This document shows, in pieces, positions 1 to 64,000 of a stretch of DNA of 64,000 nucleotides (the first letter of the stretch is position 1; the number at the start of each line of letters is the position of its first letter). The notes below the pieces were generated by a model, which was not told where the DNA came from, did no database searches, and was given only the letters and a program-made list of their open reading frames with translations. The stretch spans positions 4,216,001-4,280,000 of the forward strand of contig OX597822.1 of assembly GCA_951406725.2 (NCBI GenBank), given 5' to 3'. Source of the stretch: Octopus vulgaris (lineage: Eukaryota). The translations under genes were made by a program, and so were the position numbers.

Positions 1-97
1 GCATGGCTGCAGTCAAATGACTGAAACAAGCAAAATAATAAAAGAATTTAGCCATATAAAGATGAAGAAGAGATATGTGAACGTCGACTATTTAGGC

Positions 98-741
98 CAG
101 TGGTTCTCAACCATTTTCTTTTTAGGGACCCTTTGATTTCTGTTTCCCTTGGATGGACCCTCATGACCTTTTGATGTTTTTAAAAAAGCCTATTAGATTT
201 TTAATATTAAATGTTATTAGGAATTGTATGAAAGAATTTCTTAAGATATTTTGTGTATTGTTTAAATATTACTAATTTATTGCATATAGGCGCAGGAGTG
301 GCTGTGTGGTAAGTAGCTTGCTTACCAACTACATGGTTCCGGATTCAGTCCCACTGCGTGGCAACTTGGGCAAGTGTCTTCTACTATAGCCTCGGGCCGA
401 CCAAAGCCTTATGAGTGGATTTTTTAAACGGAAACTGAAAGAAGCCCGTCGTATATATGTATATATATGTGTGTGTGTGTGTGTGTGTGCACGCGTGTGT
501 GTGTGTGTGTGTGCGCGCGCGCGTGTGTGTGTGTGTGCGTGTGTATGTGTGTGTATATGCTTGTGTGTCTGTGTTTGTCCCCCCAACATCGCTTGACAAC
601 CGATACTGGTGTGTTTACGTCCCCGTAACTTCGCGGTTCGGCAAAAGAGCCCGATAAAATAAGTACTAGGCTTACAAAGAATAAGTCCTGGGGTCGGTTT
701 TCTCGACTAAGAGCCGGATGGACCATGGTTGAGAGCCACTG
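98..741. mobile_element. hAT/Charlie-like MITE with a nested SINE
   Basis: Terminal inverted repeats CAGTGGTTCTCAACCAT (98-114) and ATGGTTGAGAGCCACTG (725-741), 16/17 match; decayed 8-bp flanks ATTTAGGC / CTTTATGA (5/8). Confidence 0.65.
289..712 (+). mobile_element. tRNA-derived SINE, family A (internal TG/TA microsatellite), 3' end missing
   Basis: Head GGCGCAGGAGTGGCTGTGTGGTAAG with A-box-like and B-box-like (GATTCAGTCCC) motifs, CORE-like CTTGGGCAAGTG; near-identical copies at 24008 and 31396 (minus). Confidence 0.85.
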
Positions 742-1249
742 CTTTATGACCATCTCAGTGTGGGTTACATTAATAACTCGGTGAGACTATTACAGGGTAA
801 ATATTTTCATGTTAGCGTTTAGGAAGACAAAGGTAAATAGAAAGGAAGTTATAGGAAGATGTTATTTGGGGTCGTGAATTTATTAGACTCGAAAGAAGTT
901 AACATTGATAATTCTGCGTTACATGCATGTGTGTGTGTGTTTAAACACACAAACACATGTAAACAAATAGTATAACCTAGGTTATGACTCGGAGGAGTCA
1001 AGTGCAATAGAGAAGGTGAAGCCGAGGTTAACTTTCTGACAGGCCATTACCAAAGAAATTCCACCCGACTACATAAAATGTAACTGCTCACATTTTTTTT
1101 AGAGTATACTTTTTTTATTTTTGTCTTTTTTTTCAGACTCAGACAACTGACCGATTATTTACATGTTTGTTTATGTATGCGTGCGTGTGTGTGTGTGTGT
1201 GTGTGTGTACGCGTGTGTAACTGTGCGAGTATGTGTACGTATGTGTGCA

Positions 1250-1552
1250 GTGAAGTCGCGTGGTTAAGTGGTTAGGATATTCGGTTCAAGATCATTAATT
1301 TGGTGTTCGATACCAAGCGGTGACACTTTATTTCACGTTGCTCCAGTCCACTCAGCTGGCAAGAATGAGTAGTCCCTGTATTTCAAAGGGCCAGGCCTGT
1401 CACATTTTATGCCACGCTGAATCTCCCAAAGAACTACGTTAAGGGCACGCGTGTCTGTGGAGTGTTCAGCCACTTGCACCTTAATTTCACGAGCAGGCTG
1501 TTCCGTTGATCGGATCAACTGGAATCCTCGTCGCCGCAACCGACGGAGTGCC
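1250..1552 (+). mobile_element. SINE, head D + tail N
   Basis: tRNA-like head (TGGTTAAGTGG ... GTTCGATACC); central block shared with 51825-52072; tail shared with 25846-25990. Confidence 0.75.
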
Positions 1553-1628
1553 GGTTATTTATGTATGCATGCGTGTGAATATTTAAGATGTAATGGAATT
1601 GTTAGTGACAACATACCAATAGTGTGGA

Positions 1629-1945
1629 GGCGCAATGGCCCAGTGGTAAGGGCAGCGGACTCGCGGTTGGAGGATCACGGTTTCGATTCCCAGACCGGGC
1701 GTTGTGTGTGTTTATTGAGCGAAAATACTTAAAAGCTCCCACGAGGCTCCGGCATGGGGTGGTGACGACCCCTGTTGTACTCTTTCGCCCCAGGGTTCTC
1801 TCACTCTCTCTCTGTTCCTGTTTCTTGAGTAACGCTGCGATGGACTGGCGTCCCATCCAGCTGGGGGGAACACATACGCCACAGAAACCGGGAAACTGGG
1901 TTCATGAGCCTGGCTAGGCTTGAAAAGAGCGAAGTTTATCGTTTT
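1629..1945 (+). mobile_element. SINE, head C + tail V, with perfect 18-bp target-site duplication
   Basis: A box TGGCCCAGTGG, B box GTTTCGATTCC; ACATACCAATAGTGTGGA at both 1611-1628 and 1946-1963. Confidence 0.9.
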
Positions 1946-2084
1946 ACATACCAATAGTGTGGAAAAACGACTAATGTTTTTACATTTTATGGTACATAGT
2001 TACTAGTAGGAAATATAAGAGAGATAATGTTAATAGATTTTTGTCTCTTCTTGAGTGTCTAAAATAACTCTCCTATAATATATA

Positions 2085-2630
<546 letters not shown>

Positions 2631-2952
2631 CAAGACAGGAGGAGTGTCTGCTTGTATTTTAATAACCTAGAAAGACAAAATAAGATATGAAAACCTGATA
2701 AACCAGAAGTTAATCACGGGAATTGTAAGTTTGCAATCGATGACAGTGGAGAATTCTCTTGGAGATATTTATGTTTCTCAAATTGGCGTTCACTAAACTC
2801 AGATAAGTCTTTACAAGAGATTATCGAAACCGAAATAAAGTATTTCCATTTTAGCCGATGTGATCTCCAGCCTGCTTTACCAACTAACTCTAGATTTTAC
2901 ATTAAATATTATTTGGATGTATCTGATCAGCTTGAGATTATGTTAACAATAA

Positions 2953-3840
2953 GTGCAGAGGTGTTGTGGTGAGGTTAGAAGTTTGTTCCCCCCAACCGTA
3001 CTGTTCCGGGTTCAGTCTTACTGTGTAGCACCTTGCACAGGTATCTTCTATGATAGCCTCGGACTAACCAAAGCATTGAGTGTATTTGGTAGACGGAAAC
3101 AGAAAGAAACCCATCGTGTGTGTGTATATACATATATGTGTGTACATATATATGTGTGTGTATATATACATATATGTGTGTACATATATATGTGTGTACA
3201 TATATATGTGTGTGTGTCATTTTGCGTGTGTGTGTGTAATTTTGTTTGTGTTTGTCTCCCACCAACGCTTGACAACCGGCGCTGGTGTATTTACGTCTCC
3301 GTAACTTTGCGGTCCGGCAAAAATGACTGATAGAATAAGTACTGTCTTTACAAAGAAAATAAGTACCGGATCGATTCATTCAACAAAAATTCTTCAAGGT
3401 CGTGCCCCAGCATCGCCGCAGTCTAATGATTGAAACAAGAAAAAGAAACACAAACAATATAGGCACAGATGTAGCTGTGTGGTAAGAAGATTGCTCCCTC
3501 AACCGCATATTTCCAGGTTCGGTCTCCCTGCGTGGCACCTTGACAAAGTGTCTTCTATTGCTCCGGGTCGACCAAATCCTTGTCAGTGGATTTGAAAGAC
3601 GAAAAGTGAAAGAAACTTGTCGTTCTGTGTGTGTGTGTGTGATTTTTGTTTCTGTCTTCCATATTGATAACCGTCGTTATTTTGTTTACATCCCCGTAAT
3701 TTAACGGTTCGGCAATAAGAGGCCGATAGAATAAGTACCAGATTTAGAAAAAGATAATCACTAGGTTCGATTTTTTGGACTAATCCCGTGAAACTTGTGC
3801 CCCAGCACGGCCGCAGTCTGATGACTGAAACAAGTGAAAA
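2953..3840 (+). mobile_element. Two diverged family-A SINEs head-to-tail (about 2953-3450 and 3461-3840)
   Basis: Each has the family-A head, central TG run and ...CCCCAGCA(T/C)GGCCGCAGTC...TGAAACAAG-type tail. Confidence 0.75.
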
Positions 3841-4282
3841 TTTTAAAAATACGTATCTTCCGTATTCGCACAACTTCCGTAGTCACGCAAATCCCTCCAG
3901 ATACCCCGTTCTGTAAGTCAGGTGGTTTTGTGGCGTTCGGGAAACGGGGTACCTAAACACTGGTGGCTTTCTGGTCAAAATGCTGGGCCCAAGACCATGA
4001 AAACGCTGGGTTATTCGATTCCCGGATCGTGTGTTGCATTACGGCCTTGATCGAGAAACGTCGTCTCATGTTCCATCAGTCGACTCGGTTGGAAACGAGT
4101 AGAAGCCAAATGCTGATGTAGCATTCTCTCCCACTCTTTCTATCTATCTATCTTTCTCACTTTCTCTTTCTTTCTCTCTCTCCCTCTCTCTTTCACATGC
4201 ACACATATTCTATTTGTTTCTCTCACTCTCTCTCTCACACACACTCTCTCTTTCTTTTTATCTCTCTCTCTCACACACACTC

Positions 4283-4335
<53 letters not shown>

Positions 4336-4407
4336 TACACACACCGAAAGGTCACTGTCTGCTCGCGACTACATAAGCACCGAAAATAATTAGCATGTTA
4401 CATATAT

Positions 4408-4644
4408 ATTTCTTTACTACTCACAAAGGGCTAAACATAGAGGGGACAAACAAGGACGGACAAACGGATTAAGTCGATCACATCGACCGCAGTGCGTAAC
4501 TGGTACTTTATTTATCGACCCCGAAAGGATGAAAGGCAAAGTCGACCTCGGCGATATTTGAAACTCAGAACGTAACGGCAGACGAAATACGGCTACGCCT
4601 TTCGCCCGGCGTGGCTAACGTTTCTGCCTGCTCCCCACCGCCTT
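4408..4644 (-). mobile_element. SINE B2 (tRNA-like head, GTCGACTTTGCCTTTCATCC body, Tx1-like tail)
   Basis: Reverse complement matches the full-length copies at 24638 and 53028. Confidence 0.85.
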
Positions 4645-4959
4645 AATAATAGTAATAACATTATGCTTGTGGTTTCTTTTCATAGTTAAGATTGTTTAAA
4701 ATATTTCCTACATACAATGATATATGCTGTAGCAAATAGTTTAAGCAATCGTAACTATGGAAAGATATCAAAGACTGTGCATCTATAATCTTTCAAGAGA
4801 TTTTCAATAATTCTAATAACACGGTGACAAAGGGAAGACTTAGAACAGTGAAACAATATTCTTCACAGGCAATTGTATGTAGCTTTATCTATAATGAGTT
4901 TTGTCTTGAAGCATCAATAGAAATAATAAATAACATTTCTCGAGGTAGATGACAAAGAA

Positions 4960-5379
4960 GGATCTTTTCGGTTTGAACGGCAGTTTTTTCTAGCGGTGTT
5001 ATATGAAATTGTCACCCATAATTATGACCCTAGAATCGATCTATTGCATTTCAATTTCTTTTAGGGTTAGGGTTAGAGTTAGGGGTGGGGGAAGGGTATA
5101 TTTTTTCTTCACAAATGTAAATAAACCCAATCTGTTTCTTAAACGAGGGACATATTCATACGGCACAGAATGCTTTTTAACTCAATAGACGTCACTGATT
5201 GGTTGAAATTGCAGAAATTGAAGAAAAAAACAACAAATATCGTACAAACTATAGAAGTTTTTCAATAAAGCCAAGAGAAAAAGATGTTTTATAAACACAT
5301 TCTACCAGTATACGAAGTTTTAAATGTTTTAGTTACCTAGAAATTATGTTAAAAACTGCCGTTCAAACCGAAAAGATCC
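4960..5379. mobile_element. MITE with 29-bp TIRs and internal TTAGGG repeats (copy 1)
   Basis: GGATCTTTTCGGTTTGAACGGCAGTTTTT ... AAAAACTGCCGTTCAAACCGAAAAGATCC; second copy at 16703. Confidence 0.9.
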
Positions 5380-5935
5380 CATGATTCCCCATAAGCATCC
5401 AACAGTTTTAAATAACCGTGAAATATCTACAGGTTCTGCCACTTCAGTTAATACTATTTAGGAATTACATATTGGAAACAAACATAAAACGGCGTATTCA
5501 GCGAGAAGAAACAAATATGTTAACAGTAAAGGGTGGAGAACTGAGCTAAAATACTCTATAATATTTGATCGTATCCCTTTGCGTTCTGAGTTCAAGACTC
5601 ACTGTAGTTATTTGTATTTGCATATCTGCCATCACTTGATTAATTAAACACCATTAATCTTCATGGTTCGTTTTAATTGATTATACCTTTTAAGACGTTA
5701 GACTTAGTCCATGACCCGCTTTAACACCACTACCTGGTCCTTGAGTGTCTTTAGCAGAGTGCACTCCCTTGCAAGCATTCAGCACAATTCGCCTGGTTAC
5801 GAATACCTTCCTCCAATTATTACACCAGTTTCAATGGTCCAGTAAATGGTGATGGGCACGCCCTTTCTTCCTCACTAAACAAATTAAATAACGACTTCAC
5901 TATGAAACTTTGTGTCAATATAAGAAAAAAAACAT

Positions 5936-6000
5936 AAAGCGGCGATCTGACAGAATCGTTAGCAGACCAGGCAAAATGCTCAGCGTTATTTCCTTCATCT
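5936..6000 (+). mobile_element. 5' head of a B-family SINE split by a LINE insertion
   Basis: AAAGCGGCGATCTGACAGAATCGTTAGCAGACCAGGCAAAATGCTCAGCGTTATTTC aligns to the intact head AAGGCGGCGAGCTGGCAGAAACGTTAGCACGCCGGGCGAAATGCTTAGCAGTATTTC (10218). Confidence 0.8.
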
Positions 6001-6391
6001 CTTTTGTTTCTTACGCGTCACACTTGTGTTCGTGGTGAAAATTACTGTTTCTTGGTGTTAATATTGCTAATAAATGTTGTTTCTAATAATTGCTGTTTCT
6101 TGTTAAATTGTTGAATTTCTTAACCGTTGGAGTTTTCATTTGAAAATACTAAGTGCCTGTAGAAAGCATTCCTCCGTTGAAGGGAAGAATGTCGTCTTGT
6201 GAGGAGCCCACCGTTGGAACAGAAATGTTTGTTTCTCCTGTTGAAAGGAAAAATTACATGTTTTCTGGCGAGGAGCCAACTACGAACAAAGAAATAATGG
6301 ATTCCCCCGTTGCAAAAGAATGACAAAATGTATGAGTTATTTGGAGATGTCTGAAAGTTCATCAGAACTTTTACTAGAATAATTCCCGAGT

Positions 6392-7678
6392 TTGCCAAAA
6401 AACAAAGGTATTGTGTCCAAAAGAGTAACTGATGCACCTAGCATCCAAACTGAACAACCGAAAAAAGAAAAAAAATGTTTTGCGTTGGCAGCTGGGGGTG
6501 GAACCCGGCTGCTTTCGACGAATAAGTGTGATTTCATGAAATACAGTGAAATGATGCAAATAAATGATAACGTGGTTAAAATTCAACCAGCAGAGAAATT
6601 ACTATTAGAAGAGAAACGGAAAACGATAATTTTCAAAACTTACTGTTTTCAAAAAAGAAAAATTGAGAAAATTACAGAAGAGAAGATAGAGAAGTGCCTG
6701 AAGCCAATCTGGAGCGACGTGGTTTATCTGACAAGAGGCAAGAAATTCGGAACGGTGGAAGTAAGGTTTACCAACAAAGAAATTGCATAGAAACATTCAG
6801 TAGAATCGCTGATCCCCACCTATATGAGGATGAGAACATCCAGGATTAAAATCACAAGGGTCCCACCGGAAGTGGATCCTATGTGGTTGTTGGCGGCAGT
6901 CCTAATCAAACAGGAAGAGAAAATGACTCTCCTCCAGGTTGCCGCTACCGAAAACGCTAACTGGACTGGTCAAACAGTTAGTCTCCTCATTCAGACTGAC
7001 CCTAAAATAATTGAAGCAATTCCCGAGACAATTGAGATAGGGGAAGAGACCCTCATGGTATTTGTTGAGGGCCGAATGTTTTTTATGTGGTCAATTAGGC
7101 CACATTCGAAGTAACTGCAAGGAAAATGAGGAAGAGGAGAAAGAGGAGAAAAATGAAAAGGAGGAAGAAGAAAAAGAAGAAAAAGATGAGAAGAAAACAA
7201 AAAACAAAAGGAAAATACAATCAACAACTCAACCGAGAGCGGCGTCTACTACTGAACAACGACCAAAAAAGACTGCCAGAAGAGAAAAAGAGGAAAAAGG
7301 CAAAATAGCCGTATACACTAAAGATACTGAGAGACATTCACTTGATTAAACTGCAAAAAAATAAATAGCCCTTCGGAGAAATTTACCAATTATGACGTGT
7401 ATGAAGTCTCAAATAAGACTCATAGAATTTTACAGAACAAATACCGTAAGACAGTATCATCAATGAGATTGGACTTTAATAATTCTATATTTCATGGATT
7501 ACCAGCCCCGATCCCGCGAGAAAAGGAAAAGGTGGAGACTCCCCCTCCACCTGATAATTCTGTGTCGATAATGAGATGGGATTTTAACAATCTATTTCCC
7601 AAGACCGGCCACCTCCGACCCTGTATCAAGAAAAGGTGGAGGGATCCTCTTCACCGCACAGTCCTGATTAACAGGTAA
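6392..7678 (+). pseudogene. Disrupted LINE ORF1 (gag-like, zinc knuckle)
   Basis: Fragments 6392-6790, 6824-7114, 7062-7349, 7397-7678; CFLCGQLGHIRSNC (C-X2-C-X4-H-X4-C) at 7077-7118. Confidence 0.8.
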
Positions 7679-7681
7679 ATC

Positions 7682-8920
7682 ATGTCTATTCACATTGGTT
7701 GTGTAAATGTTCGTGGCCTGATATGGAGTTGGAAGCAAGGGCGCTTCCTAAATGACATCAGGTCGAGAAATTTGGATATAATTGTTGCAACAGAAACCCG
7801 GGTGAAGGGGCCAAGAGATCTGATCCCCCTCCTGAACGGCTACGAGAAATACGTTTCTCCGAGTCGGGCGGGAGGTGGGGTGGGGTGTTGGTCCTACTAA
7901 AAAGAAACCGGGTAGCCGAGAAAAAGTTGTTTTTTTTCTGACCCAGAATGCAGGTTGGTCGTTCTTGACCTGACATTCAGTTGTGGCAAGATAATCAAGC
8001 TAGTTGCTATTTATGCACCCAAAATTATGGGCCCGCAAAGTGAATATTTTCGTGACCTGGGCAAGTTCCTAGCCACGTCGCATTCGCTAGTATTGCTAGG
8101 AGACTTTAATACAATATGTGAAGCACATACAGATTGTAACCCAGGCTTACGGGATCTGCTAAGTCAATTTCAGCTTGCCGATCCATATAGGTTGGAACAC
8201 CCGAACACTCCACAGTGGACGTGATCAAATAGTGACAGGTCTTCCAGAATATATCTAGATAGGATTTTAATTAAAGAAACAGATAAGTCCATAGCCGAGT
8301 GTCCACAGTTTTTTCTGGTCTGCTACACTGACCACAAGATGGTTACTTGTAACCTGACGGTAGATAAGTTGCATAGTCAGGGATCTGGCTACTGGAAACT
8401 CAATACGTCCCTTTTGGCGACTGAGGAGTACAGAAAACGGATCAAGATGTTAATATAGAGGGCATTAACAGGTACCATCATTAATAACAAATGGTGGTAC
8501 ACCCTAAAAAAAGCCATCAAATATGAGTCTATTAGGTTTAGCATAAGTTTAGCTAAGAAGGGGCGTAGAATAGGAGATGGTCTAGTTAAGGAACTAGAAG
8601 AAGCCTGGAGGACTGGTAATGCGAGGGTGAAAACTGGAGTTAAACCAGCATCTTGAAGCCTAACACATGGGAAGTATTGCCAATGCTAAGTTACGTGCAA
8701 TGGGAAGTGAATGAATCAAGGCTGCTGGATGGGCCCGGGTGGTGGAAGCTCGGCAAAGAAATAGTTCCACTATTCAGTCTTTGACGAATCAAAATGGTGT
8801 CTTGGTAAACGAACCCGAGAACATATGTGAGGCCTTTCGGGAGCTATTCGGGGGTGACGCTGCCTTGGTGGTGGGAAAGCCCTCGAGGACTTTCATGCCG
8901 GGTTGCCGTGTCTCTCGGCA
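7682..8920 (+). pseudogene. Disrupted LINE ORF2 N-terminus (AP-like endonuclease), truncated before RT
   Basis: Motifs GCVNVRGL, IIVATET, LVAIYAP, LVLLGDFN, YLDRIL, TDHKMV and GSGYWKLNTSLL across frameshifts and stops. Confidence 0.9.
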
Positions 8921-8997
8921 AGTCACATTATATGTAAAATCATAACGCTTTACTGATCTCATGAGTTGTTCTGTGCATTGTGGGCAATAAAGAAATT

Positions 8998-9163
8998 GGT
9001 ATTTCGTCCGTCTTTATATTCTGAGTTCAAATTCCGCCAAGATCGACTTTGCCTTTCATCCTTTCGAGGTCCATACAATAAGTACCAACTGAAAGCTGAG
9101 ATCGATGTAATCAGCTTATCTCCCCTGAAATTAATGGTTATGTACCAAAATTTGAAATCAATA
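8998..9163 (+). mobile_element. 3' remainder of the split B1 SINE
   Basis: Starts GGTATTTCGTCCGTCTTTATATTCTGAGTTCAAATTCCGCC, exactly where the 5936-6000 head stops. Confidence 0.8.
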
Positions 9164-10217
9164 TGAGAAAAACCAAAATGATGCCGCAGGAAACAAGGGC
9201 AGCAAAATGCTGAAAGCGATAAAGCACTGAACTAAATGCCGCCTGATGTTCTTTTTTTCTCTAGGTGCTGAGTTCGAATCCCGCTGATGTTGGCATAAAA
9301 TAGTTATTATATATGTATTGTGAAATTATTCAGTCGAGTAGAGTACTTTTCTACAAATAGCTCTGCACTGTTGGTAAAACCAATAGTTTACTGAAATAAA
9401 CTGAAGCCGTTTGATATTAACGAAGTAGTGGAGAACAATGCTTCTACACAGAACAAATGTCTAAGACATTTGTTCTGTGCCAATAAACAGTCGGTTTTAC
9501 GCCAGCGAAATACCGACAGTCACTTGGTGCCAATGAAATGTCAACAATCTACTTGAGAAGAAGAAAAAGCCACCAGTTTCATGGCGGCAATAAAACGTCC
9601 ACAATTATTCGATGCCAACAATCGAGAGATATTCGATCCATTCCAACGAAATACCGCTCGACGGCAGGCGTTCAGTCCTGCGTACACACAACCAGTTAGA
9701 ATGGCAACGCACAACCAGTTATCTCGGTGCTATTTGTTCACTCCTAAACAAACATTACAGAAGCCACGGTATGTCTGGAGTTTAGTTTACTGTGGATTTA
9801 TGAAAATAGACAATACATAGCTATTACACATGACCAACAAATAAGGACAGAATGTCTGTGTACTAGCGGTTTCCGACATTAGATAATCTCTTATAACGAC
9901 CATGAACTAAAGTACGGACCACGTCCTGCCACTCGGCCCCCTAAAAAGACCAGTTGAATCTCCCTGAAATTGAATTCTACCATTTAAATATTAGGGAAAA
10001 GATGGGGACAATTGATAATGTAGGACCAGTTTCATTTTCTTTCGTTCTTTTTTCTTCTTTCTCTTCCTTTTTTCTGGATGTGGAGAAAGGAATAACACCA
10101 GCGTCCTTTGGCAGGTCTGCAGCATAGTTAAAGCAGTCATAGCTGCAGCAATGATTTATAAATCGGTTTAATTAGAGCTGACCTGTGACTAAGTAACAAC
10201 AATAATTGAAGCAAGGT

Positions 10218-10620
10218 AAGGCGGCGAGCTGGCAGAAACGTTAGCACGCCGGGCGAAATGCTTAGCAGTATTTCGTCTGCCGCTACGTTCTGAGTTCAAA
10301 TTCCGCCGAGGTCGACTTTGCCTTTCATCCTTTCAGGGTCAATAAATAAAGTACCAGTAATGCACTGGGGTCGATATAATCGACTTAATCCGTTTGTCTG
10401 TCCTTGTTTGTCCCCTCTATGTTTAGCCACTTGTGGGTATTAAAGAAATAGGTATTTCGTCTGCCCCTACGTTCTGAGTTCAAATTCCGCCAAGGTCGAC
10501 TTTGCCTTTCATCCTTTCGGGGTCGATAAACTAAGTACCAGTTGCATACTGGGGTCGATCTAATCAACTGGCCCCCTCTCTCAAAATTTCAGGCCTTGTG
10601 CCTGGAGTAGAAAAGAATAA
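10218..10620 (+). mobile_element. SINE dimer B2-B1
   Basis: Head+body+B2 tail, junction AAAGAAATA|GGTATTTCGTC at 10450/10451, second body with GGCCTTGTGCC tail. Confidence 0.85.
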
Positions 10621-11144
10621 TTAAAGAAAGGTATATATATTTCAAAACCGAATGATATTAATTTGTGTGTGTGTGTGTGTGTGTGTGAATAACACACATA
10701 CACACACACATATGCTCATACCCACACTACTACACTCACACACATGCGTCCAGACACATATACACGCATACCCAATCAATGCCTCATTCACTCCCCCTCT
10801 TTCTCTCTCTTTCTCACAGATACATACACTCACATATTCACACAAACACGCACACATACGCATACACCTATTCGTACACTCACAAACACACAGGGGAGCA
10901 GACATTCACTCACACACATTCACACATACACGTACGACAGAACAACAAACACGGATCCTCTATAGAATGAACCACACAACTTACCAAGACCCCCCCCTAT
11001 TAGCGTACATGGATCTTAACCACATGGATTCGGGTTCAGTCCCACTGCGTAGCACCTTGGCCAAGTGTAGTCCATTCTAGCCTCTTGGCGACTAAACCCT
11101 CTGAGCAAATTTCTTCAACGCCGTTCTATACAAATATATTCTTT

Positions 11145-11325
11145 TATTCTTTTATTGGTTTCAGTCATTTGACTGCGACCATGCTGCAGCACTGCCTTAA
11201 AGGTTTTTTTAGTCGAAGAAATCGACCCCAGGACTTAGTCTTACCCTTTTTAAGCCTAGTATTAATTCTATTAATGTCTTTTGCCGAACCGCTAAGTTAC
11301 GTGGAAGTAAACACAATACCGGTTG
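11145..11325 (-). mobile_element. Family-A SINE 3' fragment
   Basis: TTTCAGTCATTTGACTGCGACCATGCTGCAGCAC...TTTTGCCGAACCGCTAAGTTACG. Confidence 0.75.
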
Positions 11326-11327
11326 CC

Positions 11328-11648
11328 AAATTCCGCCGAGGTCGACTTTGCCTTTCATCCTTTAGCAGTCGATAAATTAAGTACCAGTTACGCACTGGGG
11401 TTGATATAATCGACTTAATCCGTGTGTCTGTCCTTGTTTGTCCCCTCTATGTTTAGCTCCTTGTGGGTAGTAAAGAAATAGGTATTTCGTCTGCCGCTAC
11501 GTTCTGCACTCAAATTCCACCGATGTCGACTTTGCCTTTCATCCTTTCGGAGTCGATTAAATAAGTACCAGTTGCGTACTGGAGTCGATATAACCGACTG
11601 GCCCCTTCACCAAACATTTCGGGCTTTGTGCCTAGAGTAGAAAACAAT
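11328..11648 (+). mobile_element. 5'-truncated SINE dimer B2-B1
   Basis: Junction AAAGAAATA|GGTATTTCGTC at 11480/11481. Confidence 0.85.
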
Positions 11649-11861
11649 ATATATTTATATATGTACAGAAATAATAATCTGTAATGTGTTTTCGTTCGCA
11701 GTCACGCAGGAAGTAGGAGATTGATAAGAGGAAGGAGTGTGTAACGGTCGGTGACGTTAAATGAAACTGAGAGAAGAGAAAAAAGTACATAGATACATCC
11801 ATATATATATATATAGCCTTTCAGTTTCATTTAACGTCACCGATTGTAGTACACAAACACA

Positions 11862-11895
<34 letters not shown>

Positions 11896-12008
11896 TACGC
11901 AGAAACACATACATATATACATGCATATATATAATTATAGCGAATGTATTTGAAACAAAATATCATCGATTGTCAATTTGATTTAGCTTTAAATTCAAAT
12001 ACATACAT

Positions 12009-12082
<74 letters not shown>

Positions 12083-13234
12083 ACATACATACATACGTCC
12101 ATACATACATACATGCATGAATATTTTCATCTACACATGTAGATGTATGTATATATGTATGTATGTATAAGCACTAAACTTTGGTATTCAATTTATTTTC
12201 TTTCAGATTCCATTTATAAATAAATCATTCGGGCTTTCTATATTAATCAAGTAAGTTTAATTTCCATTGTATTGACCACAGAAACTCATAGACACGCATA
12301 CACACGCACAGACTTTTATACGTTTACGAGTATATGTATGATTTGCGTGTTATACATACATATACATACACACACGCACACACGCATTTCTTAATTACAC
12401 AGTCATGCGCGTGCATTGTAATATAATAAACCGATAATCTGTCCCTGAATTGAGTTTATCAAAGGAATTTTTAAAATAGCACAAAAACCCCCTATTTGCG
12501 TTTACAGAAGGGGTTACATCACCAGAGGAAGTTTTATCTGCTGATTACTTGGGTAATCTGAGTTGATCCTACGAGTTTTTCAGTTTACAATACTACATAA
12601 AGTAAAATCCTCACATATTTGCATTTTGCATGCTCACTTCTCCCTGGACCTGTTTTTCTCCGCCATATTGTTGAAAGTCAATCTGAACAGAAAGTTGCCA
12701 TTTACTGAAAACAGAACCTCTATGTATCGCTCGACCTGTTGGACATAGAAGTGAAATATCCCTCGAATACCATAAACAATTCTCTTGGAAGATAACATGT
12801 TGGATAATGTATCTATATTGTATTTGATGTTATCGTTCTCCTAGCCAGTGAATGTTCGGTGGAATCGTAAGTTGTGCAACAAGTCAATAATAAACGAATT
12901 TTTGAATTCATAAGTCACGATTGACGCCGATGTAGGGAAAAATATCAAATTCCACAATCTAGAAGGTTCTGCAAAGGCGATAACAACTACCTTCCTCTTT
13001 GACTTAAAAACAAAGATTATTACTAATAATATCATAAATATATATCAATGTGTTCTTGCGCAGGCGTATCAACGTGTGTATGTGTGAGTGTTTAACTGCA
13101 AATATGCTTCGACCTTCATATTAATGATTGTAAATGCTTTTATACACATACATATAGAAATACATATTTATGTATGTATGACTGTATGTATGTATTATGT
13201 GTAAATGTATAGACGCACAAACACATATACATAT

Positions 13235-13510
13235 ATCACTGTGATCACCATGACCGACCATGCTCTCAGATGTTGCATTGTTTTAGCCTTCAAATGACGC
13301 CACCCCGCTTGGCTAAGCGAGCTGGCCAACAGAAGAAAGAGTGAGAGAAAGTTGTGGCGAAAGAGTACAGCAAGGATCATCACCACCCCCTGCTGGAGCG
13401 TCGTGCAGCTTTAGGTGTTTTCATTCAATAAACACTTACAACGCTCGGTCTGGGAATCGAAACCGCGATCCTACGACCGCTGCCCTAACCACTGGGTCAT
13501 TGCGCCTCCA
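13235..13510 (-). mobile_element. SINE, head C + third tail type
   Basis: Head and central block match 1629-1810; 3' region unrelated to tails V and N. Confidence 0.75.
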
Positions 13511-13920
13511 TATTTATATATAGTACAAAGTAAGATAGGGCTTATGGGTGTAACCAACTATGGGATATCATTTATCAATATACTGTTGGTAAAGTACCCA
13601 AATTCTTAATACATAATTGTTTTTAATTGAAATTCAATTCATTTATTGTATTAAACGGGTGAAGGTAAAGAAATATTTTTACCGTAAATTTATAATACAA
13701 ATAAGAAAATGGAAAAACTAATTAATTTGTTCATCAACTTACGGATATTATAATGTTGGATTATTTATTCATTTTACAAATGAGAACATCAAAGCATACA
13801 AAATATTATATAAATCAATAGATAAGATAATAATAGAAATACAGATTTTAAAAGTCATACTATAAATTAATGATATCCTAAAATTACTTCTTACAGCTGT
13901 TTCAGCCTATGGTCAAAAGT

Positions 13921-13960
13921 GAATCTAATTTTCATTGCCTAGGCAATGAAAATTAGATTC
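13921..13960. repeat. Perfect 40-bp palindrome
   Basis: GAATCTAATTTTCATTGCCT|AGGCAATGAAAATTAGATTC. Confidence 0.95.
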
Positions 13961-14126
13961 CACCTCTGTCAAGCCAGCCGCCATGATAGCTCCAAAAGTT
14001 TTTTTTAATTCTCTCTGTTTATTTCCTTGTGTCACCTTTCTGAGCGTTAAACTAATACACCTGTTTGTTGTTTATACACCTGTCATCGTCTTATGTTTTT
14101 CTGTAAATTTCAGCTATATATACATG

Positions 14127-14216
<90 letters not shown>

Positions 14217-14509
14217 CGTGCGTGTAAATGTGCGTGGAGAGCCGATTAGGCTAGGAACTGGCAGAATTGTTAGTACGCCCGTTTTGCACATGTTTTTACA
14301 TTCTGTGTTCAAGTTCTGCATCCTCTGTGATTCGATGAAGTGAGTATCAGATAAGGACAGGGATCTATATAATCGATTATCTCTACTTCACTCATAATTT
14401 CAGGGCCTTGTGCATATAGAATATATAAGGTCTGGTTTGGGAGAGGATTTTCAATCTGATGGCGAAACTGATCCCTTCATCTTTAGGTTTTAATATATAA
14501 ACATATATT

Positions 14510-14908
14510 TATATATATAAAAGTCAAGTTGTGTGTCTGTCTCCTACGATTTAGATTCCTAACTACTCCCACATTTTGCGGTGCAGTTTAACCAAAACCG
14601 GGTATCTTATAGTCGTGATTCATATCGGGCCCTTCTGGGTATTAGCGCGCGTCTACGATGAGTCTACGATTTAAAAAAAAATTTACCATTATTTTTTTCC
14701 ATTTTAATGCATTTTTTTCGATATTAAATAAGGGAAGTAACTCTCTAAAATGTCTACGATGAGTCAACGATTTTTTAAAATAATTACCATCATTTTTTTT
14801 TTTTCCATTTTTAATGCATTTTTTGCTATTTTTTGGCTATAACTCTCTAAAAATGCTTATATAGTTATTTCCATTACAAACCCGAGCAACGCCGGGCGAT
14901 ACTGCTAG
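14510..14908 (+). mobile_element. Non-autonomous Helitron-like element
   Basis: 5' TATATATATAAAAG start; internal direct repeat (GTCTACGATGAGTC...); subterminal GC hairpin CCCGAGCAACGCCGGG then terminal CTAG followed by T. Confidence 0.7.
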
Positions 14909-15106
14909 TTTATACATAAACTTAAATTTGTATTTCGACCAAGAAACCCTGGGTAGTTGCATTTAACAAGATTTGTGGTTTTTATTATAAGATTATCATT
15001 ATTCTCTTTGCAGTTCGAGTGCTTTTCTACTTGTTGAAGCCTTACCATGTAATATATTTATACATATATACATATGCAGGCATATATTTGTGTGTCTATG
15101 TGTATG

Positions 15107-15146
<40 letters not shown>

Positions 15147-15484
15147 CGTGTATATATATATATATATACACGATAATGTAAAACATATACTAGTGAATGT
15201 GTTACACATGTTCCAATATTACCCGTGCGCGTGTGTGTGTGTACACGCAAGTAAATCGAGATTTTTTCTGCAAAACGGTGAGGTCATGCTTTGAATATCG
15301 TGTCTCGTTAAAGGAAATGCAAATGTGAGATAAATGAAGTTTAAATAGTAATATTGTAAAAGTGTAATTTCTGAAAAAAATTACTTTCCTTTTCAAAGCG
15401 CGCATTAGACGTATGATGAAATGAGGTTTGCTGAGAATTCCTCCAGTGATTTCCATTAAGAAAATGAAGGGTATCGCAGATTTG

Positions 15485-16315
<831 letters not shown>

Positions 16316-16702
16316 TTCACATAAGACGTGCATTTGCTACTCCCTATAACTCTCGCCTCTTCTATTTATTCTTTCTTTATTTCTCCAAATTCCTGCCACC
16401 ACCGCATCCAATCTTTTACACTCAAACAGAAGATATTTAGTCATCACATACTCATACATATATATAATATACACGTATATAGCCGCATGCACAGATGGAG
16501 GAAAATAATGCCAATGCACTATACAAACCAAAGCTAACTTGGTGCAATAATCTTTAATTGCTTTCAGTTTAGGCAACAATTTATGCTAAATGGTTATTAA
16601 AACTAATGCGCACTATGAGTGTTAAAATTTTAGTGACTTTTTTAATGTAGTGAATATAACTATTGTGGGTAATTATAACTTCTCATCGTCAGTAAATCAC
16701 TC

Positions 16703-17135
16703 GGATCTTTTCGGTTTGAACGGCAGTTTTTTCTAGCGGTGTCATATGAAATTGTCACCCATAATTATGACCCTAGTATCGATCTATTGCATTTCAATCT
16801 GTTTTAGGGTTAGCGTTAGTTAGGGTTAGGGTTAGGGGTGTGGGGAAGGGTATCTTTTTTTCTTCACAAATGTAGATATACCCAATCTGTTTCTTAAACG
16901 AGGGACATATTCATACGGCACAGAATGTTTTTTTTTACTTCAATAGTATTTGATTGGTTGAAATTGCAGAAATGGAAGAAAAAAACAACAAATATCTTAC
17001 AAACTATAGAATTTTCTCAATAAAACCAAGAGAAAAAGATGTTTTATACACACATTCTACCAGTATACGAAGTTTAAAAGTGTTTAGTTACGTGGAAATT
17101 ATTTTTAAAAACTGCCGTTGAAACCGAAAAGATCC
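16703..17135. mobile_element. MITE with TTAGGG repeats (copy 2), perfect 8-bp TSD
   Basis: Same TIRs as 4960-5379; AATCACTC at 16695-16702 and 17136-17143. Confidence 0.92.
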
Positions 17136-17789
17136 AATCACTCTATTTATATCCCAAATAGATAAATAGTTAAATCCCAAATAGTTAAATCGTTACAAAA
17201 TCAATGCCACGTGCTAATAGGCAGGACCCAAGCAATGAGCGCAAAAACCGGTTACTCAACTTCAGCCGCCATCAATTTTCAAAGTCCTCGTCGAAACAAC
17301 AAAGTCACCAAAATAAATAAAAGGAAAAAATATTATGATACTTTTATTTGCTTACTGTGTCACATTGGACTGATGATAAAACCGAATCAAGTGAAGTGTT
17401 TATTGAACATGGAAAAGTTTTCAGCTTTAGCATCTTCCATACAAATAAACTAAATTGACATTTAAAGGCAATATGCATCAATTTAGAAAAGTCGCAGTGA
17501 AAAATATTTTAAAGCGTTTGAATTGACTCAAAAGAAAGCTATATTTTCGTCATATATTTAAAAAAAAAACAAATAAACTTTACTAGCTTCATATTATATG
17601 GGTTATCAGCTAGAAAAATGTTGGTGAAATATATAGGAATGTAGAAACTTAATAAATTCCTGCGCAAAAGATTTGGTGAAATGCATGATAAGTAAATATA
17701 GCAGAAATATTGATAACGTACCATTTTCTAATGACGCACTTTTAAAGTGAATTTATGCAATACTTTTAAAAAAAAAAACTGAGTTAATA

Positions 17790-18355
17790 AGACGGATCAA
17801 AATGTGTTCAGCCTCCTCTCTTTAAATGGAGGCATAAACAAATGTCGTTTATTTAGTAGTTTTCCGTACATTTGTACGTTTATGGTTATGAAAATAACGT
17901 CAAGCTGCCCACGTATAGTGAGCCTAACGCAAACCATTAACGAAAAAAACATTAAATTTCGTTGTAAGTTTGTTAAAAAGTATTTTAGTTGATGAAGATG
18001 CAGCTGTTGTCAGGAAATTTTCTGGTTCTGTTGCAAGAATAAAAAAAAGCCAAAATCAAATATTCAAAGGTTTCTGGTTAGTTTTTATTAAATCAAATTC
18101 ACTAAATGCAGATATTCTCAATTTATTATATGAAAATATGAACACTTGGTATACAACTTTACTACATACCAAAGAGTGCTGGTTGTTGTTTGGAAGTGTT
18201 GGCGGAGTTTTCCGAACTGCGTGAAGAAATTGGATTATTTCTTTGCGAACATCCTTTGAACTTCCAGCCAAATTAAAATATTAGTGCTGGATGAAGAAAA
18301 ATGGTGTCTTATTCTGATATATTTACTTACTTGAATGAAATTAATCTTTCAATGT
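17790..18355 (+). pseudogene. hAT (Charlie/Buster-like) transposase remnant
   Basis: DEDAAVVRKFSGSVARIKK and FIKSNSLN...LLHTKECWLL resemble the hAT DGAxxMxG...VARIK and LLHTEVRWLS motifs. Confidence 0.7.
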
Positions 18356-18789
18356 TGGTCGCCAATATGGTATGATTCAAAATCTTTTCTAAATGATTGT
18401 TCATGGCTGTAGAAACTCCAGGGTGACTACGTAGCTAAGAAAAAAGTATTTTAAAAACATTAATAATTTTTTTTTATTACCAACCAAAATTTGCCAAAGC
18501 AAACTTTCAGAGATTCAATTTTGTCATAGTTGGCAGATACATTTGAATTATGGCATTTTCCATGTGAAAACGAAAGTAAACTTCAGGATTAAACTTAAAC
18601 TGGATAATATTCCACGGGAATAAAAAAGAGCAGCAAAGAGACATTGCAACGTACCTTAAAATCAAAATAAGTGCAACTGATAAAATTTTAGCACAAAATC
18701 TTTTACAATATTCGTACGATATTGAAGTACATACTCAAATGAAAGAACAGTTTAACCTTATTAAATAACAGAAAACAAATTTAGAAATA

Positions 18790-19622
18790 AATTGAATATA
18801 GGGACTGTCTTACGGTTATATGTAAAATCCAAAATTCCGTATATCAAGAGTCTGCAACCAGAAACAAGCACATCCAAGTCACTAACTTTAAATTTCTTGG
18901 TGCTAAAGGTGAAATGTTCAAATCTCGGGGGTAAGAAAAGAAACGAAGTTATGCTAACACAGACTTGTTTTGATGTTTGTTTGCAGCAACACTCTAATAT
19001 GCTTTTTATGTTTTTCAAAATAACTGAGAAAGGTAAAAATAACGATAAATAAACATTAATGCGCTGAAACCGATGGATGGAAAGCATACTGGTCGTAGCT
19101 AAGAATAAAACAACAAGAATTTAATTAAACACAACCGACATGACATTTAATATGCAGGATGACGAAAGAAATCAGTGATTCAACTGACACCAATGTAGTA
19201 GGAAAACTACGAAAGAAAAATTTATGGGCTTTGATAAGGAACCTGAAAATCCAACACCAAATCACATTTTCAGCTTAATTCCCATTGTTATTGCAACAAC
19301 AGGCTATGTACCACCAACTCGCAAAGATCAGAGTAGTAGAAAACTTGGATTCTTGGAGATTGAACGCATCCAGGATATTGCGGGAGCTACAAATGATCAT
19401 GCTATTTGGGTCTATAAAAATACGCAACATCTTCAAATTTAAAAGGTGAACTGTTATGCAGGTAACAGTTCACTCTTTAAAGAAGAGGAAGAGAATAGTA
19501 CTTATTTTCCTTTGCAAACAAAATAACTTGTTTACAACCTTGCCACCGAGCAGGTAGCCCGTCGGAATGTACCTTAAAATTCCAATGAGTAAGAAAAAAC
19601 AAACATCCTTAAAACATTCAAG
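18790..19622 (+). mobile_element. Degenerate R4/Dong-like (RLE) LINE 3' part
   Basis: LIRNLKI and FSLIPIVIATTGYVP parallel the PIIIGALG region at about 56270-56330; 3' end abuts (CATA)n; 5' boundary uncertain. Confidence 0.45.
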
Positions 19623-19679
19623 CATACATACGTATATGAATACATATATACATACATACGTACATACATGCATGCATGA

Positions 19680-19710
<31 letters not shown>

Positions 19711-19940
19711 CATGCATGCAAGCATGCATGCATACATACATACATGCATGGATGCATACATACATGCATGGATACATACATACATTCATGCATGCATACA
19801 TACATACATACATACATAATGCATACATACATACATACATGCATACATACATACATACATACATACATACATACATACATACATACATACATACATACAT
19901 ACATACATACATACATACATACATACATACATACATACAT
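19623..19940. repeat. (CATA)n microsatellite
   Basis: Direct inspection. Confidence 0.95.
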
Positions 19941-20530
19941 AAAGGACTGGAATTTCCTTTCAGTTAACTATCAGAATACAGAATATTTTTACAACTTCAT
20001 TTCCGTTGCTAAATTATATCCCGAAGACAACATAAATCTATATTGCTGGCAGGAGGTTGTTGAGATATTTTGTGGTATCTGTCTGTCTATCTACATATCT
20101 ATCTTTTCATCTACGTGTCTATCTACGTCTCTGTATATTTGTCTGGTAAGTCTGTATGACTCCTTCCCTGTCTATTTAGATGTCTTTTTGACGAGCCTTA
20201 TGGTTTAATCACCTGATTTATTTTTGTATATCTTCTTGTAAATTCTTTGCTTTCTATCCATCTACATACACTATCTAGACACCTACACATATACGCACAC
20301 CACACACACGCACACACACACATTTCAGAATTATGCCTGAAAAAGTCCAGCAGTCAGGTTCCTCCAGGGGTAAAACAGATTCATTGAAACACAGTTGTAA
20401 TGGAGTGGTAGTACATGTGTTAGTGTGAAGCACAGAAACGTTGTCAATTTTTCAATTTTTTAAATTTTTCCTTCAGTGTCTCTTTAACTCCCTGATTTTT
20501 ACCTGTTCGCTTCACCTTTATATATGCATG

Positions 20531-20632
20531 GATTATGGGGCATATGAGTCTAATTACGTATAGGTAAGTATATATGCATATATATACATATATACTTACC
20601 TATACGTAATTAGACTCATATGCCCCATAATC
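20531..20632. repeat. Fold-back hairpin, perfect 46-bp arms, 10-nt TA-rich loop
   Basis: GATTATGGGGCATATGAGTC...TATATG / CATATA...GACTCATATGCCCCATAATC. Confidence 0.95.
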
Positions 20633-22045
20633 TATTGGGTATTTATAAGTGTATGTATATATTCTTAAAACCCAACTTGTTTGTACATAATTAAGAGCTT
20701 TTGTAAATCCGAGGTCGGACACCAATTAAATTCGGAGTATAATTTGCAGTGTTTATTAGAACAAACTTAAAGAACGAAGATGCACTGTTGACGATTTATT
20801 TAGCTTTCTTGCATTTCGAATAGCCTGACACGACCTAACCGTTGCACGTTGCACATCGCATTGTGCACATTTAATCGCTCCTTCATTTGATCGACAACAA
20901 TACTATAGAAAAAGATGTACTAAGTGCCATATTTTTCTTATCAAAATCAACATGATATATATTTGTCTACAGAGATATAAACAAATGGATAGAGAGGCAG
21001 ACAAACAGATAGATATACTGTAGTAATTACGAAATATTTCCCAACCAGGATTCGAAAACAGTTAATACTCTCGGCGTCTGGGGCTTATATTTGTCTACTA
21101 TGCAGGTTTCTAACTCTGAATGAGTTCTCTTACATTACAACAAGACGGCATATATTGTTACATGACGAGAATGTAATTAATGGAATTCAATTTAATGTGT
21201 ATCTGGTATTTATTTTATCGACTTTTAAAGACTGAAAGTCAAATTTGATTCCACTGAGATATAAACGCAAAATATCAAGATGCTAACAAAATATGATATT
21301 GCATTTTAGTCCTGTTCTTTTACTGACACTAATAATATAATTGTATAGATTTTCAAGAATTTTTATCTCGCATGAAGATTGTCTGCAAATATTTCGTAAA
21401 GTCTTGCCATCAGGATGTTGCATATCACATGGGAATTTTTGTAATTCTATGACTCTTTAGCGATGATAAAGTACATTCCTACGAAGATGCTAGCAACTTA
21501 AGACGTTTTGTTGTTAATAATTCAGTCGATATTACTTTGATAATAAGATAACAAAAATATGCGCTTGAAATAGTAGTAACCTAAATATCTCTTAATCCGT
21601 TTTGCATACTCGGCCATCATTGAAGACGTCTATTTTATGTAGTGACTGAAAACAGGATTTATACTGGAATACATTCTTGATGTTTACTTTAAAATCTCAA
21701 AAAGCGATTTGAGGCCATTACTGCTGTCGCGGCTTTTTCAATTACTCTGCTGAAAGATGTATTAAAGGTGTACTGAGTACTTGAAATAAAGTATTTTATA
21801 TACAGTAACGGTAACTTGAGGCAAGGCTGCTTATCCGCTGATTTATTGACTCCTCGAGCACACATAGTCCTTCCTGTATAGTCTTAATACGGTCAATGAG
21901 CAAATAATGAATACTAGGTTCGAATCCGCCACACTAAACTAATCCTAGTTACCGCTTCACTATCTCAAACTAAATATGTTATTTAAACCTAGAACAGCAG
22001 TTAGCAGCCACTACTGACAGTAAAAATAACATTCTAGCACTACAG

Positions 22046-22137
<92 letters not shown>

Positions 22138-22330
22138 AATTATATAGACAGCCGTGTGCAACGTTCTACCAAAAGTAAAAATATAATTATTACTAAATGT
22201 GACTAGGATGTTAGAACACATACATTGCTAGAAATAAGAGCTAAATGCTCCCATACTATAGTTAAAGCACATAATTGTATACATATATGCTGACAGAGAC
22301 TGTAATCACCCGAAAACACCGGTCGAGTAA

Positions 22331-22383
22331 TCCCTATACTGATCGGTCAGTCTCGGCTATTACCGTAGCTTCATCAGTAGGGA
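22331..22383 (-). ncRNA. Type I hammerhead-ribozyme-like motif (GAAA changed to GAGA)
   Basis: TCCCTA CTGATGA A GCTA cggtaa TAGC C GAGA CTGA ccga TCAG TA TAGGGA: three stems form, one core substitution. Confidence 0.65.
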
Positions 22384-22632
22384 CTGCTCGATTCGGCTGA
22401 TTCCGGACTTAATTTTTTGTCAGTAAATACGTATTCACCATAAAAATTTATGGATGACTTAGCGAACCGCTAATGTGTATACAAAAGCTTGATACAAACA
22501 GACGTGTACAATGTATTACCGAAAAAGGAAAGCTATAATTGTCACTAAATATGACTAAGGTGTTAGAACACCTACATTGCTAGAAACAAGAGCTAAAATG
22601 GTCTAATGTTGTAGTTAAAGCAAATACACACA

Positions 22633-22689
<57 letters not shown>

Positions 22690-22807
22690 AATGAATAAGT
22701 AAAAGAGTAGGAACTTTACCGGTGACTGTGTTAAATAACAAGGCACTAAAAGGGAATGAATCTCGCCAGACACATAACGAATCTTGTAAACCGAATCCAA
22801 AAATGAA

Positions 22808-22848
<41 letters not shown>

Positions 22849-22863
22849 TATTCTACCTATAGT

Positions 22864-22889
<26 letters not shown>

Positions 22890-22894
<5 letters not shown>

Positions 22895-23083
22895 TAACTA
22901 AAATAAGACGAACAATGAGTTACATATAACATCAAGTTGTGTACTGGAATCGATTTCATCGACGGCACCCTCCCCAAAAATTTCGCGCCTTGTACCTAGA
23001 GTAGAAAAGATATATATTTATGTTTATGTAACAACTAACAATTTGATGTTATATGTAACTCCTTGTTCGTCTTAATTTAGTTA

Positions 23084-23089
<6 letters not shown>
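22890..23089. repeat. About 47-bp inverted repeat between (TA)n tracts, SINE B1 tail in the spacer
   Basis: ATGTACTAACTAAAATAAGACGAACAATGAGTTACATATAACATCAA versus TTGATGTTATATGTAACTCCTTGTTCGTCTTAATTTAGTTAGTACAT. Confidence 0.85.
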
Positions 23090-23152
<63 letters not shown>

Positions 23153-24007
23153 TATATAGATAGAATAGTTAGTCGGCTGTTATGTAGATGTGTATGTGTA
23201 TATGTGTATGTATACATATATGAGGGCCAAGTCTCTCTACCAGGTCTCATCAACGTCAACTGCAACAGGTCGATGATGAATATTGCCTAGAGAATATGTG
23301 TCTAGAGTAGAAAACAATCGTTAGCACGCCGGGCGAAATGCTTAGCGGTATTTCGTCTGTCTTTACGTTCTGAGTTCAAATTCCGCCGAGGTTGACTTTG
23401 CCTTTCATCCTTTCGGATGAATAGAAAGGGACACAGAAAAAAACAAGGAGAAAAACAAGGAGAGAAAAAAAACGTGTGTAGTGGCTAACGATCTATCATG
23501 GCAACTGATTCGGACAGAAGAGTCACACACGAGAAGGAAAGTAGGGGACATATATATATATATATATATATATATTGTTAATGAGATGAGAGAGACAGAA
23601 GATGGAAGATACGAGAATGTTGATGATATTATATGTGTATGTGTGTATGTGTGTGTGTGTTGTGTGTGTGTGTGTGTGTGTGTGTGCCTCGGTCTGTGTC
23701 TGTGTGCGTATGTGTGTGAGAGGGCGAGAGAGAGAGGAATGTTACGTGTAAACCAAGAATTTGTGGGACAGTTTTGTACTTGTTGTGCTGAGATTTGCCC
23801 ATCAATAAGCGATCAATATTACTGACTTGAGAAGATGGAATTTTAAAGCTCTCCGCAAAATACATGAAAACTGTTTAATGAAAGCTAAATAGTACCAGTG
23901 GCTTGTAGAAACATATTTGCGGCAACAGCTATGATGGTTTTTTGCTAGTTTATTTTCCTCACTTGTTTCTGAAATACATTGGTGAGTATGAAGTATGCTA
24001 ATGTATA

Positions 24008-24408
24008 GGCGCAGGAGTGGCTGTGTGGTGAGTAGCTTACTTACAGTCCACATGGTCCCAGGTTCAGTCCCACTGTGTGGCACCTTTGGCAAGTGTCTTC
24101 TACTATAGCCTCGGGCCCACCAAAGCCTTGTGAGTGAATCTGGTAGACGGAAACTGAAAGAAGCCTGTGGTATATATGTAATTGTACATGTATGCGTGTG
24201 TGTGTTTGTGTATTTGTGTTTGTCCCCCCAACATCGCTTGACAACCGATGCCGATGTGTTTACATCTCCGTATCTTAGCGGTTCGGCAAAAGAGACCGAT
24301 AGAATAATTACTGGGGTTACAAAAGAATAAGTCCTGGGGTCGATTTGCTTGACTAAAGGCGGTGCTCCAGCATGGCTGCAGTTAAATGACTGAAACAAGT
24401 AAAAGAGT
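24008..24408 (+). mobile_element. Full-length family-A SINE
   Basis: Complete head through ...ATGACTGAAACAAGTAAAAGAG tail. Confidence 0.9.
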
Positions 24409-24637
24409 AATGAATATATTGTAGACATACAACCACAAGAATTTATGCAAAAATAACCATGATTTTATAACTACCTCAGGTGCCAGGCCGAATGCTTAGG
24501 GTCTTAGACTTAACGATAATTTTTAGGTCAGGAGTTCAATTCCTCTCTGTCCATGTGTCACACTAACGATGTTCCACTGGTCAATGGGTGAGAGGCCCGA
24601 GACGGTGTCTATGTCAGCTTAGACGGTGTCTATGTCA

Positions 24638-24869
24638 AGGCGGCGAGCTGGCAGAAACGTTAGCGTGCCGGACGAAATGCTCAGCGGTATTTTGTCTGCC
24701 GTTACGTTCTGAGTTCAAATTCCGCCGAGGTCGACTTTGCCTTTCATCCTTTCGGGGTCGATAAATTAAGTACCAGTTATGCACTGGGGTCGATATAATC
24801 GACTTAATCCGTTTCTCTGTCCTTGTTTGTTCCTTCTGTGTTTAACCCCTTGTGGGCAGTAAAGAAATA
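24638..24869 (+). mobile_element. Full-length SINE B2 with 13-bp TSD
   Basis: GGTGTCTATGTCA at 24625-24637 and 24870-24882. Confidence 0.92.
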
Positions 24870-25215
24870 GGTGTCTATGTCAGCTTACTATTCCGTGGGC
24901 ATCTAAAAAAAAATTACAATTAACAAAAACATCAGGTCATATTTGCCTGGGAGGCAAATATGTTCTTGCTTTAGTTTTTGTTTATCTTATTTATGCTTTT
25001 ACGATTAGAGAGGGCGCAGGAGAAAGAACGGTGGATTGCCAGCCGTACGTACGAAGAATGTCTGCAGAATGTATGTCGCTGAAAGGAACGCTGCCTTTCA
25101 ACAGCAGCAGATACAGACAAGTCATTATATTCGTACGCAAACACAGCAAATGATACTAATGTATTAGTTCCATTGTTTGTGGTATTAATTTGTTTGTTTA
25201 TCTTTTCTTTGTTCA

Positions 25216-25240
25216 ATACTACAACTACTACTGGTGCTAT

Positions 25241-25284
<44 letters not shown>

Positions 25285-25314
25285 TTACCGTTATTATTAT
25301 TATTATTATTGTTA

Positions 25315-25363
<49 letters not shown>

Positions 25364-25386
25364 TATTATCATTATTATTATTATCA

Positions 25387-25441
<55 letters not shown>
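25216..25441. repeat. (TAC)n/(TAT)n/(CAT)n trinucleotide repeat
   Basis: Direct inspection. Confidence 0.95.
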
Positions 25442-25442
<1 letters not shown>

Positions 25443-25625
25443 AAGACGAAATAATTACGAAAAATCAAATTCCACAGAGAAATTATGCCAACAATGCAAC
25501 TCGTTTTACACGCATTTCTGACATCGTAAAAACATGTCTGCTTTATTAACAGAATGTTATTTGTATTAAATACAGACATTCACACATATTCACCCCAACA
25601 CATATATATATATGTACATATTTGC

Positions 25626-25691
<66 letters not shown>

Positions 25692-25845
25692 TATAAATTT
25701 GAGTGAGGTTTCTCTATCCGTTGCGTTTTTATGTTCGTTAACTCCTCTTTGACCGTTAGTGCAAAGACAACGAAACTCAAACCAGCGACTCCCTTAATCC
25801 CAGGAAATGTCCTAAAGGCGTCTATTTTTTAGGGACCGCCTAATT

Positions 25846-26150
25846 GAGGTTCCAGATGATCCGATCGACGGATCGGCCTGTTCGTGAAATTAACGTGCAA
25901 GTGGCTGAGCACTCCACAGACTCATGTACCCTTAACGTAGTTCTCGAGGAGATTCAGCGTGACACAGAGTGTAACAAGGCTGGCCCTTTGAAATACGTGA
26001 ACAGCAGAAACAGGAAGAAAGAGTGAGAGAAAGTTGTGGTGAAAGAGTACAGCAGGATTCACCACCACCTTCTGTCGGATCCTCGTGAAGCTTTAGGTGA
26101 TTTTGCTCAATAAACACTCACAACGCCCGGTCTGGGAATCGAAACCGCGG
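25846..26150 (-). mobile_element. SINE, head C (5'-truncated) + tail N
   Basis: 26000-26150 matches 1675-1825; 25846-25995 matches 1378-1530. Confidence 0.8.
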
Positions 26151-26408
26151 GACAGAAAGAGAACGTTGACAAAGAATATATTACCTTGACGCTATATGTA
26201 TATATATATATATATAATAAAGTTTCCACGATCTTATAGAATCACGTATTTAAATAGTAGAAACATCAAGGTAGAGCCGGGGATAGCGCACCAATGCACT
26301 AACAATACCATACGTTCTTAGTAAAGTTGACCCTCCCCGGATGGGTGGGTCAACTTACACTATGTTCTATTTTTGTGAGGAATCCTAAGTGTTAAATTTT
26401 ACTCTTAA

Positions 26409-26493
26409 TTCACCTGATGAATATGACTTTGTTTGCGCGCGATGTAACACTTTTGCTTATCAATAAAGAACACTATGAAACAGCTGTAGTGAA
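26409..26493 (+). ncRNA. Minimal hammerhead-ribozyme-like motif with long stem II
   Basis: TTCAC CTGATGA ...56 nt... GAAA C AGCT G TA GTGAA: 5-bp stem I, intact core, palindromic loop 3. Confidence 0.65.
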
Positions 26494-27463
26494 CCTATGT
26501 ATGTATGTATGTATTTATGCATGGATGGATGGATGGATGCATGCATGCATGTTCATGTGAACATGGTACCAACAAGTGCAGTGGAATGATAGAACTGATT
26601 TAGGGTTGGGTAAGACGATGCTTTATGGTATCTGTTACGTTTCTTTACTTTCTGACCGCAACGTCTGAGACAGCACTGATGCCATGATATATTGGCCCCA
26701 GTCAACGATCTATCCCTTAGATAAACATCAGTGACATGGAGAGGGGAGGTTCGGGTACACGATTAACTGTCAGGGTTGGTAAAAATATGTTGCTTAGGTC
26801 TGCGTATATGTGTGTATATGTGAGGTTAGCATTGACTGATGGAGGACTTCTCTGAAGCGTAGAGACTATTGTAGTAGTAGTAGAAAATTAAGGAAGTGGT
26901 CCCAGCACAGTTGCGGGCCAGAGGCTGCTGTATGTTTGTGATTGAATTCATTTCAAACAGTAGAGTGGCCTTTGTTCTGTTGTGGTCTTGGATGTCTGTA
27001 TATGTCGCTACATCATCACTCCAAATGTGTGTGTATTCGTACACGCATGCACACAAACATACGTGCATGCATGCATACATACAGACAAAAACAGACAGAC
27101 ATACAAATATGACGTTTAAATGCGGATGATGACTTTTGAATGCGGAATGATAAAGGGTAATGAAAGGTGTGAGGAAGCATCTGAATCCTCGATCCTATTT
27201 ATATGAGATCAAGTCAGAGAGACAGAGAAAGAGACAGACAGACAGAGAAGTTCCTGGCTTTGGGTAAAAGAAAATACAGGCAGATCAGTTAGTTATGATT
27301 TTATTCGCCATTTTCCCGTCTCAGATTCACACAGTTTTTCTAAGTCCTGTGAAAGAACTCGAAAGGTTGGGCTTCCAACCAGGCCTTTCGCGATGCTCTT
27401 ACAGCCAGGAACTTTTCAGCACTCACCCGTACATATGCATATATATATATATATACACATATT

Positions 27464-27508
<45 letters not shown>

Positions 27509-28035
27509 TTATGTATATATGATTATATTTCTAGCAGCTGGAAAAATATAAATCACAACTAGAACCTTCTTTAATCAGAGGACCCAAACAAAAAAAGAAA
27601 GATATTCGAGCTGAACTACGTTACATACATTCACGAGACGAAATATCTTAAACACGATGTGTAAATGTTCAGCTGAAATATTTCATGATTCCAATCTTTA
27701 TCTCATTGTGCACAGATAATCTACAGCAAAATGTATCGACAATCTCAGATTCAACCTCTGTTTGGAAATGTGAATTATAAATACAAGAAGAATATATTTT
27801 CATGTAAAAATTTACCCGATATTATAAATCATTCTCAGAATACAACACAGGGTACAATACATGAATATATTTCATGCAGGCATCGACCAAAGAGATCAAT
27901 GAACGAAATGTTTGGAATAATATAAATTAATATTATGCTAATTAGTTCTAACTGAATTACAAAACAACTGAAGATGTATATGTAAAAAGAAAGATACAAC
28001 TATATAATATATTATATATATATATATATATTTAC

Positions 28036-28117
<82 letters not shown>

Positions 28118-28125
28118 GTAAATAA

Positions 28126-28192
<67 letters not shown>

Positions 28193-28195
<3 letters not shown>

Positions 28196-29197
28196 GTTCG
28201 ACAAAATAATGGAAACACCCTAAAATTTCAAACAGAATTATTTTAATATAGGGTAGAACAGCCTTTGGCAGTAATTACAGTTTGAATCTACGCGGTATGG
28301 ACTCGTACAAAGTTTCAATTATTTCCAAAGGAATTTTTATCCATTCTTGAGCTAAAACAGTCTCCAGTTCTTGTAGTGATGATGATGGAGGATATCGACT
28401 CCTTACTTGTTTTCCTAAAATGCACCATAAATGTTCAATAATACTAAGATTTGAGGACTGTTGTGGCCAGATAAGTTGTTCAACTTCACTAGAATGTTCC
28501 TCGTGCCATTCAGTAATAACTTTAGCTTTGTGAATTGGTGCATTATCATTCTGAAAGACTGCGTTTCCCTCCGGAAACAGCTCCGCAACAATAGGATGAA
28601 TTTGATCAGATTAAATGCTTAGACTTGACTATTAATTCTGCCATGAAGGGAAACCATTGGGCTAGCAGATATCCAAGATATAGCCCACCAGATCATCACA
28701 GATCCTCCTCCATGTTTGACAATTGGAACAAGGCAGTCAGGGTCAAATGCTTCTTTTGGCTGTCTCTACACGTATACTCGGCCGGTGGTCGGAAATAAGA
28801 TAAAGGATGACTCGTCCGAGCAAATAACATTCGTCCACTGCTCTAGGGACCAATTCTGTAGGTTTTTACTCCAGTCTAAATGCTTTGCAACATTTGCTTT
28901 TAAAAGTAGTGGTTTTCGATTGCAGCCATCCCATGAAATCCGACATTGTGCAGCTCCTGGCGAACAGTTTTTTGTGGAAACTGAGTTATCGAAGTGGTCA
29001 TTAAGCTCTGCAGTACTTTTGGGAGCTGTGCTTTTGTGATCCTTTCTAACAATTTGCGTAAGAGTCCGACAGTCCCTATTTGAAACTTTTGATTTTCTTC
29101 CGGGGTTTTGTTTCGACGAGGAGGGTTTTTCCTCTTTCTCAAAGGCTGTCATTACTTTCGAGACAGTACTTCTTGATACATCAAACATTTCGAGCCT
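28193..29197 (-). mobile_element. Tc1-like transposon remnant between (TA)n tracts
   Basis: Minus-strand peptides [52 protein letters not shown]; TIR-like GGGTTCGACAAAATAATGGAAACACC. Confidence 0.9.
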
Positions 29198-29212
29198 TGT
29201 GCCTATAAATAG

Positions 29213-29342
<130 letters not shown>

Positions 29343-29444
29343 GAGAGAGAGAGAGAGAGAGGCTCTTTAGGACTAGCGGAGCATATCTCCGTCAAGTTTT
29401 AACGACACCCTATTTCTTCCTGCGTGGCGGACAAACAGATAGAC

Positions 29445-29503
<59 letters not shown>

Positions 29504-29659
29504 AATGACCCCAGCACAGGTCCCTTATTCATCGATTCCAACAAAAAAAAAAAATGAAGGGTAAAAGTTGACCTCGGATATATTTGAACTTAGAGGGCTA
29601 GAAACCGGAACAAGTAGCGGCCCTAGCAATTCAGCCAATGCATAGACTCGACTCTGTTG

Positions 29660-30150
29660 CAAAGGTAAGATTCCAGCTTGATGTTATTTTACTGTGGTTG
29701 ATCTAAGTGTAAAGAGAATGGATTCTAAATCGTAGACAGAGATGAAAGTGTGATATCTGGGTGAGAATGAGGTTAACAAGGTTTTATGGAATTTGAGAGT
29801 GGTCTATCGATTTGAGTGCCTAAAAGAGGTAGTGTACGTTGAAGTTACTGAGGATTAAGTCAATACAGGTCATGCGATAATCGAATAAATATTGGTGACT
29901 GGAGAAGTTCAGAGAGTGTGATAAATATCAGATGAACTTAAAGAAGTGGGAAAGAGAGAGGCTTTAAAGGAGAGTAACTAGATCTTGTTAGTTAATGTGC
30001 AAGGAATAGAGATGAGTGATAGCGAGAAAGGATTTCAAGTAAATGCAAACGATACCACCTTTCAGAAACAAGCTAGTATATAGAATAAAGCCTGGATATC
30101 AGAGATAGTAGAGATAAAGGCTGAGAGATTTTTGTGTGGTTTATATGATA
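29660..30150 (-). mobile_element. Possible degenerate CR1/Jockey-group LINE 3' fragment
   Basis: Weak minus-strand resemblance to post-RT LINE sequence; many stops. Confidence 0.3.
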
Positions 30151-30963
30151 TTATAAGGTTGTGAATAGGATCAATATTTTTCTGTGGTTCGCAAATATTG
30201 GTGTAAAGTGAGAATTGGCCAGCACATTGATTATCGATTTATGTACATTCTTAGTGCGTATTTTATTCTCTATCAGTCCTGGATAGATTGGCAGCGAAAT
30301 AAAATAAGTACAAGTTGACGTACAACGATGAAATAAATAACATTTTTGAGACGCTGTGTCCGGTGCTTCACTGCTTCTTGCTCCTCGTGCTCTCGGTTTT
30401 AGGGGAAAATAATGGCTTTTTGCATTCATACAAACCCAAACTCTTTGCAGTGGGATGTAATTGATTTCACTATTCCACTGGTACTTATTTATCGACCTCC
30501 GATAAACATAGGACGTGTAGGAATGAAACAAAATATCAACACAATATTCCCGAGGCTCTTCCAATTTCGCCGAACCAATAACCGTGTATCGATCAAAATA
30601 ATAGGTACAGGTCTACAAAAATTATTAATGTAGTGGATTGCAATTTATTCAACTGGTACTAATTGTCTTGATATTTGGAGGATGAAAGGCAAACGTGACT
30701 CTGTACGACATTAGATCTCAAACAATAGAAAAGTAAAACTAATTTTGTTGTATTTCGGGACGGTCATTTATTTTCTTTTGCCAAATAAAAACAGGCCTTG
30801 CGACTTTAATAAAAGTGATTGTATTTACTGAGACAGCCGTAAAGTTGAAGGAACCATAGCTTTACGCTTATGTATTTGCTTTGCAAGATTCTTGTTATGA
30901 AATCGTGTGTATAAACATATTGTTATATTTCTGGATGGTCATATCTTTTTGTCAAATGAGCAC

Positions 30964-31024
<61 letters not shown>

Positions 31025-31062
31025 TTGTTCTTATTTTAGTGCCCTTTGACTTGAAATAATAT

Positions 31063-31283
31063 ATTTCTTCACTATCCCACAAGGCTAAACATAGAAGGGA
31101 CAAACAAGGATAGACAAACGGTTAAGTCGATTACATAGACCCCAGTGCGAAACTGGTACTTTACTTATCGACCCCGAAAGAATGAAAGGCAAAGTCGACC
31201 TCGGCGGAATTTGAACTCAGAATGTAACGACAGACGAAATACCGCTAAGCATTCCGCCCGGTGCGCTAACGTGTCTGCCAGCT
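31063..31283 (-). mobile_element. SINE B2
   Basis: Reverse complement of B2 body and tail. Confidence 0.85.
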
Positions 31284-31297
31284 GAAGTGAAGAACGA

Positions 31298-31835
<538 letters not shown>

Positions 31836-31898
31836 TATTGGTAAAAACGGTAAGATAACAAAAGAAAGAAAGAGACCTCAATATTATGTAAATAGAGG

Positions 31899-32018
31899 AA
31901 ATTCTGAGTTTCGGATGCCGAAGTGGAAATCCACAACACCATCTCTTCGGTTATCTGGCCAGATAACCGAAGAGATGGTGTTGTGGATTTCCACTTCGGT
32001 ATCCGAAACTCAGAATTT
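31899..32018. repeat. 120-bp loopless palindrome (one mismatch)
   Basis: Centre TATCTGG|CCAGATA at 31958/31959. Confidence 0.95.
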
Positions 32019-32187
32019 TATCTTGGCTATTGAATAATGGTAACATATTAATTTACAGATATATGTATATATATATATATATATATAATATTAATTAGAG
32101 ACAAAACCACTATTATGCAAATCAAACAAAGAAAGACTTAATCCAATACATAAAAAATCTGATATAAATTAAATATAATTAAGATAT

Positions 32188-32233
32188 CCACTACGATCGT
32201 TTCTTGTCACTTCTATTGACATTCATCAGGTGG
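32188..32233 (-). ncRNA. Minimal hammerhead ribozyme (inverted copy)
   Basis: Exact reverse complement of 33043-33088. Confidence 0.75.
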
Positions 32234-33042
32234 TTTCAAGACCTAAAATATAATCAATATTTAGAATATTGTTATTTAGAATACTGCAGTGTGAATACGT
32301 TTATGTATGAATGATTGTATGTGTGTGTGTGTGTGTGAGTATGCATTATTAATGTGTAGAAATATTGTCTTTATGTATTTGTGTATGTATAAATATATAC
32401 ATGTGTGTGTGTGTTTGTTTACGTATTTATATATGTTTATTACATGCAAATAGTATATAGAATATATATGTGTGTGTGTTTGTTTACGTAATTATATATG
32501 TTTATTACACATATATATAGTATATAGTATTTAATAATATTTTACTAAGAATGAGATATTTCTATAAGTTTGTGGTTGAGTATCTGCGGCTACTGGATGT
32601 TATATTTCCTCTGTGTTATTATCATGCTGAGAGAATATGTTTATGAATGAGGGATTGTATGTGTGTGTGTGGGAGTATGAATAAGTAATGTGTAGAAGTA
32701 TACGGCTACATTATAAATTTGTCTATATGTTTATGTGTATGTATAGATATATATATGTGTGTGTGAGTTTGTGTATGTATTTAGATATGTTTATATACAT
32801 ACATGGATATATGTGCATGAGCATGTGTGTATATATATTTTTTATTTTTGTTTTTTGAAATTAGCGATTTCATCTTTAAATATGAGAATCTAAATATACT
32901 AGGTTTCATTATATACAATCGTTTATAGAGCTTATTTTAGTTCTTGATTATATATATTTTCATTGATAATTTTATATTTTATATATATTAGTCATTTCAA
33001 ATTTATATCTTAAAAATATTGATTATATTTTAGGTCTTGAAA

Positions 33043-33088
33043 CCACCTGATGAATGTCAATAGAAGTGACAAGAAACGATCGTAGTGG
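33043..33088 (+). ncRNA. Minimal type I hammerhead ribozyme
   Basis: CCAC CTGATGA A TGTCA atagaag TGACA A GAAA C GATC G TA GTGG: intact core, stems I and II, 1-bp stem III with palindromic loop, predicted cut after GUA (33084). Confidence 0.75.
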
Positions 33089-34114
33089 ATATCTTAATTA
33101 TATTTAATTTATATAAAATTTTTTATGTATTGGATTAAGTCTTTCTTTGTTTGATTTGCATAATAGTGGTTTTGTCTCCAATTAATATTATATTTTACTA
33201 TAAAATTGGATTCAATCCTAAATCTGATTTTTCCCTGTAAATTTGGATTTATTCCCTAATATTTATTATTTTTATTATATATATATATGTATATAATGCA
33301 TGTGCTTATTTGACAAAAAGATATGGCCACCCCGAAATATAACAATATGTTTCCACACACGATTTCATATCAAGAACCTCGCAAAGCAAGTACATAAACG
33401 TAAAGCTACGGTTCCTTCAACTTTACGGCTGTCTCCGTAAATACAATCACTTTTATTAAAGTCGCAAGGCCTGAAATTTGGATGAGAGAGTGCTGGTAGA
33501 TTGCATCGATTCCAGTACGCAACTGCATCGACCCCGAAAGGATGAAAATCAAAGTTAAACTCGGTGAAATTTGAACTCACAAGATAAAAACGGGCGCAAT
33601 GCCATTAAGTATTTTGTCTGACGTGCAATCGATTCTACCAGCTCGCTGTCTATGTCTTTCATCATCATCTTTGTTCGACCGTGGTCGAGACTTTCATAGT
33701 CTTTTCAAATGGCTAATAATGTGTGTGCGCGCCGCTACTACACACATTGGAAAGCATTGTACAACCAAGCACTAAAGAAGATCTTTCCTCCTCCATGAAA
33801 CAAAGCTGTTCCCGCTGGACGTCAACCCAGTATTTCTAAGCTACGGACCGAGTGATTTGTTGTAAGGTTATCTCCCTAGATAGGTTGCCTTCACTATGGC
33901 TAAGGAGCCCTTTCTAACCCACTGACATAGGTTGTACTGGTTTACAGTTTACCAGTAGCAGGATCCGATGCTGCATACATCAGACTTTAGTAAATATAAT
34001 GATTTCTTGCATTGTCACCAGATCATAAATATTTCTTCGAGATGATACCAGGGTGATTTCAGTATAAAAATGGTAGTTATTTTACAGAAACTATCTCCCA
34101 AAGGAACAAAATAT

Positions 34115-34326
34115 TGTATTCACCTCAATAGACGTCATTGATTGGTTGAAATTGCCGAAATGCAAGAAATTAAACAACAAATAGCTTACAAACTACAGAA
34201 TTTTCTCAAGAAAGCCAAAAGAAAAAGATGTTTTATGTAACACATTCTACCAGCATACGAAGTTTAAAAGTGTTTAGTTACAAAGAAATTATTTTTTAAA
34301 TCTGCCGGTCAAAGTGAAAAGATTCC
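34115..34326. mobile_element. Partial, diverged third copy of the TTAGGG MITE (right half)
   Basis: Aligns to 5180-5379. Confidence 0.75.
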
Positions 34327-34739
34327 AAAATTCAAGGATAGACAAAGAGACGGTTACTTCATAGGTATTTATTTTATCGACTCCAGAAAGATGCATGGTG
34401 ACGCCGGTTTGGTTGGAATTTGAACTTACAAAATACCTCTGGGTATTTTTGCCTATCGCATTCGCCATTATACTGTCCGTCACATCTACTCAATCGTACT
34501 ATTCAGTTGACAGTCATTGCGAAACGAAGCAGCGGTGTACAACCAATAAGGTCCCCTATTAAATATTGTTGATTAAACTACTTCCTACATCGTGCGTATG
34601 TGTGTGTGTGTGCGTTTGTGTGTGCGGTTGTGTGTCAGCGCGTATCTGTGTGTCAGTCTTTGTAAGTGCTATTTGGTCGGTAGCGCTGGATTGCTCTGAG
34701 AGAAGTACATCAGATGTGAATAATTTCCTCCCATAATAA

Positions 34740-34759
34740 CTCTCCCTCTCTCTCTCCCT

Positions 34760-34805
<46 letters not shown>

Positions 34806-35109
34806 TCTCCGCCACGCAGACTTAAAATTTTTTATCTCTGGTTCATTTATTCTATAACCTTCTGCTGTATTCCGTCCCTTACGATCACGTTTCTTGCTCT
34901 CCCCTTCTCCCTCTCAATCTCTCCTCCTCACCGTCTTACTCCTTCCATACCTCTTCTCATTTACTTTTATTCTCCCCCATCACTCTTTACGCCTTCTCTT
35001 ACTTTTATTCTCCCTCCTACTTTCACTCCATCTTTCTCAATCTCTCTTTCTTTCCTACTATCTCACTCCTCATTTTGAAATATATATTCTCATTCCGATT
35101 CTTTCGCTC

Positions 35110-35158
<49 letters not shown>

Positions 35159-35343
35159 CTGTCTATTTATCTATCTATCTCTCTGTCTTCCTCTTTCTCT
35201 CTGTCTCTCTTTTTTTATCTATCTACCTACCTACCTATCTCTTTATCAATCTATTTATCTATTCATCTATATATATATATATATATATATATCTACCTAC
35301 CTACCTATCTCTCTATCAATCTATTTATCTATTCATCTATCTA

Positions 35344-35378
<35 letters not shown>

Positions 35379-35585
35379 ACCTACCTACCTATCTCTCTAC
35401 CTATCTATTTATCTATCTATATGCTCTTCTCTCCCTTATTCATTCCCCTTTATTTTACTCCATCTAATTGTCTATGCCTATCCTCTCTTTATACCTACGA
35501 ACACTTTCCTCTTTCTCTCTCTCTCTCTCTCTCCCTTTCTCTCTCATCTCTCTTCTCTTCTTTCCTCCTTCCGACCATATATACA

Positions 35586-35618
<33 letters not shown>

Positions 35619-35924
35619 CTACGCGTGCGCGCACATATACATCAGCGTTTATCGGCAGCGATTAGGTTACCATAGCAACACTGACCGTCCAACATCTATC
35701 GATGTATTAAGTAAATACCCCGATTTTTAATACTTCATCGTCCAGACCAAGGAGACTCAAACAAACATGTGAGCGTATGTGCGTTTGTGTGTGTGTCTGT
35801 GTGTGTGTGTGTGTCTGGGGGTGCGCACGCGCATATGCGTATAAGAATGTTTGTCTGTGTACGTATATGTGTGCATGCACACATGTTAGTGATCAGAAAA
35901 TCTAAACGGTACGTATGATATTTC

Positions 35925-36003
<79 letters not shown>

Positions 36004-36163
36004 GATGCTCCGTAGAAACAAGAGTTCAAGTATCTGGCCTTGTTGCAATGTAAGGAAACGGTAAACCGAATAGTTGTAAAAATGTACGTGTCTGTGTTTG
36101 TGTGTGTGTGTACGTATATGTTTGTATATGTTTGTATATGCATGTGTGTGTATTTATATATAG

Positions 36164-36235
<72 letters not shown>

Positions 36236-36460
36236 GCATACATACATACACATATATACATAGATATACTTATATATACATATATATACATATATCCTTA
36301 TATATATATATACCACATATACATACGTGTGTGTGTATATAGATACACATATATATACATGTATATATATGTGTGTGTGTATATATTTATGTATGTATGT
36401 GTATATGCATGTATGTATGTATGTATGTATGCATGTATGTATGTATGTATGTATGTATGT
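34740..36460. repeat. Complex low-complexity block (CT, CTAT, CA/GT, GATA, TATG)
   Basis: Direct inspection. Confidence 0.9.
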
Positions 36461-36652
36461 GAGTGTAATTCGGCAGGAGGACTTAAACGACATGCAAAAG
36501 TACATTAAGCCCAGTTACAACTACAGCCGGCTATCACCGGTAAAGGTTTTAGCTGCCAATTCTGTACAAGACATTGTAGATCTTTAGCTGGGCACCAATA
36601 ACAGTTAAGCTTCGTGCAATGACCATACTCGATAACGAGGGGGCAGCCATCA
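36460..36652 (+). mobile_element. Probable RTE-like LINE 3' end
   Basis: NSAGGLKRHAKVH-stop resembles the terminal zinc-finger half of RTE ORF2, followed by a short UTR. Confidence 0.4.
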
Positions 36653-36971
36653 TTTGAGTGCATATACGTGAAGTTGGCACAGCTTTGCTATTGTGTATAT
36701 TAAATGTACACAAATCCCTTTATTATTCAGTTATCATTACCGCGCCACAAACAAAAGCATTGTCGCTCCTCAGTATGCTAGAAGTAATGCAGAAAGCTAC
36801 CTCAAAGCATAAGCTACCGTTTATACAATAGATGGGCTGCATTAGATAATAATAGCAGTATAACCCAGCTTTGCCTGGGATTAAGTTAGGATTATTAAGC
36901 TAATCAAGTTCTTTATTTCAAACCAAACTAAGTAACATCGACATCAAATTTGGGTGAAATCTGTTTAAATT

Positions 36972-37015
<44 letters not shown>

Positions 37016-37017
<2 letters not shown>

Positions 37018-37212
37018 TAAAGTTTACGAAAATAAACAAAAGACGAAGGCAGGTGGTGTACAAAACAAACAGATGTATTAGTATAACGCTCAGGAATAGA
37101 AAAAGTCTTTTACGTTTCGAGCCTACGCTCTTCTACAGAAAGAGACACAGAAAAAAAACAAGGAGAGAAACAAGGAGAGAAAAAATGTGTGTAGTAGCTA
37201 ACGATCTATCAT
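37016..37212 (-). mobile_element. Short (TA)n-associated Penelope-like element with degenerate hammerhead (37107-37142)
   Basis: CTTT CTGTAGA A GAGC gtag GCTC GAAA CG TA AAAG; related copies at 13983, 23420, 47955 and 54340. Confidence 0.6.
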
Positions 37213-37304
37213 GACGTCTGATATATACAGTATATATACATGGGCAACACACACACACACGTACGTACATACATCTATTGCATACATGTTTTTGTACGCA
37301 TACA

Positions 37305-37371
<67 letters not shown>

Positions 37372-38473
37372 GCGTGTGTGTGTTGCCCGTATATCAACAA
37401 AACACTTTTTTCTTCGGTGGAAAATAAACAACAAAAGTCTTAACAAAAGCTTACTCGTCGCTAGAAGGGGACTTAACTCCTGTTTGCAAACAATGGTGAT
37501 TTCTCCGATTTGAAAATTGTTAAAAGTTTGGTTGAAAAATTATTTTTACTGCTATTCGCTGGTGCCTCTGGTAAAAATAAGTTAACGAAAATACAGCTAG
37601 AATCATGACGAATGTCCTCCTAAAATTGGAGTGACATGCTCGCTAATTTGTGGACGTGCATAAATTACATTCACGTACACATACGCGCACACACACACAC
37701 ACACATCCTGCCTTTTATATATACATATATTCCGAGACACTCCAGATCACTGTCAGGACTACTGGAAAGGGAGACCGGTGACTGTGCTGCTTAGATATCA
37801 CAAGTGCGTGGGATCGAATAATATGCGAGCCCATTATTATTTATACTTTCCGAAATAGACTATGCCTGAAAAGATGGTTAAATAGTCATGGCTGGAAAGC
37901 TTTTTACCACTGGAACAAACGTTCCTTGTTTCACAGTTAGTCTTACGGTGAACTTTTTTGCATCATTGCATAGTATAATAGGTATAAAAGAAGTAATATT
38001 AGTACTATCAAGTCTTGGAACCGTGTTGTATAATTACAAACATTCAACCGTTAGTCATAGTAATGATTTATCTGTGATACGCATTGTAGTAAAAAATATT
38101 GTTGTAATTGTTTAGCGTGTATATAGACTAAATAATTGATCAGTTTTCGGGAATTATTACATTGACATCAGGTGATACCAATTGCAAAATTAAATAATAC
38201 TTTTTTTTACCTTTGTAGACACAGGACTGTAACAAAAAGGGATCTCCGCCCTGAAAGACTTAGTTGGCCAAATTAATTCCAGTATTTATTTTAAGTCCGG
38301 TGCTTATTCTACCCATGATGCTAAGTTACGGGGCTCAAAATTCCACTGGTCGTCAAGCGCTGAGAGACAAATACAAAAGCATACATACAAATGCGCAATC
38401 AAACGTACACACACACATGTCACATACATGCATACATACATATATACATACATATTTATATGTGTGTGTGTGC

Positions 38474-38516
<43 letters not shown>

Positions 38517-38725
38517 TACATAAGTATGTATGCATGCGTACAGACATACGGGCGTACCTTTATACATAAATACATACATATATATACATACATACCCACA
38601 TACATATACACATACGTACGTGCGTACATGCATGCATACATATATCCATACATACATACATACATACATACATACATACATACATACATACATACATACA
38701 TACATACATACATACATACATACAT

Positions 38726-39560
38726 ACGGTGCTGTCAGCATCGGATGTTCTTTCTGAACGCCTTCCTCTAGAAATATGCCGACGTCTCCAGCCTAAAACG
38801 ACAACTGGTTTATTTCTCCAATAATTAATACGAGAAACATATTTTACTCACCTGAACAGATTTTAAAATATACATCTACACCATGTGGAATCTCGCTAAC
38901 ACGATAATGGCTGAAACTAACCCCATCGCAGATGAAGTTCACAACGTCACGACCGATGAAAACAGAAGTTCGTCACTAGTAAGTTATTTAAGAAGACGTA
39001 AGTACTCTTCGCTTTTTACTTGGACTCACCAACTAAAGCAAGATTTACTTGGGTGCTATGAAAAGCCCGAGATGACCCTTCAATCGGAAACATGAAGTGG
39101 TTAAAACAATACTGGGACAAAGCTCATCCCAACTTAAACACCTTCAAGCCGAAACAGCTCCGACCACAAGCATCTTTTGTGAAAAAAAAGAACTTCGATT
39201 CTCCCCAAACACTGAGAATGGACCAAAATCTACCAGAAGCGGCGTAAAAATAATGTAAACGAACCACTGCTCCCGCCATCGCAAAATTCTCCAAATTTAG
39301 CTGACTCAGCTGCGAAGACTGCGGAATAAATTCAACTCAAAAACATTTTAAAATTACAATTCGCAAAAAAGATTTGGTACATTCTCGAAGCTTTCGTTGA
39401 GCAACAGACCATTCCCAACAAGGGTGAAGAAAAGTTCAACCGATCTAATTTTAAAGTTATCAACGATGTTGCTGGAGAGCACATGGAATCATGTGATGTT
39501 AATTACTGGAATATAAATACTCTTATTGACACAGCCATTATTACTCTACATGATCCCGTT
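38726..39560 (+). mobile_element. R4/Dong-like LINE 5' remnant
   Basis: FTWTHQLKQDLLGCYEK and MKWLKQYWDKAHPNL...KQLRPQA resemble the N-terminus of R4/Dong-type ORFs; preceded by (CATA)n. Confidence 0.5.
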
Positions 39561-39821
39561 ACCTTCCTTCAAATATGTGGAAGAGTTTGAAATGATACCA
39601 AATGTAAATTTTAGGGACAATATTATCAAAAGAGCGTTGGACAAAACTCTGTACTACATTTCGTTACGTTCGAGGCTGCGTTATATATCATCCCTCATGT
39701 TGACTAGATCGATTCAATCACGTGACAGGATCTTTTGCTAAATACCTCTGTCCAAGCAGTGTTCATATCTATCATGGCTAAGTATTAAATATATATTTAT
39801 TGTTTCGCTAAGCAGCCAGCA

Positions 39822-39894
39822 GGGGAATTAGCTCAAGTGGTAGAGCGCTCGCTTAGCATGTGAGAGGTACCGGGATCGATACCCGGATTCTCCA
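39822..39894 (+). tRNA. tRNA-Ala (anticodon AGC)
   Basis: 73-nt cloverleaf GGGGAAT...ATTCTCCA, G3:U70 alanine identity pair, AGC at 39855-39857, followed by a T7 Pol III terminator. Confidence 0.96.
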
Positions 39895-39901
39895 TTTTTT
39901 T
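39895..39901 (+). terminator. Pol III oligo-T terminator
   Basis: TTTTTTT directly after the tRNA. Confidence 0.8.
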
Positions 39902-40169
39902 ATTATTTTGCGGCTACTTAATTTTGCAATTCCAGTAGGCTGGAAATAAAAATTGGCCTTGATGGGATTTGAATTCAGAAAATAAAAGAAAACGGAACAA
40001 ATACTAAAAAGCATATTTATTTGACGCACTTACGATTCTGCCACTCCGCTACTTTTTCATGCTGCAATAAAAAATAAAATAAAATAAAAAATTGTCTCAT
40101 AATATTTTTATCTTATTTCATTTTTATTTTTATTTTTATTTATTTAAATTTTTTTTTTTTTTTTTTTTG

Positions 40170-40582
40170 TCGGTGTTATTTCCTATTTGCTTCTATCTAG
40201 AAATCAAAGGAAATGACTACTATTCCCTTCAAAGTTAGCTTTTGTCACCAGGACATCAATGTTTTGAAACTGACCTATTTTCCTATTACATTTCAGACAG
40301 ATTCAGTGCTGATTTGCTGAAACATAAATATTGTTATAGCAAATATTCTACTCAGTACCATAGATTTGCTTGTCAGTTGCGTGACCGTAACCAGTTCAGC
40401 ATGTCCTTTAGTGGCTGACAATTTTTGCATCACTGATGATGATCAGTAGTAGGGGAGCATCATAGCCATGTGCTGAAAGAGATTCTTTCAACTTTGAATA
40501 AATGTAACAAAAGCAAAGTTTGAAGGAAATATTAGCCATTTTTCATACTTTCTAGGAGCAAGCTAATAGGAAATTACCCAAA
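40170..40582. mobile_element. Old MITE with long degenerate TIRs
   Basis: ATTTCCTATTTGC...CCCTTCAAAGTTAGCTTTTGTCAC versus GTAACAAAAGCAAAGTTTGAAGG...GCTAATAGGAAAT. Confidence 0.55.
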
Positions 40583-41129
40583 AATCGTGTTACACAATGT
40601 AATTGTTTCTGATATAGGAACGAGACCTAAAATTTGGTCGAAAGGGATTCATCAATAAAATGACGTCAGTACTTGACAGGTACTTTATTTTTGTCGACTC
40701 CAGAAAGAATTTGAACTCGGGGCGTTAAGGGCCGGAAGAAAACAGCGTAATGAATTTTATCCGATGACCTAACGAGTATGTCAATTCACCCCTCTAACAT
40801 CTCAACATGGAGAATACGAATATGATTCCCTTACCTTTTACTTGCTAAACGAGGGCTCTACTGATTTGGTTAACTCCCCAGCAATATTTTAATATAAATG
40901 TTTCCAATATTGACACAAAGAAACTAATTTTAAGAGGAGAGGGTAAGTTGGAACGATCGACTCGAGCACTTGACTAACTTTATTTTATCGACACCGAAAG
41001 GATAGAATGGAAAACTACTCTCAGCGGGATTTGAACTGAGAAAGAAAAAAGAACGGAACCAATATCACGAGGTATCTTGTCTGACAATAAAACGAGTGTG
41101 CCAATCCACAGCCGCAAAATAATAAAAAA

Positions 41130-41202
41130 TGGAGAATCCGGGTATCGATCCCGGTACCTCTCACATGCTAAGCGAGCGCTCTACCACTTGAGCTAATTCC
41201 CC
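41130..41202 (-). tRNA. tRNA-Ala (anticodon AGC), identical inverted copy
   Basis: Exact reverse complement of 39822-39894; T6 terminator on the minus strand. Confidence 0.96.
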
Positions 41203-42336
41203 TGCTAGCTGCTAAGCGAAACAATAAATATATATTTAATACTTAGGCATGATAGATATGAACACTGCTTGGCCAGAGGTATTTAGCAATAAGTTCTTAT
41301 TTCTGCTACCTTCAAGGAATGGAAAATAGCACCTGTCACATCCGTGCCTTCCCTAAAGGCTTCGGCGAAATGAGTGAAATGTATTTATAATCGATGAACC
41401 TAACCTGGATCATAGAACAGGTTTTCTAGTGAGCGATTACTAGCAGCACTTATTTTCGCTGTTTCGTCCCGGTCCATCCGACCCTAAGTGAGCTGATCTA
41501 CAATCAAAAGCATTTCAGCTGTGATCATATTGTCCACCAACCATTCTTCTCAACTAAAGCCTACACTTGATCCTGTCTTTAAGGCTATGGTGTGATTTAC
41601 AAAATACTTAACAGCTGTTATTAACCAGTAAGCGACTGCAGTCAGTTTGTTGTATTTTGTTGTGTCTTCATGCATTCTGAGTCAAAATTCCTACAAGAGT
41701 TTGATCCAGTGTTATCTTTCATTTCTCCAGAATCGACCAAAACTAGAAATTGTGGAGTGGATCCATTGACTATATCTGCTCTGAAAAAAGTACGACTTTG
41801 TTAAACGTCAAAATTATGCAAAACTTAGCAAGGATTTCATTTTTTTAAATATTATGAAGTCACAAAAATCAACTGATGAGACTTCGTAGTAAAACAGGTC
41901 ATAAGCAGGCATAACTGTTGTAGTTCAGGAATTCCCTTCACAACCGCAAATCCTTAGTCGTTGTTCTAAAATGAATATGATTTGGTAACATGTACCACGT
42001 TTTTCATTAACTCTTTTAGACGCAAGCAGACATAGACAAGACATTCTCTCGGTCACAGTGAGACAGAAACGTTGTGACAGCTGGTGATGGAGAGATAGAG
42101 ATGGAGACAGACACAGAGGCAGAGACAGAGGTGGCGAGAGCTGCACCAACACTCGGCTGTTTACACATTTGCAACTAAATAGACCGGAATAATGTGAAAT
42201 GAGGAGAATAGAATGCACCGCCCAAATCTATGAGTATATTTGATCTTGAAACAAAACTTTAACAACAAGATCGTGAGCAAACATTTGTGTGTGTATGTGT
42301 GTGCGTGCGCATATAGATAAATAGATAGATAGATAA

Positions 42337-44520
<2,184 letters not shown>

Positions 44521-44675
44521 TTAGTAGCCCCCCCACCAACATGACCTCCCGTCTACCAAATCTTCTCAAGGCTTTTGTCGGGTCAAGGCTATAGTTGAAG
44601 ACCCTTGCCGAAGATATCACGCAAGTGATTGGGAAGCAAACCTCTTACCACAGTTCATGTGTATGCATGTGTGTG

Positions 44676-44725
<50 letters not shown>

Positions 44726-44822
44726 TTCAGCAAAATTTAGATTCAGATGAATATGGTTCTTAAGTTAAAGGCACCAGAATTTTGTATGGTATTATCCATA
44801 TAAATCAAATGGGGTGATTAGA

Positions 44823-45087
44823 ATCAAACTAAGCAACAAGGATATCCAAGGTAGAGTAGTACAATTGTTTCATACTACTTCATTTTATTAAACACCCTCT
44901 TCATAATGTTGGCAAATGAAATAGGGATAAGAATGTGCATTGTCCGTTTAATTGGAAAATTCTATATGTGGCTGAAGATTGCTCGGCATTTTAAAACTGA
45001 AGTAATACTTACTGTGTTTAATAAAATGAAGTAGCATGAAACAATTGTATTACTCTACCTTGGATATCCTTGTTGCTTATTTTGATC
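44823..45087. repeat. About 72-bp inverted repeat with hammerhead-like tail GAAACAATTGTA
   Basis: 44823-44894 versus 45015-45087; core decayed to CTGAAGT at 44997. Confidence 0.7.
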
Positions 45088-45599
45088 ATATACATATATG
45101 TGTGCACTCACACACATATATGTATGTATGTATATATGTTTGTATGTATGTTTGTATGTTTGTATGTATGTATGCATTTATGTATGTATGTGTGTGATGG
45201 CTGTCAGCTCCTTGCAGATCTTGACCTCTTCTAATCTTGACCTCTTCTTATTCATATAATTTCTCTTTCCTAGCGTGAGATCTTAAATGACATTTGTCCT
45301 GTAAGACGTTTGAAGAGCTGATCGCAAATCCTGCAGAAATGTCTAATTCCAGCATTGGTTCCGTTTTCTGCTTGTTCATTGTAAATGCTCAAGAGCCTCT
45401 TCAGTCCTCCACGTGACTTGCAGGTTTTTTGACAGACATAGTATTAAAACTGGTCATCTAGAATGAAATTCCAATCGTTCATATGTTCCTTGCTGGTGCA
45501 ATCTCATACCAGCGTGAAATATGCATAATTTTGTCCACAAGGAACATTTAAAGAAGGAATATGAGAAACACGTAATTCTATTGATATTAATCGAATTTT

Positions 45600-46010
45600 T
45601 AAGAAATTCTTCTTTCGTTTCAGCGTACTTAACTCTATCAAGCTCAAAATCTTTAACACCCTTCTAAACCATTGCTCTCCGCCCTTCTTTATCTGCCGTA
45701 AATAATTCAAGACTAATTAAGACATTTCAAATTTGATTTTATAGAAATTTTGCATCTTCGGTTTACTATTTTTTCTCTTTCCCAGCATACGCTCACCATA
45801 AAGCTTTTTGTTCAAGAATGGGCTCATCGCCCGTACGGATGCGATGGCCTGTCCATCGTAGCTGATTCTTAATAAGCATGGCTTGAATTGATATGATCCT
45901 AGTTTCAGCAAGAACCGCAGTGTCAGGAATAAGTGAGGACCCGCTTATTCTGAGTATGTTGCGGAGGTATTACTGGTGAAATCTTTCCAACATTTTTACA
46001 TGAAACGTGT
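45600..46010 (-). mobile_element. RTE-clade LINE remnant
   Basis: AMLIKNQLRWTGHRIR and KKLYGERMLGKRKNSKPK match the RTE LRWxGH...LYGEL...G-R motifs. Confidence 0.7.
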
Positions 46011-47954
46011 ATATTTTCCAAATTTCAGAAGAATAGAACGGTGCAGAAACAACAAATGAGACGTATCCTATGATCATAGTGTTAGTTTTGACACATCTCT
46101 GAGACCAGACTTTAGGTCACCTCACCCTGCCTGTCTCAATCCTATCAAATATTGATTACTTAATTACCAAAAATACAATCTATATCTGGAATTATTTTTC
46201 CAACTTATTGTAGGTTATTTATACACGAAGCGAAGAGACTCTATTTTATAGATATTTCAGCTTTACTAACTAAAGACCAAATTATCGTGGCTGGTTGGTG
46301 ATGCGGTTAAGGGTGTGTTTATATCGAGTCAAAATGTGGTCTGTCGTTGTGACAGAAGTATAAGAGCCAAGATGAGTAATAAATATTGAAGTCAGAGCAG
46401 CAGTTAAAGCTTAATAAAGATGTCATTACATCCCCTTCCGGGAGGAATATAGACCCCAAAGAAACCGGTAGACCGAGTCTATGTCCTTTATGGAGTAATG
46501 TGAAGTAACCAACCAACCATATTAATAATATCTTGAATCAATTCACTGGATTTATGAATGCAACACGGCACTCAAGCAAAGTTGTATAGATAAAAAAATT
46601 CCTATTGCAACCACCAGGTTCTGCCTGGATTCGATCCCACAACGCAGAACTTTGGGAGCGTGTTCTTCCACTATAACGTCGGGTTGACCACTAGAAATCT
46701 AGTAGAACGGAAACTGTGAAAAGTTGACGTCGAATATATCACTAATAATCTTCATGACTTAATTACTAGAAAAAAGAGACATATGTCACAGAATTCAATT
46801 TTCATTTCAAATCATTTAATGCGAAGCTAATGAAAGCAAGTTTTTATTTCATATCGATCAAAAATGCTTCGTTAAATGAAATTACAAGTCTTAAAAAATT
46901 ATTGAGAATTTGTAGGTGAATATTAATTAATATCGATTTTAGAACATTTCATTCCACACTGTAATATATGTATATCTAATCAGCACGACTGTAAGGTGTA
47001 TCATGTATGATAGCAACACTAACTGATTACAATTGTATAAATATTTACAAAAAGGCCTCGGAATGTATATCCATTATTCATCACTCATGTACAAGGTTAC
47101 GTGTACAAATTCTAGGGATGAGATGGTCGCTGAAGATCTGAAAAGTTATTGGGGCCCTTTCTCTGTCTTGATTAGACAAAAAAAAATCGTCCCAGTATTT
47201 GTTTCTTTATATTGAACCTGAAAAGATCAGGTGAACTCGAGCAAGATGTGAACGCAGAACTTAAAGAGAAGTAAATAAATAGTTAAGCATTTTTCAGTTG
47301 CCATACACCGGATATCAAGTATATGTCGGATATTCTATCCGCCACACCGGATATGCGAATATGCCACCCACCATTCCGGATATGTCCTCGGAAAATTTTA
47401 ATTCAATCTAAAAAAATTCGATAAAACTTCATGAGACAAGTACAAATTTGAAATTTTAAATATATTGTAATTGCTTTCAAAAACTTCAAAATTTGAAATA
47501 AATTTACACGGCTTCAGGCAAAGCATCTGATAAAGACTGTCTGTTGGCCAGTTCTAATTTAATTGACATATTCATTTAATGTAATATTCAATATGAATAT
47601 CGTACTTGTTTTAAAATTTTTGAAAGAGCAAGTAGCGCAAATTTAAAAAAATAATAGCCCAGATACTACCAAACCCTTTATTTCTATTTATTTTCACTAT
47701 TTAGTCAACGAGGAAGGTGGCCGATTTGATCCTTAATTTTTCAAGGTTTCTGACAAAGGGAGCAAGTTAGCCTCAAACTGGGAACCTAACCCGAATGATT
47801 GCAACAGAATCTACTCTGCCAGAAGCACTCAGGTACCTATAATTAGGTGTATGCTTGTGTTTGGATGTGGATGTGTGTGTGTGCGTGTGTGTGAGTCGGT
47901 AAGTCTGTGTGTATAACTGTATGCGATAAATATATACATATATATATATATATA

Positions 47955-48110
47955 TAGTAAATCCCCAAAAAATAACGAAGAACAAACACAAAAAACAATA
48001 ACGCGAGGACGTGTACAAAGAACATATTAGCTTGCTGCTCAGTGAAAAGGAGGTTGACGTTTCGAGCTGAGCTCTTCATCGGAAAGGGGGAAGAGAACAA
48101 TCCAAAGAAG
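47955..48110 (-). mobile_element. Short Penelope-like element with hammerhead-like motif (48053-48086)
   Basis: CCGATGA A GAGC tca GCTC GAAA CG TC on the minus strand. Confidence 0.55.
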
Positions 48111-48189
48111 GAAAAGAAACTGCCAACAGCATGTGTGTAGTTACATTACTGAAGCGACCGGAAATAGAAAGAGATAGAGAAAGTGGTTT

Positions 48190-48815
48190 TTAGTCTGCTT
48201 CCTTTTTGATGAGCTTAGTTCAGCAGTCCACAAGGCTGCGTATTCCGTCTATGAAGAAGGTTTTCGGTTGGTCGTGCAACCATTTATGCACCGTTTCCCC
48301 CATATCTTCATTCGTAGGAAATCAACGACCTTGTAAACCATCTTTGAGCGGTCCTAAGATATAATAGACGGAAGGGGCGAGATTTGGCCTGTAGGCAGGG
48401 TGTTTCAACAACCTCAAAACCCATTTGGTTAATGGCTTCAACGGTCTGGACGGCCGTGCGTGAGGGTGCATTGTCATGCAACAACAAAGCTTTCTTCGAC
48501 AATAGGTTTCAGCGTTTGGTGCGAACTGCTGGCTTCAGTTTGTTGGTCAGCAAAACACTGTACCTTGCACTGTTGATCGTGCACCCCTTTTCCAGAGAAA
48601 TTGGATCAGTGCTCTTCGTTCGTCTTTGGTGCACATTGCTAGTGGGGTGGCCAGGTTTACACTGTAAAACCTGAAAGAAAAATGGTGTGATTAGGTTCAA
48701 ACTTCGATCATGTGACCACAATAGTACCAACTATAAGCACGCATGCGCAGAAGGCAGTGTGACAATAATAAAGATATGTTATAGCGAAAGTGCGGATATT
48801 TTTTTTACTTCCCCT

Positions 48816-48817
<2 letters not shown>
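48190..48817 (-). mobile_element. Internally deleted mariner element
   Basis: TINSARY, ALLLHDNAPSRTA motifs; terminal CGAGGGGAAGTAAAAAA. Confidence 0.85.
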
Positions 48818-48864
<47 letters not shown>

Positions 48865-49083
48865 GCAAATAGAAAATTTAACTATTTCTCTGTAGACTGA
48901 AAAACTTTATGAAGAGCCTTAATCTATAATCGGGTTACCATCAGTGGTATCTAGATCAATTTGACCAAACGCAGAGAAGTAACATAGACTGACAAACAGA
49001 CAGACATACAGACAGGCAAGCAGACAGAGAGACATCAGGACAGATACATAGTTAGATAGACAGACAGAGAGATAGACAGACAA

Positions 49084-49217
<134 letters not shown>

Positions 49218-49872
49218 CACAGCTTCGCAGCGTAGAAAACAACAGAAGCGTTTCAAATCGATCGTATCAAATATGAAATAGGTTAATTTGCCCACGACGA
49301 ATAAATTCCAAACATTTACAATATACAGACAATAAATAGAATGCGTAAATATTTAAATGCAGAACACATCGGCAGCAGATTCTAAATGGATTACCTTACC
49401 AACATATGCTTTTAATGCTGGTTTTAGCACCTTCTAGATTACCGTATATGCAGTCATGAGATCTAGGATATCGTGCAATAACATTTGTTGTTGGTACAAA
49501 GCCAAATATCTTTCCAGTATTACATGGTATTGCGTTGCGTATTAGATTCCCATGACATTAGGGATATCGTGCAATATCCTTTGTTTCTGGTATATCTCCA
49601 AATGTCTCTCCGATATTATATGGTATTGTGTTACGTAATAGATTTCCATTTTCAGTATGGAGTTGTCAGTGATTCTAACCAGAACCAGAGTTTAGTTACA
49701 ATAGAAGAGAATCTATTTGATGAAAGATCTATTTCGGCAATAAATTACACCTTACCAGGTCACTATTTAAAGAGAAGATGCTGCTGTTGTGCAAATGCAA
49801 GGGACAGTAAAAATCAGAAATAGTAATAATGCGTGAACGCATCAGAGTCGATCAAGTCAATGAGAACCTAAT

Positions 49873-49916
<44 letters not shown>

Positions 49917-50852
49917 AACAAATTGACAGAGACAAAGAAAAACAGCAAAACAGAGACAGAACAGCAAGAGAGAGAGACAGAAAGACTAACAGATAGACAC
50001 CTCGTCAGACTAAAATAAAAGGGTAGAATTCATACTGATTTCAAATTCTGGTGCAAGGCCAGCAATTTCAAGGGTATTGGGTAAATCGATTGCATCGACC
50101 CCAGTGCTCAACTGGTACTTATTTTATCTACCCCGAAAGGACGGCCTCGACGGAATGTTAACTAAGTGCGTAAAGACGGACGAAATGCCACTACGCATTT
50201 TGTCCGGTTCACTAACCATTCTACCAGCTCACCACATTAATTTAAATATTTCATAAATTATTACTTTGCAAGAGGAAAACTCCAAAATTCTTGCCGGCGT
50301 GGCTGTGTGGTAAGAAGCTTGCTTCCCGATCACAATAAGATTATTAAAAATATATAAGGTCCTTCCCGAGTTATATAGACTCATAGATCCGGTTTCCCAG
50401 TTTCCATGATGTATAAAACAGACGAAATACGGCTACGCATTTCGCCCGGTGTCCTAACGTTTCTGCCAGCTCGCCGCCTAACCTCCACTACTGATAATAG
50501 AGGAAGGGGTAAAAAGAAGTGGTCTTATGCTGTAATTGAAATGTTATCGCAATTTATTAGAGTATTTACAAATCGTTGAAGAAATACATCGATAGAAATT
50601 CAATTTTCTTTATTAGAAAACTTTGCTCGATTGCTCTTCTGTTTAGTGTCTTGCTATCTTATTTTCATTTACGTGTGCGTACGTTTGTTAATTGATAGTT
50701 AATTATACTATATACTCATTTCGAGCTGTATTAGTTCAAGGCATATAGATTAATAGCATCACCAACTTACTAAAGATTAAGTGGTAATTTGAATGTGATT
50801 GTCAATTCAAGTGAAAACATTCTTTTTAGCAGAAATATATTCTATGAGCGGA

Positions 50853-51066
50853 AGGCGGCGAGCTGGCAGAAACGTTAGCACGCCGGGCGAAATGCGTATC
50901 CGTATTTCGTCTGCCGATATGTTCTGGGTTCAAATTCCGCCGAGGTCGACTTTGCCTTTCATCCTTTCGGGGTCGATAAATTAAGTACCAGTTACGCACG
51001 GGGTCGATGTAATCGACTTAATTCGTTTGTCTGTCCTTGTTTGTCCCCTCTGTTTAGCCCTTGTGG
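50853..51066 (+). mobile_element. SINE B2 (in duplicated segment)
   Basis: Near-identical to 53028-53245. Confidence 0.85.
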
Positions 51067-51101
51067 ATACACACACACATATATATATATATGCGTGTGT
51101 A

Positions 51102-51132
<31 letters not shown>

Positions 51133-51824
51133 TTGTGTCTGTGTTTCCCCCTCCCCCCATCACCGCCTGGCAACTGGTACTAGTGTTTTTATGGTCATGT
51201 AACTTAGTGGTTCGGTTAAAGAGCATGATAGAATAAGTGTCAAGCTTTAAAAAATAAGTCGTGAGGTCGATTTGTTCGACTAAAAGCTTGTGCTCCAGCA
51301 TGGCCGCAGTCACATGACTAAAACAAACAAAAGAATAATAGAATGATTATAACATAAATTATAAATAAACTCTGTTGAGCGTGTGTTATGTGTGTTTGGA
51401 AGCATGTGCGATTTGGTTTCTCTTTTTTTTCTCTCATAACATTTCATACAGATCTACTAATTATTTTATTATGCAGATCTCAACTAAGTCTGTGACTTAA
51501 TTTCAATTCTCGCTTAGAAGTTTATCATTTCACTTCTTCTCCTTTATTATTAGTACACCACTATCACATCACGTCGTTCTTGTGATTTTCTTAACGATTG
51601 GGTTCAGATGAAGGAGTAGTGCGCTTGTCTACGCCCACCAATGCCAACGATGTAAGCAATAAACATGATTGACTCACCTTCACACTGCATGCGATGATAA
51701 TATGCTAGAGACAGCCCTAAGCCCAAAACTCAACTATAACTTTCATTCCATTCAAAACTGCGATGTTGATACCAGTTGTAATTGAAACTAGATACACTGA
51801 CAATAAGATTATTAAAAATATATA

Positions 51825-52072
51825 AAGGTCCTTCCCGACTTATATAGACTCATAGATCCGGTTTCCCAGTTTCCATGATGTATAAAACCCCCACCTAGAC
51901 GGGACGCCGGTCCTTCACGGGATTACTCATTTTTGTCAGCCGAGTGGACTGGAGCAGCGTGAAATGAAGTGTTTTGCTCAAAAACACAACGCGTCGCCCG
52001 GTCCAGGAATCGAAGCTGCAATCTTACAATCATGAGTCCAACACCCAAACCACAAAGCCATGCACCTGCACT
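51825..52072 (-). mobile_element. SINE, head D + tail V
   Basis: Central block matches 1325-1370; tail matches 1835-1915. Confidence 0.75.
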
Positions 52073-52075
52073 ACT

Positions 52076-52635
52076 GATAATCCTTTCTACTATTGGCACA
52101 GGGCCTGAAATTTTGGAGGGAGAGGACCAGTCGATTACATCGACCCCAGTGCGTAACTAGTACTTATTTCATCAACCTCGAACGGAAGGATGGCAAATTC
52201 GAACTCAGGGCGTAAAGGCGGGCGAAATACCTATTTCTTTACTACCCACAAGGGGCTAAACACAGAGGGGACAAACAAGGACAGAAAAACGGATTAAGTC
52301 GATTATATCGATTACCAGTGCGTAACTGGTACTTATTTAATCGACCCCGAAAGGATGAAAGGCAAAGTCGACCTCGGCGGAATTTGAACTCAGAACATAG
52401 CGGCAGACGAAATACCTATTTCAATTTCTTTACTACCCACAAGGGGCTAGACACAGAGAGGACAAACAAGGACAGGCAAATGGATTAAGTCGATTACATC
52501 GACCCCCGTGCGTAACTGGTACTTAATTTATCGACCCCGAAAGGATGAAAGGCAAAGTCGACCTCGGCGGAATTTGAACTCAGAACGTAGCGGCAGACGA
52601 AATACGGCTACGCATTTCGCCCGGTGTGCTAACGT
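52076..52635 (-). mobile_element. SINE trimer B2-B2-B1
   Basis: Two GAAATA|GGTATTTCG junctions at 52417/52416 and 52232/52231. Confidence 0.85.
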
Positions 52636-53027
52636 TTCTGCCAGCTCGCCGCCTAACCTCCACTACTGATAATAGAGGAAGGGGTAAAAAGAAGTGGTCT
52701 TGTGCTGTAATTGAAATTTTATCTCAATTTATTAGAGTATTTACAAATCGTTAAAGAAATACATCGATAGGAATTCAATTTTCTTTATTAGAAAACTTTG
52801 CTCGATTGCTCTTCTATTTAGTTTCTTGCTATCTTATTTTCATTTACGTGTGTGTACGTTTGTTAATTGATAGTTAATTATACTATATACCCATTTCGAG
52901 CTGTATTAGTTCAAGGCATATAGATTAATAGCATCACCAACTTACTAAAGATTAAGTGGTAATTTGAATGTGATTGTCAATTCAAGTGCAAACATTCTTT
53001 TTAGCAGAAATATATCCGATGTGTGGA

Positions 53028-53259
53028 AGGCGGCGAGCTGGCAGAAACGTTAGCAAACCGGGCGAAACGCGTAGCCGTATTTCGTCTGCCGTTACGTTCT
53101 GGGTTCAAATTCAGCCGAGGTCGACTTTGCCTTTCATCCTTTCGGGGTCGATAAATTAAGTACCAGTTACGCACGGGGGTCGATGTAATCGACTCAATCC
53201 GTTTGTCTGTCCTTGTTTGTCCCCTCTGTGTTTAGCCCCTTGTGGGAAGTAAAGAAATA
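53028..53259 (+). mobile_element. Full-length SINE B2 with imperfect 16-17-bp TSD
   Basis: TATATCCGATGTGTGGA (53011-53027) versus TATATCCGGGTGTGGA (53260-53275). Confidence 0.9.
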
Positions 53260-54259
53260 TATATCCGGGTGTGGATGCTTTGCCGCTTTTAGAAACGGTG
53301 CAGAGGAATTGGTCAGTTTGAAGATGTTGGCATCATTTTATTCCTCGGTGTTGTTTTTGCATTTGTTTTATATTCTTTTTTGTTTGTTGGTTGTTTGTTT
53401 CTTTTACAAATGAAGGCCAGTAAAAGTGAATGAACAAACCTATACTGCGAATGTGTCGCATGTTATGAATATGAAATTTTCCCAAGAGGGACAGGTTCCA
53501 GTCTTACGTGAAGTTGTTGTCTAAGCAGTCATCTCAGATCAAGAAAAATTATAAATAAAATAGACCTGTAACTATCACGTGTTAATTTTCTAGCATTTTT
53601 TTTTCGAACATAATGTATCTAGAACTATGTAATCGAATCTAGGTTTATATTATCAAGTCGGTAGATTGTGAACTGAGGAAGATTTGTTTTGGCTGCTATT
53701 TCAAACAGGTTGAGCACCCATGCAGAAATGTTCTCGTTTGCTACAAAGTTATAACTGCGACCAAAAACGAAGTTGAAGTCATGACGTTTATATTATTTAT
53801 GGCAACACATCATCAAAGAACAATGGTCTGAGAATTAACATACATTTAATGTCAATCGTGATGATCCCCACAATGCACAGTTTAATAACCTCGGGGTTGT
53901 TGGAGAAAACAGATTTGGGGGGACGGGGATTGAAACTCGCATTTTTTTTTCGGAGGAAGGAAAGCCGTGTTCATAACTTTTTCAATGCCTCCGAGACAGG
54001 TGCATGGATAAGGGAATTTAACCTGAGACCAGTAAACTGACTCATAAGCTTACAACACAATGGGTTTCGTTAAACTCAAACAAGGAACTGGTGCTGGCAT
54101 AACCTGGGTAACATCTTAAGTCTACAACCCAAAAAGGGAAATAGGCCACCCTGCTGTGTTTTATACTATTTTCGTCAACACTCACAGTGCTTTAGTCGAA
54201 CTGGTATTTATACAAGAATAAACTTGCCGAAGGCAACGCGCAGTGGGCTGGCTAACCAA

Positions 54260-54337
<78 letters not shown>

Positions 54338-54339
54338 CT

Positions 54340-54492
54340 GGATCTTTCCTTCTCCTATGTTTCCGACGAAGAGCTCCGCTCGAAACGTTAAACCCTCCTT
54401 CTTTCCTTCTTTCCTGAGCGTCCAATAATACTATATTTGTTCCACATCCTCGCGTTGTTGTGTTTTTTTGTGCTTTCTAATTTGGATTAACT
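54340..54492 (+). mobile_element. Short Penelope-like element in (TA)n with hammerhead-like motif (54359-54393)
   Basis: GTTT CCGACGA A GAGC tcc GCTC GAAA CG TT AAAC. Confidence 0.6.
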
Positions 54493-54575
54493 ATATATAT
54501 ATATATAAATTAGTAAATAAATGGCACAACTAAGTACCGATATTTACTGGAAATAGCGAACGTAAAATTACGACG

Positions 54576-54693
<118 letters not shown>

Positions 54694-55493
54694 CATACAT
54701 ACATACATACATACATACATACATACATACATACATGCATGCATGCGTACATACATACATACACACCATACATACATGCATGCATGCATACATATATACA
54801 TACATCTGCAGTACTAATGCTGTTTCCAACATTTGGAATACTTGTCTGGTCTATAGAAGAAATTCACTCCACAGATTATAAAACCTGCAAGATGCTGACA
54901 TCAACTGAAAATCTCCACAAAAACAGTAATGTCGACAGGCTCTGCCTAAGAAGAGATAATGGAGGTAGGGGCTTGAGATAAGTGCAGAGAGCCTTCGAAT
55001 GTCGCATAGCCTCTCTCAGGCAGCACTTTCTAAACAACAGCAGCAAAAATACATACATTAACTTAGTGCTGAAAAATGAAGAAAACAATATCCTCTCTTC
55101 CTGATTACCTCCCATACAACCCCAAATCAGCTGGATCAGCATACTTGAAAGAAGGCCAAGAAGTGAAATGACCAAGCATGGGTATGTTCCGCGCAGACTT
55201 CAAGAAGATAGTGACACTGGCATGAAACGAAGCCTCCCTTGGACTCGTGACCGCTACACCACATCAGTCTTCGAAGGCTATGCATTTGCAATCCAAGAAC
55301 AGGAGATTGCTAGTAAATACCTAATCAAAAGAAGAGACAGTGAAGTCTTTGGAGTTCCAAAATGCAACCGTAAATGGAGATTATGTCATATTTCTGTGGA
55401 ATACATCACACATGTGATTAGTAGCTGCCCAAAAATGTCATCAAGGTACGACCTCCCTTTCCGACATGACTTCGCTAAAACAATATACAATGA

Positions 55494-55740
55494 TATTTCG
55501 TTTTGGGATTTGGTTTGCAAGATTCGTTATGAGTTCGTGTGTTGAAGCATATTCTGTTGTGTCTGGGGAGAGTCATTTTCTTTTTGTGCCTTATTATTTA
55601 ACACACTCACCGGTAAAATTTCCACTTATTTCTTATTTTTTATTTTCTAAAAATAAGAAATAAGTGGAAATTTTACCGGTGAGTGTGTTAAATAATAAGG
55701 CACTAAAAGAAAATGACTCTCCCCAGACACAACAGAATAT
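55494..55740. mobile_element. Fold-back short element (92-bp arms, 8-nt loop) with flanking duplication
   Basis: Arms 55549-55640 and 55649-55740; AATATACAATGA at 55482-55493 and 55736-55747; unfolded relative at 22686-22806. Confidence 0.8.
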
Positions 55741-55912
55741 ACAATGACATTCGGAAAAAATACAATCCTGGAATAAATATATAGAATGCTCTTGTTATTG
55801 AAAACATTCGCAAATACCAGCACAAGAAATACTGGTGTAACATTCCCATCAAAACATGTCGAGTATAAACATAACAGGCCGGATGTTGTTTGAGATGAAC
55901 AAGAGAAAGTAT

Positions 55913-56212
55913 AGTTCTATATTTAAGAGATGAAGAATTATGTACATTATTTACATTATTTACATTTGACGGATATTTGTCCCCATCTTGTTTGTTTCAG
56001 CCTTCTTCAGGTGTCTTCGGGAAATTTCGAACCTGGCTTCTCATTCCTAAGATATTTTTCGATGTTGTTGTTGTTGTTATTATTATTATTGTTACTATTA
56101 TTATTATTATTAAATTTTATTATTATTATTATTATTCAGGTCTCTGCCTGGAATCGAACTTGGAATCTTGGGTTTAGTAGCCCGCGCTCTTAACCACTAC
56201 GCCATATGCCCG
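55913..56212 (-). mobile_element. tRNA-headed SINE with internal (AAT)n
   Basis: Head GGGCATATGGCGTAGTGGTTAAGAGCGC...AGTTCGATTCC (A and B boxes); interrupts the RLE LINE between RPDVV and IEVSC. Confidence 0.8.
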
Positions 56213-56577
56213 TCATAGAGGTCAGCTGTTCTGCTGACGTAAATATTACTTTGATAACTACGGACAACCTCCGGCTTTTATATCCGGATTACAGATTTAC
56301 ATTAATACCAATAATTGGAGCACTTGGTTTTGTATGTCAGTCTGGATAAGCTTGTATTTTCAGAAAAGGAAATCAACCAGTTGATTAGCACATTACAAAT
56401 ACAATCTGTAAGCGGAACAATAAAACTATACAATACTTTTCTCGGATTTAAAATGTGGCATTGTTTTCGTTATTTACATTCCAATAATGGGGCTTCGTAT
56501 CTTTGTTAGAAACCAGTTCCTTCTTCAAAGGAAGAATTTAAACTATTAGATATAGAAAAGACATATGTGTGTGTGTA

Positions 56578-56592
<15 letters not shown>

Positions 56593-56608
<16 letters not shown>

Positions 56609-56820
56609 GATTGTTCCTTCTCGAGCCACGCCTGGCTCATAAGGACCGGTTTCCCGGTTTCTTGGCGTATAGGTTCCCCACCTGGACGGGACGCCGCTCA
56701 GTCGCAGGTGAGCTGCAAGATGCAGGAGGAAAGAGTGAGAGAAAGTTGTGGCGAATGAGTCAGCAGAAGTTCCCCATTACTTTCTGCCGGAGCCGCGTGA
56801 AGCTTAGGTGTTTCGCACAT
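56593..56820 (-). mobile_element. 5'-truncated SINE, C central block + tail V
   Basis: Matches 1725-1930. Confidence 0.75.
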
Positions 56821-56835
56821 AATATATATATATAT

Positions 56836-56886
<51 letters not shown>

Positions 56887-56954
56887 TAATGCAATACTAG
56901 AGTATTGCTTTCCAGTAAATATCGGTACTTCGTTGTGCCATATATTCACTCCTT

Positions 56955-56987
<33 letters not shown>

Positions 56988-57489
56988 TAGGTAGATGAAA
57001 CTAAAACTGTAGCTTCAAATTTCTTCTTTCTATTCTTGTTTCCGCTGCTTCAGTACAATATGCCTATTAAATTGTAAGTACTTAGATATCTTCATCATAT
57101 AACGTGCGAAGGTGTCCAAAAAAATCCCCATACGTTTAATGGCGAACCCTTTCAAACTATGATATGATCAATGCTCATATGGCTTTAACATTTCTGCCAG
57201 AAAATCAGAAATAGCCTGCAATGCCGAAAATATAGTATTTTTGATATACAAAAATGAAAATACTTAAGGTTGTAGAAGTCTTCAACCAACGGAAGAATAT
57301 TCGTTAGCTTTACTTATGTAAGAAACACTCGGTTCTGTTCTGTTTGTTCTAAACTGGAAGTAGCCTCAGTGGCGCTTCAGAACTAAAAAAGCCGACTTTT
57401 CAGACGGAAACAAAGAAAATAGAAACTCGCCAAACTTTTTAAAACGCCAACGTAGAATCCGCAAATATTTTTCTCTATTTTAAAAACTA

Positions 57490-57519
57490 ATAGACAGACA
57501 GACTGACAGACAGACAGAC

Positions 57520-57596
<77 letters not shown>

Positions 57597-57597
57597 C

Positions 57598-57682
<85 letters not shown>

Positions 57683-57691
57683 CAGACAGGC

Positions 57692-57765
<74 letters not shown>
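57490..57765. repeat. (GATA)n/(GACA)n microsatellite
   Basis: Direct inspection. Confidence 0.95.
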
Positions 57766-59466
57766 TTTATACACAATAATGATTTGGATGATATTTTAAA
57801 ATCATATTTACGTTGATCTTTAAATATCCGAAACTCCTAACGACAGCCATGTGCCGACAGTTCTGCTATTCCAAGCAACCAATGATATTACAGGACTTAT
57901 CAGTTTTTCTTTTATTTCCTTTTTTTTTATCAGGATTGGATTCTTATTTATAACACTTTTCAGAAGGATAAATCTAAAGTCACTGTTCTAAAGTTTCCGC
58001 TAAATAATGTATAAATATGTGATAATGTATAAACATGTGCGTGAGTGTGTGTGTATGTATGTATGTGTGTGAGTATGTGTGTGTATGTGTTTGTGCGTAG
58101 TTCAACTATATATAATACACGCATATATATTAATATTTTAGCTGTATAAATAAATATATATATATACATACATGCACATATACACATTTATTATACACAT
58201 ATGTTTCAATATTTAAGCTATCATACACACACACGAACAGAAGTGTGTGTGTGTGTGTGCCCATGTTTTTTAATGTATATGTTTGGACACTTAATGGTGG
58301 AGGAACTCTGTTATACTGTCTGTTCTTGTGTGACTATCTGCCTGCGTGTATATATGATCTTGCGTAACATAGCTTTTATTATTTCTTATGTGCGTGTTTA
58401 CGGGAACTTACGATTTTGTATATATACGTGAGGGTGTATAAGTAGTAGTGTGTGTGTATACGTGTGTGTGCGTATAAGTATGCGTGTGTGTGTGAGTGTG
58501 TGTTGAAATATAATGATAGAAATTGGAGGTTGCTGCTTAATAATTGCTAAGTCAGCTGAATTGCGTGATAAATGCCAGCATTACGTAAGATATTGACTAA
58601 CAAATGTCAACAGTGAACAATACAAGCTACCAAATATCTTCGTCCTTCCTACCCTACCAGCCAACGAAAATACAAAATGATGAGGAGGAGGAGGTGGAGG
58701 AAGGTGCAAACGAGTTGGAGAAGCGGTGGCGTCGGCGGAGGAGAAGAAGAAGGGGGAGGGAGGTTATGGGGAGGAGGAGGTGCAGCAGCAGCAGGAGGAG
58801 CAGGAGCAGGAGTGAGCGGAGGAAATGGCGGATTTAGATCAGCAGATGGACTATTCGGTAAAGTTGCCGGACAAGAATGCTTTGTGGTTTTTAGTGTTGG
58901 CAAATTCATTTATTTGGTTCGCGCGTTCAAATCCAGCGGTGTTTCGAGCAATTCGAACTTAGCACCTATTTTTTAAAGTCTGGGATTTATGCACTCAGAC
59001 ACTTTTGCCAAAGCGTTCGGTTACGGGGACATAACCAAATCAACATCGATTGTGTCAAGCGGTATGGAGAACAAACACAATGACGCACATACATATATAC
59101 ATATATATATATGTATATAGGACAGACCTCTGCACAGTTTCCATCGAACCAAATTCGCTCTCAAGGTATTGGTCAGCCCCGGGCTTTAGTAAAAGATATT
59201 TGTCCAAGATACCGCGCCATGCGAGTGAATCCGACACAGACATGCCTAGACCTAAATTAACGCCATTCCCATGCTTGAAATCGCATCCGGGCTTCCTGGC
59301 TATGAGGCATACATACATACGTACATACATACATACACACATACATACATACATACATACATACATGCATACATACATACATACATACATATATACATAC
59401 ATACATACATACATACATACATACATACATACATACATACATACATACATGTACATACATAAATAC

Positions 59467-59860
59467 TAGAGATACTCAAAAGTAACCGGTAACGTACTAT
59501 GTGGGACAAACCCGTTGCAGTTCAGACTTCCGCCGCTAGAAGCCACTTGATGCAACCCTCAGGCATCAGTCTGCCGACCGGCGTCCTCCCCTGCGGTCGT
59601 GCTGCCACGTTGAACGTCTTTGTTTTGCAGTGCTTCTTCCCTGTTCGTCGGTTTTTGCGATGGTTGAAACGAAGGAACAGGGTGCTTCCGTGAAATTCTG
59701 TTTTCTGCTGGGGAAAACTGCAGCCGAACCAGTTGTCATACTTCAAACAGCTTAGAGGAACACTGCCAAAAGCAAAACACAAGTTTAAGAGTAGTTTTCA
59801 GGCTTTAGGAATGGTCATTTGTTGCTTGAAGACCATCCTCATTCAGGACGACCATCACCA
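59467..59860 (+). mobile_element. mariner 5' fragment
   Basis: VKFCFLLGKTAAE...SKTQV-E-FSGFRNG...LEDHPHSGRPS is a mariner N-terminal HTH with GRP motif. Confidence 0.75.
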
Positions 59861-59864
59861 ATGG

Positions 59865-61064
59865 TAAGACACTGCTCCCATCGCTCTATGCATCTGTGAA
59901 GACATCGTCTGTAGAAGTCGGTAGGTTGCGTCTGGAGCCAAGACTTTACTTCAGAAATAAATTCTTCATCATCCGAAGAGTGCTTTCCCCTTCCAAAATG
60001 GCTTCATGGTTGCAAAGACGTGCAAGTCAGATGGTGCGAGGTTGGGAGAGTAAGGAGGATGAAGAAGGATTTCATAGCTTCAGGGGTGTGCTTTCATCTC
60101 GGCAACATGCGCATTGTGAACTAAGGTGTTGTCTTGGAGGATGCGGACTCCTTTGGTCAGCATGCCATGCCTCTCTGCTTTGATGGCGTCCCACAATTTC
60201 TGCAACGGAAAAGCATAATATTCCTCATTAATCGTGGTGCCATTTGCCAGAATATCCATCATCGCTACTTCGCGCTGATCCCAAAAGACTGAGCATCACC
60301 TTGTCTGCTGAGGGTTGGACACGAGCCTTCTTTGGAGATAATGAGTTATCATGCTTCCATTGCTTCGACTGGACTTTTGTCTCAGGATCATAGTGATGGA
60401 CCCATGTTTCATTCTGTGTGATAAGTCTACCGAAAAAGTCCTCTTCGTTTTCTTGGCACATTGCCAAAAGAGCCTGGAAGCAATTGACTCGTTCTTGCTT
60501 CTGAAAAGGTGTGCGCATCCGAGGATCCATCGTGCAGACAACTTCCACATGTGAAAATGGTCGTGAATGATTTTTTTTCCACGGACCCCTAACTTATCTT
60601 CACTTCCTGCACTAGTTGCCGAATAGTAATATAGCTATTCTCCAAAATGACGGCTTTCATTTTATGGATGGCGTCGTCATCAATGGCGGAATGTGGTCGT
60701 CCAGCAATAGGAGCGGTTTTCACCGATGTCCTACTACATTTGAACGGACGATGCCAGTGCTTGACTACGTCTTATGACGGTGCATCATCACCACAAACGT
60801 CTTTCATTTTCATCAAAAGTTTCTTTTTGTGCACGACCTTTCAAGTATAAGAACCTGATCACTGATCTGCATTCAGCTGCCTCCATTATAACACTTTAGT
60901 CCACTTCAGCAGCCGTAATAAACAAACGAATACTAGTCGAAAGCAGCAATTTACAATGTGACATGTGGTGACATGTAGAGACGTATGATTATACCTGTAC
61001 AAGTTCCGTTTCCTGCAATAACCCGGATGGAGGTACAGGAGAAATCTTTAATGAACACCCCTCG
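59865..61064 (-). mobile_element. Degenerate near-full-length mariner element
   Basis: ITQNETWVHHYDPETKVQSKQW, TINEEYY, ILQDN motifs; terminal CGAGGGGTGTTCATTAAAG. Confidence 0.9.
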
Positions 61065-61074
61065 TGAGTGTGTG

Positions 61075-61107
<33 letters not shown>

Positions 61108-61319
61108 ATGTGTGTGTGTGTGTATGTGTGTATGTGTGTGTATGTATACACGTTAGTATCGAACAATAAAAATGAGTACTCAGTGCCACATTGGTGAGTG
61201 AATATTCATTTGTGGATGGACAAGGCAACCATTGGTTTCATGAGAAGCGATCTTCACAATTTTTAAAGCGTACTACAAGGAAGTGTTAGTATCCGTCTCC
61301 ATTCGGGACGAGAATTTGC

Positions 61320-61657
61320 GTATGTGTATGTGTGTATGTGTGTGTGAGTGAGTGAGTGATTGAGTGAGTGATTGAGTAAGTGAGTGAGTGAGTGAGTGAG
61401 TGAATGGGTGAGTGAGTGAATGGGTGAGTGAGTGAGTGAGTGAGTGAGTAAGTGAGTGAATGGGTGAGTGAGTGAATGGGTGAGTGAGTGAGTGAGTGAG
61501 TGAGTGAGTGAGAGAGAGAGTGTGCGTGCGTGTGTGTGTGTGTATGTGGGTGTGAATGAGTGAGTGATTGAGTGATTGAGTAAGTGAGTGAATGGGTGAT
61601 TGAGTGAGTGATTGAGTGTGTGAATGGGTGAGTGAGTGAGTGAGTGTGTGTGCGTGC

Positions 61658-61745
<88 letters not shown>
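61320..61745. repeat. (GAGT)n-derived compound microsatellite then (GT)n
   Basis: Direct inspection. Confidence 0.95.
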
Positions 61746-61746
<1 letters not shown>

Positions 61747-63224
61747 GTTTGTGTGTGAGTATTTGAACTTGTATGAAGGCATGAGTGTGTAAGTATCCAC
61801 GACAGGCTTTCACAAGTTCTCCACCTTGGAAATTCTTTCACAAAGCATCGGTCGGTTCAAGTCTATAGTAGGAAGCATTTGCCCAAGGGGCTGAGAAGTG
61901 ACATTGAAGTCGAAACCACTCGGTTCAACCACTTCTTAGCTATGCCTGCGACTCATTAGTATCGAATTATTCCTGCTTATATATGTGCATTTGCTTACTC
62001 TTAGAATGATAGGAACACAATTTGCTGCAAATAATTACCTCTCTTAGAACTAGTTACGATGTCACGCTCTTTCACTACGAATCATTATTCACGCACAAGC
62101 AGAATCGAAAACAAAACAAAATCGAAAAGAGAGCGCATTAGGTGTATTGATAATATCTTACATGATGTCAACGAATTTACAGACAAGTATTAAGCTAAGA
62201 AATTGCAAGTCCTGTCCTTCACAACTTCGCTTCCTACCTTCAATCCGCAATCCCAATTGATTAAGATGTGGCTGAAAGATCGTTTGTTTGGCTTTTCATT
62301 CGTTTCTTTCTTTTAGTTTCTTCTTTCTTTTCCTTTATATACATTTTTTTCCCTGTTTGCTCTAGCACTCAGTTCAGAATAGGTTGAACCATGTTATAAA
62401 CTGTTTCTAATAATGATATATCGATCGTTTGTCTGATATTGGAGTTTTAATTAAAGCCCCCATCGCAACTGTGGGTAGCGTTCTGGTTCATTTCCTGCGT
62501 CTGACACGTTCCATATCTGATCTGATGGCGGCTGGGTGTTATAGCTTAGTCACCTTTGTATTTGTGTATCTTGAAGGACAAACAACCATCTTTGCCGTAT
62601 GCATAAGCGCGATATTAAATATACCAGCTTTTGTAAACAACCAAACAGTAATATATGCATGCATACTTATACATACATACGTACATACGTACATACATAT
62701 AATACATATATAAATGAGTCCATATATATATATATATATACATACATACATAAATACGCACATACATACATAAGTGCATACGTGCATATATGAATATTAC
62801 ATATATACATATATTCATACAAGAGTGCATATATACGCACACATACGAATATATTAAATATATATATACACATACATATACATATATATACGTATACATA
62901 AATACATATTTATATATATATATATATATATATAATAATGCACGCACATACATATACACATAAATACATACATACATACATGCATGCATACATACATAAT
63001 ACATACATGCATGCATACATACATACATGCATGCATACATACATACATGCATACATACATACATACATCGTATGGATTTCTTCATATAAATGAAATCGAT
63101 ACAATGTAAATAAAACACATCTTGGTTCCGTTGTGCAGTTTCTTAATTGATTCTTGATAATAAAAGTTGCTAGAAAGTGATGAGCTGTCAAAATCTTATC
63201 GCATTGAACAAAATGTTATGTAAT

Positions 63225-63590
63225 ATTTCTTCCGCTTTTACGTTCTGAGTTCAAATTCCACCGAGGTCGACTTTGCCTATTATACTTTCGGGTCGATGAA
63301 ATAAGTACCAATCGACTAGTCCCTTCATCCAAATTTCAGACCGTCTGATTTTAGTAGAAATGATTGATGTCTCTGCCGCAGTCGTCTGCGGCGGCAGCGG
63401 CTCGGTTGCAGCGGCTCGGCGGCGGCGCGGGCAAGATGGTTAACAGCATTTCGTCCATCTTCACATTCTGAGTTCATATTCCGCTGAGGTCCATTTTGCC
63501 TTTCATTCTTTCTGTTAAGAATTGGGGTCGATGTAATTGACTTAACCCTTTTTTCTAAAATTACTAGCCTTGTGCCAAAATTTGAAACCC
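63225..63590 (+). mobile_element. Two degenerate B1 SINE fragments
   Basis: GTTCTGAGTTCAAATTCC...GTCGACTTTGCC body; CCTTGTGCCAAAATTTGAAA tail. Confidence 0.65.
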
Positions 63591-64000
63591 TTACTATCAT
63601 CATCATCATTTGTTGTTGTTATTATTATTATCATTATTATTATTATTATTATTATTTATCCTCATCGTCAACATCATACTCGCTCTTGACCGAGTAAGAC
63701 CTGTTTTCCTGTCCCGACTACTGCTGAAAGTTCGACCCTTTAGGAGATTTAGGGATTATTATTGAACAGTTCTGCTGTCGATCCAGTTTCTTACACCAAG
63801 AAACAGCATCCGAACTACCACTACCACGACAGTCAGTATCACTTCCAGCGATATATTGGATAACAATATAGTTAGACCATTGAATATATTAAGATTTGAG
63901 AAGGGGAATTAGAATGCGAGAGAACAAGGCTGTAATGCCAGTGTAGTCTTATCTCAAGGCGCTTAAAAAAACCCTAGAAGCATGAACTATAATAGGAGTA

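Follow-up and report, generated by a model that had tools for sequence, protein, structure and literature searches.

How do several copies of one SINE come to be joined, one behind another, at exactly the same nucleotide? This question is raised by a 64,000-nucleotide stretch of Octopus vulgaris DNA (contig OX597822.1), the whole of which is referred to below as the window. A sequence-only reading of it had noticed SINE-in-SINE arrays and proposed that one subfamily inserts at a site also used by a LINE, so that the arrays can keep growing.

The SINE family of the window

The window consists of microsatellite-rich animal DNA, about 5.9% of which is made up of one tRNA-type SINE family. Its members contain (i) a front of ~50 nt bearing an A-box-like motif, (ii) a body of ~118 nt, which begins (G)GTATTTCG and bears a B-box-like motif, and (iii) one of three tails: T1 (B1 in the sequence-only reading), T2 (B2; these labels are unrelated to rodent B1/B2) or T3, which had been overlooked and is carried by the SINE hosting the LINE at 6003–8997. 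The A-box-like TGGCAGAAACG and B-box-like GAGTTCAAATTCC of the SINE head are closed by GGCGG/CCGCC. The first 98 nt of the SINE gave a folding z-score of −3.28, and the tails folded no better than shuffled sequences (z 0.17–0.55).

Neither ARAGORN nor Rfam called the SINE head a tRNA. Rfam analysis of the window returned two tRNA-Ala genes only, and thus no U1/U2 snRNA-derived head of the kind that characterizes SINEU elements. The two tRNA-Ala(AGC) genes (39822–39894, plus strand; 41130–41202, minus strand) are identical and inverted, with upstream flanks in common.

As expected of tRNA-derived SINEs, the elements are short, non-coding, dispersed and present in high copy number with target site duplications (TSDs; TSD-like matches in four of the five elements examined), and they have a 3′ tail in common with a partner LINE (T2 vs both LINE 3′ ends of the window). 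Two T2 monomers are referred to below:

53027–53259 (+): T2 (B2) monomer away from the target site; reference for contig mapping
24637–24869 (+): T2 (B2) monomer with a 13-nt TSD beginning GGT

The target sequence occurs twice upstream of the second monomer (24601–24636), so that its TSD is 13 or 18 nt long, depending on the copy chosen. Monomer 4644 had no detectable TSD (1038 of 3000 controls scored equally high). As a lead, the family may well be that of the octopus elements OR1 and OR2, two tRNA-type SINEs with a common front and different tails.

Nested joints at a single nucleotide

All four junctions of B2 with a B-family SINE that the sequence-only reading had listed were confirmed and exactly placed (0 expected by chance): 10450/10451 and 11480/11481 on the plus strand, 52232/52231 and 52417/52416 on the minus strand. 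One LINE end falls on the same nucleotide as these four, since position 8997 abuts GGTATTTCG at 8998. The pattern AAGAAATWGGTATTTCG matches four places in the window (8990, 10443, 11473 and 52223; mean 0.00 in 100 shuffles), and the fifth joint, 52417/52416, carries an extra TGAAATA and lies outside this pattern. Two of the junctions belong to a trimer, described below, and the others to two dimers:

10201–10633 (+): dimer, head-body-T2/body-T1, junction 10450/10451; one TSD (10201–10218/10616–10633)
11327–11645 (+): dimer, body-T2/body-T1, 5′-incomplete, junction 11480/11481

The TSD of the dimer at 10218 is identical at 16/18 positions (5 of 3000 controls equally high), and no host head was found upstream. 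A run of four T is absent from both dimers; the dimer at 10218, in the manner of an Alu-like fixed dimer that moves as a unit, combines an outer TSD with the lack of an internal terminator.

The terminal unit has the T1 tail and the internal units the T2 tail in all three arrays, although the “always” of the original claim refers to n = 3; hosts with T2 or T3 tails exist, yet 3/3 arrays end in T1. The internal units are not whole SINEs: each comprises the 3′ part from GGTATTTCG on, without the 5′ ~50 nt and the A box, because the target site sits between the A and B boxes. This site is located at the loop of a predicted 13-pair hairpin. No two-headed nested insertion was found in the window.

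The window contains eight intact T2 ends, followed by GGTATTTCG (4), GGTGTCTATG (1) or TAT (3); a ninth T2 copy has lost its end. The proposal that B2 inserts at the site of the LINE (8998) therefore holds insofar as the site is common to both, but 4/8 B2 ends lie elsewhere and insertion is not strictly site-specific. The 4/8 ends flanked by GGTATTTCG, a count inflated by re-mobilized composites, may be set against the target-flank criterion of >20% used in PMC4494074. At 23290–23416, a short piece of T1 tail runs directly into a family head, near base 20 of the latter; here a T1 end has made a SINE-in-SINE junction at a different position.

LINEs and the probable origin of the T2 tail

The LINE ending at 8997 has been inserted in place and shares its nucleotide position with the SINE junctions. 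It and a second LINE are organized as follows:

5937–6002 (+): host SINE head (head match) with the 5′ copy of the target duplication (5985–6002), upstream of the LINE
6003–8997 (+): L1-group LINE (likely Tx1-type), broken and internally deleted; ORF1 CCHC knuckle, APE endonuclease, RT lost; 3′ end TGTGGGCAATAAAGAAATT
8998–9165 (+): host SINE 3′ part from GGTATTTCG, with T3 tail
42377–43755 (−): second L1-group LINE, 3′ piece, inside a (CTAT)n microsatellite

The duplicated segments flanking the first LINE (5985–6002 vs 8998–9015) match at 13/18 positions, a score reached by 5 of 20000 random 18-mers. This LINE contains a zf-CCHC domain (E 6.3e-5) and an Exo_endo_phos match below the cut-off (E 0.0012), and aligns at 28–37% with full-length EN-RT proteins (E about 1e-40 to 1e-44), one of which, P0006, is closer to human L1 ORF2p (E 1e-72) than to R2 (6e-29). 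The second LINE has a zf-RVT domain (E 4.8e-8) and 61% identity to an Argonauta hians protein. An ORF1 knuckle, APE endonuclease and C-terminal zinc finger, together with the RT of full-length relatives, agree with the L1 group; the RT itself has been deleted from both window copies. The window LINEs may belong to the Tx1 clade; no named Tx1 reference was present among the best 120 of 549 hits. As regards target preference, one LINE copy was seen in the SINE site and one in (CTAT)n, i.e. a single copy each. Repeats of (CTAT)n occur on both sides of the second LINE (window positions 42313–44146), as in the microsatellite-targeting Kibi/Koshi.

The T2 tail is similar to the 3′ ends of both LINEs: 76–81% over 42–47 nt in the case of the 42.4-kb LINE, and an alignment score of 40 with the last ~28 nt of the 8.9-kb LINE (maximum 36 in 2000 shuffles). 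The existence of two kinds of T2 flank would be explained by a pair of sister LINEs that differ in their targets, each being represented here by one copy. Searches of public contigs for related sequences were negative: the T2-tail pattern was absent (0 stretches) from contigs of metagenomes, genomes and viruses, LINE alignment in metagenomes gave 164 pattern matches and 0 confirmed loci, and the endonuclease piece of the 6–9-kb LINE gave 0/46 candidates.

Structure of the trimer

The trimer, previously placed at 52635–52076, extends from 52655 to 52082, and its order on the minus strand is head, body-T2, body-T2, body-T1:

52656–52673 (−): outer TSD, 5′ copy; 17/18 identical to 52081–52064 (4 of 3000 random window positions equally high)
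52607–52655 (−): SINE head with A-box-like motif, young GCGTAGCC subfamily
52417–52606 (−): unit 1, body (B-box-like motif, central domain) and LINE-like T2 tail ending GAAATTGAAATA; 2/118 from T2-unit majority
52232–52416 (−): unit 2, from GGTATTTCG, body and T2 tail; 7/118 from majority
52082–52231 (−): unit 3, from GGTATTTCG, old-type body with ~16-nt deletion, T1 tail; 15/102 from majority
52064–52081 (−): outer TSD, 3′ copy, overlapping the start of a SINE that belongs to another family

The whole trimer is enclosed by one outer TSD and no host head is found upstream. Since this is also true of the dimer at 10218, it is most likely that the trimer and the intact dimer each moved as a whole unit. 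The earlier suggestion that arrays keep growing is consequently upheld only in part: each unit holds the site, but neither array looks like a product of growth in place. Unit 2 contains a T5 run at a base that is mostly G in other T2 tails.

Several further observations concern the surroundings of the trimer. The position of its TSD over the first bases of another family's SINE head hints that the T1 partner favors the 5′ edge of SINE heads. A local duplicate with a period of ~2.2 kb (50419–51069 vs 52594–53245; 95.7% over 652 nt) contains the trimer's head; it is deleted from GTATTTCGTCTG to a sequence matching 51800–51888, and the B2 copy there is without its tail end. The 50.4–51.1-kb duplicate was considered as an empty allele of the trimer and rejected, as the head is kept and the deletion begins after GTATTTCGTCTG. 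Monomer 53027 and unit 1 are inverted, head to head, 370 nt apart, with 2.5% divergence, and have in common a rare T>G variant (53175 and 52507, respectively; 2–5% of depth in four runs). Their likeness reflects either the same young lineage or local conversion.

Recurrence of the joints in public contigs

Contigs of four of 24 listed runs (X1, X3, X9 and X12; four organism codes; 167,663–412,306 contig records per run), of which X1 is perhaps the source of the window itself, were mapped to monomer 53027–53259. This revealed that the T2|body joint recurs in all four runs. Joint 53259→53077, which leads from the T2 end back to GTATTTCG, mostly with a G between, was found in 17, 28, 10 and 1 contigs of X1, X3, X9 and X12, respectively; no other joint starts at the T2 end among the 15 of 776 rows listed. 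Past the T2 end, the majority reading of the loose ends was GGTATTTCGTCTG in X1 (907 records, agreement 0.41) and nearly the same in X3 (1359 records; first letter A); it was weaker in X9 (686), and no such loose ends were among the rows listed for X12. The depth of T2 relative to the core was 0.21 in X12 vs 0.57–0.73 in the other runs. Joint 53194→53027 (a non-T2 tail, then another family head) was as common as the T2 joint (25, 39, 24 and 23 contigs).

Joint 53090→53027, with two letters between, was represented by two rows in X1 (depth 935.7 and 555), the only run in which it appeared among the rows listed. Its layout, in which 15 nt of target separate the host head from the new head, is the 5′ junction expected of an insertion in place with a 15–17-nt duplication, similar in length to that of the LINE; the contigs give no linkage of this 5′ joint to the 3′ joint.

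Two variants distinguish X12 from the other runs. The G of the trimer head (53071) accounts for about 66–73% of depth in X1, X3 and X9 and about 5% in X12. The youngest subfamily has CGTATTTCG in place of GGTATTTCG as its target (52606; monomers 4591, 50901 and 53076), and G at this target base makes up 73% of depth in X12 vs 19–26% in the other three runs.

Age and kinship of the array units

Divergence from the T2-body majority increases along the trimer from 5′ to 3′ (2/118, 7/118 and 15/102; units 1 and 2 vs unit 3, Fisher p 0.0008). Unit 3 lies outside the young clade, differs at 12/102 positions from both the young and old majorities, and, among the diagnostic columns, has the old-type state at three of the first four and the young-type state at the last four. 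The head subfamily GCGTAGCC is nearly absent in X12, from which it follows that the head is younger than unit 3. Independent insertion had been said to predict unrelated hosts and a B2 younger than its host, and the trimer's last unit is indeed an older, different host. We consider it probable, with some reserve, that a T2 subfamily inserted site-specifically into its own relatives and that the composite was then copied to the trimer locus as a single transcript.

Tandem Repeats Finder reported the trimer locus as a repeat (period 190, 2 copies, 92%), and SINE-derived satellites exist in squamates (PMC10702118), so local tandem duplication of a ~185-nt piece, i.e. a nascent satellite, has to be considered. 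This explanation is very improbable and largely refuted by the distances between units. In such a satellite, adjacent units would be homogeneous or nearest relatives, which the sequence-only reading had also named as the sign of local duplication; instead, unit 1 is nearer to monomers elsewhere (2.5–4.2%; 2.5–2.6% for monomers 53027/50852) than to unit 2 (5.9%). Unit 3 differs by 16.7–18.6% from units 1 and 2 (units 2 and 3: 18.6%), and the same breakpoint occurs at unlinked loci and in four runs.

The variants common to the arrays are of interest with respect to another explanation, in which one ancestral dimer, born once at the LINE site (perhaps together with B2 itself, by template switch), served as the master for amplification, its junction being inherited rather than re-made, and trimers or odd terminal units arose via unequal crossing-over, template switching or gene conversion. 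The outer TSDs, the lack of host heads and the T1 ends of 3/3 arrays are all consistent with such a history. Moreover, a minority C (+17; 13–17% of depth in four runs) is present in 5/6 array units vs 0/5 B2 monomers (Fisher p 0.015), and the dimers have variants in common in both halves (53185A/53228A-type in unit 1, TTGCRTAC in unit 2). In a tree that is a sketch only (0/14 branches starred), trimer unit 2 is placed beside the terminal unit of dimer 11327 (91/90 support, unstarred); it also has GATTAAATAAG in common with a dimer terminal unit, and resembles a dimer-u2/dimer-u1 mosaic at two sites. The diagnostic mutations that the sequence-only reading had expected of a single dimeric master are thus partly present, but trimer unit 3 differs. 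It is old-type from 10 nt past the junction, which would confine a switch to the first ~9 of ~118 shared bases, and it is 20.6% and 23.5% from the dimer terminal units, so that the composites do not all consist of one pair of halves, as those of an Alu-like master would. The head subfamily of unit 1 also differs from that of the dimer at 10218, the extra repeat is peculiar to junction 52417, and head-15 nt-head joints are present in contigs. We therefore regard a single inherited dimer as unlikely, though deserving of serious attention. Local duplication and a single fixed master both fail to account for the trimer, given the distances of its units.

A further possibility is growth in place, whereby B2 cDNA is primed at the host site, its 5′ end is joined by homology, the host head is replaced or reused, and the outer TSD is that of the old host. 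The age order of the units agrees with it, a homologous 5′ join would leave a seamless structure, and target-like RNA ends raise priming accuracy in SART1Bm and R1Bm (PMC7265360). However, the trimer head is young-type along its whole length while unit 3 is old, and a TSD identical at 17/18 positions has a probability of 0.35 at 12% pairwise divergence vs 0.04 at 25%, a difference of about 9-fold. In addition, unit 2 departs from unit 3 in its first 16 nt, as does unit 1 from unit 2 at base +1, whereas these bases would have been carried over had the join been made through the duplicated target of the host. Growth in place thus seems distinctly improbable.

The favored explanation, site-specific insertion followed by copying of the composite, also has to accommodate some contrary observations. 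That the window contains only one LINE-in-SINE insertion and no two-headed nested copy, and that the three arrays all end in T1, counts against it. The minority C is not predicted by independent insertion of random B2 copies, and would fit only if array RNAs were favored as templates or C-copies as targets. Since 5/6 array units carry this base, some of the junctions are probably due to amplified dimer masters; the variants common to the arrays point to composite masters, and perhaps also to recombination. Polymerase III would be halted by the T5 run of unit 2, unless this run is a post-insertion change.

A proposed mechanism

Starting from the observed junctions, LINE insertion and duplication, tail similarity, outer TSDs, age order and recurrence in contigs, the likely enzyme specificity, read-through transcripts and order of events may be outlined as follows. 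(i) An L1-group LINE inserts at GC|GGTATTTCG, in the stretch that separates the A box from the B box, creating a ~16–18-nt duplication (seen once in the window). (ii) The B2 tail, similar as it is to the LINE 3′ end, would derive from this LINE lineage, so that B2 would be copied by those LINEs, either to the SINE site or, via a microsatellite-targeting sister LINE, to TAT-rich sites. (iii) RNA polymerase III would start at the inserted B2 head and, meeting no T4 stop, read into the 3′ half of the host, yielding RNA without the host head (head-body-T2-body-T1). (iv) Composites were reinserted as units, as the outer TSDs show, presumably via the terminal tail, and some of them (dimers) likely became masters. 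(v) With the site kept in each unit, a second round would put a younger B2 in front, and hence produce the 5′-young to 3′-old order.

More tentatively, these steps might form a self-feeding cycle, in which a SINE that took the 3′ end of the LINE parasitizing it came to parasitize its own family and ratchets into ever longer mobile arrays. Taken together with two further elements, namely that the target sequence in read-through array RNA primes the next precise insertion, and that the GGTATTTCG to CGTATTTCG change of the youngest subfamily looks like an escape, this scheme is a doubtful but conceivable one. If it is true, SINEs would have a way of turning into tandem repeats by retrotransposition, and a race between hosts and parasites, involving three selfish elements, could be dated.

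Implications and comparison with known systems

The nesting rule changes the annotation and dating of octopus repeats, because a composite consensus would mix units of different ages. If the site-specific mechanism is true, a SINE is to be counted among the sequences targeted by site-specific LINE endonucleases, SINE multimers may arise by a mechanism distinct from both tail insertion and unequal crossing-over, and the ordered insertion series provides a relative clock for subfamilies, applicable to any octopus assembly.

SINEs constitute 11.6% of the O. vulgaris assembly, where most of the recently active families lack a classification and L1-Tx1 families have been recently active (PMC13282606); the retrieved parts of that paper's text and supplement gave 0 matches for “dimer” or “nested”. 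OR1/OR2 are named as CORE-SINEs in PMC4824008, PMC4758252 and PMC5804259. A search of freely accessible papers yielded no report of octopus SINE dimers, of a SINE-targeting Tx1 or of a SINE targeting its own family.

Tandem SINEs are known from Alu, mouse B1/B2 and jerboa Dip, the last with multimers of up to 8 units, and some amplify as composites (PMC8466645, PMC10702118). As described there, these multimers consist of whole units arranged head to tail, whereas the internal units of the octopus arrays are headless and all joined at one internal nucleotide. The squamate sSat repeats, described as tandem partial SINE units of 150–190 nt with a longer terminal unit and ascribed to duplication and homogenization (PMC10702118), differ from the octopus units, which are of mixed ages and bounded by a LINE-like 3′ end. 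Among sequence-specific L1-group LINEs, Tx1L inserts into Tx1D, Keno into U2 and Kibi/Koshi into microsatellites, all of them multicopy safe targets; in contrast to the octopod LINEs, no SINE target is named for them in the consulted sections of PMC4494074.

The closest case, as far as the same sections describe it, is that of crocodilian SINEU-3 and Tx1-Mar LINEs, which have a preferred site in Mariner and an expected TSD of 16 nt; the strength of target preference varies among families (13% to 90%), successive insertions give rise to tandem copies, and sister Tx1 lineages target microsatellites (PMC4494074). As in the octopus arrays, one position within a different repeat is preferred both by a SINE and by the LINE that is its likely partner. 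However, the crocodilian target is an unrelated transposon, whereas that of the octopus SINE is its own family, within the promoter region; SINEU-3 tandem copies are whole units sandwiching a TSD, whereas the octopus composites were re-mobilized; and, compared with SINEU-3, the octopus SINE has a tRNA-type head and a tail in common with the LINE.

What the first reader, a model, noticed from the sequence alone, without database searches (positions are those of the whole stretch)
53211..53259. SINE B2 carries a Tx1-like LINE 3' tail: candidate SINE/LINE partnership
Seen: the B2 tail CCTTG---TTTGTCCCCTCTGTGTTTAGCCCCTTGTGGGAAGTAAAGAAA aligns to the 3' end of the LINE at 42427-42378 (minus), CCTTGTAATTTGTTCTATCTGTGTGCAGCCCTGTGTGGCTAATAAAGAAA, at 37 of 47 aligned columns by hand count. 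The other LINE ends similarly (TGTGGGCAATAAAGAAA, 8979-8995). B1 copies have the same head and body but a different tail. Established: shared 3' tails mark SINE mobilisation by stringent LINEs (L2, CR1, RTE), whereas mammalian L1 relies on poly(A). Inference: B2 arose when B1 acquired a Tx1 tail and now uses Tx1 machinery.
Basis: partly seen in the sequence, partly recalled or inferred. Interest (0 to 1): 0.8.

Follow-up and report, generated by a model that had tools for sequence, protein, structure and literature searches.

The report
SINE shares LINE tail and target
A short jumping repeat (SINE), likely of an octopus, ends in nearly the same 47 bases as a nearby LINE retrotransposon, and it and a second LINE sit at exactly the same base inside other copies of that repeat, so it likely borrows the machinery of a site-seeking LINE whose landing site the repeat itself carries.

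Summary
The match is real. The B2 tail and the 3' end of LINE A (42427-42378, minus) agree at 37 of 47 columns, and 0 of 1000 shuffles reach the score for any of 8 B2 tails. B1 tails score at shuffle level.

LINE B (about 6003-8997) splits one B1 SINE between SINE bases 49 and 50, with an inner duplication (13 of 18) and the host's outer TSD (14 of 15). Four of 8 complete B2 tails join another SINE unit at that same base. The attached B1 remnants differ from each other more than the B2 units do.

Best reading: B2 is a B1 derivative with an L1/Tx1-group tail, mobilised by such LINEs, at least one of which cuts in the SINE's own head. LINE A (79%, in a (TATC)n tract) is likely a cousin of the partner.

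Not shown: Tx1 placement by tree, a conserved tail stem-loop (no covariation), genome-wide counts, function. Ten literature searches found no animal SINE with a Tx1/L1 tail; Repbase and Dfam were not searchable. Verdict: new variant of a known kind, interest 0.58.

The parts
53027..53259 (+). Full-length B2 SINE (233 nt): tRNA-like head with A- and B-box-like motifs, conserved central body, LINE-like tail 53211-53259
53211..53259 (+). B2 tail, 37 of 47 identical to the LINE A terminus
53012..53275 (+). Imperfect TSD around this B2 copy (53012-53027 and 53261-53275)
42733..43749 (-). LINE A: open C-terminal 338 codons of ORF2 with zf-RVT (E 2e-8), 5'-truncated; 60% identical to an Argonauta hians protein
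42376..42732 (-). LINE A 3' UTR; the last ~50 nt match the B2 tail and end in AATAAAGAAA with no poly(A)
43757..44146 (.). (TATC)n tract abutting the truncated 5' end of LINE A; a second tract at 42313-42375 abuts its 3' end; both begin CATATC
5936..6002 (+). 5' half of a B1 SINE (head to about base 67), with B1-type diagnostic bases; 5985-6002 is the left copy of LINE B's duplication
6003..8997 (+). LINE B: decayed L1/Tx1-group element with 5' UTR, broken ORF1 with a CCHC knuckle (7077-7124), broken ORF2 from 7682 (endonuclease and linker), RT missing, then about 77 terminal nt ending TGTGGGCAATAAAGAAATT
8998..9160 (+). 3' half of the same B1 SINE, starting at SINE base 50; host outer TSD at 5915-5929 and 9158-9172 (14 of 15)
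10218..10615 (+). Dimer 1: full B2, then B1 from base 50 (junction 10450/10451); TSD around the whole unit (10201-10217 and 10616-10632)
11327..11649 (+). Dimer 2: 5'-disrupted B2, then B1 from base 50 (junction 11480/11481)
52082..52654 (-). Trimer: full B2, B2 from base 50 (starts 52416, 6-nt slip at the junction), B1 from base 50 (starts 52231); TSD around the whole unit (52656-52673 and 52064-52081, 17 of 18)
24637..24869 (+). B2 monomer with a perfect 13-nt TSD at a site resembling SINE base 50 (C^GGTGTCT versus C^GGTATTT)
4407..4639 (-). B2 monomer followed by TATAT; no significant TSD
31062..31283 (-). B2 monomer followed by TATAT; no significant TSD

Best explanation
B2 is a SINE whose last 47 bases match the 3' end of a LINE, and it is likely a B1 derivative that took this tail from a LINE of the L1/Tx1 group and is likely copied by that group's reverse transcriptase, at least one family of which likely cuts inside the SINE's own head, where LINE B and four B2 tails join at the same base.

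Shown: the tail match at both termini; LINE B splitting one B1 copy at base 49/50 with inner and outer duplications; 4 of 8 B2 tails joining a SINE unit at base 50; TSDs of 13-18 nt.

Inferred mechanism: Pol III transcribes B2 from its head. ORF2p of a LINE of this lineage recognises the terminal segment. Its endonuclease nicks at TTAGC^GGTATTTCG, the edge of the loop of a 13-bp inverted repeat in the SINE head, and target-primed reverse transcription follows with a stagger of about 17 nt. Because B2 contains the target, the duplicated bases can anneal to the cDNA's own bases 50-67, which gives a seamless B2-B1 dimer. Alternatively, Pol III reads from the inserted B2 head through the downstream B1 half (dimer 1 has no TTTT) and the composite is retroposed as one unit. 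Repeating the step gives the trimer.

B2 monomers followed by TATAT may have been placed by a sister family such as LINE A, which sits in (TATC)n. LINE A is likely a relative of the partner, not the partner itself.
For: Tail: 37 of 47; 0 of 1000 shuffles for 8 of 8 B2 tails; B1 tails at shuffle level. Length and identity fall in the range accepted for mollusc SINE-LINE pairs (35-61 bp, 72-95%; PMC11481361 passages). Both LINEs keep AATAAA and B2 has lost it, which fits a LINE-to-SINE direction.

LINE type: zf-RVT in A and zf-CCHC above cut-off in B's ORF1. B's ORF2 pieces match full-length EN-RT relatives at E about 1e-41 to 1e-46. One such relative (P0008) hits human L1 ORF2p at E 1e-68 versus R2 at 5e-16.

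Target: the host B1's outer TSD is 14 of 15 (p 0.002 against 3000 random flank pairs). The inner duplication is 13 of 18 in register; only 21 of 100,062 masked positions match as well, SINE copies included. Both halves carry the same B1-type bases at 3 of 3 diagnostic columns in the duplicated stretch. Junctions at base 50 lie at 8998, 10451, 11481, 52231 and 52416.

Age: the trimer's B1 remnant differs from those of the dimers by 30 of 150 and 37 of 150, while the attached B2 units differ by 15 of 184 and 12 of 154 (Fisher p 0.002 and 7e-5). So younger B2 joined older B1 more than once.
Against: Only 64 kb and two LINE copies were seen; the site-specific LINE is a single, old, RT-less copy. 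LINE B matches B2 over only 17-19 nt, partly the poly(A) signal. An unrelated pyrimidine-rich repeat scores 37 against LINE A's 40. Without the last 10 nt the match weakens (1-225 of 1000 shuffles). Tail folding is no better than shuffles in 6 of 7 folds, and the 4-pair consensus has 0 compensatory changes.

In both composites with a head (2 of 2) the head is B2-type, with no B1 head upstream. The second units of dimers 1 and 2 start with mostly B2-type bases. A simple in-place insertion does not predict this, and dimers 1 and 2 may share one master (p 0.12). LINE B's inner duplication is not significant as a free local alignment (p 0.08). Three of 8 B2 tails are followed by TATAT, not the site.
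Confidence: 0.65

Rival explanations
1. The tail is a LINE-derived relic from a template switch, and mobilisation is relaxed (A-rich end only), by L1/Tx1-group or other LINEs.
For: No covarying stem-loop. L1-clade LINEs rarely share tails with SINEs (3 SINEs among more than 800 LINEs; PMC3472496 part 1). LINE B's match is mostly the poly(A) signal plus A-rich end.
Against: Neither B2 nor the two LINEs ends in poly(A). The terminal 17-mer is kept in two diverged LINEs and in B2 (the pattern was built from them, so the count is circular). The shared site still points to this LINE group.
Confidence: 0.15
2. The composites come from template jumping or recombination, not DNA targeting. RT copying a B1 RNA stalls, or the RNA is cut, at the head hairpin and jumps to a B2 3' end, making one or a few composite masters. 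The LINE B site is then a coincidence.
For: TSDs enclose the whole dimer and trimer. Heads are B2-type in 2 of 2. The junction lies at the loop of a strong hairpin. Unequal recombination between TSDs is cited as a source of SINE arrays (PMC11481361 passage).
Against: LINE B has a B1 head upstream plus inner and outer duplications, the signature of insertion into DNA at that base. The B1 remnants are more divergent than their B2 partners. Trimer units 1 and 2 differ at 13 of 183 sites, so they are not a recent duplication.
Confidence: 0.12
3. The tail similarity is chance or convergence of pyrimidine-rich and poly(A)-signal sequence, and B2's partner is an unrelated LINE.
For: A non-LINE-end repeat scores 37 against 40. 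The match weakens without the last 10 nt. No unrelated LINE 3' UTR was available as a control in the window.
Against: The match is anchored at both termini, 0 of 1000 shuffles reach it, B1 tails do not match, and the shared site is independent of the tail.
Confidence: 0.05
4. The direction is reversed: LINEs that insert into SINEs captured the B2 tail as a new 3' end.
For: LINE B does insert into this SINE family.
Against: Capture from base 50 would bring the SINE body along, and neither LINE end holds it. The LINEs have the intact poly(A) signal. LINE B's host is older than the B2 copies.
Confidence: 0.03

Closest known systems
SINEU / Tx1-Mar of crocodilians (Kojima 2015, PMC4494074; main text parts 1-4 of 5 read)
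   Same: A SINE inferred to use Tx1 machinery because it shares the LINE's target inside another transposon; tandem copies from sequential insertion.
   Different: SINEU has snRNA heads and poly(A), and no LINE sharing its 3' end was found. Its target is a Mariner DNA transposon. Here the SINE has a tRNA-like head, shares a tail, and the target lies in the SINE's own head.
ZmSINE2/3 with LINE1-1_ZM (maize) and SINEX-3_CR with L1-1_CR (Chlamydomonas) (Ohshima 2012, PMC3472496 part 1 of 3; Table 1 of PMC3747384)
   Same: SINEs sharing about 50-80 terminal nt with an L1-clade LINE.
   Different: Those are plant and algal. The maize pair has a covarying hairpin, which was not found here. Table 1 lists no animal SINE with an L1 or Tx1 tail, and no target specificity.
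Target-specific Tx1 families: Tx1L in Tx1D, Keno (U2), Kibi and Koshi (microsatellites) (as summarised in PMC4494074)
   Same: LINE B at a fixed base of a repeat; LINE A in a microsatellite.
   Different: The target is a SINE, which is not among the targets named in that text. Clade placement was not tested by tree.
Octopus OR1/OR2 CORE-SINEs (Ohshima and Okada 1994; paper not seen, only cited in PMC4824008, PMC4758252 and PMC5804259 passages)
   Same: B1 and B2 likely are, or are close to, these families (recalled, not tested). tRNA-Core SINEs dominate octopus genomes (PMC8967140 passages).
   Different: No partner LINE or target site was given for them in the passages seen. No reference sequence was available to compare.
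Bivalve HCD-SINE/LINE pairs (Martelossi 2024, PMC11481361 passages)
   Same: Tail swapping on a conserved body; homology of 35-61 bp at 72-95%.
   Different: Their partners are CR1, CR1-Zenon, L2 and Nimb; 'Tx1' occurs 0 times in the main text.

Membership tests
Tx1 clade (LINEs A and B) | ORF2 with AP-type endonuclease, RT and C-terminal zinc-binding domain of the L1 group | tested here: met
   Met in pieces. zf-RVT in A. EN-linker of B matches EN-RT proteins at E about 1e-41 to 1e-46. RT is seen only in relatives such as P0002, 70% identical to A. The best solved-structure hit of relative P0008 is human L1 ORF2p.
Tx1 clade (LINEs A and B) | ORF1 of type I with a CCHC knuckle (consistent with Tx1 in non-mammalian animals; PMC5203782 passages) | tested here: met
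   zf-CCHC E 5.9e-5, above cut-off, in LINE B. No RRM detected. LINE A has no ORF1 left.
Tx1 clade (LINEs A and B) | RT phylogeny groups with Tx1L/Keno/Kibi rather than L1 | not testable with these tools
   Neither copy keeps RT, and no relative carried a clade name.
Tx1 clade (LINEs A and B) | Target-sequence preference | tested here: inconclusive
   One LINE B copy at SINE base 50 plus 4 B2 junctions there; one LINE A copy in (TATC)n. One copy per family.
Stringent SINE/LINE pair | Shared 3'-terminal sequence | tested here: met
   37 of 47 with LINE A, 0 of 1000 shuffles.
Stringent SINE/LINE pair | Conserved tail stem-loop with compensatory changes | tested here: not met
   0 of 4 predicted pairs covary in 9 sequences; 6 of 7 single folds at shuffle level. 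Low power.
Stringent SINE/LINE pair | Overlapping activity periods | not testable with these tools
   No genome held. In the window B2 is 3-10% diverged, LINE A's frame is open for 338 codons, and LINE B is decayed.
Stringent SINE/LINE pair | Tail required for trans-mobilisation | not testable with these tools
   Needs a bench assay.
tRNA-derived CORE-SINE (OR1/OR2) | tRNA-derived head with A and B boxes | tested here: inconclusive
   A- and B-box-like motifs are visible (box consensus recalled). ARAGORN and Rfam call only two tRNA-Ala genes, not the SINE heads.
tRNA-derived CORE-SINE (OR1/OR2) | CORE domain in the body | not tested
   No reference sequence was found in the supplements searched. 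A 31-46 nt body segment recurs in 4 metagenome contigs with other flanks (L001-L004), so it is a widely conserved domain, but which one was not determined.

The most novel reading that the evidence does not exclude
An animal Pol III SINE carries both the 3' recognition tail of a Tx1-group LINE and, in its own tRNA-like head, the cutting site of that LINE's endonuclease. Each new SINE copy makes a landing site for the LINE and for further SINEs, a self-reinforcing loop that builds the dimers and trimers. It would be the first animal L1/Tx1 lineage with sequence-specific RNA recognition shown through a SINE partner.
Probability: 0.4. Interest if true: 0.75.

Novelty: new variant of a known kind. 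Interest (0 to 1): 0.58.

Why it matters
Whether L1-group LINEs ancestrally recognised a specific RNA end or just poly(A) is an open question (PMC3472496, PMC3747384), and the listed tail-sharing cases are plant and algal. An animal SINE with such a tail makes the question testable in a Tx1-type element. SINEs fill about 12% of the Octopus vulgaris genome and L1-Tx1 has 80 families, 13 recently active (PMC13282606), yet no partner was assigned in the papers seen. A SINE that carries its partner's target would explain nested SINE arrays, would affect repeat annotation and dating, and would add a programmable-looking site-specific retrotransposon lineage to look at.

Tried and rejected
Genome-scale data: no whole genome is held, so there are no consensus-level or copy-number tests. 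No read-level or cross-species data were obtained, which leaves empty sites, LINE flank statistics and the true partner's tail open. The run search listed 20 of 24 rows holding LINE A, from 11 studies and 5 coded organisms; no RNA holder listed.

Collection scans for octopod DNA found nothing useful. Viral contigs gave 0. Genome contigs gave 0. The metagenome protein scan gave 0 confirmed of 130. The metagenome DNA scan gave 4 loci that share only the SINE body segment.

Clade naming failed: no Tx1 label among relatives. A Pfam scan of 63 window frames (mostly from the 78 listed, the rest left out as SINE- or LINE-overlapping) found no other LINE to serve as a control UTR. Tail structure was not supported.

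Rejected: that 8979-8995 is only a decayed B2 tail, because the 58 nt upstream do not align to B2 and the host head is B1-type. Rejected: that the B2 tail evolved from the B1 tail, because 60-867 of 1000 shuffles reach the scores of 5 B1 tails. Rejected: 50852 and 50479 as independent insertions, because they belong to a local duplication of 52606-53202.

Literature: 10 searches found no report of an octopus SINE-Tx1 pair or a SINE-head target. Repbase Reports, Dfam, SINEBase, subscription papers (Ohshima and Okada 1994, 2005; Kojima and Fujiwara 2004) and the Zenodo library of PMC13282606 were not seen and could hold it. One supplementary file of PMC4824008 was not searchable.

Full report
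Setting. The window is 36.7% GC and rich in microsatellites and SINEs. LINE A's protein is 60% identical to an Argonauta hians protein, and a 46-residue piece is 80% identical to an Octopus bimaculoides model. The host is therefore inferred to be an octopod. No genome is held, so all positional evidence comes from this 64 kb.

The SINEs. About 20 pieces of one SINE family were found and 21 were aligned. They share a head and body to about base 170 and then split into a B2 tail and two B1-type tails. The nine B2 units are 3-10% from their majority; B1 monomers are 12-40% away over the shared part. That fits B2 being the younger derivative. A segment of the body recurs in four unrelated metagenome contigs, as expected of a conserved SINE domain. 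Identity with the octopus CORE-SINEs OR1/OR2 is recalled and was not tested.

The observation. The alignment reproduces: 37 of 47 columns, anchored at the AAAGAAA end of both elements, and 0 of 1000 shuffles of either side reach it for 8 of 8 complete tails. B1 tails do not match. Three results weaken it. An unrelated pyrimidine-rich repeat scores 37 against LINE A's 40 in a 2130-tile scan. Removing the last 10 nt leaves the alignment in place but lets 1-225 of 1000 shuffles reach it. LINE B matches over only 17-19 nt. The tails show no supported structure: 6 of 7 folds are at shuffle level and 0 of 4 consensus pairs covary. Both LINEs end in AATAAAGAAA without poly(A), whereas 0 of 8 B2 tails keep AATAAA. 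This fits a LINE-to-SINE transfer with decay of a signal that a Pol III transcript does not need (inference).

The LINEs. LINE A is the last 338 codons of ORF2 with zf-RVT plus a 357-nt 3' UTR, flanked by (TATC)n on both sides. LINE B has a broken ORF1 with a CCHC knuckle above the Pfam cut-off and a broken ORF2 endonuclease-linker. It then jumps to about 77 terminal bases and lacks RT. Both relate to P0002 (A 70%; B 50% and 38%). A full-length relative hits human L1 ORF2p at E 1e-68 and R2 at 5e-16. They are L1-group elements with a Tx1-like ORF1 (PMC5203782 passages). No named reference was available for a tree.

The bases after LINE B's tail are a B1 SINE starting at its base 50, and the bases before LINE B are a B1 head. 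The two halves are one insertion. A 14-of-15 TSD encloses them (p 0.002). The head runs about 18 bases past base 49, duplicating the start of the 3' half at 13 of 18 positions in register, with matching B1-type diagnostic bases. As a free local alignment that inner duplication alone is not significant (p 0.08). LINE B thus inserted at TTAGC^GGTATTTCG. Four of the 8 complete B2 tails join a SINE unit at the same base (10451, 11481, 52231, 52416). One more sits at a look-alike site with a perfect 13-nt TSD (24870), and three are followed by TATAT. The site is at the edge of the loop of a 13-bp inverted repeat.

Independence. The trimer's B1 remnant differs from those of dimers 1 and 2 by 30 of 150 and 37 of 150 bases, while the B2 units attached to them differ by 15 of 184 and 12 of 154 (p 0.002 and 7e-5). 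Trimer units 1 and 2 differ at 13 of 183. Dimers 1 and 2 cannot be separated from a common master (p 0.12). So at least three events (LINE B into B1, B2 onto B1, B2 onto B2), and probably four, used one base. Against simple in-place insertion: TSDs enclose the whole dimer and trimer, both surviving heads are B2-type, and two second units begin with mostly B2-type bases. Homology-guided 5' joining, or read-through from the inserted B2 promoter followed by retroposition of the composite (dimer 1 has no TTTT), would explain this. Both routes start with an insertion at base 50. Template jumping at the hairpin explains the dimers but not LINE B.

Mechanism. Shown: tail homology, LINE group, one LINE insertion and four SINE junctions at one base, TSDs of 13-18 nt. 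Inferred: tail capture by B1 to give B2, recognition of the tail by ORF2p, endonuclease cutting in the SINE head, and use of more than one sister family (a microsatellite-seeking one like A and a SINE-seeking one like B). Confidence in the combined reading is 0.65. For the weaker claim that the tail is L1/Tx1-derived it is about 0.85.

Comparison and novelty. SINE-LINE tail sharing is textbook. Ohshima found only three SINEs with L1-clade tails, all plant or algal (PMC3472496 part 1 of 3), and the 2013 table lists no Tx1 pair (PMC3747384 passages and first part of the tables). SINEU was tied to Tx1-Mar by target alone, with no shared tail found (PMC4494074 parts 1-4 of 5). Mollusc surveys name CR1, L2 and Nimb partners (PMC4824008, PMC4758252, PMC11481361; passages). 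The 2026 O. vulgaris annotation counts L1-Tx1 and SINE families without pairing them (PMC13282606 parts 1-2 of 3 and a supplement search). PMC5804259, PMC5786205, PMC8967140, PMC7140322 and PMC5753468 were seen as passages only. Two earlier notes of this scan describe LINEs at a fixed site of a SINE in other genomes. They are unchecked leads that suggest SINE targeting recurs, which lowers the surprise of that part. Ten searches found no report of this pair, but Repbase, Dfam and older subscription papers were out of reach.

Verdict. Observation confirmed; interpretation partly supported and extended by a shared target inside the SINE. New variant of a known kind, interest 0.58, or 0.75 if the self-targeting, tail-specific partnership holds genome-wide (probability 0.4).

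Noticed in passing
window 6003-8997: LINE B keeps ORF1 and the endonuclease but lacks RT and almost all of the 3' UTR, retaining only about 77 terminal nt. If the deletion predates insertion, it is a non-autonomous element and the short terminus suffices for mobilisation.
   Followed up: no
window 39735-39915 and 41110-41289: Two tRNA-Ala(AGC) genes in a 97% identical inverted duplication. Their anticodon loop TTAGC matches the loop of the SINE head hairpin next to the insertion site, so tRNA-Ala genes might be the head's source or an ancestral target.
   Followed up: partly
window 23300-23423: A B1-type tail runs directly into another SINE copy at about base 19, a second kind of SINE-SINE junction seen once.
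   Followed up: no
window 284-710, 24004-24415, 31397-31794, 44147-44624 and others: A second abundant tRNA-headed SINE family of about 400 nt, some copies with an internal microsatellite (possibly the octopus OK family, recalled). One copy disrupts the head of dimer 2 and one abuts LINE A's 5' microsatellite.
   Followed up: no
window 50332-51066 versus 51800-51888 and 52606-53202: A local duplication (96-98%) with an internal deletion that copies two SINE heads; not independent insertions.
   Followed up: partly
window 23470-23509 and 37183-37222: A pyrimidine-rich repeat that scores nearly as well against the B2 tail as LINE A does. The 37100-37140 part resembles a Penelope-like terminal repeat motif (recalled, untested).
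   Followed up: partly
window 28278-28610 (-) and 60231-60593 (-): DDE transposase fragments (DDE_3 E 1.8e-10; Transposase_1 E 7e-4). Several short inverted-repeat, MITE-like elements lie elsewhere (20528-20635, 31899-32018, 55549-55740).
   Followed up: no
L001-L004: Metagenome contigs of other organisms share 31-46 nt of the SINE body at 89-100% identity but have different heads and tails.
   Followed up: partly
P0007-P0104: Large families of unnamed EN-RT proteins of about 1150 aa, around 40-45% identical to the cephalopod-like P0002, many on long ENA contigs: a broad sister lineage of unknown hosts whose 3' ends would show whether the terminal motif is ancestral.
   Followed up: no
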